The notes: a model not told the origin generated them from the letters alone. A stretch of 64,000 nucleotides of DNA from Candidatus Dormiibacterota bacterium (GCA_963850385.1 CAWKKS010000001.1:335419-399418), one strand, 5' to 3'; positions 1 to 64,000 are shown, counted from the first letter of the stretch. Program-made: numbers and translations.

Positions 1-63
1 AATGACGCTGGCATCGACGTGGTTGAGCAAGAGTTCATCCCCGAGGAGCCCGACGCCGGACAT
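1..63 (-). CDS. 5' end (21 codons) of an unidentified CDS that runs off the left edge
   Basis: ATG at 63-61 on the minus strand, preceded by GAGGAGGAGG at 75-66. Peptide is MSGVGLLGDELLLNHVDASVI, too short for a family call. Confidence 0.3.
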   Translation of the reverse strand, partial: MSGVGLLGDELLLNHVDASVI

Positions 64-118
64 GACCTCCTCCTCGGAGTGCGCCGGCAAGCGCCAAAGT
101 AAGCGTCACGCGCCGTGC

Positions 119-148
119 TTGACATACACAAACCAGTGTAGATACACT
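119..148 (+). promoter_or_regulatory. sigma70-like promoter with overlapping operator-like palindromes
   Basis: TTGACA (119-124), 18-nt spacer, TACACT (143-148). Half-sites TACAC/GTGTA/TACAC at 125-129, 136-140 and 143-147. About 37% GC in a ~70% GC background, 70 nt upstream of the start at 218. Confidence 0.4.
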
Positions 149-217
149 GGAGGGCGCGCCGGCGACTGACCGGCCGGCCGGAGGGGCGACCGTCATCCGC
201 GGTTCGGAGGTCGCCCG

Positions 218-457
218 ATGTCGCAGCTCAAGGGCCTCGTCGACAACTGGATCCTGCTCGCGCAGGGGCTGATCGGCAGCATCGGCGCGCTCGCGTTCCT
301 GATCGCCTTCATGTACAAGATCGTGGCCGTCGACCCGCGCAGCGTCATGGAGGCCAAGCGCTGGATCGGCCGCATCGTGTTCGGCACCATCGGGGTGGAG
401 GTCGCCGGCACGCTGACCCACGCGATCATCGCCAGTGTCCCGGGCGGCGTGCACTGA
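218..457 (+). CDS. 79-aa two-helix membrane protein, candidate VirB2/TrbC-type pilin-like subunit
   Basis: ATG with GGAGG SD 7 nt upstream and strong GC3 bias. Two hydrophobic helices (WILLAQGLIGSIGALAFLIAFMY and IGRIVFGTIGVEVAGTLTHAIIASV) are separated by a basic loop. A VirB6-like gene follows directly. The family call is by topology only. Confidence 0.55.
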   Translation: MSQLKGLVDNWILLAQGLIGSIGALAFLIAFMYKIVAVDPRSVMEAKRWIGRIVFGTIGVEVAGTLTHAIIASVPGGVH

Positions 458-1406
458 CGTGTCGATCGTCAACGGCATCGCCAGCGGAGCGCACGCGGTC
501 GCCGACCCGGTTGGGTTCATCCTGCAGGCCGTCGTCGGGTTGCTCGGACACCTGGTCTCGGTCGCGCGCGTCGACCTCAGCGGCGTGCTCGACCGCTTCC
601 TGTTCCAGACGGTCGACCCCACCGTGTCGGGCAACCGGCCGATCACCGCCAACCCCAACCTCGCCCGCCTGAACCTCGGCCTTGCCCTTGCGGTCGACCT
701 GATGATCGCGCTGGTCCTGCTGTTCACCTCTCTGCGGAGCGTCTTCGAACGCTCGATGCGTTCCAAGTACGACCTCAAGGTGATCCTGCCGCGTGTGTTG
801 CTCGCGGTTGTCCTTGCTCACGGTTCGCTGCTGTTCATGCAGATGACCGTCGACCTCAACAACGCCCTCGACAGGGTGGCCCTCGCGCTGGGAGGGCCGC
901 TCAACAGCGACACGCTGCCCTGGTCGCCGAGCATGTCGCCTGACACCATCGCGCGGCTGGTCGGCGGCCAGGACCTCTTCGAAGCGGTGCTCATCGTCGC
1001 ACTGGTCGTCGCCATGGCGATCCTTGTCCTCGCCTACGTGGTCCGGGCGGCCCTGCTGAACGTGCTCATCGTCACCGCGCCTCTGGCCGCACTGCTCAGC
1101 ATTGTCCCGGACACACGTACACACGCGCGTACCTGGCTGCGCCTGTTCCTCGGCACTGTGTTCATGCAGGCGGTGCAGCTCATCATCCTGCGCGTCGCCG
1201 TGACCACCGAGTTCAACTCGCAGGGCGGACTGATCACCACCGTCTACGCGCTGGCCACGCTGTGGTTGCTACTCAAGGTCCCCGGTGCGATGGGCACGTC
1301 GACGCACCTGGAAACCAAGGCACACACCATGCTGCACTCGCTCGAGCGCTCGGCCAAGCACGCGATCATGCCCGCTCACCATCGCACACCGCACAGGACC
1401 GCGTGA
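435..1406 (+). CDS. polytopic membrane protein, TrbL/VirB6-like
   Basis: 323-aa ORF with at least 5 hydrophobic helices. The segment NVLIVTAPLAALLSIVPDTRTHARTWLRLFLGTVFMQAVQLIIL parallels the core of the 24836-26476 protein. The more likely start is the GTG at 459, 1 nt after the upstream stop. Confidence 0.6.
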   Translation: MSRAACTDVSIVNGIASGAHAVADPVGFILQAVVGLLGHLVSVARVDLSGVLDRFLFQTVDPTVSGNRPITANPNLARLNLGLALAVDLMIALVLLFTSLRSVFERSMRSKYDLKVILPRVLLAVVLAHGSLLFMQMTVDLNNALDRVALALGGPLNSDTLPWSPSMSPDTIARLVGGQDLFEAVLIVALVVAMAILVLAYVVRAALLNVLIVTAPLAALLSIVPDTRTHARTWLRLFLGTVFMQAVQLIILRVAVTTEFNSQGGLITTVYALATLWLLLKVPGAMGTSTHLETKAHTMLHSLERSAKHAIMPAHHRTPHRTA

Positions 1407-1457
1407 GGCACGCGGCGACACGTCCATCACCGTCAAGCACACCTGGGAGGCACAGCC

Positions 1458-1859
1458 GTGATCAATCGAGTGATCCTCGTCGGACATCTCACCCGCGATG
1501 CCGAATCGACGAGCGGACCGTCGACGACACTGACCCGTATGCGCGTCGCCACCAACACGGTGTGGCGGGACGCCGAGGGGAACCGCCAGGAGAGCGCCGA
1601 GTTCCACAACGTCGTGGCCTTCGGCAAGCTCGGTGAGATCTGTGCCGGCTACTGCCTCAAGGGTCGTTGCGTGTACATCGAGGGGCGCCTGCGGACCCGC
1701 GAATATGACGGTACTGACGGTTTGCGACGGCACTCGACGGAGATCGTCGCGGAGACGATGAAGTTGCTCGACCGACCGCGATCGAGCGAGGACGCCGTGG
1801 CCGCGAGCGATGACACCGCCCCATCTGGCGCGGTCGCGTCGCTGAGGACGCGCGGCTGA
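1458..1859 (+). CDS. ssb: single-stranded DNA-binding protein lacking the canonical acidic C-terminal tip
   Basis: GTG start with GGGAGG SD. OB-fold sequence [14 protein letters not shown]...[35 protein letters not shown]. The tail ends ...ASLRTRG rather than D-D-D-I-P-F. Confidence 0.9.
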
Positions 1860-1947
1860 GCACCCAGGGTGCTGGCGGCTGACGCAGGCGGGACGGCGGG
1901 CGGCGGCCTGGCTCACGTGGCTGACGTCGCCGCCGCCGATGCCCTGG

Positions 1948-2418
1948 TTACGCGCTCTTCCCGAAACGCACCACGAGGTCGTCGAGGACCTTGTCCTGGG
2001 CTTGGAGGTGAGCCTGGAGCTGAAGGCATTCGTGGAGGATCGCCTCCGCGTCTCGATACGTCTGTTCGGAGCGCTTGTCAGCGGCGGCGGACTGCACGTT
2101 CTGGCCGACGATGATGATGGGCAGCAGCACCAGCTGGAGGAATGTCTGCGCGACCCAGGCCACGATGATCACCGTGTTCCCGCTCGAGATGGCCCCCGGA
2201 AGGCTGATCAACGCCAGGACGGTGAAGATGTAGGCGGCCCACATCGTGCCCACCACCGTGGTGATACGGACCCCGATCCGCCCGTTGAAACCGAGCTTCT
2301 CGCGCTCCGCGGCAGTGGTGGCGGGCCCCTGCTGCCTGCGCTGGTGCAGGCGCGGGTGGGGCTTGTGCACGTAGCCGACGTTGTGCGGGCCGGCGGGGGC
2401 GGGCGTTACCTCGGTCAT
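1948..2418 (-). CDS. DUF1003-family membrane protein
   Basis: ATG at 2418 with GAGGAGG SD. Two TM helices are followed by [31 protein letters not shown], which matches the DUF1003 pattern. Confidence 0.6.
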
Positions 2419-2526
2419 CGACGACTCCTCCTCAGGGTAGTTCGGTTCCAACTCTCACACGGCACGGTCCGCTTTGAGTGTGATCCAGCCGGCACCGAGC
2501 TGCGCGCGACCTCTGCTAGCGTGAAC

Positions 2527-4543
2527 ATGGTGGTCAATCGACTTGGCGACGAGACAAGCCCGTACCTTCTCCAGCACGCGGGCAACCCGGTCGACTGGTA
2601 CCCGTGGGGCGATGAGCCCTTCGACCGCGCCAGGTCCGAGGATCGGCCCGTCCTACTGAGCGTCGGCTACAGCGCCTGTCACTGGTGTCACGTGATGGCC
2701 CACGAGTCGTTCGAGGACGCCACCATCGCCGCGCTGATGAACCAGCTGTTCGTCAACATCAAGGTGGACCGCGAAGAGCGACCTGACATCGATTCGATCT
2801 ACATGCAGGCGGTGATCGCCATCAGCGGACACGGCGGCTGGCCGATGACGGTCTTCCTCACTCCCGATCGTGAACCCTTCTTCGGCGGCACCTACTTCCC
2901 CCCTGCCGATCGTCACGGGATGCGCGGCTTTCCCTACGTGCTCAACGCGGCTGCCGCCGTCTACCGCGATCGCCGCAGCGAGGTGACGGAGGCCGCGACC
3001 CAGTTGCGCCGCGCCCTGGCAGTGCCGGTGCTTCTGCCAGGCTCGGTGGACGCCGCCGACCTCGACGCCGCTGCGGCGCAGCTGGTGGCGCAGACCGACC
3101 AGCGCAACGGCGGGTTCGGCGCGGCGCCGAAATTCCCCCACCCGGCGGCGCTCGACCTTCTCCTCCGCCGGCACGTGGCCACCTCGGATCGGCGCGCGCT
3201 CGACGCGGCACTGCTCACGCTCGATCGCATGAGTCGCGGAGGCATCCATGACCAGGTTGGCGGCGGCTTCCACAGGTACGCCGTCGATGCCACCTGGTCG
3301 GTGCCGCACTTCGAGAAGATGCTGTATGACAACGCCCAGCTGGCGCGGGTCTACCTTCATGCGCACCAGCTGACCGGTGAGGAGCGCTGGCGTCGCGTCG
3401 TCGAGGACACCCTTGACCACGCTCTCCGCGAACTGCGCCTCCCCGGTGGCGGCTTCGCGTCGTCACAGGACGCCGACTCGCCCGGTGGCGAGGGATCCTT
3501 CTTCGTCTGGACGCCCGGGCAGCTCCGTGAGGCGCTGGGGGCGGACGGTGGTGGCCTCGCCGCGCGGTTCTTCGGCGTCACCGAGACAGGCAATTTCGAG
3601 GGTGGAACCACGGTGCTCTCGCAGCCCTTCCCCACCGACCGGGTGGCGCGCGACCTCGGGGTCGAGACCGCTGCGCTCCAGGATCGCGTCGACAGCATTC
3701 GTGCACGCCTCCTCGCCGCTCGAAGCCGTCGTCACGCGCCGGGGCGTGACGACAAGGTGCTCACCTCGTGGAATGCGCTGATGATCTCGGCCCTCGCCGA
3801 GGCCGGGGCGGCGTTGGGGCGCACCGACTACCTTGACGCGGCCACGCGGTGTGCCGACTTCGTGCTCAGCGAGCTGCGGCCAGACGGCGTCCTGCTCCGG
3901 ACATGGAAGGATGGACGAGCCAAGATCACCGGCTTCCTCGACGACGCGGCCTTCCTCGCCGACGCGCTGATCACCCTGTACGAGTTCATGTGGGGACGGC
4001 AGCTACCTGCGGGCCGCGTTGCAGATCGTCCAGGACACGTTGCGCCGGTTCGAAGAGGGAGGCGTCCTGTTCGACACGGCCGCGGACGCGGAGACCCTGC
4101 TGGTCCGTCCTCGTACCGTCGAGGACAACCCGGTCCCGGCCGGACAGTCGGTGCTGGCGCTCGCGCTGCTCCGGGTCGCCGCGGTCACCGGGGAGGCGCG
4201 TTGGCGCGAGCACGCCGACATGATCATGGGTCCGCTGGCGGCGGTGGTCAGCCGCTCACCGCTCGCGATCAGCGCGCTGGCATGTGCCATCGACCGTGCC
4301 CAGGCCCCTCCTCGGGAGGTGGCCATCTGCGGCCCCGTCGATGACCAGGGGACGCGTCGGCTGGTCGACATCGTGCACGCCCGGTGGTCGCCCAACCTGG
4401 CCCTGGCGTGGGGAGAGGCGGACATCGCGTTGCTCGCCGACCGGCCCCTGGTGAACGGGCAGCCGACAGCCTATGTGTGTGAGCGCTTCACCTGCAACCG
4501 ACCGGTGACCGACCCTGACGAACTGGCAGCGCAGCTCGACTGA
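2527..4543 (+). pseudogene. thioredoxin-domain protein (DUF255/YyaL, SSP411-like), interrupted by a 1-nt frame break near 3991
   Basis: N-terminus [22 protein letters not shown]...[13 protein letters not shown]. The reading frame switches at ttcatgtggggac (3986-3997). The C-terminal 174 aa continue in ORF 4019-4543. The total of 2017 nt equals 672 codons plus 1 nt. Confidence 0.85.
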
Positions 4544-4544
4544 G

Positions 4545-5966
4545 TCAGAACTGACCACAGCCGGTGGCGTGGCCCACGGTGTCGAGCGACGGCAGGCCGG
4601 CGAACGGCGGCCACGATCTCAAGTCGCGGAGCGGCAGGAAGTCGCCGGTGTGGTCGTCCTGCCGGTACTCGAGCCGCGGTCCGCTGGTCACCAGCTCACC
4701 CAGGGCCGCCACGAAGGCGTCGATGTCGCGCGTCGTGGTGCCGATCCCGAACGACGCTCGCACCGCGCCGGGAATGCCGGCGCGCTCACCGCGGCGCAGC
4801 GAGCTGCGCACCGAGTCGGCGGCGACCGCATCGATGCCGAGGAGGTGCGTGATGTATGGATGCGCGCAGAAGCAGCCGTGGCGCACACCGATGGCGTGCT
4901 CGGCGCTCAGGGCCCCGGCGACCAGCGCATGGTGCATTCCCTCGACGGCGAAGGTGACCACGCCGAGCCGATCCACCGTTGGGCCGTCCCAGAGCTGGAG
5001 TCGCGTCACCCCGGGAAGCCCGCTGATTCCCGCGTTGACACGTGTCAGCAGGGCGCGTTCGTGCTCAGCAATCCGATCCATGCCAACCGTGGTCAGGGTG
5101 GTCGCCGCCACCCCCAGCGCGACAGCGCCGATGACATTGGGGCTGCCCGCCTCGAGCCGGTCAGGCATGCCTGTCCAGAGGACGTCGTCGAGAGTGACGA
5201 AGTCGACGGCTCCGCCACCGGCGAGCATGGGCTCCGCCTCGCGGACCAGGGCAGTCCGGACCACCAGGGCGCCCGCCCCGAAAGGGGCGTACATCTTGTG
5301 GCCGCTGAACGCGAGGCAGTCGATGCCCGTGGCGGCCATGTCGATGACCCGGTGTGGCGCGAGCTGGGCGGCGTCGACGCTGAGCAGGGCGCCATGCCGG
5401 TGGGCCAGCTGCGCCATCGCCGTCAGGGGCATCACCTCCCCGGTGACGTTGCTGGCGCCGGTGACCGCGACGACCGCGACACGGCCGCCGCCACGGTGCA
5501 GCGCCAACTCCATGGACTCGAGAAGTGCGGCGGGGGAGGAAGGCGGCGGGAGGTGTTCCACCGGCCCGAGTCGCCGCCAGGGCAGCATGTTGGCGTGGTG
5601 CTCCATCTCCGTGGCCAGCACCGTTGAGCCGGGCGGGACGCACAGGCACGCGGCGAGGTGGTTGATGGCGTCGGTCGTGTTGCGGACGAAGACGACAGAA
5701 TCATCGTCGCGCGCTCCGACAAAGCTTGCCACCGCCTGCCGCGCCGCCTCGTACAGACGGGTCGACACCTGGGAGAGGTGGCCGGCGCCACGATGGACGC
5801 TGCTGTACCAGGGCAGAGCGCGGGTGACCGCGTCCACCACTGGCTCGAGGGCCGGCGTGCTGGCCGCGCAGTCGAGGTTGACGTACCTGCGCATCGAGCC
5901 GTCAGCCAGCGGGACCTCGATGTCGCTGCCGCAGAGGCGGGGGAGCGCGTCGGCGATCATGGGCAC
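4545..5966 (-). CDS. class V aminotransferase / cysteine desulfurase-like PLP enzyme
   Basis: 473 aa with the SGHKMYAPFGAGALVV PLP-lysine motif and fold-type I layout. Confidence 0.8.
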   Translation of the reverse strand: MPMIADALPRLCGSDIEVPLADGSMRRYVNLDCAASTPALEPVVDAVTRALPWYSSVHRGAGHLSQVSTRLYEAARQAVASFVGARDDDSVVFVRNTTDAINHLAACLCVPPGSTVLATEMEHHANMLPWRRLGPVEHLPPPSSPAALLESMELALHRGGGRVAVVAVTGASNVTGEVMPLTAMAQLAHRHGALLSVDAAQLAPHRVIDMAATGIDCLAFSGHKMYAPFGAGALVVRTALVREAEPMLAGGGAVDFVTLDDVLWTGMPDRLEAGSPNVIGAVALGVAATTLTTVGMDRIAEHERALLTRVNAGISGLPGVTRLQLWDGPTVDRLGVVTFAVEGMHHALVAGALSAEHAIGVRHGCFCAHPYITHLLGIDAVAADSVRSSLRRGERAGIPGAVRASFGIGTTTRDIDAFVAALGELVTSGPRLEYRQDDHTGDFLPLRDLRSWPPFAGLPSLDTVGHATGCGQF

Positions 5967-5990
5967 ACCCTACGCCAGCCGGGCGTCTGC

Positions 5991-7235
5991 TCAGCCGGTG
6001 GTCCGAGGTGACCCACTGCCGGTGACCACCTGGCCGCCCCGGATCACGGCCTCCACCGGGCTGGCGCCGAGGTGATAGGCGACGTCGACCCAGCCGGGGG
6101 TTGCCAGGATGACCGCGTCGCAACGCAACCCGGTGCGGAGGATGCCGCGGTCGCGCAAGCCGAGCGCACGAGCACCGCCGGCGGTCGCTGCCACAAGGGC
6201 CTGCGCCGGCGTCAAGCCGGCGGTGGCGACCGCCAGCGAGATCATCAGTGGCATCGACTCGCTGTAGCAGCTGCCGGGGTTGCAGTCGGTCGCGATCGCC
6301 ACGGCGGCGCCGGCATCCGCGAGGCGTCGTCCCGGCGGCGGCGGACCTCCGAGCACCAGCGCGGCGCCGGGCAGGATCACGCCGGTCACGCCGGCGGCGG
6401 CGAGTGCGCGACAGTCGCCGTCGGTGGCGTGCTCGAGGTGGTCGGCACTGACAGCGCCCAGCTCTGCCGCCAACCGCGCGCCGCCGCTGTGGCTGCGCTG
6501 CTCGGCGTGGACCTTGAGGCCGAGGCCCGCCTCGCGGGCTGCGACCAGCACGCGGCGGCACTCGTCGACCGTGTACGCACCTGTCTCGCAGAAGACGTCG
6601 CAGAAGCTGGCGAGCCTCGCTGCCGCCCGGACGCCGCTGCCACACACCTGCTCCACCAGCGCCTCGCGGTCACCGTCGGGTGGGCCGTGCAGCGGCAGGT
6701 AGGTGGTGACCACGTCGGGCAGGTCATCCTGGCGACCGAGCGCCGCGGCCGCCTCGAGCTGGCGCAGCTCCGCGGCTTCGGCAACGCCGTAGCCGCTCTT
6801 GACCTCGATGGTGGTGCTTCCCCACTGGACCATGCGACGCGCCCGATCCGCCGCCGATCTCTGCAGCTGTTCCACCGTCCCGGCCGCGGTGCTGCGCACC
6901 GTCGACCTGATGCCGCCGCCCGCCCGCGCGACCTCCTCGTATGAGGCCCCGGCGGCCCGCTGCGCGTACTCGGCGCTGCGATCCCCGAGCCAGACGATGT
7001 GGGTGTGCGCATCGACGAAGCCCGGGATCACCGCCGCCCCGCGAGCGTCGATGTCCACCACCTCGGCGGACATGGACGGGCGCGGCGCTCCGGCGCTCGG
7101 ACCGGCGTAGGTGAGCACACCGCTCTCCGCGACCAGCAAACCGTCCCAGACCACCCCCGGGGCCTCGCCGCGCGCCGGGTCACACGTCACCAGCGCGCCG
7201 ATGTTGCGCACGACCAGGGTGGAAGCCGCGGTCAT
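5991..7235 (-). CDS. hutI: imidazolonepropionase
   Basis: Motifs VVRNIGALVTCDP, IPGFVDAHTHIVW and CETGAYT. The ATG at 7235 overlaps the hutG stop (ATGA). Last gene of the hut operon. Confidence 0.9.
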   Translation of the reverse strand: MTAASTLVVRNIGALVTCDPARGEAPGVVWDGLLVAESGVLTYAGPSAGAPRPSMSAEVVDIDARGAAVIPGFVDAHTHIVWLGDRSAEYAQRAAGASYEEVARAGGGIRSTVRSTAAGTVEQLQRSAADRARRMVQWGSTTIEVKSGYGVAEAAELRQLEAAAALGRQDDLPDVVTTYLPLHGPPDGDREALVEQVCGSGVRAAARLASFCDVFCETGAYTVDECRRVLVAAREAGLGLKVHAEQRSHSGGARLAAELGAVSADHLEHATDGDCRALAAAGVTGVILPGAALVLGGPPPPGRRLADAGAAVAIATDCNPGSCYSESMPLMISLAVATAGLTPAQALVAATAGGARALGLRDRGILRTGLRCDAVILATPGWVDVAYHLGASPVEAVIRGGQVVTGSGSPRTTG

Positions 7236-8137
7236 GAGCGGCGCCTGCGCTCCCGCAGCGCGATGCCTGCGCACAACGCGGTGAAGGTGGCCGCCATCAG
7301 ACGCACCGTCGTTCCGGCGACGTCGGCGCTGGCGTCGACCTCGCAGAGATCCACGGTGGTGACGTCGTCCTGGCGGCCGAGCAGCCGCGCCGCCGCCATC
7401 AGCTCGTGGGGGAAGAGACCGCCGGGCAGGCTCGCTGGGCAGGCGGGCGCGAACGACCGGTCGACGACGTCGAGGTCGAGGTCGACGTAGATCGCCTGGC
7501 AACCGTTCTCACGCAGCTCGTCGAGCGCCGTTTGCACCACCGCGCCGACACCATTGCTGCGCACCTCCTCGAGGCCGTGAATGCGAATCCCCTGCGCGCG
7601 GGCCCACCTCGCATGATCAGCCGCGTTGCCGAGCGGGTGGATGCCGACCTGGGCGACCCGGTCGCCCGGCAGCCCCGCCTCGATGAGCTCGCGCACGGGC
7701 GTGCCGTTGGCCGACCCGCCACTGACGGGGCGGCAGTCGTGATGAGCGTCCAGGGTGAGCAGGCCGTATTGCGTCCCCGCCCGGGCAGCGCACGCTCCCA
7801 GGAATGCCGGGCGGGTCAGCGAGTTATCGCCACCTATCACTACAACAACCGATTCGCGCGCCGCCATCCCGCCAACGGCCGCCTCGATCCGCCGGTGAGC
7901 TGCCGAGGCGTCGTCGTCATCGCGGTCGCCCAGGATGTCGCCGGCATCGTGGACTCGCAGCTCAGACACGTCCACCCCGAGGTCCGCGTCCCAGGTGGGA
8001 AAGCGGCTCAACGCTGCGCGGAACGCGGGTGGAGTGGTCCAGGCCTGCGATGGGCTGATCGAGGCCTTCGAGATCGGGGCGCCGGTCACGACGACGTTGG
8101 CGCTGCCGCCGTCATCGCCGGCGAGCCACTGTCGCAT
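7232..8137 (-). CDS. hutG: formimidoylglutamase (arginase family)
   Basis: Arginase-family motifs GGDNSLT, LDAHHD and DLDLDVVD. Sits between hutU and hutI. Start taken at MRQWLAGDD (8137). Confidence 0.75.
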   Translation of the reverse strand: MRQWLAGDDGGSANVVVTGAPISKASISPSQAWTTPPAFRAALSRFPTWDADLGVDVSELRVHDAGDILGDRDDDDASAAHRRIEAAVGGMAARESVVVVIGGDNSLTRPAFLGACAARAGTQYGLLTLDAHHDCRPVSGGSANGTPVRELIEAGLPGDRVAQVGIHPLGNAADHARWARAQGIRIHGLEEVRSNGVGAVVQTALDELRENGCQAIYVDLDLDVVDRSFAPACPASLPGGLFPHELMAAARLLGRQDDVTTVDLCEVDASADVAGTTVRLMAATFTALCAGIALRERRRRS

Positions 8138-8144
8138 GTCCACC

Positions 8145-9803
8145 TCAGCCGCCGAGCATGGGGATGCGCACGTCACGTTCGCGGGCCGCGGTGATCGCCG
8201 TCTGGTAGCCCGCGTCGGCGTGGCGCATCACCCCTGTCGCCGGGTCGTTGCGCAGCACCAGCGCGAGGCGCCGGTCAGCAAGCTCGGACCCGTCACAGAC
8301 GACCTGGGCGCCCGCGTGGATCGAGCGCCCGATGCCGACACCACCACCGTGATGCACGGCCACCCACGTCGCCCCGCTGGCGGTGTTGAGCAGCGCATTG
8401 AGGATCGGCCAGTCGGCGATCGCGTCACTGCCGTCGCGCATCGCCTCTGTCTCGCGGTATGGCGATGCAACGCTGCCCGAGTCGAGATGATCACGACCGA
8501 TCACGATGGGGGCGCTCACCGAGCCGTCGCGCACCAGCTCGTTGAAGCGCAGCCCGGCGCGATGGCGCTCGCCCGCCCCCAGCCAGCAGATGCGGGCGGG
8601 GAGCCCCTGGAAGGCGACACGTTCGGCGGCGAGCCGGAGCCAGCGATGCAGTGCTTCATGTTCGGGAAAGAGCTTGGCAAGCGCCGCGTCGGTCACAGCG
8701 ATGTCCTGGGGATCGCCACTCAGCGCAACCCAGCGGAAGGGCCCGCGCCCCTCGCAGAACTGCGGGCGGATGTACGCGGGGACGAACCCCGGGTAGGCGA
8801 ACGCATCACTGAACCCACCTTTCAGCGCCTCGCCGCGCAGCGAGTTGCCGTAGTCGAACACCTCTGCGCCGCGCTCCTGGTAGGCCACCATCGCGCGGCA
8901 GTGCTCGGCCATGGAGCTGCGCGCCGCGCTGATGTACGACTCGCGATCAGTCGCGCGAAGGTGGGCGGCAGCGGCGAGGGACATCCCGGCAGGCACGTAG
9001 CTGAGCGGGTCATGCGCGCTGGTCTGGTCGGTCACCACGTCCACGGCCAGGCCGGCGTCGAGCAGGGCGGGCAGCGCCTCGGCGGCGTTGGCGACGACGC
9101 CCACCGACAGCGCGCGACCCTCTTCGCGGGCGACATCGCAGCGCCGTACCGCGTCATCGATGCTGTCGGCGACCTCGTCGAGGTAGCGCGTCTCCAGCCG
9201 CCGTCGCACGCGCTGGGGATCGACATCGATGCAGAGTGCGACGCCGTCGTTCATGGTGACGGCGAGTGGCTGGGCGCCACCCATGCCACCCAGCCCCGAG
9301 GTCAGGACCAGCCGCCCGCGCAGGCTCCCACCGAAGCGCTGCTGCGCCACCGCGGCGAAGGTCTCGTAGGTGCCCTGCAGGATCCCCTGGGTGCCGATGT
9401 AGATCCACGAGCCCGCGGTCATCTGGCCGTACATGGTCAAGCCTTTGGCCTCGAGGTCCCAGAAGTTCTCCCACGTCGCCCACTCCGGCACCAGCAGGGA
9501 GTTGGCGATGAGCACCCGCGGAGCCAGCTCATGGGTCCGGGCCACGCCCACCGGCTTGCCGCTCTGCACCAGCAGGGTCTCGTCGTCACGCAGGTCTTCC
9601 AGCGTGGCCACGATGGAGTCGAAGCAGGCCCAACTGCGCGCGGCCCGTCCGGTGCCACCGTACACCACGAGGTTGTCAGGATCCTCCGCCACCTCAGGAT
9701 CAAGGTTGTTCATGAGACAGCGGAGCACCGCCTCGGTCTGCCAGCTGCGGCAGGACAGGTCGGTGCCGCGCGGGGCGCGCACCGGACGCGGACCGGCGGT
9801 CAC
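8145..9803 (-). CDS. hutU: urocanate hydratase
   Basis: [42 protein letters not shown]. The GTG at 9803 overlaps the hutH stop (GTGA). 553 codons. Confidence 0.9.
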
Positions 9804-11324
9804 CGCAACCGCCCGACGGCGTCGTCGAGCGCCGCGCGCCATCCGCAGATGCGCAACCACTGCACCGCGCTGTCGAGGTCACCGGCGAGCACGCGGTCAT
9901 CGTCCAGGTGCCTCACCTGCCGCCGCAGCGAGGCGACCACCGCGGCGGTGGCCGGGCCCGGTCGCAGCGGCGCGCGGAGCTCGAGCGCCTGGGCCGCCGC
10001 GACCAGCTCGACGGCGAGCACGCGACGCAGGGTGTCGACGCTGCGGCGCGTGCGCATCGCCGCGGTGAAGCCCATCGAGACGTGGTCCTCCTGGCCCGCG
10101 CTGGTCGACATGCTCTGCACCGCGATGGGCGTGGCCGCAGCCCGTAGCTCGACCACCATGGCCGCCGCCGTGTATTGGGTGATCATCGAGCCCGCTGTTC
10201 AGTCCCGGCGCGGTGGTGAGGAACGCCGGCAGGCCGCGCGATCGCGCCGGGTCGAGAAGCCGGTCGAGGCGCCGCTCGCTGATCGATGCCAGGTCGGCGC
10301 AGATGCTGGCGAGCATGTCGGCGGCGTAGGCCAGCGCCTGCCCGTGGAAGTTGCCACCACTGACCACCTCCCCGCCGAGCACCATCGGGTTGTCGACCAC
10401 GGCAGCCAGCTCGCGCACCACGCACTCGCGTGCGAACGCATGCACGTCGCGCGCGGCGCCGTGCACCTGCGGCGTGCACCGCAGCGAGTACGGGTCCTGG
10501 ACGGCGTGGTGCGATTCGCGGTGGGAGGCAACCAGCGCGCTGTCGTCGAGGAGCAGGCGAAGGTTGGCCGCGCTGGCGCTCTGCCCGGGCGCTGCCCGCA
10601 GGGCCACCGCGTCCTCCGCGAACGCGCGGGTGGTTCCCAGGAGCGCCTCGACGCTCATCGCGGCGATGACGTCGGCGGCGCGCAGCAGCTCCTCGAGGTC
10701 TGCCACCGCCAGGGTCATCACCGCGCACATCCCGTCGGTGCCGTTGATCAATGCCAGGCCCTCGCGAGGTCCGACATCGATGGGCACGAGGCCCTGCTCG
10801 GCGAGCGCGGCCGCGGCGGGCAGGCGTGCGCTTCCGTCCCACACCCACCCCTCGCCGAGCAGGCAGGCGCAGGCATGCGCCAGCGGAGCGAGGTCGCCGG
10901 ATGCGCCGAGCGAGCCGGACTCAGGCACCCACGGCACCAGCCCGCTGTTGAGGAGCGCGGCGAGCGCCTCAGGAAGGAGTGGACGCACGCCCGAGTACCC
11001 GGCGCACAGGGTCCTGGCGCGCAGGAGCATCATCGCCCTGACGACCTCCGCGTCCAGCGGCGCTCCCATGCCGGCGGCGTGGCTCAGCACCACGTGACGT
11101 TGCAGCGCGGCGCGGTCGGCGGGTTGCACGGCGCGATCCGCGAGGGCCCCGAAACCGGTGGTGACCCCATAGGCGATGGTGTCGTCCTCGTCGAGCTTCT
11201 CGACCACCGCGCGCGAGGGTGCCATGCGCTGCCGCGCCTCGTCGCCGACCTCCACCCGCGCACCGTCGCGGGCCACGGCCAGGACGTCATCAACGCCCAG
11301 CGGGTTGCCGTCGAGTACCACCAT
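9800..11324 (-). pseudogene. hutH: histidine ammonia-lyase, interrupted by a 1-nt frame break near 10187
   Basis: Motifs GVTTGFGALA and GSLGASGDLAPLAH (MIO triad). After ...PGLNSG the conserved MITQYTAAAMVVELR... continues in the other frame (ORF 9800-10186). 1525 nt equals 508 codons plus 1 nt. Confidence 0.85.
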
Positions 11325-11392
11325 GCCCGCGGCAGGGTAGCGCCGTCGAGGGCCGTTGGTGCGCGTGCGCTCGGCTATCGTCTGCGATCAGC

Positions 11393-12538
11393 ATGCAGCC
11401 CCCGCCGTCGACGACGTATCCGCTGGCTGACGGACCACCGCCGCCACCTCCCCCGTACGCGATCCCTGCCCCGGCTCGCGTGCACCGAATCCCCCGGGGT
11501 GTGCGGGCCGTCGGACCGCTGGCCGCGCTGGCCGTCGTCGTCGGCGTGCTCCTCGGTGGGCGGGCGTCTGCCGAGGACGGCCGCCTCGCCGCCGCGGCCG
11601 CGCTGGCCGCAGGCGACCCCGCCCAGGCGGTGAGCCTCGACGAGGCTGTGGCCGGTCGCAGCGGGCTCCTCATGGTGCTCGACCCCGGTGCCGCGTCGGC
11701 TGCCGCGCAGGCGGCCCAGTCGGCTCGGATCGCCTGGGCTCGCCAGCTGGCCGCCTCGGGCGACGTCGACTCGGCGATCGCCGTCCTGACCGCTGTCCAC
11801 GTCCCGGGGCTGCTCGCGGCGGCGGCAGAGACCCGAGCACGGTTGCTGATCGACGCGGCGTCACAGGCCATCCGCGCCGGTCATGCGGAGCTGGCGCTGC
11901 GCCGGCTCGACGAGGCCGCCCAGGGGCCGCCACCGAGCTCGCTGGCGAGCACGATTGTCGCGATGCGTGCGGCGGACGAGGTGAGCGCCGCGGCGGAGCT
12001 GGTCGCCCGCAACCGCGCTGCTGACGCCGTGGCCCTCCTCGATGACGCGGCCGCCAATGGGGGCGCCGCGGCCGCGGCGCGGGCCTACCCGCCGACGCTG
12101 CTCGCCGCCGCCCAATCCGAGATCGCCGCGATGGACTACCTGGAGGCCGCGACCACGCTCCAGAGGCTCACCACAGCTTTCGGATCCAGTCCCGCGGCCC
12201 GGGGGGCTCGCACACTGCTGCACCAACCGCAGCGCGTCTCCGGCACCCTCGTGGACGGCGCCGGTCACCCCGCGTCAGGGCGCGTGCGGCTGAGCACCCA
12301 TTTCTCCCAACTCTCCAGCGGGTACAGCACCAGCGGCCCCTTTTACTACGGGACCGCCGACGCCAACGGGGACTTCGCCATAGCCACTGTCCCGGTCGGC
12401 GGTCCGTACGTGCTGGAGTACTACCGGGGGGGCAGCTGGATGACGTTGATCGATCCGCGCACCGACCAGCCGGCCAACCCTGTCACGGTGAAGGCCGTCC
12501 AGCCCGCCGACCTCACCTTCATCGTGCTGCCCGCCTGA
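11393..12538 (+). CDS. membrane-anchored Ala-rich protein with a C-terminal CarboxypepD_reg-like beta domain
   Basis: Pro-rich N-terminus, one TM helix (LAALAVVVGVLLGG) and Ala-rich helical repeats. C-terminus reads VSGTLVDGAGHPASGRVRL...DANGDFAIATVPVGGPYVLEY. Lies directly upstream of the TadE-like genes. Confidence 0.55.
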   Translation: MQPPPSTTYPLADGPPPPPPPYAIPAPARVHRIPRGVRAVGPLAALAVVVGVLLGGRASAEDGRLAAAAALAAGDPAQAVSLDEAVAGRSGLLMVLDPGAASAAAQAAQSARIAWARQLAASGDVDSAIAVLTAVHVPGLLAAAAETRARLLIDAASQAIRAGHAELALRRLDEAAQGPPPSSLASTIVAMRAADEVSAAAELVARNRAADAVALLDDAAANGGAAAAARAYPPTLLAAAQSEIAAMDYLEAATTLQRLTTAFGSSPAARGARTLLHQPQRVSGTLVDGAGHPASGRVRLSTHFSQLSSGYSTSGPFYYGTADANGDFAIATVPVGGPYVLEYYRGGSWMTLIDPRTDQPANPVTVKAVQPADLTFIVLPA

Positions 12539-12581
12539 CCAGCGGCGGTCGAAAAGCACCACCCCCGCTGCCTACCATCTG

Positions 12582-13193
12582 ATGCATGGGGAGGGGGTGG
12601 TGAGTCGCCGTGCCGGCCAGGCGACCATCGAGTTCGCCTTTGCGGCGCCGCTGTTCTTCCTCTGCTTCTTTGCGGCCATCGACGCCGCGCTGTGGGCGAT
12701 CCAGTCGAGCGCAGCCGTGTCGGCTGCGGAGCAGGGAGCGCGGCTGGCTGCCGCGGCTGCAACCAGCCCGCTGAGCGAGGACACGCCATCGCCCGCGGTG
12801 CTGCTGGCGGCGGTGCGCGGGCAGCTGCAACAGGCGATGTTCGGCACCACCGTGGTGGCCTGGTGTGATCCCGCAGCAGGACAGTGCGTCACACCATCAG
12901 TGGCAGGTGGCGGAGGCCCGTTCGCCCGATGCCCGACCAGCCCCACAGCGGTCGAGGAGCGTTTCGGCGCCCGGACCATCGCGATCTGCGATGAGACCTC
13001 AGCGCCCGCGCCGCCATGCCCTCCGCCACCACAAGCCGCGACTCCACGGTGCGATGACCCGCCCACGGTCACGGTGCACGTGGTCGGCTTCATGGCATCA
13101 CTGGTGCCTCCGATCAGCGGATTCGGCTGGCACGCCGGGGAGATTCCCATCAACGTGGTGGCCACGACCCACTCCCTGAGGTTCGCGACGTGA
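12582..13193 (+). CDS. TadE-like pseudopilin/pilus-assembly protein
   Basis: N-terminal RRAGQATIEFAFAAPLFFLCFFAAIDAALW (TadE-like domain). The GTG at 12600 behind GGGGAGGGG is an alternative start. Confidence 0.75.
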   Translation: MHGEGVVSRRAGQATIEFAFAAPLFFLCFFAAIDAALWAIQSSAAVSAAEQGARLAAAAATSPLSEDTPSPAVLLAAVRGQLQQAMFGTTVVAWCDPAAGQCVTPSVAGGGGPFARCPTSPTAVEERFGARTIAICDETSAPAPPCPPPPQAATPRCDDPPTVTVHVVGFMASLVPPISGFGWHAGEIPINVVATTHSLRFAT

Positions 13194-13771
13194 CCACGCG
13201 GCGAGGTCGTCGGGGTGGACAGGCGATCCTCGAGACAGCCATCGTGATCCCCGTCCTGCTGGCGCTGGTCAGCGTCTTCCTTGGCCTGATGATCCAGGTC
13301 GAGGCTCAGCAGCAGATGGAGGCGGCGACCAAGCTCGCTGCGGAGTCGTTTTTCCAGGCCCCGCGGGAAGCGGTGGACGCCCCCGGCACCACCTGCTGCG
13401 CGGCCGGGACGGCGACGGGCCCGTCGCTGGACACCTCAGGCATGCCCAAGGGCTGCCGCTTCGCCGCGGAGACCTTCTACGGGACAATGAGCTTTCGCCG
13501 CTTTCTTGTCTTCGACGCCGAGAAGAATGCGGCCGCCAGCCCGCTCTGTCTGCGCCGTGGCGCGCCGCTGGGGCAGGCGCGGGGCTCACTGATCACCTGC
13601 GAGGTGGACCATCTCGACGCTGCGCTCAACCCACCGCGCGGCCTGTCCGTCGTCCGCTGTTCCGCCTCGGCGAGGCTGGACTTCTCGCAAACCCCACTGG
13701 CATGGGCGATCCCCTGGAACCCTACCGTCAGCGCGGTGGCAGAGACCGTGCCTCCGCCCTTCAGGCAATGA
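13190..13771 (+). CDS. TadE-like pseudopilin/pilus-assembly protein
   Basis: RRGGQAILETAIVIPVLLALVSVFLGLMIQV. 4-nt overlaps with both neighbouring genes. Confidence 0.7.
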   Translation: MTTRRGRRGGQAILETAIVIPVLLALVSVFLGLMIQVEAQQQMEAATKLAAESFFQAPREAVDAPGTTCCAAGTATGPSLDTSGMPKGCRFAAETFYGTMSFRRFLVFDAEKNAAASPLCLRRGAPLGQARGSLITCEVDHLDAALNPPRGLSVVRCSASARLDFSQTPLAWAIPWNPTVSAVAETVPPPFRQ

Positions 13772-14307
13772 GACGTCGGTCCCAGTGCGGGCAGATGATC
13801 ATGATGATGGCTCTCGCCTTCGCGCTCTTCCTTTTCGGCGTCGTCGTCCTGGTCGTCGACAGCGCCGACCTCTATGTCTGGTCGGCGCGCGTCCAAGCCG
13901 CGGCGCAGTCAGCGGCGCAGGCCGGGGCCAACTCGGTCGATCCGCAGTACCTCTACGGGACGGGCAGTCACCTAGTGGATCTCGGCAACAGTGCCGGGTT
14001 GATGGTGTTCGAGCGCGGCTGTGTGCAGATCGGCGACGAGTCCGCGCAGCTCACCAGCCCGACGGGCACAGCGCAGTCGGCTGACGACGCTCAGCCGAAG
14101 GGCAACGGGGTGCGGTGTGTCAGCGACGGCTGCGCCGTCTACGCCTCAGTGGAGAAGACTGTGCATCTGCCTCTGCCACTGTTCGGCGACAGCGTGGTGG
14201 TGCGCGGGACGTACTACGCGGCGCCCGTGGTGGGCGCTGCTGTTGCCACCGCCTCGCATTGCGTGCGCGGCGCCTGGCTCAGCGCGGACCCGGCGCAGAT
14301 CCCCTGA
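13768..14307 (+). CDS. TadG/TadE-G-like pilus-assembly protein
   Basis: The ATG at 13768 overlaps the upstream stop (ATGA). GQMIMMMALAFALFLFGVVVLVVDSADLYVWSARVQAAAQSAAQAGAN matches the Tad (TadE/G-like) N-terminal pattern. Confidence 0.65.
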   Translation: MRRRSQCGQMIMMMALAFALFLFGVVVLVVDSADLYVWSARVQAAAQSAAQAGANSVDPQYLYGTGSHLVDLGNSAGLMVFERGCVQIGDESAQLTSPTGTAQSADDAQPKGNGVRCVSDGCAVYASVEKTVHLPLPLFGDSVVVRGTYYAAPVVGAAVATASHCVRGAWLSADPAQIP

Positions 14308-15211
14308 GCTCATCGCCGCCACGCCTGACGCGTCGGCGTCGGGGAGGCCCGAGGTGCCATCCCTGGCCAAAAGCGACGCCCAGCTCGCGCAGCGTGGTCG
14401 CCTGTGCATCCGTCTCGACGCCTTCGGCGACGCAATCCGCGCCTATCTCCGCGGTGAACGTGCACAGGCCGCCCACCAGGGAGCGTCGGGCCATGTCCGT
14501 GTCGATCCCCCTGATCAGAGACACGTCGAGCTTGACGATGTCGGGGCGGATGAGGAGGATGTGGTTGAGGCTGGCGAAGCCGGCGCCGGCGTCGTCGATC
14601 GCGACGCGAATCCCGGTCTGGCGCAGGCGCTTCAGCGCCAGGTTGAGCGCCACGTAGTCCTCAACCGGCATGTGCTCGGTGAGCTCCAGCACAAGCCGGC
14701 CGCCATCGACGCCGCGGAGCAGTTCGGCAAGGTGCGGTGAGGTGACGGTGCGTGGTGAGACATTGACGGACAGGTAGACGCTCTCCGGGAGACTCGCCAG
14801 CTCCTCCAGCGCAAGCGTGAGCAGGACCAGCTCGAACTCCTCGCCGAGGCCCAGCAGCGCAGCGTCGCGGAACCAGCTGTCGGCACCTTCGAGCTCGCGT
14901 GTGGAGAGGTCGCTGAGTGCTTCGTAGCCCGCAGTTCGCGCCGTCGACAGGTGCACCACCGGTTGGAGCAGAGTGCGCGCCGGGGCACGCCCCAGCGAGC
15001 GCCGGATGTCATCACCGAGACGCAGGTGGTCGACCGCGCGCTGCAGCAGGGTACGCAGCGACGCCGGCAGCGGCACTCGTCGCCCGTCCACTTCGAGGAC
15101 CACCTCGCTGTCGACGTCGACCAACCTGCACAGCAGGTCGACGGCGGCGCGGTCGCCCTCGTTGGAGCCGGCGAAGAGTGCTTCGAAGGGTGCTGGGACG
15201 GTGCTCGGCAT
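14279..15211 (-). CDS. EAL-domain protein (putative c-di-GMP phosphodiesterase)
   Basis: Motifs YEALSD, LSVNVSP, LELTEH, AIDDAGAGFASL, DIVKLD and EGVET..QGW. Start taken at MPSTVP (15211). The 3' end overlaps the convergent TadG-like gene by 29 nt. Confidence 0.8.
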   Translation of the reverse strand: MPSTVPAPFEALFAGSNEGDRAAVDLLCRLVDVDSEVVLEVDGRRVPLPASLRTLLQRAVDHLRLGDDIRRSLGRAPARTLLQPVVHLSTARTAGYEALSDLSTRELEGADSWFRDAALLGLGEEFELVLLTLALEELASLPESVYLSVNVSPRTVTSPHLAELLRGVDGGRLVLELTEHMPVEDYVALNLALKRLRQTGIRVAIDDAGAGFASLNHILLIRPDIVKLDVSLIRGIDTDMARRSLVGGLCTFTAEIGADCVAEGVETDAQATTLRELGVAFGQGWHLGPPRRRRVRRGGDELRGSAPGPR

Positions 15212-15281
15212 GGGCAGCAGCCACCCTAACCCAGAATCGGCCGGCGTGGGGGTTGGTCGCGCCCACGTATCCTCACCGTCC

Positions 15282-16358
15282 ATGTGGTGGAGTGAGCCGG
15301 CGGTGTGGCGCGAGCCCGCGCACGGCGCGACCATCGATGCGCGCACCCGAGACCTCGACGGCCTCGCGCAACTGCGCGCGGTGCGTGAACAGCCGGCAAT
15401 GTATCACCTCACCGGGACCACCTTCGACAGCGCGGCACCGGGCGAGGCGACGTTCAGCATGCCGATCACCGGCTGGTTGCTCTCGTCACAGGGTGCCGTG
15501 CCCGGGGGGATGCTCGCCATCCCTGCCGACGGTGCCCTCGGGTGCGCCATCCATACCCAGCTGCCGGCGAGCGTGACCTACACGACCGCGGAACTCTCGA
15601 TCACCTACCTGCATCCGCCGCGCGTGGGCATGCGGGTGCGTGCAAGCGGACGAGCGCTGCACGTAGGGCGAACCCTGGCGATGAGCAGCGCCGACATGTT
15701 CGCCCCCGACGGCGCGTTGCTGGCGCACGCCACGTCGCGATGTGTGCTCTTCTCCTCAGCAGAACGCACCGCGCACAGCAGTGGTACGGCCGCTCCTCCG
15801 TCGCGACCCGGGAGCCGTGGATCGGCAGCGGCCGACATCGTGGACCCCTTCCTTCGCGAGCCGTCCGGGACGGTGCTGGGCTCGGACTCGCTCGCTCGCA
15901 TGTCCGGGCTCGACCTGCTGCGAGCGCAGATGGCCGGAGAGCTGCCCGCGCCGCCGTTGCACCACCTCCTCGGCCTCACGCCGGTGACCGCGCGGGACGG
16001 TGGCGCGGAGTGCGTGATGCCTGCCACCAGCTGGCTCAACACGCCTTGGGGATGGCCCCAGGGAGGCTTTGTCGCGGCGCTCGCCGACTCGTCCCTGGCG
16101 ATGGCGGTGCAGACAACCGTGCCCGCCGGGACCAGCGCTGTCGAGGTCGACCTCAAGGTGAACTACCTGCGGCCGGTCGTGGGCGACGGCCGGTTGCTGC
16201 ACGCCCGCGCAGAGGTCGCTCACCGAGGGCGGTCGCTGGCGGTGGCGACGGCTGAGGTCATGGACGACGACGGACGTCGCGTAGCGCTGGCCACCGGCTC
16301 GGCGGTGATCCGCCGGCGCGAGGTCGATGACGCTGAGGGTGGAACCCCCGAGGTCTAA
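15282..16358 (+). CDS. double hotdog-fold thioesterase (PaaI-like)
   Basis: Two repeats of the PaaI-type pattern (G.LHGG-like segments PGGMLAIPADGALGCA and QGGFVAALADSSLAMA, each followed by a beta sheet ending in GRSLA/GRTLA). Confidence 0.7.
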   Translation: MWWSEPAVWREPAHGATIDARTRDLDGLAQLRAVREQPAMYHLTGTTFDSAAPGEATFSMPITGWLLSSQGAVPGGMLAIPADGALGCAIHTQLPASVTYTTAELSITYLHPPRVGMRVRASGRALHVGRTLAMSSADMFAPDGALLAHATSRCVLFSSAERTAHSSGTAAPPSRPGSRGSAAADIVDPFLREPSGTVLGSDSLARMSGLDLLRAQMAGELPAPPLHHLLGLTPVTARDGGAECVMPATSWLNTPWGWPQGGFVAALADSSLAMAVQTTVPAGTSAVEVDLKVNYLRPVVGDGRLLHARAEVAHRGRSLAVATAEVMDDDGRRVALATGSAVIRRREVDDAEGGTPEV

Positions 16359-16798
16359 GCGGGTGGAGGTGGTGGCGCTGCCGGTGGCGGCAGGGCCGGT
16401 GGCGGGCTCTGCGCGTACAGGTCCCACATGCGGTTCAACTCCAGCTGCATGTAGAGGACGTGGGCCCCGAAGACGAAGTGCAGCAGCACCGAAATCCACG
16501 GGCTGGCCCGATCGCCTGCCGGAAGACCGGACCGCTCCTGCATGCGAGCGATGCGACCGGTTGTGCCGTATGCCGAGACCAGCGGCGGCACGACGATCAC
16601 GGCCCCGATCGACACCGCCAGGGCCGAGAGGACCGGGTTGATCGAGGGATCGCCGAGGAACCGGCGGGCGTCGTTGTTCACCTTGTACCACCACACGACG
16701 TAGTAGATACCGAGCGTGATCAACGGAAGCCCGATCCACACCGCCACCGGGTTACGGCGCTTGTACGCCTGGTTGTGCACGACGACGGTGGTCGCCAC
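16355..16798 (-). CDS. DUF4234-domain membrane protein with Pro-rich tail
   Basis: KRRNPVAVWIGLPLITLGIYYVVWWYKVNND matches the DUF4234 signature. Strong GC3 bias. Confidence 0.65.
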   Translation of the reverse strand: MATTVVVHNQAYKRRNPVAVWIGLPLITLGIYYVVWWYKVNNDARRFLGDPSINPVLSALAVSIGAVIVVPPLVSAYGTTGRIARMQERSGLPAGDRASPWISVLLHFVFGAHVLYMQLELNRMWDLYAQSPPPALPPPAAPPPPPA

Positions 16799-16861
16799 TC
16801 TCTCACTCCTCGGGAGTCACCGGCGTGGTGACCGCGCCACTCTACAGCGTCGCAGGAGGGC

Positions 16862-17587
16862 TCACCGCGACGCCGCACCCACCGTCCGCACCCTGCTCAG
16901 GGTCGTGATGGCCTCGGCGACATCGACGTCGCGCTGGCAGGCCTCGGAGAGTGAGATGGCGGCGCCACGCCGGATCTCCACACCGATCAGTTGGTGGCAT
17001 CGCGCCAGCAGGTCGAAGTCGCCCCGGCTGATCGCGCCCACCGACATGACGCCGCGCATCACCACGCGTTCGCGGGTCACCCGGAAGCCCAGGCCCACGA
17101 GCTTGCGGCCTCCGACCGCGAGGTCGCTGAAGCCGGGGCACCACGCCCCCTCGACGCGACCGACGGTGGTCTGCACTCCCCATGGCTGCAGGCCCGCGTC
17201 GAACCAGCGGTGCAGCGAATGCAGCATCCAGTCAAGGGGCATGGGCTGACCCCGTGCAGGCGACCCGATCGCGCACACGCCCAACCAGGCCGGGCCGCCC
17301 ACGATGAACGTACCTCCCGCCGGGCTGGTGACCACGGCGGGGACATCGGGGAGGGCGCGGACCGCCGCGACCAGCGCGGCGTCACGCGCGAGGCCGGCAC
17401 CGATTGCGACGCGCCGAACGGTGGTGCGCAGCTGCATGGCGATGGAGCCAGTCGGCGGCGTGATGTGCCACGGGATCTCGGGGGGGTCGTCGACGAGTCG
17501 TTCCTCCGCGAGCTCGGCGACCACCACCGGCGCGAGGGAAAGGTGGCGCAGAACGCCCTCGGGGGGCGGCGGCGCCGGTGAACCCAT
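16862..17587 (-). CDS. biotin/lipoate A/B protein ligase family protein
   Basis: CPGFSDLAVGGRKLVGLGFR contains the conserved GRK lysine motif of LplA/LipB-type ligases. Confidence 0.6.
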   Translation of the reverse strand: MGSPAPPPPEGVLRHLSLAPVVVAELAEERLVDDPPEIPWHITPPTGSIAMQLRTTVRRVAIGAGLARDAALVAAVRALPDVPAVVTSPAGGTFIVGGPAWLGVCAIGSPARGQPMPLDWMLHSLHRWFDAGLQPWGVQTTVGRVEGAWCPGFSDLAVGGRKLVGLGFRVTRERVVMRGVMSVGAISRGDFDLLARCHQLIGVEIRRGAAISLSEACQRDVDVAEAITTLSRVRTVGAASR

Positions 17588-17628
17588 CCCGAGAATGTAG
17601 TGCAGCAGCCGCCGCCGTCGACCGCGCG

Positions 17629-19395
17629 CTAATCGAGCTCACGGCTCGAGCGCGTACCGGGGGCGGTGACCGCCGCGGCGCCGTCCGGCCGCGCCGACCG
17701 GCTCAGGACCAGCGAGGTGCGCAGCGCTGCGCACAGGCTGCGTCCCGAGGGAGCGCCCAAACCCGTGACCGCGTCCCATCCGGCCGTCGCCGGGTAGGCG
17801 CCGTTGTCGCCGGTGACGACATCGCTGAAACCGACATCCCGGGCTCCATACAGGGCAGGGAGGACGTCGCCAAGACGGTGCCCGGTGGCCGCGGTGATCA
17901 CGCCGAACAGGGCGGCCCACACCGGGGCGACAGCGGACGTGCCGCCGACCACCGTGTCGACGCCACGATGATGGATGACGTACCCGGTCAGCGGATCGGC
18001 ATTGCCGGCAACGTCGGGGACCCCACGTCCCCGAACCCCGTCATTGGCCGAGCGAGCCTGTATCCCGGCGTCTGATTGGTAGCGCGGTACGGCGAAGTGC
18101 CCGCTGACACCTCCGCCTGTCGCGCCCTGTCCCGCTCGCAGCTCGTTCCACGCCTCCTCGGTGACCCGCCGTCCGGATTCCGCGACCAACCGAGTGCCGC
18201 CACAGCCCACCCCGTGGGGCGCGGAGGCGGGGTGGTCGGCGTGCTGGCGCCCATCCCTGCGCGCGTCGGTGGAGCCGTTGTCACCAGCGGCCAGTGTGTG
18301 CACCATGCCGCGCACAGCTCCAAGCTGGAAGGCCCGATCCATCGCGTCCATCGCGGCCGGCGTCCAGAGGTCCTCGGGTGCGCCCCAGCTCGTCGAGACG
18401 GCGGAGTAATCGCGGCCGTCGGTTGCGAACGAGGCCTCGAGGTTGCTGAAGCCCCGATCGGTGTTGGGCGCGTACTTCAGCACGATGAGCACATCGGCCG
18501 CGGGGGCGCAGTGCGCGAGAATCCCTGCGATCACCTGCCAGTCGAGCGCCACCTCTGTGTCGGGCCCGAACGGATCCGAGGTCGGTCCCCACCCGTGGAC
18601 GGCCTCCTCGACGACGCGCAGTCGCGGGTGGCGAGCGGTGAATGCGGCGAGGTCAGGGCGATGCACGGCGCCACCCAGCTCGGCGATCCCCACGGTGATC
18701 CTCGTCCCTTCGCCGCCGTTGTCGAGCACCGGGAAGTCGTAGATGCGCGCCAGTTCGTCGGGCCTGTAGCAGTAGGCCACCCGACTGCCTCGTGGCGGCA
18801 CGGCGAGGCGGGGATGGCCGACCGGCCTGTCACTGAGACCGAGGGCTGCGGTGACGATGCCGTCCAACTCTGGTGGCACACTGAGCTCCTCACGGTGGTC
18901 GCGGTACACGGAGACGGCGCCGGTGATCGCGTCGCGCTCACGACGCCGTTCAAGTGAGACACCGAATGCACGCGCCAGCGCGCCCAGTGAACCGACCACT
19001 TCGAGCGTCATCGCCGAGTGGTGACCGCGCCGGACCCGCAGCCCCATGCTCGTGGCCCAGCGTGACACCAGGGCCGCGTCGCGGTCGTCGCAGCGATGCT
19101 TCTGCAACAGCTCGTCGGCACTGAGAAACCGGCGCACCTGGACCGGCGTCCGGTGTTGGCGAGCCAGTGCCACGGCGAGGCTGTCGTGGGCCGCCGACTT
19201 GCGGAGGTGCACGGTGACGGCCGCGGGGCGGCCGAGCTCCGGGTCGCTCAGCGGACGTGCAGTGGCCGCGAAGGCTGCGGTGGAAACCTGTCCCCGGCAG
19301 CTTCCAGCGAGACGGATGGAGGCAGTCATGGCTGATCCCTCAAGGAGTGCCGCCTGCATCTGAGGCGGCGATGAAAAAGCCGCCGATCCTGCCAC
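17629..19395 (-). CDS. S53 (sedolisin/kumamolisin-like) serine peptidase with pro-domain
   Basis: N-terminal pro-kumamolisin-like activation region. Catalytic region has AAGDNGS and GGTSAVAPVWAALFG. The start codon is uncertain. Confidence 0.75.
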   Translation of the reverse strand: MAGSAAFSSPPQMQAALLEGSAMTASIRLAGSCRGQVSTAAFAATARPLSDPELGRPAAVTVHLRKSAAHDSLAVALARQHRTPVQVRRFLSADELLQKHRCDDRDAALVSRWATSMGLRVRRGHHSAMTLEVVGSLGALARAFGVSLERRRERDAITGAVSVYRDHREELSVPPELDGIVTAALGLSDRPVGHPRLAVPPRGSRVAYCYRPDELARIYDFPVLDNGGEGTRITVGIAELGGAVHRPDLAAFTARHPRLRVVEEAVHGWGPTSDPFGPDTEVALDWQVIAGILAHCAPAADVLIVLKYAPNTDRGFSNLEASFATDGRDYSAVSTSWGAPEDLWTPAAMDAMDRAFQLGAVRGMVHTLAAGDNGSTDARRDGRQHADHPASAPHGVGCGGTRLVAESGRRVTEEAWNELRAGQGATGGGVSGHFAVPRYQSDAGIQARSANDGVRGRGVPDVAGNADPLTGYVIHHRGVDTVVGGTSAVAPVWAALFGVITAATGHRLGDVLPALYGARDVGFSDVVTGDNGAYPATAGWDAVTGLGAPSGRSLCAALRTSLVLSRSARPDGAAAVTAPGTRSSRELD

Positions 19396-19475
19396 GTGCG
19401 CTCAGGGGCGTTGGCCGCGTCCGCCGCGGTTGACGCGACACCCGGCGCGTTGTCCGCCCCCCGTCCGGCAGGCGC

Positions 19476-21440
19476 TCAGGGTCGGACTCTGACGGCCTCG
19501 AGCGCGACGATCGCGCTGGGGTTGTCCAGCGAGGAGAGATCGCCGGGCTCGACGCCGAGATACACGGCTCGCACGATGCGGCGAAGCACCTTGGCGTTGC
19601 GCGTCTTGGGTAATTCGGCGATCGCGATCACAGCCTTCGGTCGGAGCGCCTTCCCCAGCTCGGCCGTGACGCGCGCCGCCAGCGCCTCGCGCAGAGCCGC
19701 GCTGTCGGAGACGCCGGCCTTCAACACCACGAAGCAGACCAGTGCCTCGCCCTTCAGCTCGTCCGGCACCCCGATGGCCGCCGCCTCCGTGACGTCCGGA
19801 TCTGCCACCAGCGCCAACTCGACCTCGGCGGGCCCGAGCCGCTTGCCGGCCAGCTTGATGGTGTCGTCGCTGCGGCCGCGGATGTACCACAGACCGTCGA
19901 CGCCGACCTCCGCCCAGTCGCCGTGTACCCAGATGTTGAGCCAGCGCGACCAGTAAGTCTCGAGGTATCGCTCGCGGTCTCGCCAGAAGCCGCGTGTCAT
20001 GCCCGGCCAGGGCGAGCGCACCACCAGCTCGCCCACCTCGTTGCGGACGCTGTTGCCGTCGTCGTCGAGCACGTCGGCGTCCATCCCCGGGCACGGGCCC
20101 GCGAATGAGCACGGGTTGAGCGGGGTCAGCATGTTGCCGGAGAGGATGCCGCCGCTCACCTCAGTTCCGCCGCTGTAGTTGATGATCGGACAGCGACCAC
20201 CCCCCACGTTGTCGAGGAACCACCGCCAGGGGTCGACGTTCCACGGCTCGCCGCTGGAGCCCAGGACTCGCAGGGACGAGAGGTCGTGCGCGCCGGGTGC
20301 GTCGGTCCCGTGCCGCATCAGGGCGCGCACCACGGTCGGTGCCACGCCCAGCACGCTCACCCTCTGCCGCTCCACCACAGACCAGAGCCGGTCCGGGCCA
20401 GGATGGTCGGGGACACCTTCGAAGATGACCAGGGTGCAGCCGATGGTGAGCGCTCCACAGATCGCCCACGGGCCCATCATCCAGCCGATGTCGGTGTACC
20501 AGAGCAGGCGGTCTCCCGGCCCGACGTCAAAGCAGTGCGCCATGTCCTGGGTCGCCTTGACCGGGAAGCCACCCTGCACATGGACTGTCCCCTTGGGTCG
20601 GCCGGTCGTCCCGCTCGTGTAGATGAGCATGAACGGATCGTCGGCGGCGGTGTCGTGGGTGACCGCACCCGATGGCTGCGCGATGGTCAGGTCGTCGTAC
20701 CAGATGTCCCGCCCTCGCCGCATCGCGGTGCCGAGCGTCCCCAGCCGTCGCACCACCACGATGTGTTCGATGGACGGTGTCTGCTCTGCAACCTCGTCGG
20801 CGACCGGTTTGCCGGGCACTGCGTTTCCGCGGCGGAGGAAACCGTCGGCGACGAACAGCACCTTGGCGTCACAGTCGCTGAGCCGGGCGACGATGGCACC
20901 GGCGCCGTACCCGCTGAACAGGGGCACGACGATGGCTCCCACCTTCGAGCAGGCCAGGAACACGGCGACGGTCTCAGGGATCATGGGCAGGCAGATGCCG
21001 ATGCAGTCACCGGGCACGACGCCGAGTTCACGCAAGCCGTTGGCGCAGCGAGCGGTCTCGGCGGCCAGCTCGAGGTAGCTCCAGGTCCGTTGGGCCCCGT
21101 CGTCAGCCTCCCACACGACGGCGTCCCGGCCCGGTTGCGCGAGCGCCCACCTGTCGACGGCATTGATGGCCAGGTTGAGCCGCCCCCCCGGCCACCACCG
21201 CGTGAAGGGGAGGCCCTCGCTGGTATCCCGCATCCGCGTCGGGCGCTGATGCCACCCGATGTCGATGTCGTCGATCGTCGCGGCCCAGAACCGTTCGGGG
21301 TCGCGTCGCGCCAGGTCGTTCAGTGACTCGAGGTCGGCGACGCCCAGCTTGGTCATGAAGGACCACAGCCGGCTGCGCTCAACCTGCTCGCGCGTCGGCG
21401 TCCATGCGAACGGGCCGGCGGGACCTGCTCCGTCACTCAC
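19476..21440 (-). CDS. AMP-dependent acyl-CoA synthetase (acetate/acetoacetate-CoA ligase family)
   Basis: Motifs YTSGTTGRPKG, GWMMGPW, YSGGTEV and DDTIKLAGKRLGPAEVE. The GTG at 21440 is preceded by AAGGTG. Confidence 0.85.
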   Translation of the reverse strand: MSDGAGPAGPFAWTPTREQVERSRLWSFMTKLGVADLESLNDLARRDPERFWAATIDDIDIGWHQRPTRMRDTSEGLPFTRWWPGGRLNLAINAVDRWALAQPGRDAVVWEADDGAQRTWSYLELAAETARCANGLRELGVVPGDCIGICLPMIPETVAVFLACSKVGAIVVPLFSGYGAGAIVARLSDCDAKVLFVADGFLRRGNAVPGKPVADEVAEQTPSIEHIVVVRRLGTLGTAMRRGRDIWYDDLTIAQPSGAVTHDTAADDPFMLIYTSGTTGRPKGTVHVQGGFPVKATQDMAHCFDVGPGDRLLWYTDIGWMMGPWAICGALTIGCTLVIFEGVPDHPGPDRLWSVVERQRVSVLGVAPTVVRALMRHGTDAPGAHDLSSLRVLGSSGEPWNVDPWRWFLDNVGGGRCPIINYSGGTEVSGGILSGNMLTPLNPCSFAGPCPGMDADVLDDDGNSVRNEVGELVVRSPWPGMTRGFWRDRERYLETYWSRWLNIWVHGDWAEVGVDGLWYIRGRSDDTIKLAGKRLGPAEVELALVADPDVTEAAAIGVPDELKGEALVCFVVLKAGVSDSAALREALAARVTAELGKALRPKAVIAIAELPKTRNAKVLRRIVRAVYLGVEPGDLSSLDNPSAIVALEAVRVRP

Positions 21441-21507
21441 GGTGCGCACCTTATGCCGAGCCGCAGGTGGTGCGCACGGCGCCGCAACCAGGCGGCCGGT
21501 TGCCCCG

Positions 21508-22206
21508 TCAGGCGGCCCAGGCGAGACAGTCCGTGGCGGCGACCCCGGCGGGCACCAGGTAGCCGCGCGGGAAGATGGAGCAGGGGTTGACGGGGATCCC
21601 GCCGCGGTCGACCTCGAAATGGAGGTGCGGACCGGTGCTGTTGCCGGTGCTCCCCACGTACCCGATCGGGTCCCCGGCGCGGACGACGTCACCGTCCGGC
21701 ACCGCGACCCCATCGAGGTGCCCGTACAGGTACACAACTCCACCGCTGGGCGCTGCCGACGGCACCAACAGGATGTGCACCCCGAAGCCGACCGTTGACT
21801 CGACCACCTGCACGGCACCGTCGACCGCCGCGTAGACCGGGGTGCCCCTTGCCGCCGCCATGTCGACGCCGGTGTGGAACCACCGGTACCCGGCGTGCGC
21901 AGCATCGGGAGGACATGAATACCCCGGCGGCGGTAACGGCTCCGAGGCGAAGTCGGTGCACCCGAAGCCCTGGCTCACCCGGAACTGCCCTGCGGCCAGC
22001 GGTTGCGCGGTGCCCATCACCAGACCTCCGGCCGCGTCGACCTGGTTGGTCGCACCGCCTGTGAACGGCACTAGGTGGCTCACCATGGAGACGATCACAA
22101 GCACCGGAAGCGCAACCACCACGGCACCTGCCCCGCAGCCACACGCGAGCACGCGACGCGCAGCGCGGGTACCGAGCACGCTCGCCGCCGCGGAGAACGG
22201 GATCAC
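21508..22206 (-). CDS. membrane-anchored M23 family metallopeptidase
   Basis: N-terminal TM helix, then FHTGVDMAA..GTPVYAAVDG and GSTGNSTGPHLHFEV (the HxxxD and HxH motifs). GTGA overlap with the upstream ATPase gene. Confidence 0.85.
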   Translation of the reverse strand: MIPFSAAASVLGTRAARRVLACGCGAGAVVVALPVLVIVSMVSHLVPFTGGATNQVDAAGGLVMGTAQPLAAGQFRVSQGFGCTDFASEPLPPPGYSCPPDAAHAGYRWFHTGVDMAAARGTPVYAAVDGAVQVVESTVGFGVHILLVPSAAPSGGVVYLYGHLDGVAVPDGDVVRAGDPIGYVGSTGNSTGPHLHFEVDRGGIPVNPCSIFPRGYLVPAGVAATDCLAWAA

Positions 22207-24839
22207 CCCACGTCCGCGATGGAGCCGACACGGCGCGCGCCAGCTCGTGTGTCCGCCAGGGCCATCAATGCCGGGCCCGGCACCACGCTGACCACCGCGC
22301 GCTCGGCGCCCGCCATCAGGACGCCCCGACCCGGGACGGACGGGCAGATCGCGGCCACCTCCTCGTCGCGCAGCTTGAACACCTCGGCAACCTCATCGAC
22401 CACGGCCTCCTCGGTGCCGAGGACGAGCTTGGTGGACGATGTCGCCGCCAGCGTCCGGCCGAGGTCGGTGCGCATGAAATCCTCGATGCGCTGGGACACC
22501 ATCCACACCCCGGCGCCGTGCTTGCGAGCCTGCCGCACCAACTGCCCGAGCACCTCGCCGGCGTCCGGGTCGGAGGTGACCCGATGGGCCTCATCGACGA
22601 CCACGATCATGCGGCGACGTCCGTGCCGCAGCGCGTCGAGGATGGCGGTCAGCAGAACCGCGAGAGCAGGCGTCAGGTCGGCACCGTAGGTCATCGCGAA
22701 GGTGCGCAGCCCGATCGCGACCGGCTGGTCGGTGACCGCGAACGTCGATTGCCTGTCGAACATGGCCGCGCGACGGCCCTGGGTGAACCTGAGCAATCGC
22801 GCCGTGATGACACGGCACCGCTCGCGCTCACGCGCGGTGAGGGCAGACACCATGGAATGGTCCTGAAGGTGCGTGACAAGGTCGCGCAGGAGGGGAGGGG
22901 GCCCGTGCCCCCGGCGCGCGCCGAGGAAGTCGATCAACTCACCGTGGAGCCACCCCTGGTCCTCGTCAGGGAGGCGGCGGATCGGCCGTCCGTCGCGCAT
23001 CCCGCGATCGTCTCCCGACATCAGCGACAGGATCGGCAGCACCATGCCGGCGCCGGTGTCCGGTGTGACACCGGCTGTGACACCGAGGGGATTGAGCGCC
23101 TCGACACCTAGCTCGAGGTAGCGGCCACCGACGGCTCGCATCACCGGCGCGTACTCGGAGTCCGGGTCGATGACCACGGCGCCCACTCGTTCCATCACGT
23201 GGCGCACCAGCAGCGTCTTGGCGGCGACCGATTTGCCCGAACCGGAGCTGCCCACGACCACGACGTTGTGGTTCGGCTGGCTCCATGCGGAGAAGTGCGC
23301 GGGGGTGCCGTTGAGGACGTTGAGCCCGACCAGTGGCGCCGTGATGTCGGCGAACGGCGTTCCCAGGCACGGCAGAAGCCGCTCCACCACCGAGTCGGAG
23401 GTGAGCACCAGGCTGCGGGCCAGCGGTGGGCAGCCGGGCGCCGCTGCAAGAGATGGGAGGAAACCTGGCCCATCCACCCCGGTCGCCTGGAACCCGTGCG
23501 CAAGCAGCACTGCGGCGAGACGCTCAGCGGCATCGAGAGCGCGTTGTCGCACCGGGTCGCCCAGTGAGATCGTCAGCGCGATACGGCAGGGGGTGATGTC
23601 GCGCTGGGCTAGCGCCGCGGCCACGTCGGCGGTGTCCTGCAGGGCCAGCTGGGCCTCGACGGGCTCGACGCCGGTTCGTGTGGCGTGTCGCAACATCGAT
23701 GAGCGCCGCCGAAGGTAACGCTGCGCAGACGAGGCGGCCACCGGCACAACGTGGAGGCTGACAATCCCAAAACAGTGGGCGCGTGTCATCGCGTCCACCA
23801 CCACACCGAGGTCGAGCGACGCAGGCAGACGTGTGGCGGTGAGCACCACGTGGTGCCGCTCGGCGATGTGCAGCGCGTTCACACCGGTCAGCGCGCGCGC
23901 CGCTGCCAGGGGAGTGTTGGCGAGCAGTGCGGCGACATCGTCACGGTCGGCCGCCCGCACATCGATGGCAAATCCCGGCGCCAGCCGCAGCGCCGACTGG
24001 AGCACATGTTCAGCCTCCGCGGCGCTCGCCGCCCGCGCACGTCCGGCACGCCACGGGGTTGCCAGGTGGGGCACGCCATCCGGGCCCGCGCTGAGGGGTG
24101 CGAGCACCACGTGGTGACGCAGGCCGAGAGTGGTCTGCGCAAGCCTGGCCGCAAGCGTGCGCTCGATGGCACGCAGAGGCGTGAGCGGCCAGCCGGCCAC
24201 CCGGCTGTCGAAGGCGTCGCCGACCCGCTCGGCGTCGTGGTGTGTCATCAGGGTGACCAGCTGCACTGGGCACTCGATGGCTTCCATCCAGCGCACCGCG
24301 GATCGACACCAATCGAGGTATGCGTCGCTGGAGATGCTGACCGGCGGACCTTCGAGCACCAGCACCGCGCGGTGCCCACCCGGGTCCAGCCTCACGATGC
24401 CGTCCCCCACGTCCGTCGGCACCGGTACAGACACCGCGACCCGCCAGCCACGCGGCTGCCACCGCCGCGGGCAGACGGCTGCGCGCTCGTCGCTCACGTG
24501 CACCGAACCGGCGACCTCGCGGACGCGTGCGCGGCGGGCCTGCCCGCGCGCGATCGTCGACGGGAGCAGACGCCACGCGTGCCGGTAGGCGAGGTGGGTG
24601 CCGATCCACACGCCCTCCCGCTCAGGCAGACCGAAGGACGCCGCCATCGCCAGGATGAAGCCGGCACTCGCAGGCCCCCACAGGCCGGGAAGGTGAACCG
24701 TGAGCAGGAGGTACGCGGCTGGGCTGACCACCGCTGCGATGGCAATCGCGCGCACCGGTAGCATGAGCGGGCCGACTGCGACGCGGAACTGGGCATCGAC
24801 GTTGAGCGGAACGCGAATCGCCGCGACCTGGCGCCTCAC
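22203..24839 (-). CDS. VirB4/TrsE-type T4SS ATPase with a fused N-terminal VirB3/PrgI-like membrane domain
   Basis: 878 aa. The N-terminal ~95 aa hold two TM helices. Walker A is VVVGSSGSGKS and Walker B is RMIVVVDEAH, followed by GAGVWMVSQR. GTGA overlaps at both ends. Confidence 0.8.
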   Translation of the reverse strand: MRRQVAAIRVPLNVDAQFRVAVGPLMLPVRAIAIAAVVSPAAYLLLTVHLPGLWGPASAGFILAMAASFGLPEREGVWIGTHLAYRHAWRLLPSTIARGQARRARVREVAGSVHVSDERAAVCPRRWQPRGWRVAVSVPVPTDVGDGIVRLDPGGHRAVLVLEGPPVSISSDAYLDWCRSAVRWMEAIECPVQLVTLMTHHDAERVGDAFDSRVAGWPLTPLRAIERTLAARLAQTTLGLRHHVVLAPLSAGPDGVPHLATPWRAGRARAASAAEAEHVLQSALRLAPGFAIDVRAADRDDVAALLANTPLAAARALTGVNALHIAERHHVVLTATRLPASLDLGVVVDAMTRAHCFGIVSLHVVPVAASSAQRYLRRRSSMLRHATRTGVEPVEAQLALQDTADVAAALAQRDITPCRIALTISLGDPVRQRALDAAERLAAVLLAHGFQATGVDGPGFLPSLAAAPGCPPLARSLVLTSDSVVERLLPCLGTPFADITAPLVGLNVLNGTPAHFSAWSQPNHNVVVVGSSGSGKSVAAKTLLVRHVMERVGAVVIDPDSEYAPVMRAVGGRYLELGVEALNPLGVTAGVTPDTGAGMVLPILSLMSGDDRGMRDGRPIRRLPDEDQGWLHGELIDFLGARRGHGPPPLLRDLVTHLQDHSMVSALTARERERCRVITARLLRFTQGRRAAMFDRQSTFAVTDQPVAIGLRTFAMTYGADLTPALAVLLTAILDALRHGRRRMIVVVDEAHRVTSDPDAGEVLGQLVRQARKHGAGVWMVSQRIEDFMRTDLGRTLAATSSTKLVLGTEEAVVDEVAEVFKLRDEEVAAICPSVPGRGVLMAGAERAVVSVVPGPALMALADTRAGARRVGSIADVG

Positions 24840-26476
24840 CGCAGCTGGGTCCGCGAGCGCAGGATCGGCGTGAGGTCGGGTGGCTGGTTGTGCAGGAGAC
24901 CAGCGAACATCGCCCCTGCCACGGCGTCCCCGACGTCCGGGTCACGGGCGATCAGGCTGGTGTACTCGGCGACGCGGCCCGGCGGTGGGGTGCCGCCGAG
25001 CTCGTTGTGGCGGGTGGCATCGAGCACCGCGCGACGTCCCTCGGCCCCGCTTGCGAAGCGCCCGACCGCCGCTCCCACTGCGCGGTTGAAGGCATGCTGT
25101 GCTGCCGGGTCCTCGAGCAGGCCGACGACCGCCGCGTGGTGACTGAAGTCGGCGATCGCGGCGGCATCGATGGCCGCATCGATCTCAGGACTTGCCCCGG
25201 TCATCGCCGCTGCATGCCCTGCCGCGGCCGCCGCCACCACGGCTCCGGTGTCACTTCCCGGGCGAGGCTGGTCGCCGGTGGAGACGCCATGCCGCGCCGG
25301 GCTGCTCAGGGTTTCAAGGAACCCACCGGGTCGCGGACGGAGCCCGCCGATCCGCATCAGCGCTGAGACGTCCCCGGCCGCATTCGGCAGCGCCATCACC
25401 CCCGTCGACAGTGCCGTGGCCGCCCCTGTGATTCCGCCATGGCTGAACGACCGCCAGGCCAGGCCATGAACCGCCTTGCCCGTCATCCAGATACCGCCGA
25501 GCACGCCGAGGCACGCGAGCAGGGTGCGGGTCAACCCCTCCGCGGCACCGGTCGTCGACAGGGCGCCCTGGTCGGCACCGAGGAAGAACATGGCGATGCC
25601 GGCCGTGAGCGACCCGCAGATTGCGAGGATGATCGGCAGCAACATGGCGGAGGTGAAGAGGTCCATCCACCACTGCACGAACCGGTTGCGGTGGTCGTAC
25701 ACCGCCAGCGCCACGAACAGTGGTGCAGACGCGACCGCGAACACCAGCTGGACGATTCGCAACAGGTACAGCGCCAGCACGTAGACGAACGCGATCGCCA
25801 CCAGCAGGATGGGGATCGCCACCAGGAAGTCGCCGACCCCGGCGAGGCCGAAGCCCACGGCCGCGATCCGGCCCACCACCCGGCCGAGGCCGCCGTTGGT
25901 GGCGAACGCCGACGCAACAGTCCTCGCGGCCGCCTCGGCGATCCTGCCGGAGGCGCTCGCGCTCAGTCTCATGGCGTTGAGGAGAAGCGACTGTCCGGGG
26001 GTGGGCGCCACAAGCAGACCGGCGACGATGACGGTCCGCATGATGTTGTCCGCCACCAGCTGGAGCGCGTCCGCGCGATGGTCGAACATGCCGCGCGCGA
26101 GACGTATCACGCAGCACGTCATGGCGATGAAGACACCGGAGACGGCGAAGCCGCTGTACAGCCGCGGCCAGGTGTCGGCCAGGGTCAGGTTGGACGGCTG
26201 CAGCTGATCGATGAGCTTGGGGCAGGAGTCCTGCAACCAATCTGCCTGGCATGCATTCCAACCGGGATCGCCGGCGTGCTGCGGGAGCGGCGACCCGAGT
26301 GTGTGGTGGTACAACCAGCGGAAGGGGTTCTGGAGCACCTCGCCGGCCTGCGAGATCGCATCGGCGGCGCCGCCCACCAGGTTGCACACGCCGTCGGGGA
26401 CGATGCCGAAAGGCCCGCACGACGACAGCAGGATCTCAAGATGCAGGCCGGTGGAGACTGGGAACGTCGACGTCAC
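24836..26476 (-). CDS. polytopic membrane protein, TrbL/VirB6-like, with a long Ala/Gly-rich C-terminal tail
   Basis: 546 aa. GTG start behind GAAGGGGG. Multiple TM helices. The core LLRIVQLVFAVASAPLFVALAVYDHRNRFVQWWMDLFTSAMLLPIIL resembles the 435-1406 protein. Confidence 0.6.
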   Translation of the reverse strand: MTSTFPVSTGLHLEILLSSCGPFGIVPDGVCNLVGGAADAISQAGEVLQNPFRWLYHHTLGSPLPQHAGDPGWNACQADWLQDSCPKLIDQLQPSNLTLADTWPRLYSGFAVSGVFIAMTCCVIRLARGMFDHRADALQLVADNIMRTVIVAGLLVAPTPGQSLLLNAMRLSASASGRIAEAAARTVASAFATNGGLGRVVGRIAAVGFGLAGVGDFLVAIPILLVAIAFVYVLALYLLRIVQLVFAVASAPLFVALAVYDHRNRFVQWWMDLFTSAMLLPIILAICGSLTAGIAMFFLGADQGALSTTGAAEGLTRTLLACLGVLGGIWMTGKAVHGLAWRSFSHGGITGAATALSTGVMALPNAAGDVSALMRIGGLRPRPGGFLETLSSPARHGVSTGDQPRPGSDTGAVVAAAAAGHAAAMTGASPEIDAAIDAAAIADFSHHAAVVGLLEDPAAQHAFNRAVGAAVGRFASGAEGRRAVLDATRHNELGGTPPPGRVAEYTSLIARDPDVGDAVAGAMFAGLLHNQPPDLTPILRSRTQLR

Positions 26477-26879
26477 ACTGCACCCCCTTCAGCGCTGCTC
26501 GCCACTCCACGCTACGGGGGACCGGCGGACGGCCCGAGGACAAGTGGTTCAGCGACCAACGTCGCGGGCGCTGTTCTGGTGACGGCGTTGCGGATGCCCG
26601 CGGGTCCGTCCGGCCAGGGCTGCGCTCGCCGGCGAACCGTGAGCCGGTGCCGACATACCGTTGTGCGGACCAATGCGGGCGCGCGGCTCGGCGTGACTGC
26701 AGTCGTACGGACGGAGCCGCAGCTCCCTGACGATCAGCTCTCCCATGGCGCAACGCTGCGAGGTCTGCGCAGACACCGCACGTACGTGGTGGTCCTCGGC
26801 CGCGCAACGTCTCGCCGCCGTCCGTCCGCGCCGATGACGGTTACCAGCTGTCGCGCAGGTGCAGCCAGGAGGTTCCCGA

Positions 26880-27146
26880 ATGATCATGCTCATCACCACC
26901 CTGACCACGCTGCTCGCCGACATCCAGGTCGACCCCAGCCACGACACGCTGCACGTCTGGGACACGGTGGCGAGCCCGCTGCTCACGGCAGCCGAGTACC
27001 TCATCCCGGCCGGCGTGGCCTTCTCCAGCCTGCACAGGGTGATGCAGCACCAGGAGTCCGGTTCGGGGTTCCTCGTCGACATGCTCGTCAAGGGAGGGGG
27101 CGCCGTGCTGGTCATCCAGCTGGTCAAGTCGTTTTTGCATGTCTGA
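26880..27146 (+). CDS. 88-aa small hydrophobic protein, candidate VirB2-like subunit
   Basis: The ATG at 26880 lies 7 nt after AGGAGG (26867-26872). Very high GC3. Two hydrophobic helices flank the polar loop HRVMQHQESGSG. The family call is by topology and context only. Confidence 0.5.
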   Translation: MIMLITTLTTLLADIQVDPSHDTLHVWDTVASPLLTAAEYLIPAGVAFSSLHRVMQHQESGSGFLVDMLVKGGGAVLVIQLVKSFLHV

Positions 27147-27158
27147 CGCCAGCGCGCG

Positions 27159-28373
27159 TCAGCTGTCTCCCTCGCGCAGGTCCTCCCCTCGGAAGTCGAG
27201 GTCGCGCAGCGCCGGTGCCCCGCCGCGCCTGGGCGCAGCCGCGCCGAACCGCTCGCGCAGCGCGTCCAGCGTCCTGTCGAGCCGCGTGTCACGTGGCGGG
27301 CCGTCGCCCTCGAACAGGTCGAGCTGAGCGGCGTCGACGACACCGCTCACCCCCATGCCGAGCAGCCGCACCGGTGCACCGGACCACGCCGCCTCGAAGA
27401 GCGCCGTCCCCGCCTGGGCCAGGGCGAGGTCGCCGTCCTGCGGGGTCGGGAAGGTGTGCTGGCGCGTGAACGTCGCGAAGTCCGAGTAGCGCAGCTTGAT
27501 GGTGGCGGTGCGTGCCGCCCAGTGTCCGTGGCGCAGCTGCCTGCCGACGTCGCCGGCGCAGCCGCGCAGGAGACGGTGCAGCTGCGCGCGGTCGCTGATG
27601 TCCTCGCTGAACGTCTCCTCGCGCGAGATGCTCTTCGGTCGATCGGGGACGGTCACCTCGCTGCGGTCGATTCCCCGGGCGCGCTCGCTGAGGCTGAGTG
27701 CGGCGTGCTCGCCGAGGCGCCGGCGCAGTGCATCCAGCGGGAACGCGGCAAGGTCGCCCAGGGTCACCAGTCCGAGGCTGAGCAGCGCCTTCTCTGAGGC
27801 GGGTCCCAGCCCGGGGAGGCGGCGCAGCGGCAGGGGCGCGAGGAACGCGGCCTCGTCGCCGGGCGGCACCACGACCATCCCGCGCGGCTTCTCCAGGTCC
27901 GACGCCACCTTGGCCACCAGCTTCGACGTCGCCACCCCGCACGAGGCGTCCAGCCGGCAGTGCTCACGGATGCTGTCGCACAGCTCGCGCGCCATCTGGT
28001 CGGGCGGACCGAGGGCGCGGATCGAGCCGGTGACGTCGAGGTAGGCCTCGTCGAGCGACACCGGCTCCATCTGGGGGGTGAGCTGGCGAGCCAGCGCGAA
28101 GACTGCGCGTGACGCTTCGCGATAGGCGGTGAAGTCGACCGGGAGCACCACCGCGTGTGGGCACAGCCGCAGCGCGCGCCCGAGCGGCATCGCCGAGTGC
28201 ACCCCGAACCGTCGCGCCTCGTACGACGCGGCGCTGACCACGCCGCGACGGTAGTGGTCGCCCCCGCCGCCGACGATGATCGCCTTGCCGCGCAGCTCAG
28301 GCCGGCGCAATTGCTCGACCGAGGCGTAGAAGGCGTCGAGGTCGACGTGGATGATGGCGCGCGGCCAGTTCAC
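27159..28373 (-). CDS. dinB: DNA polymerase IV (Y-family)
   Basis: IIHVDLDAFYASVEQ, SYEARRFGVHSAMP and SLDEAYLDV. GTG start at 28373. 405 codons. Confidence 0.9.
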   Translation of the reverse strand: MNWPRAIIHVDLDAFYASVEQLRRPELRGKAIIVGGGGDHYRRGVVSAASYEARRFGVHSAMPLGRALRLCPHAVVLPVDFTAYREASRAVFALARQLTPQMEPVSLDEAYLDVTGSIRALGPPDQMARELCDSIREHCRLDASCGVATSKLVAKVASDLEKPRGMVVVPPGDEAAFLAPLPLRRLPGLGPASEKALLSLGLVTLGDLAAFPLDALRRRLGEHAALSLSERARGIDRSEVTVPDRPKSISREETFSEDISDRAQLHRLLRGCAGDVGRQLRHGHWAARTATIKLRYSDFATFTRQHTFPTPQDGDLALAQAGTALFEAAWSGAPVRLLGMGVSGVVDAAQLDLFEGDGPPRDTRLDRTLDALRERFGAAAPRRGGAPALRDLDFRGEDLREGDS

Positions 28374-28420
28374 CCGCCAAGTATCGGACTGCCGTGGACG
28401 CTCCTGCGGCCGCGCCCGGT

Positions 28421-28690
28421 TCAGCCCGCCCGGGCCGCGTTCACGGCTGCGCCGGTGCGCCAGTCGAGCAGGTCCTGGTGACGAAGGTACCCGGCGGCGA
28501 TCATCAGGTCGATGTACGACACCCCGAGGTGGGGGGCGGCGCGGCGCAGCACCCACGGCGGGGGGTTCTCCTTGTTCTTGTTGACCGCCTGGTAGAAGTA
28601 GATCTGGTTGAGGTCACAGAGAAGGGCGAGCCGGTGCAGTGAGATGCCGCGCTCACGGCACCTGTCCTTCAGGTACTCCCGAAAATCCAT
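28421..28690 (-). CDS. XRE-type helix-turn-helix protein
   Basis: The 89-aa sequence MDFREYLKDRCRERGISLHRLALLCDLNQIYFYQAVNKNKENPPP fits an HTH_XRE layout. Local GC dip and atypical codons (AAC/AAG/TAC-rich). Confidence 0.65.
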   Translation of the reverse strand: MDFREYLKDRCRERGISLHRLALLCDLNQIYFYQAVNKNKENPPPWVLRRAAPHLGVSYIDLMIAAGYLRHQDLLDWRTGAAVNAARAG

Positions 28691-28778
28691 CTGCGCATTG
28701 CCCCGACGCGTGCATGACTCGCGCCTGGCCGGGCGCTCGCCGAGTATAGACCCGCTTGGTTTTCTGTCCCGGCTTTCG

Positions 28779-29570
28779 TCACATTGATGTGCCACCGGCG
28801 ACGACGAGCGCGGGCAGCTCGCTGAGGGAGCCGATCACCGCGTCCGGTGGCGTCGCGAGGGGCTGCTGCTGCGCGTTGCGGTCGCGGTCGATGAGCACGG
28901 TGCGCATGCCGGATGCTGCCGCGCCCGCGATGTCCTCGCGGACCCGGTCGCCCACGAACACCGTCTCCTCGGCACGCGCTCCGAGCGCGCGCAGCGCCGA
29001 GACGAACAAGCGAGACGACGGCTTGCGCCAGCCCGTCTCTGCCGAGAAGACGGCGCCGTCCAGGAACGAGTCGAGCCCCAGGTGCGCCAGCTGGGCGTGC
29101 ATGCTGGCGGGGCGGTAGGGCGCGTTGGAGCACAGCCCCGTGCGCAGGCCTGCCTCGCGCAGCACGCGCAGTGTGGGGATGCTGTCGGCGTACAGGTGGA
29201 CGCCTCGCCACCACGCCTCCTGCACCAGCACGCTGCAGGCGTCGAGGAGTTGGTCGTCGAGGGCGAGGCCGATGTCCGCGAAGGCACGTCGCTCCAGCTC
29301 GGCAACGTCGAGCTCCTCCAGCGCGCCGAGGGACTCGTGGGCTGCGACCGCGGCCTCGACGCGGTCGTGCACGGCGGCGCGCAGGACGCCGGGGAGAGGC
29401 GTCGGGTGTCCAGCCCCGGCCAGCTTGGCGGCGATGGCCCGCTCGGCCGCCGCCAGTGCCTCGACGGGTCGCTCGAAGCGAACCAGGGTCAGGCCGTAAT
29501 CGAAGAGAAGCGCGGTGACGGGGCCGCCGGCCAGCAGCGACCGTCCCGCGTCCTGTGGCAGCCCGGTCAC
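28779..29570 (-). CDS. HAD-superfamily hydrolase (subfamily IA)
   Basis: LLFDYGLTLV (DxG variant of motif I), GLCSNAP and VFVGDRVREDIAGAAASGM. GTGA overlap with the upstream gene. Confidence 0.75.
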   Translation of the reverse strand: MTGLPQDAGRSLLAGGPVTALLFDYGLTLVRFERPVEALAAAERAIAAKLAGAGHPTPLPGVLRAAVHDRVEAAVAAHESLGALEELDVAELERRAFADIGLALDDQLLDACSVLVQEAWWRGVHLYADSIPTLRVLREAGLRTGLCSNAPYRPASMHAQLAHLGLDSFLDGAVFSAETGWRKPSSRLFVSALRALGARAEETVFVGDRVREDIAGAAASGMRTVLIDRDRNAQQQPLATPPDAVIGSLSELPALVVAGGTSM

Positions 29571-30202
29571 GCGACCGGCGGGCGCTCCCCGCCGCGGCCG
29601 CGCCGTCCGCGCCGGCGGCGGCCGGTGCCGGGCGGCCGGGGTTGAGCATCATTGCCGGGGTTCCCCGCTGGAGCCGCCCCGCTCGGCCGCTGACCGGTGG
29701 CGGCGGAGTCGCCCGAACGGCCGCCGCGGCCACGGCGCCGGCGCTTCCCGCCCGCAGGCCTCCCCGAGGGGGGGCCACCGGCCGCGCCTTCCGCCGGGTT
29801 GGCGCTCTGGACAGCTTGGGCCGGGCCGCCCGCGCCGCGCCGCCGCCGCCGCCGCCGGCCGGGCGCCTGGCCGCCCTCAGCGCCGCGGTCGGTCCGGGGC
29901 TCACCCGGGCGACCGAAGCGGTCGAAGAAGGCGAGCGCGGGGTGCCGACTTCGCGGCCGCGTCGCCCTGGCGTCGGGGTCGGCGGTGACGCGCGCCTCGA
30001 GCTCGACCAGCAGATCCTCGAGCGGGCGCTTGTTGCGACCCACCGGTGCGGCGGTCTCGGCCCAGGGCTGCAGCTTGGTGGCGCCCGCCTCGGGGACGCT
30101 GGTGTCGATCGAGCCCGGCACCTGGTCGAGCACACTCTCGATGGCGCGCGCCACCATGCGGTCGGCTGGATCCTCAGGCACGGGCAGGGTCCAGGATGAC
30201 AC
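29567..30202 (-). CDS. hypothetical protein with a folded N-terminal ~95 aa and an Arg/Gly-rich disordered tail
   Basis: Frame chosen from the GTGA coupling to the HAD gene and a sensible N-terminal sequence (ARAIESVLDQVPGSIDTSVPEAG...). The ATG at 30157 is an alternative start. No family recognised. Confidence 0.45.
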   Translation of the reverse strand: MSSWTLPVPEDPADRMVARAIESVLDQVPGSIDTSVPEAGATKLQPWAETAAPVGRNKRPLEDLLVELEARVTADPDARATRPRSRHPALAFFDRFGRPGEPRTDRGAEGGQAPGRRRRRRRGAGGPAQAVQSANPAEGAAGGPPSGRPAGGKRRRRGRGGRSGDSAATGQRPSGAAPAGNPGNDAQPRPPGTGRRRRGRRGRGGERPPVA

Positions 30203-30731
30203 CGGCGAGGGCCAGGCCCGCGAGCGTCTTCAGGTCGACATCCCCGTCGCGAGCCAGGACAGCCAGCTGGGATGCATCGAACAGCCCGACGTCGAGGAGC
30301 TCGTCCGCGTCGGGGGAGCTGGTGCCGGCCGTCAGCCCTCGCGCCAAGAAGAACCAGATCTCCTCGCTCGAGTAGCCCGGGCTCACCGGCCCGTGACCCA
30401 GCTCGAGCCAGTCGGTGGCCGCGTAGCCGGTCTCCTCGGTGAGCTCGCGCCGGGCGGTGGCGGCGGGCTCCTCGCCGGGTTCCCTGGTTCCTGCGGGCAG
30501 CTCCCAGAGTGCCCTGCCGACGGCGTGGCGCCACTGCCGGACGAGCACGACGCGGTCGTCCTCCGCGGTGGCCACGACCGTCACCGCCCCGATGTGCTCG
30601 ACCAGCTCGCGGCGCGCCTCCCGCCCGCTGGGCAGGCGCACGGTGTCCTCGAACGCATGCAGCAGCCTGCCCTCGTAGACGGCACGGCGACGCAGCGGCT
30701 CCTCGCGGAGGTGACGATCGTCAGCGCTCAC
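30174..30731 (-). CDS. NUDIX hydrolase (ADP-ribose pyrophosphatase-like)
   Basis: Nudix box LPAGTREPGEEPAATARRELTEETGY. Confidence 0.85.
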   Translation of the reverse strand: MSADDRHLREEPLRRRAVYEGRLLHAFEDTVRLPSGREARRELVEHIGAVTVVATAEDDRVVLVRQWRHAVGRALWELPAGTREPGEEPAATARRELTEETGYAATDWLELGHGPVSPGYSSEEIWFFLARGLTAGTSSPDADELLDVGLFDASQLAVLARDGDVDLKTLAGLALAGVILDPARA

Positions 30732-30793
30732 GGGGCGGATTGTTCCGCATCCGCGCTTCGGCGCGGCGCGCGTCTCCCGCCGTCATGCGGCGA

Positions 30794-31348
30794 TCAGGCG
30801 CAACTCCATTGATGGGCCTGCCCGTGGGCGAGCATCTTGGCCGTGATGTTCGCCTGGTCGGCGGCGTCGTAGATGTTGGTGCCGCCGTTGTGGGTGAAGG
30901 TGGACATCAGGAACTGGAAGAGGCCGATGTAGGGCCCGCTGGGGTTGTACGCAGTGGTGCGCAGCCCCGATTCGCATCGTGCGATGCTGACCATCCAGGC
31001 GCCGGAGACACCCCACCGGGCTGCGGCGGCCTCGATGATGCCGATCACGCTGTTGGGGTTCGCCGGGGGGCCGGCATAGGCCGGCGCGAAGGCGACGCGC
31101 GAGGCTCGCCGGGGCGCCGACGTGGCCGGCGCTGCCTTCGGGGCTGAGCTCGGTGCTGGGGTGGCCGCGGTGACGGCATCGACCAGGTCGGGCTTGGCGA
31201 CGGTGAACGCAGTCACGTAGACGTGGTCGTGGCTGGGATGGCTCGCCACCGGCGAGGCCGCCGAGACCACGGTCAGAGCGACGATCGGGCTGAGGACGAG
31301 GGTGGCCATGCCCAGGACCACCCCTCGGGAACGCTTGGGCAACCGCAA
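30794..31348 (-). CDS. secreted lytic transglycosylase-like cell-wall hydrolase
   Basis: TTG start 6 nt after AGGAGA gives the signal peptide (M)RLPKRSRGVVLGMATLVLSPIVALTVVSAASPVA. C-terminal SIARCESGLRTTAYNPSGPYIGLFQF has the catalytic E-S and GLFQ motifs. Confidence 0.7.
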   Translation of the reverse strand: MRLPKRSRGVVLGMATLVLSPIVALTVVSAASPVASHPSHDHVYVTAFTVAKPDLVDAVTAATPAPSSAPKAAPATSAPRRASRVAFAPAYAGPPANPNSVIGIIEAAAARWGVSGAWMVSIARCESGLRTTAYNPSGPYIGLFQFLMSTFTHNGGTNIYDAADQANITAKMLAHGQAHQWSCA

Positions 31349-31601
31349 ATAAGCTCTCCTGTAGATTCGGTCGACGCCCCCTTCCTGGCGGGTCAACCGC
31401 CGGGACCGTCGGGTCTGGTCCACCGCGGTTCGGGCGGTGGGTCGCTGCGTCCGGGACGTGCGGTCCGACGAACGAACGGGAACCGTGAACACCCGCGGCC
31501 CCCCGGCGACCGAGGCACCCTACCACACGGTACCCCGCCGGTCGCAAGCGGGATCGTGGGGCCGCGACCTCGCGGGGCCCCGCCGCGACTTTGGTGGCGG
31601 C
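31349..31601 (-). promoter_or_regulatory. long structured 5' leader, candidate ydaO/c-di-AMP-type riboswitch
   Basis: 253-nt GC-rich untranslated gap upstream of a cell-wall hydrolase. The minus strand contains GCCGGGGGGCCGCGGGTGTTCAC and CCGCCCGAACCGCGG, which resemble conserved ydaO blocks. Not verified by a covariance model. Confidence 0.25.
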
Positions 31602-32305
31602 CTAGTTCGAGGTGGTCGCCCCCACCTGGCATGCGGCGGGCGGTGAGTCCACGATGACCGGCACATGGAGGCTCAGCGAGCCCCCGGGCTGAGGCCAGAG
31701 CAGCTGGCGCGAGCCGCCGCCGATGATCCTGCCGGTGACGGTCGTGCATGAGGCGAAGATGTCGACCTGTTCGTTGGCCAGGAGTCCCGGGCTGCCCACT
31801 GTGATGGCGACGTCCCACTGTCCGTGGCCCGTGCATCCCCTCGTGCACGTGAAGCCGCCGCCCGTGGTCGTGAGCGGGGCGCCGGGCAGGTCCGCCCACG
31901 CCCCCGGGCTGACGGTGACCGCCACCAAGTCCGCCGTGTAGCAGGGGAAATCGGTGCACTGGTAGGAGGTCACCACCAGCGTCTGCCCCGGGTACAGGGT
32001 CAGCTGGGGGACTCCAGCGCGGTGAGGGGCTTGGCGCCCTTCATCAGCGTGAAGTGCACCACGACCCCGCTGACCCCGGTCCGCGTGGCCGCGTTGTGGA
32101 TCACCGCGACCGGCACCGCCACCAGCTGCCAGCTACCGACCCCGGTCGAGAGGACGTCGATCCGCTGGACGTCGGGGCCGGGGCTGGCCGTGGGCGGAAC
32201 GCTCACCGTGGGGCGGGCGCTCGGCGTCGGCGTCGGCGCCGCCGGTGTGCTGCCGCACCCGACCAGCACGAGGACCGCGACGGCGGACAGTCGGGCACGG
32301 GGCAT
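31602..32305 (-). pseudogene. lipoprotein of unknown function, interrupted by a 1-nt frame break at a C5 run (32006-32010)
   Basis: Lipobox LVLVGC after MPRARLSAVAV. The upstream frame stops at 32000-32002 and the downstream frame reads QLTLYPGQTLVVTSYQC... straight across the run. 704 nt equals 235 codons minus 1 nt. Confidence 0.6.
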
Positions 32306-32393
32306 CCGCACATGGTATGGCCGGGACTCCCCGTGCCCGACCCGGGCACGCACAGGTGACAGAATCGTGGCTCACCTCAAACAGGGAGCACCG

Positions 32394-33536
32394 ATGCCAT
32401 TCACCGCGGAGCACGATGCGCTGCGCGAGACCATCCGCGACTTCGTGACGCGCGAGCTGCGCCCGCACGCCGACGAGTGGGAGGCGGCGGAGTACTTCGC
32501 CGACACGGTCTTCCCGCGCATGGGTGAGCTCGGCCTGCTCGGGCTGCGCTACCCGGAGGACTACGGGGGCCAGGGAGGGGACTACTGGAGCGCGATCGTG
32601 CTCGCCGAGGAGATGGCACGCTGCGGCTCGGGTGGGGTGGGCATGGCGGTGTCCGTCCAGGCCGAGATGGCCACCCCACCGATCTTCAAGTTCGGCACCG
32701 AGGAGCAGAAGCAGCGCTACCTGGTCCCGGCCATCCGAGGCGACAAGGTCGCCGCCCTGGGGATCACCGAGCCCGACACAGGGAGCGACGTGGCCTCCGT
32801 CCGCACCCGCGCGGTGCGCCACGACGGTGGCTGGCGCATCAACGGAGCCAAGCTCTACATCACCAATGGGGTGCGCTGCGACTTCATCGTCCTGGTGGCC
32901 CGGACCGGCACGGCGGAGGAGGGCGCCCACGGGATCACCCTTTTCCTAGTCGACAAGGACACGCCCGGCTTCAGGGTCAGCCGCAAGCTGAAGAAGCTCG
33001 GCATGCACGCCAGCGACACCGCCGAGCTGTCCTTCACTGACGTCGACGTCCCCGAGGACGCCGTCCTCGGTGAGGTGGGACAGGGCTTCTACCACCTCAT
33101 GTGGGAGCTGCAGGGCGAGCGGCTCATCGGCGCCGCAGGCACCGTCGCCGGGGCCGAGGTGATGTTCGAGGAGACCCTGCGCTGGTGCAAGGAGCGCGAG
33201 GCGTTCGGCCGCCCCATCGCCAGGTTCCAGGTCAACCGCCACAAGCTCGCCGACCTCTACACCGACATCTCCATCGCCAAGACCTACGTCTACTCGGTCG
33301 CCGCGCGCTGGAACGCCGGCGAGTACCCGGTCGCCGAGATCTCCATGGCCAAGCTGTTCGTCGGCCAGGTCACCTCACGTGTGGCGGACACCTGCCTGCA
33401 GCTTCACGGCGGCTTCGGCTACATGGCCGAGGCGCACGTCTCGCGCTATTTCCGCGACTCGCGGCTGATCCGGATCGGCGCCGGCACTGACGAGGTGATG
33501 AAGGAGATCATCGCCAAGACCGCGCTGGGGCTCTGA
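32394..33536 (+). CDS. acyl-CoA dehydrogenase
   Basis: ATG after AGGGAG. Motifs ITEPDTGSDVAS, YITNG and QLHGGFGYMAE..R..RLIRIGAGTDEVM. Confidence 0.9.
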   Translation: MPFTAEHDALRETIRDFVTRELRPHADEWEAAEYFADTVFPRMGELGLLGLRYPEDYGGQGGDYWSAIVLAEEMARCGSGGVGMAVSVQAEMATPPIFKFGTEEQKQRYLVPAIRGDKVAALGITEPDTGSDVASVRTRAVRHDGGWRINGAKLYITNGVRCDFIVLVARTGTAEEGAHGITLFLVDKDTPGFRVSRKLKKLGMHASDTAELSFTDVDVPEDAVLGEVGQGFYHLMWELQGERLIGAAGTVAGAEVMFEETLRWCKEREAFGRPIARFQVNRHKLADLYTDISIAKTYVYSVAARWNAGEYPVAEISMAKLFVGQVTSRVADTCLQLHGGFGYMAEAHVSRYFRDSRLIRIGAGTDEVMKEIIAKTALGL

Positions 33537-33634
33537 GCCCGATGAGGCCGCGCCGGCGAACCTGACGCCCACCGCCCGTCCCGGCCAGGATCGGCGTCGG
33601 GATCCACCTACAATCCCGGCGTTGCGTTGGCCTC

Positions 33635-34405
33635 TTGGGGGTGCACATCGTGGACGAGAAGATCATCGGCACGACGATGCCGGTCCTCGAGCTGACGCTC
33701 AACCCCGGCGAGGCGATCTTCGCTGAGTCCGGCGAGCTGTCGTGGATGACCGCCAGCATCCAGATGACCACGTCGACGCAGTACGGCGGGGGTGGTGGCA
33801 TCGGCGGAGTCTTCAAGCGCGCCGTCGGCGGCGGCTCGCTGTTCATGACCGAGTACGCGGCCCAGGGCGCGCCGGGGATGGTGGCGTTCGCGGCCAAGCT
33901 CCCCGGGCAGATCTTCCCGCTTGACGTCCGCCCGGAACCGGGCATGCAGTTCCTCGGCCACCGCCATGCTTTCGTGGCGGGCACACATGGTGTGCAGGTC
34001 TCAGTCGGCTTCCAGCAGCGCCTCGGCGCCGGTGCCTTCGGAGGCGACGGGTTCCGCCTCCAGAAGATCGGCGGCCAGGGTCGCGTCTGGTGCGAGCTCA
34101 GTGGGGAGATCGTCACCTACGACCTGCGACCGGGCGAGGAGCTGAAGGTTCATCCCGGGCACGTCGGTCTGTTCCAGGACACCGTGCAGTTCAACATCAC
34201 CACCGTCAAGGGGATCAAGAACAAGATCTTCGGCGGGGACGGCATCTTCCTGGCCCAGCTGATCGGGCCGGGCCGGGTGTGGCTGCAGTCCCTCCCGCTG
34301 GCGCGGCTGGCCCACGCGCTCGGCGAGTACACGGTGGTGCAGGGCGCGGAGGCCGGTGCCGCCGGGGGCGTGGTGGGCGGTCTGCTCAGGAACATCGGCG
34401 GCTGA
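33635..34405 (+). CDS. TIGR00266/AIM24 (DUF124) family protein
   Basis: LELTLNPGEAIFAESGELSWM...GGIGGVFKRAVGGGSLFMTEY...GDGIFLAQLIGPGRVWLQSLP is typical of this family. Confidence 0.7.
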   Translation: MGVHIVDEKIIGTTMPVLELTLNPGEAIFAESGELSWMTASIQMTTSTQYGGGGGIGGVFKRAVGGGSLFMTEYAAQGAPGMVAFAAKLPGQIFPLDVRPEPGMQFLGHRHAFVAGTHGVQVSVGFQQRLGAGAFGGDGFRLQKIGGQGRVWCELSGEIVTYDLRPGEELKVHPGHVGLFQDTVQFNITTVKGIKNKIFGGDGIFLAQLIGPGRVWLQSLPLARLAHALGEYTVVQGAEAGAAGGVVGGLLRNIGG

Positions 34406-34416
34406 ACCCGGCGCGG

Positions 34417-34879
34417 TCAGTCGGTGGCGATCGCCGGGGCCAGCAGTGCCACCGAGTGCGCTCGGAGGAGACTGTCCACCTCCGCAAGCCAGGCGCGCCG
34501 CTCGAGGGCGCGCTGGTGCAACTCCTGGATGTACTCGTAGGTGGTCGCCCCGCGCGGCAGAGGGTCGAATGGGGGTGACGGCGGCATCTCAGACGCCGGG
34601 ACCAGGCCACGCTCGGCCAGCTCCTCGCATGTGAGCACGGCAGCCGCGACCAGGTCGTTGACGGCGTCGGCGTGGTCCATCTTGGCGTTGAGCACGGCGA
34701 TGCTGTCACGGCCGTCGGGGCCGGGCGGACGGCGCCGGCTGATCGAACTCGACATAGTCGCCGAGCCCTTCGAGCTGTTCCATCCCCGGCTGGAAGGCAT
34801 CGACGAGCACGCGGTGTCCCTGGGCGCCGACGCTGAATGATTCCTGCTGCTGCTCTGACCGGCGGCGGAACCACGGCAC
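34417..34879 (-). pseudogene. hypothetical protein, apparently split by a 1-nt frame break near 34717-34720
   Basis: A high-GC3 frame from GTG 34879 (VPWFRRRSEQQQESFSVGAQGHRVLVDAFQPGMEQLEGLGDYVEFDQP...) stops at 34706. The adjacent frame continues with RDSIAVLNAKMDHADAVNDLVAAAVLTCEELAERG.... No family recognised. Confidence 0.35.
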
Positions 34880-34890
34880 GGTGGTTCGCC

Positions 34891-35457
34891 CTACGCGGCG
34901 GCCGGCGCGGGAAACTCGCTGCGCACGAAGAGGGAGTGAACCCGCAGCCCGCGCGCCTCGATGTTCTCGCGACCGCCCTCTTCGCGGTCGACCACGGCCA
35001 GGGCCTCCACCACCTCGACGGGCTGGTCCCGCAGGGCGTCGGCGGCCTTGAGGAGCGAACCTCCGGTGGTGATCACGTCGTCGACCAGCATGACCCTGTC
35101 GCCATCGCGAAAAGCGGGACCCTCGATCAACCGGCCGGTGCCGTGCTCCTTGGCCTCCTTGCGCACGATGAAAGCGCGTAGCGGCTCGCCCCGGCCCGAC
35201 AGCGCCGCCACACCCGCGGCGATCGGGTCGGCACCGAGGGTCAGGCCCCCGATGGCGGCGACGCCGAGCTGGCGGCAGCGCTGGAGGATCAGCAGGGACG
35301 CCAGGTAGAGCCCCCGCCCCTCGAGGGTCACCTGCTTGCCGTTGAAGTAGAAGTCGCTGCGCCGCCCGCTGGTGAGGATGAAGTCGCCGAACGTGAATGC
35401 CCGTGCGGCGAGCAGCGCGTGCAGCTCAGCCCGGGCCGCGTCGAGCTGGTCGTCCAT
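34891..35457 (-). CDS. pyrE: orotate phosphoribosyltransferase
   Basis: FTFGDFILTSGRRSDFYFN and VMLVDDVITTGGS (PRPP-binding motif). Confidence 0.9.
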   Translation of the reverse strand: MDDQLDAARAELHALLAARAFTFGDFILTSGRRSDFYFNGKQVTLEGRGLYLASLLILQRCRQLGVAAIGGLTLGADPIAAGVAALSGRGEPLRAFIVRKEAKEHGTGRLIEGPAFRDGDRVMLVDDVITTGGSLLKAADALRDQPVEVVEALAVVDREEGGRENIEARGLRVHSLFVRSEFPAPAAA

Positions 35458-35466
35458 CTCCCTCCC

Positions 35467-37089
35467 TCAGGCGGTGGGTGTCGCCAGCGTCGCGGCATCG
35501 CCGACGGGACCCACCGCACCGTCGGGGACGCGGCGCAGGGACTCGGTCCATCGCAACACCGGGTGCCGGGCGGCGCCAACCTCATCGACCCGATGGACGG
35601 GTGTGTTGTGCGGCGCGTTCTGCACAAACCCGAGGTCTGCCTGTGCTTCGGCGACGATGGCGGCGCAGACGTCGGCGAGCAGGTCGAGGCTCTGCCGCAA
35701 CTCCGTCTCGGTCGGTTCGAACATCAACGCCTCGGGAACGGTGGTGGGGAAGTACACGGTTGGCGCGTAGATGCCGTAGTCGAGCAGGCGCTTGGCAACG
35801 TCCATGGCACGCAGCCCGTCGACGCGCCCACCCTTGGTGGTGCAGACGAACTCGTGCATCGAGGGCGAGTCGACTGCCATCGGGAAGAGCGCGGCGAGCC
35901 GCGCCTGCAGGTAACGGGCGTTGAGCACCGCGTCCCGGGCGACACCATCGATGCCGTCCCCGTACGCGGAGATGTACGCGTACGCGCGCACCAGCATCCC
36001 GAAGTTGCCGTAGTAGGAGCGCACCTTGCCGATGCTCTGCGGGCGATCGTCCTCCAGCCGGAAGTGGTCGCCGTCGGCCTCGACGGTGGGGGCGGGAAGG
36101 AAGGGGATGAGCCGCTCCGCCACGCCCACAGGCCCGGCGCCGGGGCCGCCGCCGCCGTGCGGGGTGGAGAACGTCTTGTGCAGGTTGAGGTGGACCACGT
36201 CGAAGCCCATGTCCCCCGGGCGTGCCATCCCCACCAGCGCGTTGAGGTTGGCGCCGTCGTAGTAGAGCAGCGCCCCGGCGTCGTGGGCGAGTCGCGCGAT
36301 CTCGAGGATGTCCTTCTCGAAAACGCCGAGCGTGTTGGGGTTGGTCATCATCACCGCGGCGACATGATCATCGAGGTGGGCGGCGAAGTCGGCAACGTCG
36401 ACGGTGCCGTCGTGGTTGCTCTTCACGGTCACCACCTCGAGCCCGCATGCCGCTGCCGATGCCGGGTTGGTGCCATGCGCGCTGTCAGGGATCAGCACGC
36501 GGGTGCGGTGCGTGTCGCCGCGGTCGGCGTGGTAGGCCTGGATCATGCGCAGCCCGGTCCACTCGCCGTGGGCACCGGCTGCGGGCTGCAGCGACATCCT
36601 CGCCATCCCTGTGATCGACGCCAGCATCCTCTCCAGCCGCCACATCAACTCGAGGGCGCCCTGGACGTCGTGCTCGTCCTGGTAGGGATGCAGGTCGGCG
36701 AACCCCGTCAAACCGGCGAGCTGTTCGTCGACGACAGGGTTGTACTTCATGGTGCAGCTGCCCAGCGGATAGGTGCCGTGGTGGAGGTGGTGGTTGCGTC
36801 GCGCGAGGCGCCCGACGTGTCGCGCCAGGACGGGTTCGGGCACCGCGGGGACCGCGGCGGGCCGGCCGCGCAGGAAAGCCGCCGGCACGAGCTCGTCAAG
36901 AACGGGTGCGGGCACACCGACCGCCGTGACCCGTGGGCCGCCCGTGTAGTCCTGGCTCAGCTCGAACACCAGTGACTCCGCGCCGGCCCAGCCGGCCTCG
37001 ACCCCGCCCGCTTTTCCCGGCGCGACCAGGCCGTCCCCGTGCGGCGCCGGGTCGTGACCGTTGGCCGCGCTGACCGGCTGTGCGTCCAT
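35467..37089 (-). CDS. gcvPB: glycine dehydrogenase (decarboxylating) subunit 2
   Basis: YPLGSCTMKYNP and HLNLHKTFSTPHGGGGPGAGP (PLP lysine). The ATG at 37089 lies 2 nt after the gcvPA stop. Confidence 0.9.
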   Translation of the reverse strand: MDAQPVSAANGHDPAPHGDGLVAPGKAGGVEAGWAGAESLVFELSQDYTGGPRVTAVGVPAPVLDELVPAAFLRGRPAAVPAVPEPVLARHVGRLARRNHHLHHGTYPLGSCTMKYNPVVDEQLAGLTGFADLHPYQDEHDVQGALELMWRLERMLASITGMARMSLQPAAGAHGEWTGLRMIQAYHADRGDTHRTRVLIPDSAHGTNPASAAACGLEVVTVKSNHDGTVDVADFAAHLDDHVAAVMMTNPNTLGVFEKDILEIARLAHDAGALLYYDGANLNALVGMARPGDMGFDVVHLNLHKTFSTPHGGGGPGAGPVGVAERLIPFLPAPTVEADGDHFRLEDDRPQSIGKVRSYYGNFGMLVRAYAYISAYGDGIDGVARDAVLNARYLQARLAALFPMAVDSPSMHEFVCTTKGGRVDGLRAMDVAKRLLDYGIYAPTVYFPTTVPEALMFEPTETELRQSLDLLADVCAAIVAEAQADLGFVQNAPHNTPVHRVDEVGAARHPVLRWTESLRRVPDGAVGPVGDAATLATPTA

Positions 37090-37091
37090 GC

Positions 37092-38468
37092 TCACACCGC
37101 CACCCCCGCGCCGAGGCGGCGCAGCACCGACGAGTTGAGAGCGGACAGCGCGGACACGTAGCGATCCATGGCCGCCGGCGACGTGAGCTCGGTGCAGCAG
37201 ACCAGCAGCTGATCGCGACGGGCGTCGTCGAAACGACCCAGGGGGAGGCCGGCGACGATGCCGCGCTCGCGCAGCGCGGCGGCCACCTCCGCAGCGTCGC
37301 CGGGGCAGCGCAGCACGAACTCCCACAGGAAGGGTGTCGCTCGGTCTACGGAGAAGCCGTTGACAGCACTGAGCTTCCCGGCGAGGTGGTGAGCCCGCTG
37401 CGCGCTGACCGTGGCCACTTCGCGCATCCCGCCGGCGCCCATGTGGGCCATGTACACAGTTGCAGCGAGGGCAACCAGAGCGTGGTTGGTGCAGATGTTC
37501 GAGGTGGCGTGCTCGCGCCGGATGTGCTGCTCGCGGGTCTGCAGCGTGAGCGTGTATGCGCGCCGTCCAGCATGGTCGGTGGTCATGCCCACCAGCCGTC
37601 CCGGCATGCGTCGCACCAGCTGCTGCCGCACCGCCATGTAGCCGACGTGGGGACCACCGAACGACGGCGGGACCCCGAGCGGCTGTCCGTCGCCGACGCA
37701 GACGTCGAAGCCTGCGTCACCCGGCGCGGTGAGCACGGCGCACGAGAGCGGGTCGGCGCTGCACAGCGCCAGCGCCCCGGTCGCGTGCGCGGCTTCGGCC
37801 AGCTCGGCAAGTGTCTCGAGCGTGCCGAAGAACGTGGGCTGCTGCACGAGCAGCCCGGCGTGGCGCTCGTCCATGAGCGCCCGAACGTCGTCGATCGACG
37901 TGGTCTCGCCGCGCGGGGGCACCAGGTCGATGCTCACCGCACGCCCCGCCGCGAAAGTGCGCAGCACGCGAAGCGTCTCCGGGTGAACGGCGCCGCTCAC
38001 CGCGATGCGATCCCGGCCTGTGGCCTGGACCGCGAGCATCATCGCTTCGGCGGCGGCGGTGGCCCCGTCATAGAGCGAGGCGTTGGCGACGTCCATGCCC
38101 GTCAGGGCACAGATCATCGACTGGAACTCGAAGATCGTCTGCAGCGTGCCCTGCGACGCCTCGGCCTGGTACGGGGTGTACGCGGTGTAGAACTCGGGGC
38201 GTCCGATCGTGCCTCGGACGATGGCGGGGATGAAGCGCGAGTACACGCCCGCGCCGAGGAAGTTGTCCATCGCGCTCAGCGGGTGGTTGCGGGCCGCCAG
38301 GCGCTCCACCTCGGCGACCAGGTCCTGCTCGCCCAGGGGCGGCGGCAGCTCGATGCGCGGATCGCGCAGCGAGGCCGGAACGGTCTCGAACAACTCGGCC
38401 ACGCTGGCCGCACCCACTACCTCGAGCATCGCCCTGCGGTCGTCTTCAGTGTTGGGCAGGTAGGCCAT
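37092..38468 (-). CDS. gcvPA: glycine dehydrogenase (decarboxylating) subunit 1
   Basis: MAYLPNTEDDRRAMLEVVG..., FLGAGVY and YTPYQAEASQGTLQ. ATG at 38468. Confidence 0.9.
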   Translation of the reverse strand: MAYLPNTEDDRRAMLEVVGAASVAELFETVPASLRDPRIELPPPLGEQDLVAEVERLAARNHPLSAMDNFLGAGVYSRFIPAIVRGTIGRPEFYTAYTPYQAEASQGTLQTIFEFQSMICALTGMDVANASLYDGATAAAEAMMLAVQATGRDRIAVSGAVHPETLRVLRTFAAGRAVSIDLVPPRGETTSIDDVRALMDERHAGLLVQQPTFFGTLETLAELAEAAHATGALALCSADPLSCAVLTAPGDAGFDVCVGDGQPLGVPPSFGGPHVGYMAVRQQLVRRMPGRLVGMTTDHAGRRAYTLTLQTREQHIRREHATSNICTNHALVALAATVYMAHMGAGGMREVATVSAQRAHHLAGKLSAVNGFSVDRATPFLWEFVLRCPGDAAEVAAALRERGIVAGLPLGRFDDARRDQLLVCCTELTSPAAMDRYVSALSALNSSVLRRLGAGVAV

Positions 38469-38557
38469 TGCGCAAGTATGAAGTGGGGTCGCGCGCTGCC
38501 GTCTCGGCCGCGCTCCACAGTGGGACACGACGACGTCTGAGAACGCGCCGCTGCGGG

Positions 38558-38563
38558 TAGACT
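38558..38563 (+). promoter_or_regulatory. -10 box of a probable leaderless transcript
   Basis: TAGACT followed by 6 nt and then the GTG start at 38570. No SD is possible. Confidence 0.3.
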
Positions 38564-38569
38564 GGGGAC

Positions 38570-38785
38570 GTGGCCACCAAACGACCGACCGTGAGCATCG
38601 AGGACGTCATCTCGGCCATCGAGACGGCGCGGGACAAGGTGATGAGCGACGAGGTGAAGAGCCTGGTCAAGCTCGGGCTGCCCAAGAACGTCGCCAACAA
38701 GATGGTCGCCGAGCGCTACCGGCAGCGCAACGAGGGCGAGGAAGGTGAGGGCGAGGCCCAAGGGGCCTGGCCCGACATGTCCTAG
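38570..38785 (+). CDS. small hypothetical protein (71 aa) with an acidic Glu/Gly tail
   Basis: Strong GC3 bias across the whole ORF. No family recognised. Confidence 0.5.
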   Translation: MATKRPTVSIEDVISAIETARDKVMSDEVKSLVKLGLPKNVANKMVAERYRQRNEGEEGEGEAQGAWPDMS

Positions 38786-39387
38786 CCCTGCGGCGGTTCC
38801 GAGGACCGCCGACGACCGCGGATGAGCCAGGCGACCACGACCGCGACAACCAGCACGGCCAGCACCAACGCTACCGTCTGGATTGGCCCCGAGATCCTGT
38901 CGTAGTTCTTGCCGATCGCGTAGCCGCCAGCCGTGAGCGCGATGCACCACGGGAGTGCCCCGATGAAGGTGAGCAAGGAGAAGCGCAGCAGATCCACGCG
39001 CGCCAGGCCGGCGGGGAAGGAGATGTACGTCCGCACCACCGGGAGCACCCTCCCCACCAGCACAGCCATCAGGCCGTGCCGCGCGAACCAGCGGTCGGCC
39101 ATGTCGAGGTGCGACTCGGAGATGCCCAGCACCCGACCGGGTCCGAGCAGGACCGGCCTCCCGAAGCGCGCCGCGATCCCGTAGGCGACCAGCGAACCGG
39201 CGAGGTTGCCGACCGTGCCGGCCAGGATCGCGCCGACCAGGCTGATGTGCCCCTGGGCGGCGAGGAACCCGGCGAACGGCATGATCAGCTCGCTCGGGAA
39301 TGGCACCCCGCAGCTCTCCGCAGCCATGAGCAGGAAGACGAGGACGATGCCGCCGCTGGTGACCCAGTGGGTGATGAAGTTGCTCAC
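38782..39387 (-). CDS. DedA-family membrane protein
   Basis: LLMAAESCGVPFPSELIMPFAGFLAAQGHISL and the downstream TM pattern are typical of DedA/SNARE-associated proteins. Confidence 0.85.
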   Translation of the reverse strand: MSNFITHWVTSGGIVLVFLLMAAESCGVPFPSELIMPFAGFLAAQGHISLVGAILAGTVGNLAGSLVAYGIAARFGRPVLLGPGRVLGISESHLDMADRWFARHGLMAVLVGRVLPVVRTYISFPAGLARVDLLRFSLLTFIGALPWCIALTAGGYAIGKNYDRISGPIQTVALVLAVLVVAVVVAWLIRGRRRSSEPPQG

Positions 39388-39447
39388 GGCCCGGCATTCT
39401 GAGGGCCCACCGCTTGTCCGTGCATCCCTCCGCTACGCTCGGGCGCG

Positions 39448-40329
39448 ATGACACGCCGCCCGTCGCGGCTGGACCCGTGGCCGCGCGCGTTCGACCCCAA
39501 GGTCGAGCTCGACTGGGCCGACCCGGTGGTCAGCCGTCGCCTGCTGCGTGAGCACCTCGACCAGGCGCACGACGGCGCCAGCCGTCGTACCAACGTCATC
39601 GAGCGGCAGGTGCTCCGCCTCGAGCGCCTCCTCCCGGCCGCCCCCTCGCACGTCCTCGACGCAGCCTGCGGGCCCGGGCTGTACGCGGTGCGGCTGGCGG
39701 CGGGCGGCCACCGGGTCACCGCGTTCGACGTCGGTCCGGCGGTCATCGCCCATGCGCGACGGCTGGCCCGCCGGCAGGGCCTCGCCGGTGTGATGACGGC
39801 GGCCCAGGGCGACCTGCGCCGGCTCGACCAGCCCGGCCGGTATGACGCCGCCGTGCTGATCTACCACGTCCTCGAGGCCTTCCCGCGGCGCCAGCAGGCG
39901 GCGATCCTTCGCCGCCTGGCGACGGCGGTGCGACCGGGCGGCCCGGTCGTTGTGGAGATGCGCCTGCGGCCCGATCAGCTTGAGGGCAGGATCAGCAGCT
40001 GGGACGTCGTCCCCGGGTCCCTCCTGTCGGACAGCCGCCACCTGCTGCTCGTCGAAACTGTGCACGACCGCTCCGCCAACACGTACGTGCTCCGCGAGAC
40101 CGCGGTGTTCGACGACGGCACCACCGCGGTGCAGCAGACCAGCAGCGCGTTGACCCGCTTCGAGAACATCCCGTTGCTGTTCGGCCGCGGCGGGTTGCGA
40201 GTCGATGCGATCTACGACGGGTGGAGCCGTTATCGGGCAACGACCCTCAGCGAGACCGTGCTGGTCGTCGCCCGGCGTCTTCAGCGGCGGCCACATCCCG
40301 GCGTCGGGCGACCGCGCCGACGAGCGTGA
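39448..40329 (+). CDS. class I SAM-dependent methyltransferase
   Basis: Motif I VLDAACGPGLYAVRLA and the post-I acidic residue (TAFD). Confidence 0.8.
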   Translation: MTRRPSRLDPWPRAFDPKVELDWADPVVSRRLLREHLDQAHDGASRRTNVIERQVLRLERLLPAAPSHVLDAACGPGLYAVRLAAGGHRVTAFDVGPAVIAHARRLARRQGLAGVMTAAQGDLRRLDQPGRYDAAVLIYHVLEAFPRRQQAAILRRLATAVRPGGPVVVEMRLRPDQLEGRISSWDVVPGSLLSDSRHLLLVETVHDRSANTYVLRETAVFDDGTTAVQQTSSALTRFENIPLLFGRGGLRVDAIYDGWSRYRATTLSETVLVVARRLQRRPHPGVGRPRRRA

Positions 40330-41026
40330 GCACCAAGCCGCCGACCACGAGGTATCCCGAGGTGTTGAGATCGACGCCTGCGCCGGCGCCTGGCACACCG
40401 GTGGCGGCGCCTGCCACTCCGCCCCCCGAGGGCCGTCTTGGGACGGGCACTCTGGTCGTGACCGACACCGGCGGCGTCCCCGGGGTGGACGCGGTGCTGG
40501 TCAAGGTCATCGTCACCACCCTCGTGGGCAGAGGAAGCCGGGGAGCGAGGATCACCGCGCTGAAGTTGACGATATCGGTCTGGCCCGCGTCGACCGTCGC
40601 GTAGACCCACCGGTAATGCCCGGCGAGGAGCCGGGTGACGGTGGTGATCGGCTGGCCCATGAAGCTGTTGACCGTGCCCGAGGTCCCGTCGCGGACCGTG
40701 TAGCCGGCATCGCCGGCGAGTAAGTCGTCGACGACAACGGCGTCGGCGGGAGCGCTCCCGCTGTTCGAGAGCGTCACCCTGTACTCCACGGCTTCGCCGA
40801 TGGTTGCCGTGGGCCGGTCGACCGTCTCCGATAGCGTCAGGCGGGCGGCGGCCGGGTCAGCGCACGGTGGTGTGCACGTGGCCGTCGGGGTGGCGGTCGC
40901 GGTCAGGGACGCTGCCCTGACCGGCGCGACTGGGGTCAGGACGATGAGACCGACGACCGCGCAGCCCACGGCCGCTGCCGTCACTCGCGAGCCTGACCGA
41001 ACTCCACCCGAGCGTCCCGGCGGCAC
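40247..41026 (-). CDS. secreted surface protein with a DUF11-like repeat and a C-terminal TM anchor
   Basis: Signal peptide, TIGEAVEYRVTLSNSGSAPADAVVVDD (DUF11-like), a Thr/Pro-rich stalk, and a C-terminal hydrophobic helix plus RRRD tail. Confidence 0.55.
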   Translation of the reverse strand: MPPGRSGGVRSGSRVTAAAVGCAVVGLIVLTPVAPVRAASLTATATPTATCTPPCADPAAARLTLSETVDRPTATIGEAVEYRVTLSNSGSAPADAVVVDDLLAGDAGYTVRDGTSGTVNSFMGQPITTVTRLLAGHYRWVYATVDAGQTDIVNFSAVILAPRLPLPTRVVTMTLTSTASTPGTPPVSVTTRVPVPRRPSGGGVAGAATGVPGAGAGVDLNTSGYLVVGGLVLTLVGAVARRRDVAAAEDAGRRPARSR

Positions 41027-41191
41027 ACGTGGAGGGTACTGCGCGTTGGGCTGTCGCGCCGCCGCAGCACCCTCGTCGCCGGGCGACCCACGGCGGCTGG
41101 AGCCACCCGACCCCGCTCGTATGGGCAGTGTCAGGCTGGTGCTGACCCCTCTACCATGCAGCGAGCATCAGCGACGTCGAGGGAAGCTCAC

Positions 41192-43279
41192 ATGCCGAGT
41201 CCCGCCCCTGATCGGGTCCGAACCGTCGCCGTGGTCGGCCACAGCCACGACGGCAAGACGACGTTGTGCGAGGCGCTGCTGCACACGGCCGGCGCGACCC
41301 CACGGATGGGAGCGACCGAGCAGGGCAGCTCGATCCTGGATCACGAGCCCGAGGAGCAGCGCCGGTCGATGAGCATCAGCGCAGCGATCGCGCACCTCGA
41401 CTGGGACGGCTACCGGGTCAACCTCATCGACGTGCCCGGCTTCCAGGACTTTGCCGGTGAGCTGGCGACGGCGCTGACCGCCGCCGACGCGGCGGTGCTG
41501 GTGGTGGGCGCCGGCGGCGGCGTGCCCGTCGGCGCCGAGCTCGCCTGGGAGATCGTCAGCGCCCGGAAGCTGCCCGCCCTCATCGTCGTCAACAAGATGG
41601 ACAAGGAGAACGCGGCGTACGAGGCCACGGTCGATGCGCTTCGCGAGGCGTTCGATCGCAAGCCGGTGGCTGTCGCGGTTCCCATCGGCAGTGCCGGCGA
41701 TTTCACGGGCTACATCGACCTCGTCAACGACAGCGCACACCTGTTCGAAACGGCCGGGCGAGCCCGCGACACCGAGCTCCCCGAGTCGATGCGCAGCGAG
41801 GTGGAGCGGGCGCACACTGCCCTGGTCGACGCCGCCGCCGAGACGGACGACGCGCTCATCGAGAAGTACCTCGGCGGAACCGAGCTGACCGACGACGAGG
41901 TGCGCGCCGCCCTGCACACCGCCGCCCTGCGCGGCACGCTCGTTCCGATCGTCTGCGCGGCCGCCGCTGATGAGCGCGGCGCGGCGCTGGTGCTCGACGC
42001 CATCGTGCGCTACCTGCCCGGCCCCGCTGAACAGGTGCACCGCGGTCGCGACGCAGCAGGGACGGAGGTGGAGATCGCCTGCGACCCCGGCGGTTCGCTG
42101 GTGGCGCACGTCTTCAAGACCGTCGTCGACAGCTTCGGCAAGGTCACGTACTTCAAGGTGCTGCGCGGGACCATGCGCGCGGACACCCATCCGTACGACG
42201 TGCAGCAGGAGGTGGAGGAGAGGTTTGCGCAGTTGGCACGCCCGCTGGGGAAGGCACTGGTCAACGCCACCGAGGTGGGCGCCGGTGACATCGGCGCGGT
42301 GACCAAGCTGGCCCACGCCCGCACCGGTGACGCGCTCTGCGTGCGCGGCCAGGTGGTCACGCTGCCGCCGCTCGACATCCCACCACCCTCCTACGGCGCC
42401 GCGATCAGCGCGCGCACCAAGGGTGACGAGGACAAGATCATGTCGTCGCTCGCTCGCCTGGCGGAGGAGGACCCGGCGTTCGTGGTCGACCGCGATCCGC
42501 AGACCGGCGAGGTGCTTGTGCACGGCCTCGGCGACGTGCACCTCGACGTCGCGCTGGAGCGGATCAAACGCAAGTTCGGCGTCGATGCCGTGCTCGCACC
42601 CCCGCGCATCGCCTACAGGGAGACGGTGAGCGGCACCGCCCGGGTCGCCCACAAGTACAAGAAGCAGAGTGGCGGGGCCGGGCTGTACGGCGACTGCACC
42701 ATCGAGCTCGAACCGCTCCCGCGCGGTGGCGGTTTTGTCTGGGAGGACAAGATCTTCGGTGGCGCCATCCCCCATCAGTTCCGACCGTCGGTGGAGAAGG
42801 GCGTCCGTCAGACCATGGAACAGGGTGCTGTCAGCGGCAACCCGATCGTCGACGTCAGGGTGCGCCTTGTCGACGGGTCGACCCATTCAGTCGACGGCAA
42901 GGACATCGCGTTCCAGATCGCCGGGTCGATGGCGATGCGCGAGGCCGTGCAGAAGGCCAACCCGGTCCTCCTTGAGCCGATCATGGACGTGCGCGTGGTG
43001 GTGCCCGAGCGCTACATGGGCGACGTCATGGGCCTGCTCAACGGCAAGCGTGGCCGTGTGGCCGGGATGAACCCTCTCGGCGATGGCCGCGCCGAGGTCA
43101 CGGCCCAGGTGCCGCAGGCTGAGATGCACACGTTCCCGACCGAGCTGCGCGCGCTCACCCAGGGACGGGGCCGCTACACGATGTCACCGTCACGGTACGA
43201 CGAGGTGCCGCACCACCTGGCCCAGTCGATCATCGAGTTGCACTCCAAGAAGGAGCACGCCGTCCCCGCCGGCGGGTAG
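41192..43279 (+). CDS. elongation factor G-like translational GTPase (paralogue)
   Basis: G1 is GHSHDGKTT, with DVPGFQDF and NKMD, plus EF-G domains II-V. ATG at 41192. Confidence 0.85.
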   Translation: MPSPAPDRVRTVAVVGHSHDGKTTLCEALLHTAGATPRMGATEQGSSILDHEPEEQRRSMSISAAIAHLDWDGYRVNLIDVPGFQDFAGELATALTAADAAVLVVGAGGGVPVGAELAWEIVSARKLPALIVVNKMDKENAAYEATVDALREAFDRKPVAVAVPIGSAGDFTGYIDLVNDSAHLFETAGRARDTELPESMRSEVERAHTALVDAAAETDDALIEKYLGGTELTDDEVRAALHTAALRGTLVPIVCAAAADERGAALVLDAIVRYLPGPAEQVHRGRDAAGTEVEIACDPGGSLVAHVFKTVVDSFGKVTYFKVLRGTMRADTHPYDVQQEVEERFAQLARPLGKALVNATEVGAGDIGAVTKLAHARTGDALCVRGQVVTLPPLDIPPPSYGAAISARTKGDEDKIMSSLARLAEEDPAFVVDRDPQTGEVLVHGLGDVHLDVALERIKRKFGVDAVLAPPRIAYRETVSGTARVAHKYKKQSGGAGLYGDCTIELEPLPRGGGFVWEDKIFGGAIPHQFRPSVEKGVRQTMEQGAVSGNPIVDVRVRLVDGSTHSVDGKDIAFQIAGSMAMREAVQKANPVLLEPIMDVRVVVPERYMGDVMGLLNGKRGRVAGMNPLGDGRAEVTAQVPQAEMHTFPTELRALTQGRGRYTMSPSRYDEVPHHLAQSIIELHSKKEHAVPAGG

Positions 43280-43287
43280 CGGGCTCC

Positions 43288-43953
43288 TCAGACGGCGACC
43301 TCTCGCAGCCGCCTCCCGATGAAGCTGTCGTCGAGGTTGGCCAGAAGCGCGGCGGCGTCCTCATGGACGTCAACCGCGCCGGCGTCGCGCAGCTCCTGCT
43401 CGGACCACCCGCCGGAGCACACCGCCACGCAGGGGATGCGGGCGCGCCCCGCCGCCTCGACGTCCCAGCGGGTGTCGCCGACGAAGACCGCGGTGTCGGG
43501 GTCGGCGTCGGCGACCCGCATCGCCACCAGCGCGAGGTCCGGCGCCGGCTTGCTGCGCCCGACGTCCTCCCCGGTGACGACATGGTCGAGCAGCCGGCTG
43601 GTGGGGATCTTGCCGAGCAGCACCCTGAGGTCCTCCGGTCCCCCCGAGGTGGCCACGGCCAGGGTCGCCTCGCGGCGGTGGAGTTCGGCGATCAGCTCGG
43701 CGGCCCCGGGCAGCACCGGGACCTCTTCGAGGTGGGTGCGGTAATGACGAGAATGGGCGTCGTCCAGCTCGGTCATCTCCCGTCCGACCAGGGCGGGCAC
43801 CATCTGGTCGCCACCCATGCCGATCAGCCGATGGATGGTCGCCATGTTCACCTGGATCCCGTGCTCGCGGCAGGCGTACCACCAGGCGAGGGTGTGGAAG
43901 TAGGAGTTGTCGACCAGCGTGCCGTCGACGTCCAGCATGACCGTCAGAGCCAT
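43288..43953 (-). CDS. HAD-superfamily hydrolase
   Basis: MLDVDGTLVDNSY (motif I), ATSG and VFVGDTRWDVEAA. Confidence 0.8.
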   Translation of the reverse strand: MALTVMLDVDGTLVDNSYFHTLAWWYACREHGIQVNMATIHRLIGMGGDQMVPALVGREMTELDDAHSRHYRTHLEEVPVLPGAAELIAELHRREATLAVATSGGPEDLRVLLGKIPTSRLLDHVVTGEDVGRSKPAPDLALVAMRVADADPDTAVFVGDTRWDVEAAGRARIPCVAVCSGGWSEQELRDAGAVDVHEDAAALLANLDDSFIGRRLREVAV

Positions 43954-44120
43954 CCCGACAGGGTGACACGGTGGGACCGGGCGGCGGCGTTTGGGGGCTT
44001 CGCGCGGGGGCGTCGTCTGAATTCGGGTCCAATTCAGCCGGGGTGGGCTAGAATGCGGCGACTTGAGCCCGGCGGCCCGTCGCCGGACTCGCAATGACCC
44101 TGGATAGGAGAGGACCCACG

Positions 44121-44270
44121 ATGGCCGTTTCCGGCTACTGCCTCAAGTGCAAGGCACCAACAGAGATCAAGGACCCGCAGGCGATCACCATGAAGAATGG
44201 CAAGCCTGCGACGACCGGCACGTGCCCGACCTGCGGCACCAAGATCTTCAAGATCGGCAAAGCCAGCTGA
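44121..44270 (+). CDS. DUF5679-like zinc-ribbon small protein (49 aa)
   Basis: ATG after GGAGAGG. YCLKCK...CPTCGTKIFKIGK has a CxxC...CxxC layout. The ORF is below the cutoff of the supplied track. Confidence 0.6.
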   Translation: MAVSGYCLKCKAPTEIKDPQAITMKNGKPATTGTCPTCGTKIFKIGKAS

Positions 44271-44285
44271 CCACCGGCTGAGCTC

Positions 44286-44316
44286 GAGGCCGCCGTGTCC
44301 GTGGCGCGGCGGCCTC
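44286..44316. terminator. bidirectional intrinsic-terminator-like hairpin between convergent genes
   Basis: Perfect 10-bp GC stem, GAGGCCGCCG (44286-44295) with CGGCGGCCTC (44307-44316), and an 11-nt loop. No clear U-tract. Confidence 0.45.
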
Positions 44317-44327
44317 GTCGCGCCGGG

Positions 44328-45017
44328 CTAGGTGACCAGCGACTCGCGCACACCCTCGATGTCGAGCCGGCGCGAGTACACGATCAGCTCGTCGCTCGCC
44401 TGGATGACCTCGTCGGGGCGGGCCACCACCGGCTCACCGGCCCGGACGATGCACACGACCAGGTCCCCCGCGGGGAGATCGACCTCGCTGAGGCGACGGC
44501 CCACCAGCCGGGACATGTCGGGCAGCCTCACGTCGACCAGGTTGGCACCTGATGCCTTCACGGCCAGCCCTCTGACCATCTCGGAGCCGCTGATCTCCGC
44601 CTCGATCAAGCCCATCAGCAACTCGGTCGCGCTCACCGGGACGTCGATGCCCAGCGCCGTGAACACGTTGACGTTCACCGGGTTGTTGACCCGCGCGATG
44701 GTTCGGGGCACACCGAACTTCCCCTTGGCAACCTGGCAGGCGATCAGGTTGTCCTCGTCATCTCCAGTGCATGCGATCACCACCCCGGCGCGCTCAATGC
44801 CGGTCGTGGCCAGGAACGCCATCTCGTCGCCATCCCCGACCATCACGGCGACGGTCCCCATCTGGTGCTCGATCCACTCAGCGCGCGCCGGGTCCTTCTC
44901 AACCAGGGTGACCTCATAGTCACGCTCGATGAGGTGACGGGCGAGGTAGAAGCCCACCTTGCCCCCCCCGATGACCAGGACATAGGGGCGCTCGCGCGCC
45001 GGCGGGGCCTCGCTCAC
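44328..45017 (-). CDS. trkA: Trk/Ktr-type K+ uptake regulatory protein (RCK_N + RCK_C)
   Basis: VLVIGGGKVGFYLARHL, ARVNNP and the C-terminal TrkA_C pattern (LVGRRLSEVDLPAGDLVVCIVR). The GTG at 45017 overlaps the stop of the upstream frame (GTGA). Confidence 0.8.
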   Translation of the reverse strand: MSEAPPARERPYVLVIGGGKVGFYLARHLIERDYEVTLVEKDPARAEWIEHQMGTVAVMVGDGDEMAFLATTGIERAGVVIACTGDDEDNLIACQVAKGKFGVPRTIARVNNPVNVNVFTALGIDVPVSATELLMGLIEAEISGSEMVRGLAVKASGANLVDVRLPDMSRLVGRRLSEVDLPAGDLVVCIVRAGEPVVARPDEVIQASDELIVYSRRLDIEGVRESLVT

Positions 45018-45467
45018 CGCTGCGCCTGGGCCACGTCGGCGCTGCGCTGTGGGTAGGCCGGGTTCTCGCCGGTGGTGAGAAAGCGGTTGATCATCGAGCT
45101 CGACGATGGTGGTGGAGCAGATCGTCTCCATCCCGAACTCCCGGTAGGTCTGCTCGCGGATCGGGTCGTAGATCCGGGTGATGACCCGTGGCACGTTGAA
45201 GACAACCTTGGCCACTTGCGCGGCCATGATGTTGCGGTTGTCGCCGTTGGTCACCGAGGCGAAGCAGTCCGCCTGCTCGATGCCGGCGCGGCGGAGCACG
45301 GACTCGTCAATCCCGGTGCCCACCACCATGTTCCCGCCGAAGTTCTCGCCGAGACGGTTGAAGGCTGAGACGCGCTCATCGACGATGCTCACCTCGTGCC
45401 CTGCGGCATCGAGGTCGCGCGCCAGCGACGAACCGACGCGCCCGCAACCGACGATGACGACCTTCAC
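45014..45467 (-). pseudogene. trkA: TrkA-N (RCK_N) protein, with a 1-nt frame break near 45095
   Basis: MKVVIVGCGRVGSSLA...RIYDPIREQTYREFGMETICSTTIVEL, then the conserved continuation MINRFLTTGENP... in the +1 frame, ending at 45014. In the uncorrected frame the ORF instead reads through into the next gene as one 379-aa ORF. Confidence 0.6.
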
Positions 45468-45559
45468 CTTTCCCTCCAGTCCACTCCCAGCCGCATTCTA
45501 CGTGGCAGGGGTGTCGCGACTGGCCGGGCGTCATCCCGGCGGGGTAGCATCCAGCCGCC

Positions 45560-45997
45560 ATGGTGGGATTCACGCCGCAACGCATCCTCGTGCCGATCAG
45601 CGGCGCGCAGACCGATGGCGAGGCCGTCCGCCTCGGCTGCCGCCTTGCCCGGCGCGGCAAGGCCAAGGTCATGGTGGTGACGGTTCTCGAGATCCGGCGC
45701 AGCCTGGCGCTTGGCACCGTCCAGGATGCCGAGATGGACGCGGCGGAGAAGATCCTCGACGCCGCCGAGCGGGTCGCCCGCGAGCTGGAGACGGAGATCG
45801 AGACGGAGTTGCTCCAGGCTCGAGACGCGGGCCCGGCGATCGTCGAGGAGATCGCCCACTGGAAGGCCGACCTGGTGGTGGTCGGCATGCCGTTCCGCCT
45901 GCGTTTCGGCGAGTTCCACATGGGCCGGACGGCGCCCTACATCCTCCGACACGCGGCCTGCCGGGCGATGCTCTTCCGAGAGCCACCCCCCGGCTGA
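45560..45997 (+). CDS. universal stress protein (UspA family)
   Basis: RILVPISG..., IVEEIAHWKADLVVVGM and GRTAPYILRHAACRAMLF. Confidence 0.85.
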   Translation: MVGFTPQRILVPISGAQTDGEAVRLGCRLARRGKAKVMVVTVLEIRRSLALGTVQDAEMDAAEKILDAAERVARELETEIETELLQARDAGPAIVEEIAHWKADLVVVGMPFRLRFGEFHMGRTAPYILRHAACRAMLFREPPPG

Positions 45998-46008
45998 GGA
46001 GCGAGCTG

Positions 46009-48468
46009 CTACGCGTCGAGCGAGCCTGCTGCTCCGACACCGGCGATTGAAGCCACCCGGTCGTCGTCGTCCATTCGCATGATGATCACGCCGCGAGTCT
46101 GCCGTCCGGACACACGCACCTGGTCGAGGGGGAGGCGGATCACCTGTCCCGACGTGCTGATCACCATCAGCTCCTCGGAGAGGTCCTCGACGACGCGCAT
46201 CCCCACGATCTCGCCGATCTTGGGGATCGCAGTCTGATCGACGGTGTACACGCCCTGGATGTTGCGGCTCTTCACCGGGTAATCCGACATCGGGGTGAGC
46301 TTGCCGAAGCCGTTCTGCGTCACCACCAGCACGTGGCCCTGCGGGTTGACGATGTCGAATCCGGCGATCTCGTCGCCGGCTCGCAGCCGCATCGCCCCGA
46401 CACCCATGGTGTCCCGACCCATCGGGCGCACCTCCTTCTCGGTGAAGCGCGACCCCTTGCCGCGGCGCGTGACGATGAGCAGCTGGTCACCGCCCGAGGA
46501 ACGCCGCACCCAGTTGAGCTCGTCATCGCCCTGGAGGTTGATGGCGATGAGCCCGTTGCGCCGCACCGCTGAATAGGCGGCCGCCGGTGTCTTCTTGATC
46601 TGCCCGAGCTTGGTCACCATCACCAGGTACTGGGAGTCGCTGAACTCCTCCATTTCGATGAGCGCGGTCACCTTCTCCCCCTGGTCGAGGTCGATCAGGT
46701 TGATGACGGGCAGGCCTTTGGCCTGGCGCTTGACGTCGGGGATCTCGTGGGTGCGCAGCCGGTAGACGCGGCCCCGGTTGGTGAAGAACAGCATGTCGGT
46801 GTGCGTGTTCGCGGTCGTCGAGTGGGCGATGTAGTCCTCGTCGTTGGAGCGGCGCGCCCCGACCACGCCCTTGCCCCCGCGGTGCTGGGCTCGGTACTGG
46901 TCGAGGGGGATGCGTTTGATGTAGCCGCGGTTGGTGAGCGTGACGAACACCTGCTCGCGCGGGATCAGGTCCTCCTCGTTGAGCTCCACCTCGCCCAGGT
47001 TGATCTGGGTGCGACGCGGGTCGGCGTACTTCTTGCGGATGCCACCGATCTCCTCCTTGATGATCCCGTCGACGAGGCGTGGGTTGCCGAGCACGTCCTC
47101 GAGGTGGGCGATCTCCTTGATCAGCTCCTCGTACTCCTCGCGGATCTTCCCCGCCTCGAGGCGGGTGAGCCGACCGAGGCGCAGGTCGACGATCGCCTTG
47201 GATTGCCGCTCGCTGAGCTCGAACCGCTCCTCGAGTCCACGCTGCGCGGTGCGTTCGTCCTGCGCGGCGCGGATGATCGCGATCACCTCGTCGAGGTGGT
47301 CCAGGCACCGCATCAGGCCTTCGAGGATGTGCGCGCGGTCGCGTGCCTTGGCCAGCAGGAAACGGGTGCGGCGCGTCACCACCACCCGCCGGAAGTCGAT
47401 GAAGTGCTGAAGCATCGCCTTCAGGCCGAGCACCTGGGGACGCCCGTCGACCAGCGCCAGCATGATGGCCCCGAAGGTCAGCTGCAGCTGCGTGTGCTTG
47501 AACAGGTTGTTGAGCACTGTGTGGGGGCGCGCGCTGGACTTGAGCTTGATGACGATGCGTGTCTCGTCATTGCGGTCCGACTCGTCGTTGAGCCCCTCGA
47601 TCCCCTCGAGCTTGTGGTCCTTGACGAGCTCGGCGATGGTGGTGAGCAGGCGGGCCTTGTTCACCTGGTAGGGCAGCTCGCGGACGATGATCTGCTCCTT
47701 GCCGTCCGAGGCCTCCTCGAAATCCACCTGCGCACGCATCACGATGCGGCCGTGGCCGGTGCCGTAGACGATCGGCAGGTCGCGCGCGTAGATCATCCCC
47801 CCGGTGGGGAAGTCGGGTCCCTTGATGATCCTGGTGAGGTCCTCGGTGGTCGTCTGCGGTTCGTCGATGAGGCGGGTGACTCCGTCGCAGACCTCACCGA
47901 GGTTGTGCGGAGGGATGTTGGTGGCCATCCCGACAGCGATGCCGGTGGCGCCGTTGACGAGCAGGTTGGGCACCAGCGCCGGCATCACGGTGGGCTCGAG
48001 GATGTCCGGGTCGGCGAGGTAGGTCTGGGCCATGTCGACAGTGTCCTTGTCGATGTCCTCGACCAGGGTCATCGCGATCGGCGACATCTTCGCCTCGGTG
48101 TAGCGCTCGGCGGCGGGTGGGTCACCGTCGACCGACCCGAAGTTTCCCTGTGAGGTCACCAGCGGGTAGCGCATCACCCAGTCCTGGGCAAGGCGCACCA
48201 TCGCGTCGTAGATGGCGGCGTTGCCGTGCGGGTGATAGTTCTTCATCACCTCGCCGACGATGGCCGCCGACTTCTTGGTGCGACCGGCGGCGGTGATGCC
48301 CTCCTGGAGCATCGCGTACATGATCCGGCGCTGCACGGGCTTGAGGCCGTCGCGCACGTCTGGAAGGGCGCGACTGATGATCACGCTCATCGCGTAATCC
48401 ATGTACGACGAGCGCATCTCCTGCTCGAGGTCGATCTCCCGGATCTGGCCCGGCTCGAACACGCTCAT
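46009..48468 (-). CDS. gyrA: DNA gyrase subunit A
   Basis: [42 protein letters not shown] and C-terminal beta-pinwheel repeats. Confidence 0.95.
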
Positions 48469-49520
48469 CGCGCCGCAGCCTGCTCAGGGTGGGGCAACCC
48501 GGCCGCAGCCTGCTGTCCCAGCTCGGCGGCGATGGTGCCGCTCACGTCGCGCTGCGATGCCTCGGTGGCAACCCGGATGGCATTCATGATGGCCAGTGCG
48601 TCGGAGCGGCCGTGCGCGATGACCACCTCGCCGGCGACGCCAAGCAGCAGCGCGCCGCCCGTGTGGCGGTAGTCGACGCCGTCGCGGAGTGCCCGCAGCC
48701 GGGGTTTGAGCAGCTGACCGCCGAGCTTGCCGCCGAGGCTGCCCATGGCCGCCTCGCGCAGGGCCGCGAACAGGTATTCGCCAACGCCCTCCGCGGTCTT
48801 GAGGGCGATGTTGCCGACGAACCCGTCGCAGACCGCCACGTCACACGCCCCGGTGAACAATTCCTTGCTCTCGATGTTTCCAGTGAAACCGGCAGTCGAC
48901 GTCTGCAACAGCGGGAACGCCTCCTGGACCAGCTGTGAGCCCTTGCCGGCCTCCTCGCCGTTGCTGAGCAGCCCGATCCGCGGCGAGGCGACACCCATCA
49001 TCCGGCGCGCATACACCGAGCCCATCAACGCGAACTGCACAAGCCATTCAGGCCGGCAGTCGGTGTTGGCGCCGACGTCGAGCAGGAACGTCCGGGCACC
49101 GGACGAGGGCAGCAGCGCACCGATTGCCGGGCGTGCGACGCCGGCGATGCGCTTCACGGTGAACAACGCAGCCGCGAGCACCGCGCCGCTGTTCCCGGCG
49201 CTCACCGCCGCCGCTGCGGTGCCCTGCGCGACCAGGTCGCAGGTCCGCACCACCGACGAGTTGCGCTTGGAGCGCACAGCATGCGCGGGGTGCTCGTCCA
49301 TCTCCACCACCTCGCGGGCGTCGATGATGCCCACCCGGGCCCGGGAGACGCTCTCCGGGCCTTCGATCCGCGCCAGCTCGGTCTCGAGCAGCTCGCGCCG
49401 GCCGACCAGCAGAACCGGGATCTGCAGCTCGGTGGCAGCACGCAGCGCACCGCGCACGATCTCGGCCGGTGCATGGTCACCACCCATGGCGTCGACCGCG
49501 ACCGGACGGACGCTGGGCAT
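48465..49520 (-). CDS. plsX: phosphate acyltransferase
   Basis: VAVDAMGGDHAPAEIVRGA and GNIALKTAEG. ATGA overlap with gyrA and 1-nt TGATG overlap with gyrB. Confidence 0.9.
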   Translation of the reverse strand: MPSVRPVAVDAMGGDHAPAEIVRGALRAATELQIPVLLVGRRELLETELARIEGPESVSRARVGIIDAREVVEMDEHPAHAVRSKRNSSVVRTCDLVAQGTAAAAVSAGNSGAVLAAALFTVKRIAGVARPAIGALLPSSGARTFLLDVGANTDCRPEWLVQFALMGSVYARRMMGVASPRIGLLSNGEEAGKGSQLVQEAFPLLQTSTAGFTGNIESKELFTGACDVAVCDGFVGNIALKTAEGVGEYLFAALREAAMGSLGGKLGGQLLKPRLRALRDGVDYRHTGGALLLGVAGEVVIAHGRSDALAIMNAIRVATEASQRDVSGTIAAELGQQAAAGLPHPEQAAAR

Positions 49521-51576
49521 CAGATGTCGAGGTTGCGCACGCTCTTGGCGTGCGTCTGGATGAAACGCTTCCGCGGCTCGACGTCCGCGCCCATCAGCCG
49601 GTCGAAGATGTCATCGGCCTTGACGGCGTCGTCGACCGATACCCGCAGCAGGATGCGCCTGGCCGGGTCCATGGTCGTGTCCCACAGCTCGTCGGCGTTC
49701 ATCTCGCCCAGGCCCTTGTAGCGCTGAACCTCGATGCGGCCGCCACCCATGTCCTTGCCCTTGATGTCGCGTTCCTCATCGCTGAAGGCGTACTCGACGC
49801 GCGCATTGCGACCGGTACCCTTCTCGAGCTTGTACAGCGGTGGCTGCGCCAGGTAGAGGAAGCCGCCGTGGATGACCGGCTGCATGTGACGCCAGAAGAA
49901 GGTCAGCAGCAGGGTGCGGATGTGGGAGCCGTCGACATCGGCGTCCGCCATGAGCACGATGCGGTGGTAGCGCAGACGCTCGATGGCGAAGTCCTCGCCG
50001 AAACCGACACCGAGGGCCGTGATCAGGTCCTTGATCTGCTCGTTGCCGAGGATCTTGTCGGCGCGCGCCTTCTCGACGTTGAGGATCTTGCCTCGCAGCG
50101 GCAGGATCGCCTGGTTCTTGCGCTCGCGACCCTGCTTGGCCGACCCGCCCGCGCTGTCGCCCTCCACGATGAAGATCTCGCACTGGGAAGGATCCTTCTC
50201 GGTGCAGTCGGTCAGCTTGCCGGGGAGCGCGGAGCCCTCGAGGAAGGACTTGCGCCTCACCAGGTCGCGCGCTTTGGCGGCGGCCTGGCGGGCTCGCGCC
50301 GCGGTGAGGGACTGGTCGACGATGCGGCGCCCGTCGGCCGGGTTCTCGTCGAGGAACTGCATCAGCGCGTCACTCAGCACCGTCGAGACCTGACCGGCCA
50401 CCTCACTGTTGCCCAGCTTGGTCTTGGTCTGTCCCTCGAACTGCGGCTCCTGGAGCTTGACGCTGATCACCGCGGTCAGACCGTCACGGACATCATCGCC
50501 GCTCAGGTTGGGATCGTTCTCCTTGAGGATTCCCGCCTTGCGGGCGTATTTGTTCAGGGTGCTGGTCAGCGCGGTACGGAAGCCGGTGAGGTGGGAGCCA
50601 CCCTCCTCGGTGTGGATGTTGTTGGCGAAGGCGAGCACGTGCTCGGTGAAGACACTGCTCTGGTACTGGACGGCGAGCTCGATGAGGGTTCCCTCGATCT
50701 CGCGCTCGACGTACATCGGCCGGGCATTGACGACCGTGCGGTTCTCGTTGAGGTACCGCACCATCGCCTGTATCCCGCCCTCGAAGTAGAACGTGTACTC
50801 CCGTGCGGCCGCCTCGTCGATGACGGTGATGGCCACGCCCTTGGTGAGAAACGCCACCTCGCGGATGCGGTTGGCGACCACGTCCCAGCTGTGCTCCACG
50901 GTCTCGAACACGGTCGGGTCCGGCCACCAGCGAATCGTTGTGCCATGCCGATCGGTGGCGCCGACCACGGTCATCGGATCGTCCGGGACGCCCCGGGTGT
51001 AGCTCTGGCGGTAGACGTTGCCGCCCTTGTGGACCTCGGCGACCAATCGCTCACTGAGCGCGTTCACCACCGAGGCACCCACGCCATGCAGGCCACCCGA
51101 CACCTTGTAGCCCCCTCCACCGAACTTGCCGCCGGCGTGCAGCTCGGTGAGGACGAGCTCGAGGCCGGGCTTCTTCTCGGTGGGGTGCATGTCCACGGGG
51201 ATGCCGCGACCGTTGTCGATCACCGACACCGAGTTGTCGGCGTGGAGGGTCACGATGATGGCGTCGCACGCACCTGCCAGGGCTTCGTCGATGGCGTTGT
51301 CGACGATCTCGCGGATGAGGTGATGGAGGCCACGGGCATCGGTGGACCCGATGTACATGCCGGGCCGCTTCCGCACCGGCTCGAGGCCCTTCAGGGCAGT
51401 CAGCTGAGCGGAGGAGTACGCGTCCTTGGGAGCCTTGCCGCCCCGGCCACCTGCAGACCCGTCCTTGGGGCCGACGGCACGGTCGTCGGTTCGGGCGCTC
51501 TCGTCGATCAGGGTGGGACTCCGGGGGTGCGTTTGCCGGCGGGCGCAGCTGGTTGAGACGTGCTTCCCGCAGCCAT
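49520..51576 (-). CDS. gyrB: DNA gyrase subunit B (5' end unresolved)
   Basis: [26 protein letters not shown], the Toprim motif EGDSAGG and [10 protein letters not shown]. The conserved frame is open upstream to 51511 without ATG/GTG/TTG. An ATG at 51576 joins it if the G5 run at 51523-51527 is really G6. Confidence 0.9.
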
Positions 51577-51753
51577 GAAGGGCCGGGTGAGGACACGTGA
51601 ATCGTGATGCGAATTGTACCAGTTCCCGGCGGATCGACGGACCTCACCGCGGACGCCCGAAGTCGGTCGCCACCATGGTATTTCTCTGTCCGCCGAGTGT
51701 CCGCGAGCACCCCCGGGCCCCATGCGCGTGACCCGACGTAGCAGACTGCGCGC

Positions 51754-54489
51754 ATGGCCCTGGAGGAGTACCGGCGCAAGCGCGATTTCAGCAGGACTCC
51801 CGAGCCTTCGGGGGACCAAGCCGGCAACCTCCGTCGCCATTCGACGGCGGCGTCGCCGGGGTGGGACAGCCTGCCCGAGGGCCGACGTTTCTGCGTGCAA
51901 CAGCACCGGGCCACGCGCATGCATTTCGACTTCCGCCTGGAGCACAACGGCGTCCTGCTCTCGTGGCCGATTCCTCGCGGCCCCACCCTGGACCCGGCGA
52001 TCAAGCGGCTGGCCGTGCACACCGAGGACCATCCCGTGGACTACGGGGACTTCGAGGGTGTCATCCCCTCGGGTTACGGTGCCGGCACCGTGCTGCTCTG
52101 GGACATCGGCACCTACGAGTGGCTGCGTGAGACCGCGCAGGACGTCGAGGCCAGCCTCGCCAAGGGCGACCTCAAGTTCCGCCTCTCGGGGACCAAGATC
52201 CGCGGCGAGTTCGCGCTGGTGAAGATCGGAGCTCGCGGGCGCCGTCAGGGGGGCGGCAGCGACGATGACAAGAACTGGCTGCTGATCAAGAAGCGCGATG
52301 ACGCCGTGGTGGAGAAGTACGAGGCTCTCGACCACGAGGTTTCAGTCAAGACGGGCCGTAACCTGGCGGCCATCGCCGCCGACGGTGGAGGCGACCCGCG
52401 CGAGGCCGCCCGCGCCCGCCGTGCCGCCAGGCGCTCGCCGGAGCGCCCGGGGCCACCCAGCCCGCCCAGCCCGCCGGCGGACGGCGCGCTGCCGATGCCG
52501 ATGCTGGCCACCTCGGTGGATCGCCCCTTCACGCGTGAGGGCTGGATCTTCGAGCTGAAGTGGGATGGTGTGCGCGCGCTCGCCACGGTCGCCGGTGACC
52601 AGGTCAGGCTGGTGGGTCGAAGCGGTCGCGATGAGACCTCGCGGTACCCGGAGCTCGGCGCCCTTGGCCGCGCCCTGCACGGGCACAGCGCCGTGGTGGA
52701 CGGCGAGATCGTCGTCATGAACGCTGACGGCCGCCCCTCGTTCGAGCGCCTCCAGTCGCGCATCAACGTCGCCCGTGACAGCGACGTGCGCCGCGCGATG
52801 CGCGAGAACCCGGCGACGTACGTCGTCTTCGATCTCCTGCGGCTCGATGGCCGTGATCTGATGGAGACATCGCTGCGCATCCGCAAGAAGACGCTCAAGG
52901 ACGTGCTGGTCCCGGTCGACGGCGTGATGTACGCCGACCACGTGGAGCGCGACGGCGAGAGCTTCTTCGCGGAGGTCAGCCGCCACGGCATCGAGGGGAT
53001 GATCGCCAAGCGGGCCGACTCCGGGTACTCGCCGGGTCGGCGCAGCCCCGATTGGGTCAAGGTGAAGGCGTGGCAGACGCAGTCGTGCGTCATCACCGGC
53101 TGGACGGGCGGGCGCGGCCGCCGCAGTGAGCGCCTGGGGGCACTCATCCTCGGCGTGTTCAAGGGGGACGACATCGTTCACTGCGGCCAGGTCGGCACCG
53201 GGTTCGACGAGGCAACGCTGCGCGACCTGCGCGGCCGTCTCGATGGTCTGGTGGTGGGGAAGAGCGCGCTGCAGCCACCACCGCGCACCGCCGAGCCGGC
53301 CACCTGGGTTCGCCCCGAGCTGGTCTGCGAGGTGCGCCATGCGGGCTGGACGAAACAGGGCATCCTGCGTCACCCGGCCTACCTCGGCCTCCGCCAGGAC
53401 GTCGCTCCCCGCAACTGCGTACGCGAGGAGCCGGCAGAGGTCGAGGCGGTCGTGGCCGGCGCCGCATCCCGAGAAGGCACCCCGCCACAGTCGCCATCCG
53501 CGAAGGCCACGCGTGCGCACAGCCGAAGCCGCTCGGCGACCGCCGCGGCCGCAGCCGACGGCTCTGGGGCCGGCCCCCTGCTGGCTCAGCTCGCCGGGCT
53601 CGCCGGCACGGCCGCGCTCGAGGTCGACGGCAAGCGCGTGCGGCTCACCCACCTCGACAAGGTGATGTGGCCCGCCGACGGGTTGACCAAGCGCGACCTC
53701 ATCGGCCACTACATCGCGGTTGCCCCGGTGCTGCTGCCCTACCTGCGTGACCGGCCGCTTTCGATGCAGATGTTTCCCGATGGCATCGACGGCAACCACT
53801 TCTGGCGCAAGGACAAGCCGTCTCATGCGCCCGAATGGATCCAGTCCTGGACGTACCACGGCGAGAAGACCAAGGACTACATCGTCGTCAACGACCTCGC
53901 CACCCTGGTCTGGGTGGCCAACGCCGCCTCCATCGACCTCCACCCCTGGCACTCGCGCGTCGACGCGCCGCAGCAGCCCGACTGGGCGGTGTTCGACCTC
54001 GACCCTGCCGAGGGTGCCACCTTCGAGAACGTGGTGACCCTCGCGCGGCTCACCCGCGTTGCACTCGAGCACTACGGTCTGCACAGCGTCCTGAAAACCA
54101 CGGGACAGACCGGCCTGCAGATCTACGTGCCCATCCGCCGCGGGCCGGACTACCGTGCGGTGCGTGACTGGGTCGAGGGAGTCTCGCGCGCCATCGGACG
54201 CGTGGTGCCCGACCTGGTCAGCTGGGAGTGGTCGGTGAAGGCCCGCACCGGCCGGGTGCGCATGGACTACACCCAGAACATCATCAACAAGACGCTCAAT
54301 GCTCCCTACACGGTGCGTGCGGCGCCCCGAGCGCCGGTATCGGCGCCGATCAGGTGGGACGAGCTCGATGACCCCGCGTTGCGGCCTGACCGCTGGACGG
54401 TGCGCACCATCGGTGAGCGCCTGGCTGCGCAGGGCGACCTCTTCGCGGCCGCGCTGGCCGGCGACCAGGACCTCCCGCCCCTCGACTGA
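51754..54489 (+). CDS. ligD: multidomain NHEJ ligase LigD (phosphoesterase-ligase-polymerase order)
   Basis: PE domain is FCVQQHRATRMHFDFRLE. The ligase domain has motif I ELKWDG, EGMIAKR and WVKVK. The primase-polymerase domain has LTHLDKVMWP and WSRVDAPQQPDWAVFDLDP. Confidence 0.9.
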   Translation: MALEEYRRKRDFSRTPEPSGDQAGNLRRHSTAASPGWDSLPEGRRFCVQQHRATRMHFDFRLEHNGVLLSWPIPRGPTLDPAIKRLAVHTEDHPVDYGDFEGVIPSGYGAGTVLLWDIGTYEWLRETAQDVEASLAKGDLKFRLSGTKIRGEFALVKIGARGRRQGGGSDDDKNWLLIKKRDDAVVEKYEALDHEVSVKTGRNLAAIAADGGGDPREAARARRAARRSPERPGPPSPPSPPADGALPMPMLATSVDRPFTREGWIFELKWDGVRALATVAGDQVRLVGRSGRDETSRYPELGALGRALHGHSAVVDGEIVVMNADGRPSFERLQSRINVARDSDVRRAMRENPATYVVFDLLRLDGRDLMETSLRIRKKTLKDVLVPVDGVMYADHVERDGESFFAEVSRHGIEGMIAKRADSGYSPGRRSPDWVKVKAWQTQSCVITGWTGGRGRRSERLGALILGVFKGDDIVHCGQVGTGFDEATLRDLRGRLDGLVVGKSALQPPPRTAEPATWVRPELVCEVRHAGWTKQGILRHPAYLGLRQDVAPRNCVREEPAEVEAVVAGAASREGTPPQSPSAKATRAHSRSRSATAAAAADGSGAGPLLAQLAGLAGTAALEVDGKRVRLTHLDKVMWPADGLTKRDLIGHYIAVAPVLLPYLRDRPLSMQMFPDGIDGNHFWRKDKPSHAPEWIQSWTYHGEKTKDYIVVNDLATLVWVANAASIDLHPWHSRVDAPQQPDWAVFDLDPAEGATFENVVTLARLTRVALEHYGLHSVLKTTGQTGLQIYVPIRRGPDYRAVRDWVEGVSRAIGRVVPDLVSWEWSVKARTGRVRMDYTQNIINKTLNAPYTVRAAPRAPVSAPIRWDELDDPALRPDRWTVRTIGERLAAQGDLFAAALAGDQDLPPLD

Positions 54490-54515
54490 GGGATGCGCCC
54501 CTGGCCGACTCGCCA

Positions 54516-54521
54516 TAGAAT
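54516..54521 (+). promoter_or_regulatory. -10 box of a probable leaderless transcript (HNH gene)
   Basis: TAGAAT followed by 6 nt and then the ATG at 54528. Confidence 0.35.
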
Positions 54522-54527
54522 CCCGCC

Positions 54528-55046
54528 ATGGCCGTGCTGCTGCTCAATGCCTCCATGCAGCCGCTCAACGTCATCAGCCATCGACGGCTGATCATCCTGC
54601 TGAGCAAGGAGCGTGTGGCCTTCCTTGATGAGCGGTCACAGCGCGAGGCCGCGGAGGCGCTCAGCGGCCGCCGGCTCCCCGAGGGCGTGGTCGTGGTGCG
54701 GTTGTTGCGGACGATTCACGTCCCGCGGCGGCTGCTTCGCCCCAACCGGCGCAACCTCCTCCTCCGCGACGACCAGACCTGCCAGTACTGCGGCTTCGTC
54801 GGGTCAGCGGCCGAGCTCACCGTCGACCACATCGTCCCGATGTCACGGGGCGGCGCCGGCGACCGTTGGGACAACCTGGTGATCGCCTGCAAGAAGTGCA
54901 ACTGGCGAAAGGCCAACCACCGGCCCGAGGAGGTTGGCATGCACCTGCGCCGCCGCCCGGGTCCGCTCACCCAGGAGTACGCGCACATCATCTTCCTGCG
55001 CTACCCCGAGTTGAAGGCGGCGTACGAGGCGATCCTCGAGGTGTGA
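54528..55046 (+). CDS. HNH endonuclease
   Basis: CQYCG...LTVDHIVPMSRGG...WDNLVIACKKCNWRKAN (HNH/McrA-type ββα-metal core). Confidence 0.85.
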   Translation: MAVLLLNASMQPLNVISHRRLIILLSKERVAFLDERSQREAAEALSGRRLPEGVVVVRLLRTIHVPRRLLRPNRRNLLLRDDQTCQYCGFVGSAAELTVDHIVPMSRGGAGDRWDNLVIACKKCNWRKANHRPEEVGMHLRRRPGPLTQEYAHIIFLRYPELKAAYEAILEV

Positions 55047-55161
55047 CGGCGACGGGGACCCACGTCCCCCGGCGGCCCGCCCCACGCGTGTCTGGCCCGC
55101 GAGGGCGCCCCGGCACTGACGGGTCAGCCGTGGGGTTCGGTCACGGCCGTTGCGGTGACCG

Positions 55162-55167
55162 TAGAAT
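55162..55167 (+). promoter_or_regulatory. -10 box of a probable leaderless transcript (ku)
   Basis: TAGAAT followed by 6 nt and then the ATG at 55174. Confidence 0.35.
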
Positions 55168-55173
55168 CGACAC

Positions 55174-56040
55174 ATGCCCCGATCGATGTGGCGCGGAGCG
55201 ATCAGCTTCGGCATGGTCGCGATCCCGGTGCGGCTGTACCTGGCCACGGAGTCCAAGAGCGTCTCGTTCCGGATGCTCTGCCCCGAGGACCACACGCCCA
55301 TCCGCAACAAGCGCTGGTGCCCAGCGGAGGACAAGGAGATTCCGTGGAGCTCGACGGTGCGCGGCTATGAGGTCGGCAAGGATGAGTTCGTCGAGATCGA
55401 CAACTCCGACCTCGACAACATGCCATTGCCCACCTCGCACACCTGCGAGATCCTCGAGTTCTGTGACGACTCTGAGATCGAATCGGGGTTGTACATCAAG
55501 AGCGCCTACTACCTCGAGCCCGAGGCGGTCGGGGTCAAGCCCTACTACCTGCTCAAGGCGGCGCTGGAGAAGACCGGCAAGGTGGCCGTCGGCAAGATCG
55601 CCTTCCGCGACCGGGAGCACCTCTGCCGCCTCGCGCTGCACGAGAAGGGTCTGCTGCTCAACACCCTGCACTGGCCTGACGAGATCCGTGACGCCGGCGA
55701 GCTGTCGCTACCCGAGGCCGAGGCCGAACCGGAGATCCACAAGCGCGAGCTGGACATGGCGGTCATGCTCGTCGACAACCTCAGCGCCACCTTCGACCCG
55801 CAGCGGTACAAGGACAACTACCGCGAGGCCCTGATGGCGCTGGTCGAGTCCAAGGTCAACGACCAGCCCCTCGAGGCCGCACCGGAGCGGCCGTCGAAGG
55901 TCACCGACCTGATGGCGGCGCTCAAGGCGTCTGTCGAGGCCGCCCAGCAGGGCGACCGCGCCGACCGACCGGCGGCCACCAGGCAAGCGGCCCGGCGTCG
56001 CCAGACCGCGGATGGGGCACGGCGGCGCAAAGCCTCCTGA
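55174..56040 (+). CDS. ku: NHEJ DNA-end-binding protein Ku
   Basis: MPRSMWRGAISFGMVAIPVRLY, GYEVGKDEFV and YYLEP, plus a basic C-terminal tail. Confidence 0.9.
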   Translation: MPRSMWRGAISFGMVAIPVRLYLATESKSVSFRMLCPEDHTPIRNKRWCPAEDKEIPWSSTVRGYEVGKDEFVEIDNSDLDNMPLPTSHTCEILEFCDDSEIESGLYIKSAYYLEPEAVGVKPYYLLKAALEKTGKVAVGKIAFRDREHLCRLALHEKGLLLNTLHWPDEIRDAGELSLPEAEAEPEIHKRELDMAVMLVDNLSATFDPQRYKDNYREALMALVESKVNDQPLEAAPERPSKVTDLMAALKASVEAAQQGDRADRPAATRQAARRRQTADGARRRKAS

Positions 56041-56146
56041 GGGGGCGGTGAGCCCCCGCGCCCAGGCGCCGGGTGATCGGCGACCGTCACTCGCTGCGCA
56101 GCCGGGTCTTCCGTTTGCGATGCCTGCGGCGGGTCTCCCCGGTCGC

Positions 56147-57118
56147 ATGGTCATCGAGATGAGCACGCCGTGCTCGGCGCCGTTCGACGGCGACGAGTGG
56201 CTGTTCAACGTCGATTGGGAAGGTTCCCGCTGCCTTGTCGCCGCCGATGCTGACGGGGCGATCAGGTTGCAGGGCGAGACGGGGTCGCTGGACGACCGCT
56301 TTCCCGAGATCCGCGCCGCCGCCGGCTTCCTGGCCGGGCGCGGCGCCGTGCTCGACGGGGTGATCTGCGTCCTCGACCAGGAAGGCCGTCCGGACGTGCG
56401 TGCGCTGGCGCGCCGGGCCGTCACCGGCCATGCCTGGCCACCGTCGGTCTACCTGGCCACTGACATCCTCCACCTCGACGGCGAATCGCTCACCCGCAGG
56501 CCCCTGCTGACGCGCCTCGCCGCCCTCGCCGACCTCGTCCCACCGGAGTCGCGCATCCAGCTCCCCGACCACGTCGTCGGGCATGGACGCGCGCTGGCGG
56601 CGGCGTCGGCAGAGCGCGGCCTGGCAGCGGTGCTGGCGCGACGGCAGGATGCCCCGTACCTCGCGGGCATGGCCTCCCCTCTGCGCCTGCGAATCCCGCT
56701 CTCGCCCCGCCGCGATGGGATCGTGGTGGGTTGGAGAACCCCGCGCGCGGGCCTCCAGGTGCTGCTGGGGGACTGGGTGCTGGGGCGCCTCGGCATCTTC
56801 GGCGTGGCCACGCTTCGCGAGCGCGAGGCGCGACGCTGGCTGAGCCAGGTCGCCGAGACCGTGCCGGCGGTGGCGGTCGACGACGCCGACGCGGCCGGGC
56901 CGGGCGTGACCTGGATTCGACCTCGCGTCGTCGCCACTATCGAGCCGGCTGCCCGAGCCGGTGCGCGTGGCCTGCCGTCATGGCACGTCGTGGCGCTCCG
57001 TGACGACGTCGACCCGATGTGGTGCGTGCGGCGGACGCCGGTGGATCCACCACAGGCGGTGGCCAACCAGCCGTTGCGACCCTTCAGCCCCACAGTGCTC
57101 AGCGCGCTGGAGATCTGA
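56147..57118 (+). CDS. ATP-dependent DNA ligase homologue with degenerate catalytic motifs (probable pseudo-enzyme)
   Basis: Collinear with the LigD ligase/OB domains in this same window. However, motif I is NVDWEG (ELKWDG in LigD), motif III is LDGVICV (VDGEIVV), motif IV is AAVLARR (EGMIAKR) and motif V is LRLRIP (WVKVK). Confidence 0.7.
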   Translation: MVIEMSTPCSAPFDGDEWLFNVDWEGSRCLVAADADGAIRLQGETGSLDDRFPEIRAAAGFLAGRGAVLDGVICVLDQEGRPDVRALARRAVTGHAWPPSVYLATDILHLDGESLTRRPLLTRLAALADLVPPESRIQLPDHVVGHGRALAAASAERGLAAVLARRQDAPYLAGMASPLRLRIPLSPRRDGIVVGWRTPRAGLQVLLGDWVLGRLGIFGVATLREREARRWLSQVAETVPAVAVDDADAAGPGVTWIRPRVVATIEPAARAGARGLPSWHVVALRDDVDPMWCVRRTPVDPPQAVANQPLRPFSPTVLSALEI

Positions 57119-57211
57119 CACCTCCGTCGGGGCGACCGATCATGGCTCGCTCTTCTATGCTCCGCGGCTGTTGCAGCGATGGTGGTCAGGGGAGATGCGG
57201 TGCGGATTTCG

Positions 57212-57817
57212 ATGCTGCCGCGTGAGCGGCGCTTCTACCAGCTGTTCGACGAGCACGTGACCTCGATCGTGGCCGCGTCTCAACTGCTGCGTGACGGCCT
57301 GCGTGACCTGCCCTCGCTCGCGGAGAGACAGACCGCGATCAGAGACCTCGAGCATGCCGGCGACGAGGTCACCCACGAGCTGGTGCGCACCCTCAACCGG
57401 ACGTTCGTCACACCCTTCGATCGTGAGGACATCTACGCGCTGGCGTCGGGCCTCGACGACGTCCTCGACTACCTGGAGGAGATCGGCGACACGGTGACCC
57501 TCTACAAGATCGATCGCATCCCGGCCGCCGCCACCGAGATGGTGGAGCTGATCTGCAGTGCCGTGCTCGAGCTGCAGAAGGGCGTCGGCAAGCTGGAGGG
57601 GCTCAGCGGTGTCGAAGAGCATGGTATCGAGGTGCACCGGCTCGAGAACCTCGGCGACACGGCCTCGCGGCGCGGCATCGGCGAGCTCTTCTCAGGGGAC
57701 ACCGACGCGCTCGAGGTCATCAAGCTCAAGGAGTTCCTGACGCTTCTCGAGGACGCGCTCGACCGTTGCGAGGACGTGGCCAACATCCTCGAGGCGATCA
57801 CCATCAAGAATGCCTGA
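57212..57817 (+). CDS. DUF47 / PhoU-like Pit accessory protein
   Basis: FYQLFDEH..., HAGDEVTHEL..FVTPFDREDI and the second repeat LEDALDRCEDVAN. Overlaps the pit start by 8 nt. Confidence 0.8.
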   Translation: MLPRERRFYQLFDEHVTSIVAASQLLRDGLRDLPSLAERQTAIRDLEHAGDEVTHELVRTLNRTFVTPFDREDIYALASGLDDVLDYLEEIGDTVTLYKIDRIPAAATEMVELICSAVLELQKGVGKLEGLSGVEEHGIEVHRLENLGDTASRRGIGELFSGDTDALEVIKLKEFLTLLEDALDRCEDVANILEAITIKNA

Positions 57818-58832
57818 CGGCCAGATCGTCCTCCTGGTCGTCACCGTCGCCGTGGCGTTGGGTTTCGACTTCACCAACGGCTTCCACGACACGGCCAACG
57901 CGGTGGCCACGACCATCAGCACCCGGGCGTTGGGTGCGCGCCCGGCCATCGCGCTGTCCGCGGTGCTCAACCTCCTCGGTGCGGTGGTGGCCATCCAGCT
58001 GCTGCACACCAAGGTCGCCAACACCATCGGCGGCCTGGTGTCGCCCGCGGGCGGGGTGTCGCTGGCCATGATCGTCGCGGCGCTCGCGGCGGCCATCGTG
58101 TGGAACCTGGTGACCTGGCGCGCCGGGCTCCCCTCGAGCTCGTCACACGCCCTCATCGGCGCGCTCATCGGCATGGGGATCGCCGGTTACGGGTTCAGCG
58201 CGCTGAAATGGGGAACCGTGGTGCCGGTGATCATCGGCCTGATCACCTCCCCGATCGCCGGGTTCGTGCTCGGCTACCTCTTCCTCGCCGCCGTGCTCAA
58301 CGTGTTCCGCAACATCCACCCCTCGCGCGCCAACCGGAACTTCCGCGTTGCGCAGGTCTTCAGCGGCGGCTTCGTCTCATTCAGTCACGGCGCCAACGAC
58401 GCCCAGAAGACGATGGCGATCATCACGCTCGCGCTACTCGCCACCCATCATCTTCACCTCGTCGCGGGGAAGTTCCCGGCACCGCCGCTCTGGGTGGTGG
58501 TGATGGCGGCGGCGGCGATCGCGCTGGGCACCTACGCAGGCGGGTGGAGGATCATCCGAACGCTCGGCAGCCGGATCACCCAGCTCGAGCCCGTGGACGG
58601 CTTTGCCGCCCAGACGATGGCCGCCCTGGTGATCCAGGGGGCTACCCAGCTGGCCGTCCCGGTGAGCACCACCCACGTCGTGGGAGGGTCGGTCATGGGC
58701 GCCGGGGGGGCGCGCCGGCTGGCCGCCGTGCGCTGGGGCACGGCCCGCAACATCATCGTGGCCTGGGTGCTGACCATCCCGGCGACGGCGCTGCTCGCCG
58801 CCGCGGGGGCGCTGATCGCGAGGGCTGTCTGA
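57810..58832 (+). CDS. pitA: inorganic phosphate transporter (PiT family)
   Basis: FDFTNGFHDTANAVATTISTRAL, the C-terminal repeat SFSHGANDAQK and VSTTHVVGGSVMG. Confidence 0.9.
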   Translation: MPDGQIVLLVVTVAVALGFDFTNGFHDTANAVATTISTRALGARPAIALSAVLNLLGAVVAIQLLHTKVANTIGGLVSPAGGVSLAMIVAALAAAIVWNLVTWRAGLPSSSSHALIGALIGMGIAGYGFSALKWGTVVPVIIGLITSPIAGFVLGYLFLAAVLNVFRNIHPSRANRNFRVAQVFSGGFVSFSHGANDAQKTMAIITLALLATHHLHLVAGKFPAPPLWVVVMAAAAIALGTYAGGWRIIRTLGSRITQLEPVDGFAAQTMAALVIQGATQLAVPVSTTHVVGGSVMGAGGARRLAAVRWGTARNIIVAWVLTIPATALLAAAGALIARAV

Positions 58833-58939
58833 CCCGACCGTGCTGACGGGTGCCGCTTCTGTGGCATCATCGCTCCGACCCGGCACCAGGAGCTCCCCGC
58901 GACCGCGATCGGCCTGGCCGGATGTGCGAGAAGCGCGTC

Positions 58940-59740
58940 ATGGCCATTCTCATGTGCCGTCCCGAGCACTTCGGCATCGAGTACGAGATCAACCCCTGGA
59001 TGCACGTGGCCGTCGAGGTCGACCATGGCCGCGCCGTCGAGCAGTGGGAAGCGCTGCACGCCGTCTACGAGGAGGTCGGCGAGTCGATCGTGCTCACGGC
59101 CTCCCATGCCGGCCTCCCCGACATGGTCTTCACGGCCAACGCGGCGGTGGTGTGGCGGCGGCGCGCGGTGATCAGCCGGTTCCATCACGCCGAGCGTGCC
59201 GGGGAGGAACGGCATTGGCGGGCCGCGTTGGAGGAGATGGGGTTCGTCGTGCACGAGGTGGCCGCCGACATCTCGTTCGAGGGCGCCGGGGACGCGCTGT
59301 TCGTCGGTGACCACCTGTTCCTGGCGTTCGGCTTCCGCACCGACCAGGCCGCCCACGGCGAGGTGGCCAGGTATCTCGACGTCGAGAGCACCTCACTGGA
59401 GCTCGTCGACCCGCGCTTCTACCACCTCGACACATGCTTCTGCCCCCTCGACGACCACACCGCGCTGATCTTCCCGGAGGCCTTCAGCCCACGCTCGGTG
59501 GAGCTGGTCCGTGAACGGGTGCCGCGACTCATCGAGGTTCCGCGCGAAGCGGCCGAGGGGTTCGCATGCAACGCAATGCCACTGGGCGACCGGGTGGTCA
59601 CCTCCATCGCGGCCGAGGGGATCCGTCCACAGCTCGCCACGGCCGGGTTCAGCCTGGTCACGCTGGCGGTGGACGAGTTCATGAAGTCCGGCGGCGGGGT
59701 GCGCTGCCTCAGTCTGCCCCTCGACCTCGGCGCCGCCTGA
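58940..59740 (+). CDS. amidinotransferase / dimethylarginine dimethylaminohydrolase-family enzyme
   Basis: Guanidino-group-modifying fold: FYHLDTCFCPL and the C-terminal SGGGVRCLSLPL catalytic Cys motif. Confidence 0.75.
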   Translation: MAILMCRPEHFGIEYEINPWMHVAVEVDHGRAVEQWEALHAVYEEVGESIVLTASHAGLPDMVFTANAAVVWRRRAVISRFHHAERAGEERHWRAALEEMGFVVHEVAADISFEGAGDALFVGDHLFLAFGFRTDQAAHGEVARYLDVESTSLELVDPRFYHLDTCFCPLDDHTALIFPEAFSPRSVELVRERVPRLIEVPREAAEGFACNAMPLGDRVVTSIAAEGIRPQLATAGFSLVTLAVDEFMKSGGGVRCLSLPLDLGAA

Positions 59741-59810
59741 TCGGAGTTATCCCCAACTTCTGCACACAAGCCACAGCGTGGCTATCACCAAAGGACCGGG
59801 CGGGCGCCCC

Positions 59811-60605
59811 CTAGTCCCTCCTGATCAGGTCGGTGACCACCTTCTGGTAGCGCCGCGTGTCGTCGTAGAGACCGTGGCGGCCGATCGACGCGTCGCCCTG
59901 GTAGTAGGCGGCCAGCGCGGCGGCGACGTCGCCGTGGTGCACCGCCAGGAGGTGGTGCAGCAGCAGCGTCCCCGCCAGCACGTTCTCCGACGCGACCCGA
60001 AGGTTGAGGGCACGGCCGGCCAGGTATCGCGAGATCCACTCCCCGGTGTACGGCTCGACCTGCATCAGGCCGATGGCACCCGTCGCCGACACCACGTGCT
60101 GGTGCCAGCCGCTCTCCATCCAGGCGACGGCCTTCACCACCCTGGGGTCGACGCCCACCTCATGAGCGACATGGGCGAGCAGGGCGTTGACGCGCGCGAT
60201 GCGACCCGGCATGTGCAGCACCACCCCAACAGCGAGCGGGGCATTGACGTTGAGGCCGTTGGCGCGGGCCAGGGCTGTCAGGTCCAACCCATAGCGGCGC
60301 GCGATGCTGATCAGGGTGTCGCCGTGGACGACGGTGTAGGTCTCGGTATCGGCTGCACCCTTCGTGTAGCCGGGTGTGCCCAGCTTCGAGTTGGGGATCT
60401 GGAGGAGCTGGCCGATGCGGATGAGGTTCGGGTCGGCCAGCTGGTTGGCCTGGGCCAGGGCGCTCACCGTCGTGCCGTGGCGCATCGCGATGGCGCTGAG
60501 CGTGTCTCCCGGGTGGACGACATACGTGCTGGCGATGACCCCGGCCGGGACGGCGGCGGCGGTGGCGCCCATCGCAGCCGCGGCGAGGCGTGTGCGAGTC
60601 GGCAT
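59811..60605 (-). CDS. 2x LysM + SLT-domain lytic transglycosylase
   Basis: Two LysM repeats (YVVHPGDTLSAIA... and YTVVHGDTLISIARRYG...). SLT core is AVAWMESGW...GAIGLMQV...AAYYQG. Confidence 0.85.
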   Translation of the reverse strand: MPTRTRLAAAAMGATAAAVPAGVIASTYVVHPGDTLSAIAMRHGTTVSALAQANQLADPNLIRIGQLLQIPNSKLGTPGYTKGAADTETYTVVHGDTLISIARRYGLDLTALARANGLNVNAPLAVGVVLHMPGRIARVNALLAHVAHEVGVDPRVVKAVAWMESGWHQHVVSATGAIGLMQVEPYTGEWISRYLAGRALNLRVASENVLAGTLLLHHLLAVHHGDVAAALAAYYQGDASIGRHGLYDDTRRYQKVVTDLIRRD

Positions 60606-60673
60606 GGAGATGGTTCCCTGGTGTGATGTGAGCTGGGACGCGGAACCTGGCCCGCTGCTGAGGCGGCGCGCTC

Positions 60674-60702
60674 AGGGTAGGTGCGCCCTGCGGAAAGGTC
60701 AA
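60674..60702 (-). promoter_or_regulatory. sigma70-like promoter for the LysM-SLT gene
   Basis: Minus strand: TTGACC (60702-60697), 17-nt spacer, TACCCT (60679-60674), about 65 nt upstream of the ATG at 60605. Confidence 0.3.
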
Positions 60703-60766
60703 GGCACCCGTGCCGACCTCATGGCGGTGCTGGAGCGGCGGCGGCTTGGGTGCTACGCTGCGGGTC

Positions 60767-61120
60767 ATGCCCCTGCCGACACCGCGCCGCGTCGCAGTGC
60801 CGCTCCCGCTCCTGGGCGCGCTCTGCGGAGCCCTGCTCGGGTTGGTCGCCTTCGCCGCCATCGCCGCGCTGTGGCGGGTCGGCGCCACGCACATCGCCAT
60901 GCTGGCGGCTGAGGCGATCCTGCTCGCCACCCTCACCGGCATGGCCGGCGCGATCGTGAGCGCCCAGCCCGCCCGCATCCGCCGTGCTCGCGTGCCGATC
61001 GGACGGGCCGTCCCCCACGCCTGGTGGCCACAGCACCACGACCCGGTGCCCATCGTCGCAGCGTGCGTGGGCGCGCCCATCGCGGCAGGCGTGGGCGCCG
61101 CGATCTGGCTGTTCCACTGA
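60767..61120 (+). CDS. hypothetical integral membrane protein (117 aa)
   Basis: Three hydrophobic helices and good GC3. TACGCT lies 7 nt upstream of the ATG. No family recognised. Confidence 0.45.
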   Translation: MPLPTPRRVAVPLPLLGALCGALLGLVAFAAIAALWRVGATHIAMLAAEAILLATLTGMAGAIVSAQPARIRRARVPIGRAVPHAWWPQHHDPVPIVAACVGAPIAAGVGAAIWLFH

Positions 61121-61132
61121 CCGGGGGCTGAG

Positions 61133-62224
61133 CTACCCGCCCACCGCGACGACCTTGGCCAGCCCCCAGGCGGCTGCCTCGCGAACCACCGGGTCCGGGT
61201 CGCTCTCGGCAGCCCGCCGCAACGCCGGTGCGGTGGACCGGACCTCGGCGTTGCCGAGGGCGATCGCCGCATTCCGGGCGATGCGCTCGCGCCCGGTGCG
61301 GGCCACCACGGTGCCCGCGAACCGCTGAGCGAACCCGGCTTCGTCCAGCTCGAGAAGCTGCACGAGGTCCGCGGCGGGCACGGCGCCCCGGCCTTCCTCG
61401 CTGTCCTCAGCCGTCATCGGGGCCGGCGCGAGGCGGAGGTTGATCGGGCACGCCTCCTGGCACAGGTCGCATCCGAAGACCCACGTGCCCATCAGCGGGC
61501 GGAGCTCGATCGGGATGGGCCCGCGGTGCTCGATGGTCAGGTAGGAGATGCAACGCCGGGCGTCGATGACCCCGGGGGAGACGATCGCCCCCGTGGGGCA
61601 CGACGGCAGGCACGCGGCACAGCTGCCGCAACCCTTCTTCGTGGGCTCGTCAGCGGGCAGGCTGAGCGACACGGCGATCTCGGCGAGCAGCACGTACGAA
61701 CCGGCCGTCGCCGTCAAAAGCGACGCGTGCTTGCCCGTGAAGCCGATCCCGGCCCGTTCCGCGACCGCGCGGTCCATCGCCCAGCCGTGGTCGACGAAGT
61801 GCTTTGCCCTGACCCCGGGGTGGCGGTCCCGGAGCCACGTCACCAGCTCCGCGCACTCGCCCGCCAGGACGTCGTGGTAGTCGGCGCTGTCACGTTCGCC
61901 GGGGCGTGGCAGCATCGCGTAGGCGGCCATGCGGCCTGTCGGCCGTTCGTGCGGCGGGTGCGCCGGGGCCGGCGCCGGCCGGTACGGCCAGGCCAGGGCG
62001 ATGAGGCTTCGCGCCCACGGGTACCGGCTGCCCAGGTCGGCGCTGGCCTCGACGCGCTGCGCGCTCATCCAGGGCATGCCGTCCATGCGCCCGGCGGCGA
62101 CAGCCTCCAGGCCCCGCTGCCGCGCTTCAGCAAACGGTTCGACACCGGTGACGCCCAGCGCGCACCAGCCTCGAGCCAGGGCGTGGGCCCGAAGCTCGTC
62201 ACGGAGCGCCGCCAGGTCCGCCAC
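61133..62224 (-). CDS. queG: epoxyqueuosine reductase
   Basis: Two 4Fe-4S motifs (CGSCAACLPSCPTGAI and CDLCQEACPIN), ISYLTIEHRGPIP and a C-terminal HEAT-like segment. Confidence 0.85.
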   Translation of the reverse strand: MADLAALRDELRAHALARGWCALGVTGVEPFAEARQRGLEAVAAGRMDGMPWMSAQRVEASADLGSRYPWARSLIALAWPYRPAPAPAHPPHERPTGRMAAYAMLPRPGERDSADYHDVLAGECAELVTWLRDRHPGVRAKHFVDHGWAMDRAVAERAGIGFTGKHASLLTATAGSYVLLAEIAVSLSLPADEPTKKGCGSCAACLPSCPTGAIVSPGVIDARRCISYLTIEHRGPIPIELRPLMGTWVFGCDLCQEACPINLRLAPAPMTAEDSEEGRGAVPAADLVQLLELDEAGFAQRFAGTVVARTGRERIARNAAIALGNAEVRSTAPALRRAAESDPDPVVREAAAWGLAKVVAVGG

Positions 62225-62314
62225 GGGTCGAGTATGGAACGCGGCCGCAGGGCACCGCGCCCGCTACCATCGCGAACCGAGCAGGCGTGCGACACGGCTG
62301 TGCAGGAGGGCGGC

Positions 62315-63823
62315 ATGACCGTGGCGATGCGGGGCGACGGCGGCGCCATGGCCATCGGCGGCGATGCCCTGGTGGTCACCGCCACCAAGGGACGGCTCGG
62401 TGCGCACGCGGCCCGCGCCGACGCTGCGGTTGGCGGCGAGCTGGCGGCGATGCTGTCCTCCGGCGAGCTCACCGGGCGCTTCGGGGAGGTCACCGTGCTC
62501 TCCGCCTCAGCCAGCATCGCGGCGCGCCGCGTGGTCGTGATCGGGCTCGGCGACCCGGCGCTGCTCGACTGCTTCCGCCTGCACAACGCCTACACGCTGC
62601 TCGGTCGCGAGCTGCGCCGCCGGCGACTTGTGCGAGTGGTGCTGGCAACCGAGACCGAGCTGGACTCGCCGGCGGTCCCGGACATCGCAGCGCTGCTCAG
62701 GGCCATGGTCACCGGGACGCTGGTGGCCAACCACGAGCCGGAGGCGAGGAAGGCCGACCCTGAGGTCGCGCCGCTCATCGAGGAGGTGGTCGTCGCCGGT
62801 GTCGATGGCGACGCCGGTGACGGCGTTGATGCGGCGCTGGCGGAGGCCGTGCTCCTCGCCGAGTGCACCCTGCGGGCTCAGCGCTGGGTGTCAGCACCAG
62901 CGAACACCCTCACGCCGACCCGGCTCGGCGACGACGTGGCGGAGCTGTGCGCGGGCACCTCGCTGCGCGTGGAGATCCTCGACAGGGCAGGCCTCGAAGA
63001 GGCCGGGGCAGGGGCACTGCTCGGCATCGCGAGGGGCAGCGAGGAGCCGCCGGCGATGATCGTGGTGCGCCACGACGGTGCTGATCCCGGTGGCCCGGTT
63101 CTCGGCCTGATCGGCAAGGGGGTCACCTTCGACAGCGGGGGCATCTCCATCAAGCCCTCCCTCGGCATGGAGAAGATGAAGGGGGACATGGGCGGCGGCG
63201 CCGCCGTCCTGTCGGCGATGTACGCGATCTCCGCGTTGCGCCTGGCCTGCAACGTCATCGGCGTCGTGCCGGCCACCGAGAACATGCCGGGCGGCCGCGC
63301 CCTCAAGCCTGGTGACGTGGTCACCGCCATCGATGGCACCACCATCGAGGTGGTCAACACCGACGCTGAGGGGCGCGTGGTGCTCGCCGACGGGGTGGGG
63401 ATGGCCCGGCGACTGGGGGCGACGCACCTCGTCGATGTCGCCACCCTCACCGGTGCGGCGGTGATCGCACTTGGACACGTCAACGCCGCGCTGATGAGCA
63501 ACGACGCGCCGCTGGCCGGGCTGGTCCGGCGAGCCGCCGAGCAGGCCGGGGACAGGTTGGCGGAGCTGCCGATGCATCCCGAGTACGACGCGTGCCTGCA
63601 CAGCGACGTTGCGGACGTCCGCAACTGGGGTGGGCGGGAAGCGGGCGCGATCAACGGCGCCGTGTTCATCCGGGCCTTCGTCGGCGACCTGCCCTGGGTC
63701 CATCTCGACATCGCCGGCACCTCGTGGAACAACCAGGCCAACCTGCGCGACATCCCCAGTGGGCCGTCCGGTGCGCCGGTGCGCACCCTGGTGTGGTTGG
63801 CCCGTCTGTTCGCTCGCCGCTGA
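62315..63823 (+). CDS. pepA: leucyl aminopeptidase (M17)
   Basis: ATG after GGAGGG. Motifs GKGVTFDSGGISIKP, MKGDMGGGAAV and NTDAEGRVVLAD. Confidence 0.9.
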   Translation: MTVAMRGDGGAMAIGGDALVVTATKGRLGAHAARADAAVGGELAAMLSSGELTGRFGEVTVLSASASIAARRVVVIGLGDPALLDCFRLHNAYTLLGRELRRRRLVRVVLATETELDSPAVPDIAALLRAMVTGTLVANHEPEARKADPEVAPLIEEVVVAGVDGDAGDGVDAALAEAVLLAECTLRAQRWVSAPANTLTPTRLGDDVAELCAGTSLRVEILDRAGLEEAGAGALLGIARGSEEPPAMIVVRHDGADPGGPVLGLIGKGVTFDSGGISIKPSLGMEKMKGDMGGGAAVLSAMYAISALRLACNVIGVVPATENMPGGRALKPGDVVTAIDGTTIEVVNTDAEGRVVLADGVGMARRLGATHLVDVATLTGAAVIALGHVNAALMSNDAPLAGLVRRAAEQAGDRLAELPMHPEYDACLHSDVADVRNWGGREAGAINGAVFIRAFVGDLPWVHLDIAGTSWNNQANLRDIPSGPSGAPVRTLVWLARLFARR

Positions 63824-63867
63824 CCCGCCGCGGGGGCACCGACGCGGCGCTGGCATACGATGGCCAG

Positions 63868-64000
63868 GTGACGGTGCCCCGCCTGTTGGCGATCATCGGG
63901 TCCGGCGAGACGGCCCCGACCATGACCTCGGTTCACGTCGAGCTGTTCGCGCGCGCAGCCGAGGGCGCGCGCGCCGTCATGCTCGACACGCCCTTCGGCT
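63868..64000 (+). CDS. 5' end of an unidentified CDS running off the right edge
   Basis: The GTG at 63868 lies 6 nt after TACGAT (63856-63861), suggesting a leaderless start. Peptide is VTVPRLLAIIGSGETAPTMTSVHVELFARAAEG... with good GC3. No confident family call. Confidence 0.35.
   Translation, partial: MTVPRLLAIIGSGETAPTMTSVHVELFARAAEGARAVMLDTPFG

Follow-up and report, generated by a model that had tools for sequence, protein, structure and literature searches.

A probably domesticated core of a monoderm-type type IV secretion system at a fixed chromosomal site in Candidatus Dormibacterota

We report that a block of genes in a soil bacterium, an Aeolococcales-like member of Candidatus Dormibacterota, is probably the domesticated core of a type IV secretion system (T4SS) of the monoderm, MPF-FATA-like type. 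The block would descend from the conjugation channel of an ICE or plasmid and would since have become fixed in the chromosome, passed on by vertical descent and maintained by purifying selection. It lies in a stretch of 64,000 nucleotides, called here the window, and its parts list agrees with the T4SS core proposed by an earlier reading of this DNA, the first-pass annotation, firmly for VirB4 and the M23 peptidase and moderately for VirB6. The features of the locus are the following:

19476-21449: acetyl-CoA-synthetase-like (acs) flank, from the Pfam scan
21508-22206, minus strand: gene of a membrane-anchored M23 peptidase (232 aa), predicted to be a LytM-type peptidoglycan endopeptidase
22203-24839, minus strand: gene of a VirB4-family T4SS ATPase (878 aa)
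24836-26476, minus strand: gene of a VirB6/TrbL-like polytopic protein (546 aa) that ends in a soluble helical domain
26477-26879, no strand: divergent control region of 403 bp between the 88-aa gene and the operon
26549-26746, minus strand: small ORF (65 aa, MGELIVRELRLRPYD...), in the same direction as the VirB6-like gene
26880-27146, plus strand: gene of an 88-aa membrane protein whose hydrophobic leader varies and whose two helices are conserved
27159-28373: DinB flank, from the Pfam scan

The ORF coordinates confirm the gene arrangement described in the first-pass annotation. Two 4-bp start/stop overlaps chain the M23, VirB4-like and VirB6-like genes, the start of the M23 gene overlapping the stop of the ATPase gene, and the M23 and Walker A and B motifs as well as the polytopic 546-aa protein are all present in the translations. 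The two-helix gene is indeed divergent across 403 bp, with AGGAGG placed 7 nt ahead of its ATG, and Pfam recognizes an acetyl-CoA-synthetase-like protein on one side of the block and DinB on the other. However, the 403-bp interval that had been called a gap is not empty, since it contains a conserved 65-aa ORF that had been overlooked. In 12 group A loci, this place is occupied by an ORF of 60-65 aa, with a conserved N-terminus (TELIVRELRLR) and stop codon and a variable middle part; the 65-aa product has no match in Pfam. When 11 orthologous regions are aligned, conserved blocks of the GTCCG/CGGAC type appear on both sides of this ORF. Neither a sigma-70-like promoter nor an intrinsic terminator was detected in the control region, and no GAAC-N4-GTTC box was found near the operon, a motif that may not be the LexA site of this phylum.

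The assignment of the ATPase to the VirB4 family, based on sequence, is firm, and the profile searches bear out what had been proposed at first from its motifs. The protein matches the NCBIfam models TraC-F (4.9e-30, 104 bits for a curated cut-off of 567) and, over residues 348-845, VirB4_CagE (TIGR00929; 6.8e-23, 81 bits for a cut-off of 643), it exceeds the gathering thresholds of Pfam AAA_10 and P-loop_TraG, and the profile of its orthologues matches the C-terminal domain of Thermoanaerobacter VirB4 (PDB 4AG5) at 2.7e-24. No NCBIfam VirB4 model reaches its curated cut-off, all scores being far below, and because of this the ATPase is, as judged from these profiles, a divergent VirB4 lineage. 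Its Walker A (GSSGSGKS) and Walker B (VVVDEAH) motifs are unchanged across 12 orthologues with identities down to 38%. A conserved hydrophobic segment (residues 20-38) is found at the N-terminus, at the position of VirB3, and the gene is translationally coupled to those of the VirB6-like protein and of a cell-wall hydrolase in the window and at more than 40 loci.

The M23 assignment is equally firm at the level of sequence. Pfam Peptidase_M23 covers residues 110-208 (1.8e-26; 92.6 bits for a cut-off of 28.7), the zinc ligands are found as HTGVD (HxxxD) and as HLH (HxH, within GPHLHFEV), and a single N-terminal hydrophobic helix spans residues 28-46. For the 546-aa protein, our confidence in VirB6 is moderate. 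Pfam TrbL gives 0.012 with this protein and 4.9e-4 with an orthologue (L030), both below gathering, while two NCBIfam Mycoplasma ICE transmembrane proteins give 1.4e-5 and 2e-4 and precomputed PF04610 matches exist for five orthologues. When the AF2 model was compared using Foldseek, the matches of top probability were R388 TrwI/VirB6 (prob 0.84 with a TM of 0.41, and 0.60 with a TM of 0.44), with E-values of 0.67-2.2 that are not significant. The VirB6-like profile gave no match with PDB sequences.

The 88-aa protein has 39 homologues with 60-99% identity, whose comparison shows that residues 22-88 are conserved and the leader variable. Its AF2 model (pLDDT 77) displays helices at residues 2-17, 26-55 and 61-85. 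A leader followed by two hydrophobic helices, a mature part of about 70 aa and a gene beside virB6 and virB4 make it a candidate pilin/VirB2 of unproven identity, this architecture being not specific to pilins. No match at E<=1 was obtained with Pfam or NCBIfam, including VirB2, TrbC and T4SS_pilin; its profile gave only a chance match with PDB sequences, no similarity to a solved pilin being detectable; and Foldseek found nothing in the PDB with E<1, helical hairpins being poorly resolved by this program. The label "VirB2-like" given in the first-pass annotation thus goes too far, architecture and position being found without profile, PDB-sequence or fold support. Unlike the CedA1/CedA pair, hhalign detected nothing between the 88-aa protein and the N-terminus of the VirB6-like protein. 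The gene occupies the place expected for a pilin/VirB2 gene.

A related block was found at 58 loci, nearly all labelled Dormibacterota. The order dinB, small gene, VirB6, VirB4, M23, acs is common to 14 species, among them Aeolococcus, Amunia and a "Dormibacter sp.", at the same dinB-acs site, which remained unchanged while dS reached about 1. The dN/dS values are 0.17 for VirB4, 0.23 for the VirB6-like gene, 0.30 for M23 and 0.11, the lowest in the block, for the 88-aa gene, compared with 0.20 for DinB and 0.14 for Acs in the flanks, where dS is similar. The synteny and the dN/dS below 1 that the first-pass annotation proposed to look for are thus both observed, in at least 14 species and at 0.11-0.30. 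Pairwise dN of VirB4 follows that of Acs and DinB (rho 0.63-0.66, and 0.76 for flank versus flank). VirB4 is uninterrupted in 46 of the 54 untruncated loci; the 8 broken ones all come from long-read MAGs, and at the two of them whose adjacent genes were looked at (L044, L058) those genes are broken as well. Given the same site in 14 species, the flank-like dN/dS and a divergence that tracks the flanks, the block is therefore in all likelihood not a decaying stump. Of the two possibilities left by the first-pass annotation, ICE stump or domesticated channel, the second fits better because of the synteny, the intact ORFs and the flank-like selection.

One could nevertheless assume that the block is a non-functional ICE remnant awaiting deletion, as it forms a core without DNA-processing genes, has related copies in mobile contexts and is missing or scarred in close relatives. 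A locus whose DinB is 88% identical (L063) has no block and a dinB-acs spacer of 102 bp, and another (L065) has kept the last ~42 codons of M23 after dinB, at a junction located near the contig end; among DinB-anchored contigs, a small sample, two of four carry the block. The block is dispensable, since one relative does without it and another is scarred, and the patchiness that the first-pass annotation associated with an ordinary ICE is thus seen in part. Yet a dying remnant is very improbable and, in our view, largely refuted: nearly all species have the four ORFs intact, their dN/dS is that of the housekeeping flanks, the catalytic motifs are invariant, translational coupling has been kept, and two clades whose VirB4 proteins are only ~52% identical have both conserved the set of four genes.

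The second of these, the large clade B, has the four genes at a fixed site that differs from dinB-acs, where they form a single operon read in one direction, the small gene being directly upstream of VirB6. The core is followed there by a Tad-like pilus cluster, with an adjacent ATPase whose best NCBIfam match is "TadA family conjugal transfer-associated ATPase". Thirteen species of this clade also encode a genuine coupling protein (T4SS-DNA_transf), 8.5 kb from virB4. The absence of relaxase and coupling protein claimed in the first-pass annotation thus holds for the 64-kb window only, the sister clade having retained a coupling protein; therefore, a coupling protein may exist elsewhere in the genome from which the window comes, and perhaps also a relaxase. 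Among the called genes of the window, the Pfam scans detected none that would encode a relaxase, a coupling protein or an integrase or serve replication; they covered all but six genes at 44328-51358, among which gyrA, gyrB, trkA and plsX were recognized by eye. We found no tRNA gene in the 64 kb, no direct repeats bounding the block and no VirB8-like component, and the GC content of the block is that of its flanks, with no compositional anomaly.

These observations bear on the hypothesis of a working conjugation channel belonging to a dispersed, ICE-derived or Hfr-like system, with coupling protein, relaxase and oriT elsewhere on the chromosome, which would export DNA to recipients. The nearest mobile relative, the uncultured L108, encodes a small protein, VirB6 (BLASTP 4e-18), VirB4 (39%), a CHAP hydrolase and a coupling protein, a TrwC relaxase being at most 8 kb away, in agreement with the earlier statement that such a core normally travels with a relaxase and a coupling protein. 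The intact coupling protein of clade B points in the same direction, as does the large distance that separates this gene from virB4 in Patescibacteria and in many other systems (PMC12102498). Against this, the scanned genes of the window include no relaxase or coupling gene, and the 14 syntenic relatives show no homologue of the coupling protein over 10 kb on each side. Integrase and att repeats are likewise missing from the window, the inspected flanks of clade B revealed no relaxase, and a single chromosomal site was kept up to a dS of ~1. We thus consider dispersed conjugation unlikely.

Coming back to a domesticated channel, general T4SS biology suggests how it could work. The membrane-anchored M23 endopeptidase would open the peptidoglycan locally and the VirB6-like protein would form a membrane platform or pore. 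The VirB4 ATPase, for which the hydrophobic segment at its N-terminus would serve as anchor instead of a separate VirB3, could power assembly and pull the 88-aa protein out of the membrane, so that the latter would form a short pilus or conduit. Regulation of the unit could fall to the 65-aa ORF together with the divergent control region, and the channel may be supplied by a coupling protein whose gene is located elsewhere, as in clade B. DNA, through chromosomal exchange or uptake, is the most likely putative substrate, as pointed to by the coupling protein of clade B and by the adjacent TadA-family ATPase.

On the other hand, the channel could secrete proteins or serve contact-dependent interactions (adhesion, killing or Saccharibacteria-like epibiont exchange) instead of DNA transfer. 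Coupling proteins recruit protein effectors too, and the core of clade B adjoins a Tad-like pilus cluster. Dormibacterota are regarded as free-living, however, and the conserved neighbourhoods contain no candidate effector or immunity genes. Non-conjugative roles are thought likely for the relaxase-less T4SSs of Patescibacteria (PMC12102498). Altogether, we give this possibility a modest chance of being right.

Compared with known systems, the proposed domesticated channel is closer to the secretion machines that Patescibacteria and archaea have domesticated than to a dead mobile element. According to the first-pass annotation, no domesticated bacterial version had been described; this is wrong, because a chromosomal T4SS that derives from MPF-FATA and has no relaxase is described throughout the phylum Patescibacteria, the sister to Dormibacterota and Chloroflexota (Quinonero-Coronel et al. 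2025, PMC12102498). Both systems are chromosomal and mostly inherited vertically, have no relaxase near virB4, associate VirB4 and a VirB6-like protein with small membrane proteins of the pilin or VirB3 kind, encode a cell-wall peptidase near virB4, and keep the coupling protein, if any, away from virB4. They differ in that the Dormibacterota set comprises only 4-5 genes with no TrsD homologue seen, is dispensable in some relatives, includes a small protein that matches no VirB2 or T4SS_pilin profile and has a VirB4 anchored by its own N-terminus, whereas VirB3-VirB4 fusions are not found in CPR (PMC12102498). The Dormibacterota host is also free-living with a genome of ~3 Mb, two closed chromosomes of the phylum (OY970307.1, OY970355.1) measuring 3.2-3.3 Mb.

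Conjugative MPF-FATA systems of ICEs and plasmids in monoderms, exemplified by the mobile L108, the Embleya plasmid NZ_CP108778.1, ICEBs1, pCF10 and pIP501, share with the block the order small membrane protein, VirB6-like, VirB4, cell-wall hydrolase; the VirB6 and VirB4 of L108 are homologous to those of the block, and the best solved VirB4 relative (4AG5) comes from Firmicutes. In contrast to these systems, the window locus has no coupling protein, relaxase or integrase, its hydrolase is of the M23 type rather than CHAP, SLT or NlpC/P60, and it occupies a fixed chromosomal site with host-like composition. An older case is ComB of Helicobacter pylori, a chromosomal DNA-uptake T4SS without relaxase or coupling protein; it differs from the block in being a diderm MPF-T system with VirB2-4 and VirB6-10 and has no close sequence relation to it.

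A parallel can also be drawn with the archaeal Ced and Ted systems (Beltran et al. 2023, PMC9905601), which likewise are domesticated, chromosomal and relaxase-free trios of a VirB4-like, a VirB6-like and a small two-helix protein. The likeness concerns the parts list only, and the ATPase does not belong to Ced (NCBIfam CedB 7.2e-4, 18 bits for a cut-off of 700; CedD 2.9e-4). Dormibacterota differ by a peptidoglycan envelope with a dedicated hydrolase and by the coupling protein of clade B. As in the Ups and Ced partnership, the clade B core is paired with a type-IV-filament cluster of the Tad-like kind. A speculative extension, which we regard as quite unlikely, would be that of a bacterial counterpart of Ups and Ced: the Tad-like pilus would join cells and the channel, aided by M23 and in some clades by the coupling protein, would move or import chromosomal DNA relaxase-free for repair or gene exchange; Patescibacteria would have gained their T4SS when an ICE core was captured, either prior to the epibiotic lifestyle or without connection to it. 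If true, a lineage from cold, dry, nutrient-poor soils would show how the sister phylum Patescibacteria obtained its chromosomal T4SS.

Finally, the more distant relatives of the block sit in mobile contexts. In the basal clade C, where each genome has the block twice, it lies among ParB, SSB, ArdC and IS110 genes.

Translation of the window bore out the gene organisation proposed in the first-pass annotation, with three minus-strand ORFs joined by 4-bp start/stop overlaps, the expected M23 and Walker A/B motifs, and a divergent small ORF behind an AGGAGG sequence, the whole being flanked by an acetyl-CoA-synthetase-like gene (acs) and dinB.

Genes of the block and of its divergent control region
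21508-22206, minus strand: membrane-anchored M23 peptidase (HTGVD and GPHLHFEV; Pfam 1.8e-26)
22203-24839, minus strand: 878-aa ATPase (GSSGSGKS and VVVDEAH in the translation)
24836-26476, minus strand: 546-aa polytopic protein, probably VirB6-like
26549-26746, minus strand: conserved 65-aa ORF (sequence MGELIVRELRLRPYD...)
26880-27146, plus strand: divergent 88-aa ORF (AGGAGG 7 nt before the ATG)

The 403-bp interval read earlier as a gap thus holds a conserved ORF. In 12 orthologous loci the matching position has an open frame of 60-65 aa, with a conserved N-terminus (TELIVRELRLR) and stop codon, a variable middle part and, in most copies, a basic C-terminal RHSRRR motif; a Pfam search gave no match. 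On either side of it (26477-26879), short GTCCG/CGGAC blocks are conserved in clade A, the window's own group of loci, with poorer conservation in the window. These blocks may be operator sites. A scan for sigma-70 promoters and intrinsic terminators returned nothing, as expected at 70% GC, and no LexA box (GAAC-N4-GTTC) lies close to the operon or to dinB, such sites occurring at chance level.

The block does not stand out from its surroundings by composition, GC being about 70% across the window with no step. No direct repeats bound it, the only pairs being short, imperfect and inside coding sequence, and no tRNA genes were found in the window. Beyond the flanks lie HAD, NUDIX, SLT-like, acyl-CoA dehydrogenase, AIM24, glycine-cleavage P-protein and other housekeeping genes. 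The window's gene calls were scanned as concatenated proteins, six genes at 44328-51358 being left out, a stretch in which gyrA, gyrB, trkA and plsX were recognised by eye only; the remaining genes included hut genes, an EF-G-like protein, LigD, Ku, PHO4, QueG and PepA. The earlier statement that the 64 kb contain no relaxase, coupling protein, integrase or replication protein holds for the scanned genes and leaves aside those six.

Profile searches connected the ATPase with the VirB4 family, as had been proposed. Against NCBIfam it matched TraC (4.9e-30) and VirB4_CagE (6.8e-23 over residues 348-845), all scores lying far under the curated cut-offs; Pfam AAA_10 and P-loop_TraG exceeded gathering, and the closest solved structure was the Firmicutes VirB4 4AG5 (2.7e-24). 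Homologues as distant as 38% identity keep the Walker motifs and many N-terminal residues unchanged, and a conserved hydrophobic segment at the N-terminus would, judging from topology, sit where other systems use a separate VirB3. A moderate case can be made that the 546-aa protein is VirB6-like. It matched TrbL (0.012) and two Mycoplasma ICE transmembrane families (1.4e-5 and 2e-4); precomputed annotations place PF04610 in five orthologues, one of which JGI calls VirB6-like. The top-probability Foldseek matches of its AF2 model (mean pLDDT 72.5) were to R388 TrwI/VirB6 (0.84 and 0.60) with E-values that are not significant, unrelated matches all being at or below 0.16; its profile found nothing among PDB sequences.

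The 88-aa protein has 39 homologues at 60-99% identity, which vary in the hydrophobic leader and are strongly conserved over residues 22-88; cleavage to the mature protein is predicted after LLA|D. Its AF2 model consists of three helices. Pfam and NCBIfam profile searches assigned it to no family. Of the structural comparisons proposed earlier for the small proteins, that of the 88-aa model was run against the PDB and gave no Foldseek match at E<1; the orthologue profile had only a chance match among PDB sequences, and hhalign against the VirB6-like family, in which a CedA1/CedA-type relation was tested, returned nothing. The name VirB2-like given in the first-pass annotation is thus unproven, because the fold, sequence and hhalign searches found no match to pilin families, solved pilins or the VirB6 N-terminus. 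We propose that this protein could be a pilin or conduit subunit, a role that its position, its architecture and the strongest constraint in the block would fit.

Homologues of the ATPase are 50-77% identical and 866-883 aa long, the named ones belonging to Candidatus Dormibacteraeota or Dormibacteria; the window's own copy is on a contig of 1.87 Mb. A HMMER search of 1.84 billion representatives showed a steep fall after about 20 full-length members of this VirB4 family. Scanning a single genome for each GTDB species gave 58 loci, almost all in Dormibacterota MAGs and two of them on the closed chromosomes OY970307.1 and OY970355.1. Each window protein was compared with the loci, the genes in the loci were sorted into clusters, and a neighbour-joining tree of VirB4 was built; four groups resulted.

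Groups of loci in the VirB4 tree, with VirB4 identity to the window
Clade A, 14 species: 69-76%; the window's gene order exactly, over more than 20 kb
Clade B (sister clade), about 30 species: 51-55%; small gene, VirB6, VirB4 and M23 as one co-directional operon
Small clade (L011, L013, L014, L017): 55-58%; SLT+CHAP or SLT hydrolase, gene order differs
Clade C, basal: 44-45%; two peat MAGs, each with two copies

Clade A, which includes Aeolococcus gillhamiae, Amunia macphersoniae and a Dormibacter sp., has the order HAD, 89-aa gene, dinB, divergent small gene, VirB6, VirB4, M23, acs and protease; the more divergent locus L015 has the downstream half in common with it. The clade B operon occupies a different site, equally conserved, with HxlR, YceI, DsbA-like, MFS and Usp genes upstream. 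The small clade carries SLT+CHAP or SLT instead of M23, which shows that one wall-hydrolase module has been exchanged for another. L014 has its genes arranged as small protein, VirB4, hydrolase, 278-aa protein, 70-aa protein and VirB6-like protein; three of the four loci (L013, L014, L017) have about 50% GC. Clade C lies in a mobile-element context, its neighbours being an IS110 transposase, SSB, a ParB-like protein, an ArdC-like antirestriction protein, a large DEAD helicase and DUF6079. Five clade B-type loci with full Dormibacterota synteny (L019, L022, L053, L054, L057) are titled Acidiferrales, Saccharimonadales, Acidimicrobiia or Chloroflexi in NCBI; these labels likely reflect mislabelled or contaminated bins and not cross-phylum transfer.

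The block had been read as either the stump of a decayed ICE or a domesticated channel. In clade A it is intact and syntenic, and its dN/dS values (NG86, within the clade) are 0.17 for VirB4, 0.23 for the VirB6-like protein, 0.30 for M23 and 0.11, the lowest in the block, for the 88-aa protein, in line with the flanking DinB (0.20), Acs (0.14) and HAD (0.35); dS is 0.7-1.0 and similar in block and flanks. Across pairs of loci, dN of VirB4 is correlated with dN of Acs and of DinB (rho 0.63-0.66; flank against flank, 0.76), so that block and neighbours have diverged in step. VirB4 is full-length and uninterrupted in 46 of the 54 loci uncut by contig ends; the eight fragmented copies belong to a single long-read MAG project, in which the adjacent genes that were inspected (L044, L058) are also fragmented. 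Constraint like that of the flanks and an intact VirB4 speak for the domesticated channel and against a decaying stump.

On the other hand, the block is dispensable. An independent DinB-anchored search of metagenome contigs found four close Dormibacterota contigs, and the block is present in two of them. In L063, whose DinB is 88% identical, only a 102-bp spacer separates dinB from acs. In L065 the last ~42 codons of M23 (TGPHLHFEV...LAWAM*) directly follow the dinB stop, which is a deletion scar, although the junction is near a contig end. Patchy presence, named earlier as evidence for an ordinary ICE, is thus seen in part, in the form of sporadic losses of a unit that is otherwise conserved, with no general decay.

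The origin of the block is indicated by more distant relatives. P0052, a VirB4 that is 39% identical, is encoded at locus L108 on a 467-kb contig of 66% GC, in the order 97-aa small protein, 544-aa VirB6-like protein (BLASTP 4e-18 to the 546-aa protein), VirB4, CHAP hydrolase and coupling protein (T4SS-DNA_transf, TraG-D_C), with a TrwC-family relaxase within 8 kb of this core set. The 97-aa protein repeats the leader, helix, HQE-loop, helix layout of the 88-aa protein, and L108 is a complete conjugative version of the window's core. L109, with a 27% relative, is an ordinary actinobacterial-type ICE carrying TrbL_3/4, T4SS_pilin, VirB4, coupling protein, Replic_Relax and integrase, and an Embleya plasmid has the same canonical set. 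The plasmid collection held no close relative, the best matches (29-30% identity, ATPase domain only) being on Embleya and Streptomyces plasmids. From L108, L109, the Embleya set and the kinship with 4AG5, it follows that the block derives from a monoderm-type conjugation channel and has no DNA-processing genes at its locus. Altogether, we consider it quite likely that the block is a selectively maintained, vertically inherited T4SS core from an ICE-type channel, locally devoid of relaxase and coupling protein.

This local absence is not general. Although the 10 kb on each side of the block in clade A and the scanned genes of the 64-kb window include no coupling protein, clade B retains one. 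There, M23 is followed by a Tad-like cluster of eight co-directional, translationally coupled genes, mostly with 4-bp overlaps, whose products include a T2SSE-family ATPase (best NCBIfam match 'TadA family conjugal transfer-associated ATPase', 1.2e-40, then VirB11, 8e-39), a weak CpaE/Ssd-like protein and a weak T2SSF-like protein. Next, 23 loci have a homologue of a protein encoded at L108 (F40), and in 13 clade B loci there follows an intact VirD4/TraG-type coupling protein of 485-515 aa (Pfam T4SS-DNA_transf 3.6e-46 and 3e-51, TraG-D_C, TrwB_AAD_bind).

Examples from clade B
L024, 13440-20363: Tad-like cluster, directly 3' of the T4SS core
L022, 20969-22516, minus strand: coupling protein
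L044, 21052-22509, minus strand: coupling protein

The mechanism and substrate of the channel can only be proposed; DNA is somewhat favoured because clade B retains the coupling protein and the conjugation-associated Tad-like ATPase. The main rival reading is a dispersed conjugation system whose partners are encoded elsewhere.

A parallel can be drawn with the few precedents for domesticated conjugation channels, namely Ced/Ted, the DNA-import systems of hyperthermophilic archaea, ComB of Helicobacter, itself a domesticated conjugation channel, and the system of Patescibacteria (CPR). The parts list and domestication are common to Ced/Ted and the Dormibacterota block, but the block has no membership by sequence (NCBIfam). 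In Sulfolobales, Ced/Ted partner with type IV (Ups) pili (PMC9905601, PMC11868833); according to Beltran et al., monoderm bacteria lack conjugative pili (PMC9905601). The closest known kind is the phylum-wide, chromosomal, relaxase-less T4SS of Patescibacteria, derived from MPF-FATA, in a group sister to Chloroflexota and Dormibacterota (PMC12102498); it contradicts the earlier view that no domesticated bacterial version had been described. A full-text literature search tied Dormibacterota to VirB4/T4SS only through a passing phylogenetic mention in that paper. Unlike in Patescibacteria, the host is free-living, the system is minimal in size, VirB4 is predicted to be anchored, an M23 hydrolase is coupled, the small protein is unrecognisable by family, and the lineage shows mobile-to-fixed intermediates.

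A free-living uncultured soil phylum thus offers a series in which domestication can be followed step by step, from a mobile form with coupling protein and TrwC relaxase, through a chromosomal clade with coupling protein and Tad-like cluster, to the window's clade, in which four or five genes remain at a fixed site among housekeeping genes. Comparative genomics could now ask which minimal gene set selection keeps after mobility is lost, and whether the chromosomal T4SS of Patescibacteria is older than their epibiotic lifestyle. The 88-aa family is a practical lead, as a candidate pilin or conduit subunit for monoderm-type T4SS.

The window also contains a second T4SS-like module about 20 kb from the block.

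Other T4SS-like, Tad-like, repair and wall-lytic genes of the window
218-457, plus strand: 79-aa two-helix protein
435/459-1406, plus strand: 315-aa TrbL-like protein
1458-1859, plus strand: SSB
12597-13193, 13190-13771 and 13795-14307, plus strand: TadE/TadG-like pseudopilin trio, about 7 kb from the block
30794-31321, minus strand: SLT/transglycosylase-like gene, syntenic in clade A
51754-57118, plus strand: NHEJ cluster (LigD, HNH endonuclease, Ku, second ligase-like ORF)
59811-60572, minus strand: lytic transglycosylase-like gene (LysM x2 + SLT)

The polytopic 315-aa protein belongs to the TrbL_3/TrbL_4 (VirB6-like) family (PF19597, 27.4 bits for a gathering score of 27) and matches the 546-aa protein by BLASTP at E=0.002; the 79-aa protein has no BLASTP similarity to the 88-aa protein. 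The trio with SSB also occurs on other short contigs with unrelated upstream genes, and in the ICE at L109 the TrbL_3/4 protein adjoins T4SS_pilin. This module may belong to the same captured element as the block or to a different one. One pseudopilin matches Pfam TadE (7.7e-10), the other two resembling it in the N-terminal motif only; neither a Tad ATPase nor a platform gene was found in the 64 kb. In clade A the trio keeps its synteny; the block-less L063 lacks it. We rejected this joint absence as a sign of a functional link, as it concerns a single genome that also lacks an unrelated protease gene. LigD (911 aa) combines phosphoesterase, ligase and primase-polymerase domains, and this cluster, taken with the dinB gene beside the block, makes the window rich in genes for DNA-damage tolerance.

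Follow-up and report, generated by a model that had tools for sequence, protein, structure and literature searches.

A Lysine-Less Paralogue of the LigD Ligase Domain Encoded Directly Behind ku in Dormibacteria: A Candidate Accessory of Bacterial End Joining

A gene found directly behind ku in an uncultured soil bacterium (Dormibacteria) encodes a stand-alone paralogue of the ligase domain of LigD, in which the lysine that is adenylated in active ligases is replaced by aspartate and the lysines of the other ligase motifs are also replaced. Bacterial NHEJ is usually pictured as the work of two proteins, Ku and LigD. The protein described here, called the pseudo-ligase below, most likely serves break repair without ligase chemistry, and we regard it as probably a non-catalytic accessory subunit of Ku/LigD end joining that is co-transcribed with ku.

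Results

The Locus and the Limits of the Gene

The window, that is, the whole stretch of 64,000 nucleotides that was analyzed, contains a compact NHEJ locus with the following genes:

51754..54489, plus strand: ligD (PE-Lig-Pol, 911 aa), identified by its Pfam domains, all ligase motifs intact
54528..55046, plus strand: HNH endonuclease gene between ligD and ku, identified by Pfam HNH and synteny
55174..56040, plus strand: ku (Pfam Ku 137 bits, TIGR02772 276 bits), single copy, the genome's only Ku
56048..57118, plus strand: pseudo-ligase (dead-ligase) gene, identified from the ORF list, homology to the LigD ligase domain, and an AlphaFold2 model with Foldseek
57116-57118, plus strand: stop codon of the pseudo-ligase gene

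The LigD of the window is presumed to be the sealing enzyme of the locus. The HNH endonuclease gene travels with ligD and may be either a passenger of the locus or a partner.

Translation of 56147-57118 (plus strand) gave an open frame of 323 aa, and its GC3 of 0.85 is typical of coding frames in this genome, which has 70% GC. The intact ORF and good GC3 of the original prediction were therefore confirmed, as was the stop of the gene, but not the start that it had placed at 56147. About 33 further N-terminal residues, with the pattern [MV]S[PA]R.QAP.RR......LP...P..G..GR, are conserved in the homologues and are also encoded 5' of 56147 in the window. Because of this conserved extension, a start at GTG 56048 or ATG 56012 is likelier than one at ATG 56147 (323 aa). 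The start is probably GTG 56048 (356 aa), which lies 8 nt past the ku stop (TGA 56038-56040) and is preceded by AGGGGG; the alternative ATG 56012 would give 368 aa and a 29-nt overlap with ku. Since the gene abuts or overlaps ku from either of these upstream starts, its co-transcription with ku is likely. A scan for promoters and terminators detected no such site between the two genes, and one weak promoter-like site 3' of the pseudo-ligase stop.

A Ligase Fold Without the Catalytic Residues

When the pseudo-ligase was compared with the LigD of the window (911 aa) by BLASTP, its residues 5-315 aligned with LigD residues 251-577 at 30% identity (E 6e-32), in agreement with the end-to-end alignment to the adenylation and OB domains that had been proposed. 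The motif I sequence LFNVDWEG (FNVDWEGSR) stands opposite IFELKWDG (FELKWDGVR) of LigD, and the lysine has become Asp23. The remnants of the ligase motifs were located as follows:

56204..56230, plus strand: motif I remnant F-N-V-D-W-E-G-S-R, residues 20-28 (323-aa numbering), from the alignment to LigD; the Asp23 codon, GAT at 56213-56215, replaces that of the adenylated Lys
56351..56371, plus strand: motif III remnant L-D-G-V-I-C-V (LigD VDGEIVV), ribose-contacting Glu replaced by Val
56624..56644, plus strand: motif IV remnant A-A-V-L-A-R-R (LigD EGMIAKR), Glu-Gly lost and Lys replaced by Arg165
56684..56698, plus strand: motif V remnant R-L-R-I-P (LigD W-V-K-V-K), lysines replaced by Arg182 and Pro
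56996..57007, plus strand: motif VI-like L-R-D-D in the OB domain, Arg285 and Asp287 invariant

The register originally given for motifs I, III, IV, and V was identical in the BLASTP alignment, and the GAT codon was found where it had been placed. A profile built from 60 members of the family and compared with the ligase domain of M. tuberculosis LigD (1vs0, 6nhx) matched with an E value of 6e-32; it revealed no lysine at motif I and set the aspartate opposite the adenylated Lys481. K481 is the catalytic lysine of M. tuberculosis LigD (PMC8656161).

The protein falls below the curated membership of TIGR02779, with 115.3 bits against a cut-off of 227.75, and far below that of the LigC family NF006078, with 48.7 bits against 296. 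Its PF01068 score was 25.4 in the 323-aa form (cut-off 26.2) and 26.7 in a six-frame search, and the Pfam search gave no match to PF04679 in the pseudo-ligase. The source annotations of its homologues read "ATP-dependent DNA ligase" or "bifunctional NHEJ protein LigD".

AlphaFold2, run on the family alignment, returned a model with a pLDDT of 86.4 and a pTM of 0.84, with the first 31 and the last 10 or so residues disordered. The top Foldseek matches of this model were the M. tuberculosis LigD ligase domain structures 6nhx, 6nhz, and 1vs0 (E 6e-21 for 6nhx to 1e-19), with ATP-dependent ligases of archaea and humans next; the predicted conformation was closest to that of closed-state ligases, e.g., 2cfm and 3gde (TM 0.57-0.64). 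The model thus shows the nucleotidyltransferase plus OB fold of a ligase. From the aligned sequences, a lysyl-AMP intermediate would be impossible in this protein, because the nucleophile position holds Asp or Glu and the motif III Glu and the motif IV and V lysines are gone.

In M. tuberculosis LigD, the ligase-domain residues D522, K579, and L580 are part of the interface with the C-terminus of Ku (PMC13717202). Mapped by hand onto the pseudo-ligase, they correspond to Gly64 and Ala125/Ala126, within a conserved R-L-A-A-L helix, a match that is suggestive at most.

Conservation and Selection

A search of 5.8 billion proteins recovered about 95 homologues with 43-77% identity, all from metagenomes or from Candidatus Dormibacterota MAGs, and the position of the motif I lysine was Asp or Glu in 46 of the 46 that were aligned. 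Among 400 sampled genomes of the phylum, 17 belonged to the window's own family (coded f1; f3, f4, f5, and f17 are the codes for other families), and 14 of these 17 had the gene. Additionally, a scan of species representatives yielded 80 loci, nearly all from Dormibacterota/Dormibacteria and including Ca. Aeolococcus, Ca. Amunia, and Ca. Dormibacter. The motif I position was Asp in 65 of these loci, Glu in 11, and unparsed in 4, so that none of the 76 readable copies has a lysine. A full-length match was obtained in 66/80 loci and a split frame in two (L110 and L148), both of them MAGs, in which the splits may be assembly errors. Across genomes, copies with 40-96% identity keep the frame open, with in-frame indels only.

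The dN/dS ratio was calculated pairwise (Nei-Gojobori) on the least saturated pairs of loci, dS being saturated in more distant pairs, and for the pseudo-ligase it was 0.074 in the pair L037/L038 (Ku 0.036, LigD ligase domain 0.105, LigD polymerase domain 0.065), 0.196 in L042/L043 (Ku 0.21), and 0.285 between the window and L006 (Ku 0.11). Within the same genome pairs, its rate of evolution is roughly double that of Ku or of the LigD ligase domain. Ratios of 0.07-0.3, similar to those of Ku and LigD, show at the level of the sequences that the gene is held under purifying selection across a bacterial family. The earlier view that it is not an obvious pseudogene thus stood, with the frame open and split in only 2 of the 80 species loci. 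The protein would accordingly be classed by its sequence as a pseudoenzyme, a homologue of an active enzyme with the catalytic residues missing and the frame intact under selection.

A Remodelled Pocket and a C-Terminal Peptide

Conservation was counted by column in 67 full-length species-level orthologues with a median pairwise identity of 47%, and 39 columns were invariant, some of them in the motif of the disordered tail. Position 23 is acidic in all 67 (Asp in 56, Glu in 11). Around it, Trp24, Gly26, and Arg28 of motif I, Asp70-Gly71 of motif III, Asp106 of motif IIIa, and Arg285 and Asp287 of motif VI are invariant. Arg165, at the former motif IV lysine, and Arg180 are each present in 67/67 orthologues, and Arg182, at a former motif V lysine, in 62/67. 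The variable columns are those of the former motif III Glu (Val, Ser, Thr, or Ala), the former motif IV Glu, and the second lysine position of motif V. Since the former catalytic positions are conserved and not drifting, the former AMP pocket appears to have been remodelled to a fixed acidic residue and three arginines, and not simply degraded.

The 323-aa core has no lysine, and 42/67 orthologues are likewise lysine-free, the other 25 having 1-3. The absence of lysine from the whole core was set aside as a special feature, the case for it being weak in a genome with 70% GC, whose long coding-like ORFs have a median lysine content of 1.3% and are lysine-free in about 3.6% of cases.

Beyond a Pro-rich linker the protein ends in a conserved peptide:

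57083..57115, plus strand: C-terminal peptide F-S-P-T-V-L-S-A-L-E-I, predicted disordered (pLDDT <50)

The family consensus of this peptide is F-x-P-T-[VL]-L-x-x-L-P-[LIFM], with Phe in 66/67 orthologues, Pro, Thr, and Leu321 in 67/67 each, and Pro322 in 63/67. Three stricter forms of the peptide, derived from the family, were searched in six frames through the genome, and the only match was the pseudo-ligase gene. The idea that the tail is a hub-binding motif common to several proteins, e.g., a clamp binder, was rejected on this result.

Linkage to ku and the Ku-Adjacent Clade

Once again in the 80 species loci, ku was directly upstream of the pseudo-ligase gene in 74. For the wider neighborhood, the long flanks of 40 Chloroflexota loci were annotated with the proteins of the window. 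In all of the Dormibacteria loci examined, ku is followed on the same strand by a stand-alone gene for a ligase-like protein of about 350 aa; this arrangement was found in 10/10 f1 loci with long flanks and in all of the f3, f4, and f5 loci examined. The pair of ku and ligase stays joined in the 4/10 f1 loci where it is separated from ligD, and it is kept across four Dormibacteria families with differing flanks. Moreover, the three f1 genomes without the pseudo-ligase gene (91-98% complete) all lack Ku. By position and by presence and absence in these genomes, the pseudo-ligase is thus shown to be tied to ku. Gene order can persist by inheritance with no functional coupling behind it; downstream, for example, a DDAH-like gene and a LysM (LysM/SLT) gene are also syntenic across the family.

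A different arrangement was observed in the f1 genome G155, which is 92% complete. The "ligD" found there, divergent from gyrB, is a 576-aa PE-Pol fusion without a ligase domain, followed by the HNH gene, and ku and the pseudo-ligase gene are located elsewhere in the genome, apart from the PE-Pol gene. The only intact ATP-ligase domain found in G155 belongs to a LigC-like gene beside Prim-Pol. If this is not due to an assembly gap, the lineage has kept Ku, the pseudo-ligase, and PE-Pol, and its breaks would be sealed by another ligase.

The stand-alone genes of the different families vary in what is left of the ligase motifs:

f1 (own family): motif I [DE]W[DE]G, all lysine positions replaced
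f3: motif I EVAW.GVR (Ala), motifs III and IV kept, motif V lost
f5: motif I EVRWDGLR (Arg), motifs III and V lost
f4: motif I EVKWDGLR, with DGE, EGVVAK, and LKVK all intact
f17: motif I Arg, motifs III and IV kept, not beside ku

The flanking sequence retrieved for the lysine-less forms of f17, 4-8 kb to either side, contained no ku. Among the best 150 representatives from a library of 1.84 billion proteins, 38 have a residue other than lysine at motif I: Asp in 23, Leu in 4, Arg and Ala in 3 each, and Glu, Asn, Gly, Ser, and Met once each.

In a maximum-likelihood tree built from 56 ligase domains, the Ku-adjacent stand-alone forms fell in one clade (98/98), distinct from all of the LigD ligase domains, which all bear the lysine, and from the LigC-like and LigB-like genes of the genome. 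Within it, f1 formed a 100/100 group and the intact f4 ligase was found beside f5 and f3, nested among lysine-less families. At least three independent losses of the lysine are the reading of this best tree, and that number was rejected as proven, as a single clade of all lysine-less forms was not rejected by the AU test (p = 0.13). The proposal that catalysis was lost only where the ligase domain of LigD made it redundant was also discarded: f4 genomes with the intact Ku-adjacent ligase have PE-Lig and Pol genes elsewhere too (L058, L059), and therefore redundancy with LigD alone does not explain the loss.

A related peptide, L-x-x-[LF]-P-[FLI], is found at the C-terminus of every member of the Ku-adjacent clade, and LigD and the other stand-alone ligases do not have it. 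As intact and lysine-less members have it and LigD does not, the tail would be older than the loss of catalysis.

Discussion

These results are, on balance, best accounted for if the gene is transcribed together with ku and encodes a paralogue of the LigD ligase domain that has lost catalysis and serves Ku/LigD end joining as an accessory subunit, a reading to which we give somewhat more than even credence. The ancestor may have been an active, Ku-partnered, stand-alone ligase that already had the tail, of the kind still present in the sister family f4. Once the three-domain LigD had taken over sealing, the paralogue would have kept only its binding roles and its tail. The acidic residue and the three arginines of the pocket could close it on itself by salt bridges, or could hold a phosphate, e.g., that of a 5'-phosphate DNA end. 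Carried on a flexible linker, the invariant peptide at the C-terminus would tether the pseudo-ligase to a partner protein, for which Ku and LigD are the most plausible candidates. From these features we infer that the pseudo-ligase binds Ku, LigD, or DNA ends; as a result, broken ends might be held or organized for LigD, in parallel with the structural role of eukaryotic ligase IV.

A fuller and more tentative version, which we think less likely than not, extends this to Dormibacteria in general and probably to further Chloroflexota. There, end joining would be the work of a three-protein machine, in which the dead ligase is tethered by its tail to Ku or LigD, binds ends through the Arg-lined former AMP pocket, and organizes the break for LigD, catalysis having been lost in a Ku-partnered ligase, possibly more than once.

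A protein with the same properties could also restrain end joining, and the sequence does not decide between help and restraint. A dead ligase might act as a natural dominant-negative, occupying Ku or DNA ends in competition with LigD and so limiting mutagenic end joining. The ligase fold, the absence of catalysis, the linkage to ku, and the conserved tether peptide fit such a brake equally, and the resemblance of the predicted conformation to closed-state ligases counts in its favor. We nevertheless consider it unlikely, as co-transcription with ku in a fixed ratio would be an odd design for a regulator and engineered catalytically dead ligase IV promotes repair and does not block it (PMC9638927).

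Alternatively, the remodelled pocket may have a chemistry of its own that needs no lysyl-AMP, acting on pre-adenylated DNA ends or sensing a bound nucleotide or phosphate. Lys-to-Ala mutants of some ligases still seal pre-adenylated nicks, and the constant acidic residue at position 23, the conserved Arg165, Arg180, and Arg182, and the invariant residues of motifs I (Trp, Gly, and Arg), III (Asp-Gly), and VI (Arg and Asp) would suit such an activity. It is made improbable by the loss in f1 of the motif III Glu and of both motif V lysines, and by the sister lysine-less families, which have Ala or Arg at the nucleophile position and patterns of motif loss that differ; there is therefore no common new nucleophile or pocket across the clade.

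Similarly improbable is a functional protein unrelated to end joining, whose place behind ku is only inherited gene order. The DDAH-like and LysM/SLT genes that keep their place in the same block, and the f17 relatives that are not beside ku, are what such an origin would lead one to expect. However, the ku-ligase pair remains together when apart from ligD, persists across four families with differing flanks, and was lost as a whole in the genomes that have neither gene. Finally, a decaying, functionless duplicate of the LigD ligase domain, to which the faster evolution of the gene than of its neighbors and the two split frames could point, is very hard to reconcile with in-frame indels only across such divergent copies, low dN/dS, and invariant columns that extend into the disordered tail, and the two splits, both in MAGs, may be artifacts of assembly.

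If the pseudo-ligase is the accessory subunit that we favor, a conserved, non-catalytic third protein derived from a ligase would add an accessory layer to the picture of Ku and LigD. Eukaryotic NHEJ has non-catalytic scaffolding, namely the structural role of ligase IV and the XLF/PAXX-type tethering of tails to Ku, and the three-protein machine would be its bacterial counterpart. To our knowledge, the structural role of a ligase in eukaryotic end joining is known only from engineered mutants of ligase IV, and the pseudo-ligase would be a natural experiment on the same question. Moreover, the families form a graded series in which the passage from enzyme to pseudoenzyme could be studied, from intact motifs through Arg or Ala at motif I to a fully remodelled pocket. 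In genome surveys, the annotation of pseudo-ligases as "ligase" would lead to active ligases being miscounted.

No description of a lysine-less LigD-type paralogue was found in a literature search, which agrees with the original statement that such a component is uncharacterized in bacterial NHEJ. New here are the corrected start, the survey of 80 species, the conserved remodelled pocket, the tail motif common to intact relatives, the clade structure (with the caveat of the AU test), and the relative whose LigD is without a ligase domain.

Among known proteins, the closest in structure and sequence is the ligase domain of LigD (M. tuberculosis Rv0938; 1VS0, 6NHX, 6NHZ; TIGR02779), which has the same nucleotidyltransferase and OB fold and is likewise encoded in an NHEJ locus with Ku. 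The pseudo-ligase retains its motif I Trp-x-Gly-x-Arg, motif III Asp-Gly, motif IIIa Asp, and motif VI Arg and Asp. It differs in having Asp/Glu in motif I, Val/Ser/Thr in motif III, x-Ala..Arg in motif IV, and Arg-x-x in motif V, and in standing alone, not fused to PE and Pol, with an extra conserved N-terminal extension and C-terminal peptide.

The Ku-adjacent ligase of f4 shares with the pseudo-ligase its place directly behind ku, its length of about 350 aa, its clade (98/98), and its L-x-x-[LF]-P-[FLI] end, but it has kept EVKWDGLR, DGE, EGVVAK, and LKVK and is presumably active. Mycobacterial LigC (NF006078), a stand-alone NHEJ-backup/BER ligase, is also an ATP-dependent ligase with nucleotidyltransferase and OB domains and of similar length. 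It is partnered with Prim-PolC and not with Ku (PMC5663958). The pseudo-ligase scores far below the cut-off of that family, and the LigC-like gene of the genome (L003) lies elsewhere, has all of the motifs, and falls outside the clade.

The nearest functional likeness is to inactive ligase IV in eukaryotes, where the catalytically dead protein supports synapsis and repair without catalysis of its own and another ligase seals the break (PMC3549972, PMC9638927, PMC10858965, PMC11754673). Those proteins were made in the laboratory by point mutation of the single NHEJ ligase, whereas the pseudo-ligase, known from sequence, is a separate natural gene beside an active LigD.

Gene neighbourhood of the dead ligase

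The ligase-domain paralogue directly behind ku, which carries Asp in place of the motif I Lys (window 56147-57118, plus strand; hereafter the dead ligase), was considered together with two neighbouring genes:

54528-55046, HNH endonuclease gene (172 aa), between ligD and ku
58850-59740, plus strand, DDAH/arginine-deiminase-like (pentein-fold) gene (PF19420, 53 bits)

Among the loci covered (L036-L041, L076, L077-L156), the HNH gene was found between ligD and ku in most of those from the Dormibacteria family to which the window belongs. In G155, a genome of this family in which ligD and ku lie apart, it remains beside the PE-Pol gene. Because the HNH gene accompanies PE-Pol where the two are separated, it seems to be linked to ligD and not to ku.

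The ligD gene of G155, divergent from gyrB (L076 3825-5552, plus strand, corresponding to G155:C4), encodes a PE-Pol fusion of 576 aa that lacks any ligase domain, and the HNH gene follows it. The ku and dead-ligase genes of this genome are located on a separate contig (ku locus L044). The sole intact ATP-ligase domain found in G155 was that of a LigC-like gene beside Prim-Pol.

On the other side, the DDAH-like gene lies directly 3' of the dead ligase in most of the 80 species-level loci, and in the genus of the window a pair of genes for PhoU_div (DUF47) and a PiT phosphate transporter (57179-58832) is inserted between them. The DDAH-like gene is of an arginine-modifying enzyme type, and the neighbouring dead-ligase protein is arginine-rich.

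Variants of the dead ligase and its public names

The tail of the dead ligase in the window terminates in L-E-I (57110-57115), compared with L-P-hydrophobic in 63 of the 67 full-length orthologues aligned; a penultimate Glu was observed in only four of them. Of the 80 species loci, two (L110 and L148) have the reading frame broken into two ORFs, and a similar apparent frameshift was detected in the homologue P0073. These split frames may reflect either genuine pseudogenisation or indel errors of the assemblies.

In the source annotation, the dead ligase and its homologues are named "ATP-dependent DNA ligase" or "bifunctional non-homologous end joining protein LigD". Judged from the sequences, these names are contradicted by the absence of the catalytic residues.

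Other ligase-like genes with a replaced motif I lysine

Stand-alone ligase-like genes with Arg for the motif I Lys (E[VT]RW..IR) were observed in f17, from another Chloroflexota class (L054, L069-L071). Their proteins keep motifs III and IV intact and have an LPLPL-type tail; ku was not found near these genes within the fetched flanks of 4-8 kb per side. Additional ligase-like library representatives of about 330-400 aa (P0126, P0130, P0136, P0142, P0151, P0156, P0179, P0203, P0213, and P0214) carry Leu, Met, Ser, Asp, Ala or Arg at this position, often keeping the motif III DGE. In the Chloroflexota family f5 (L050-L051, L066-L068), ku, an Arg-for-Lys ligase-like gene and an intact PE-Lig fusion are consecutive in that order, and therefore degenerate and active ligase domains are adjacent in one block.
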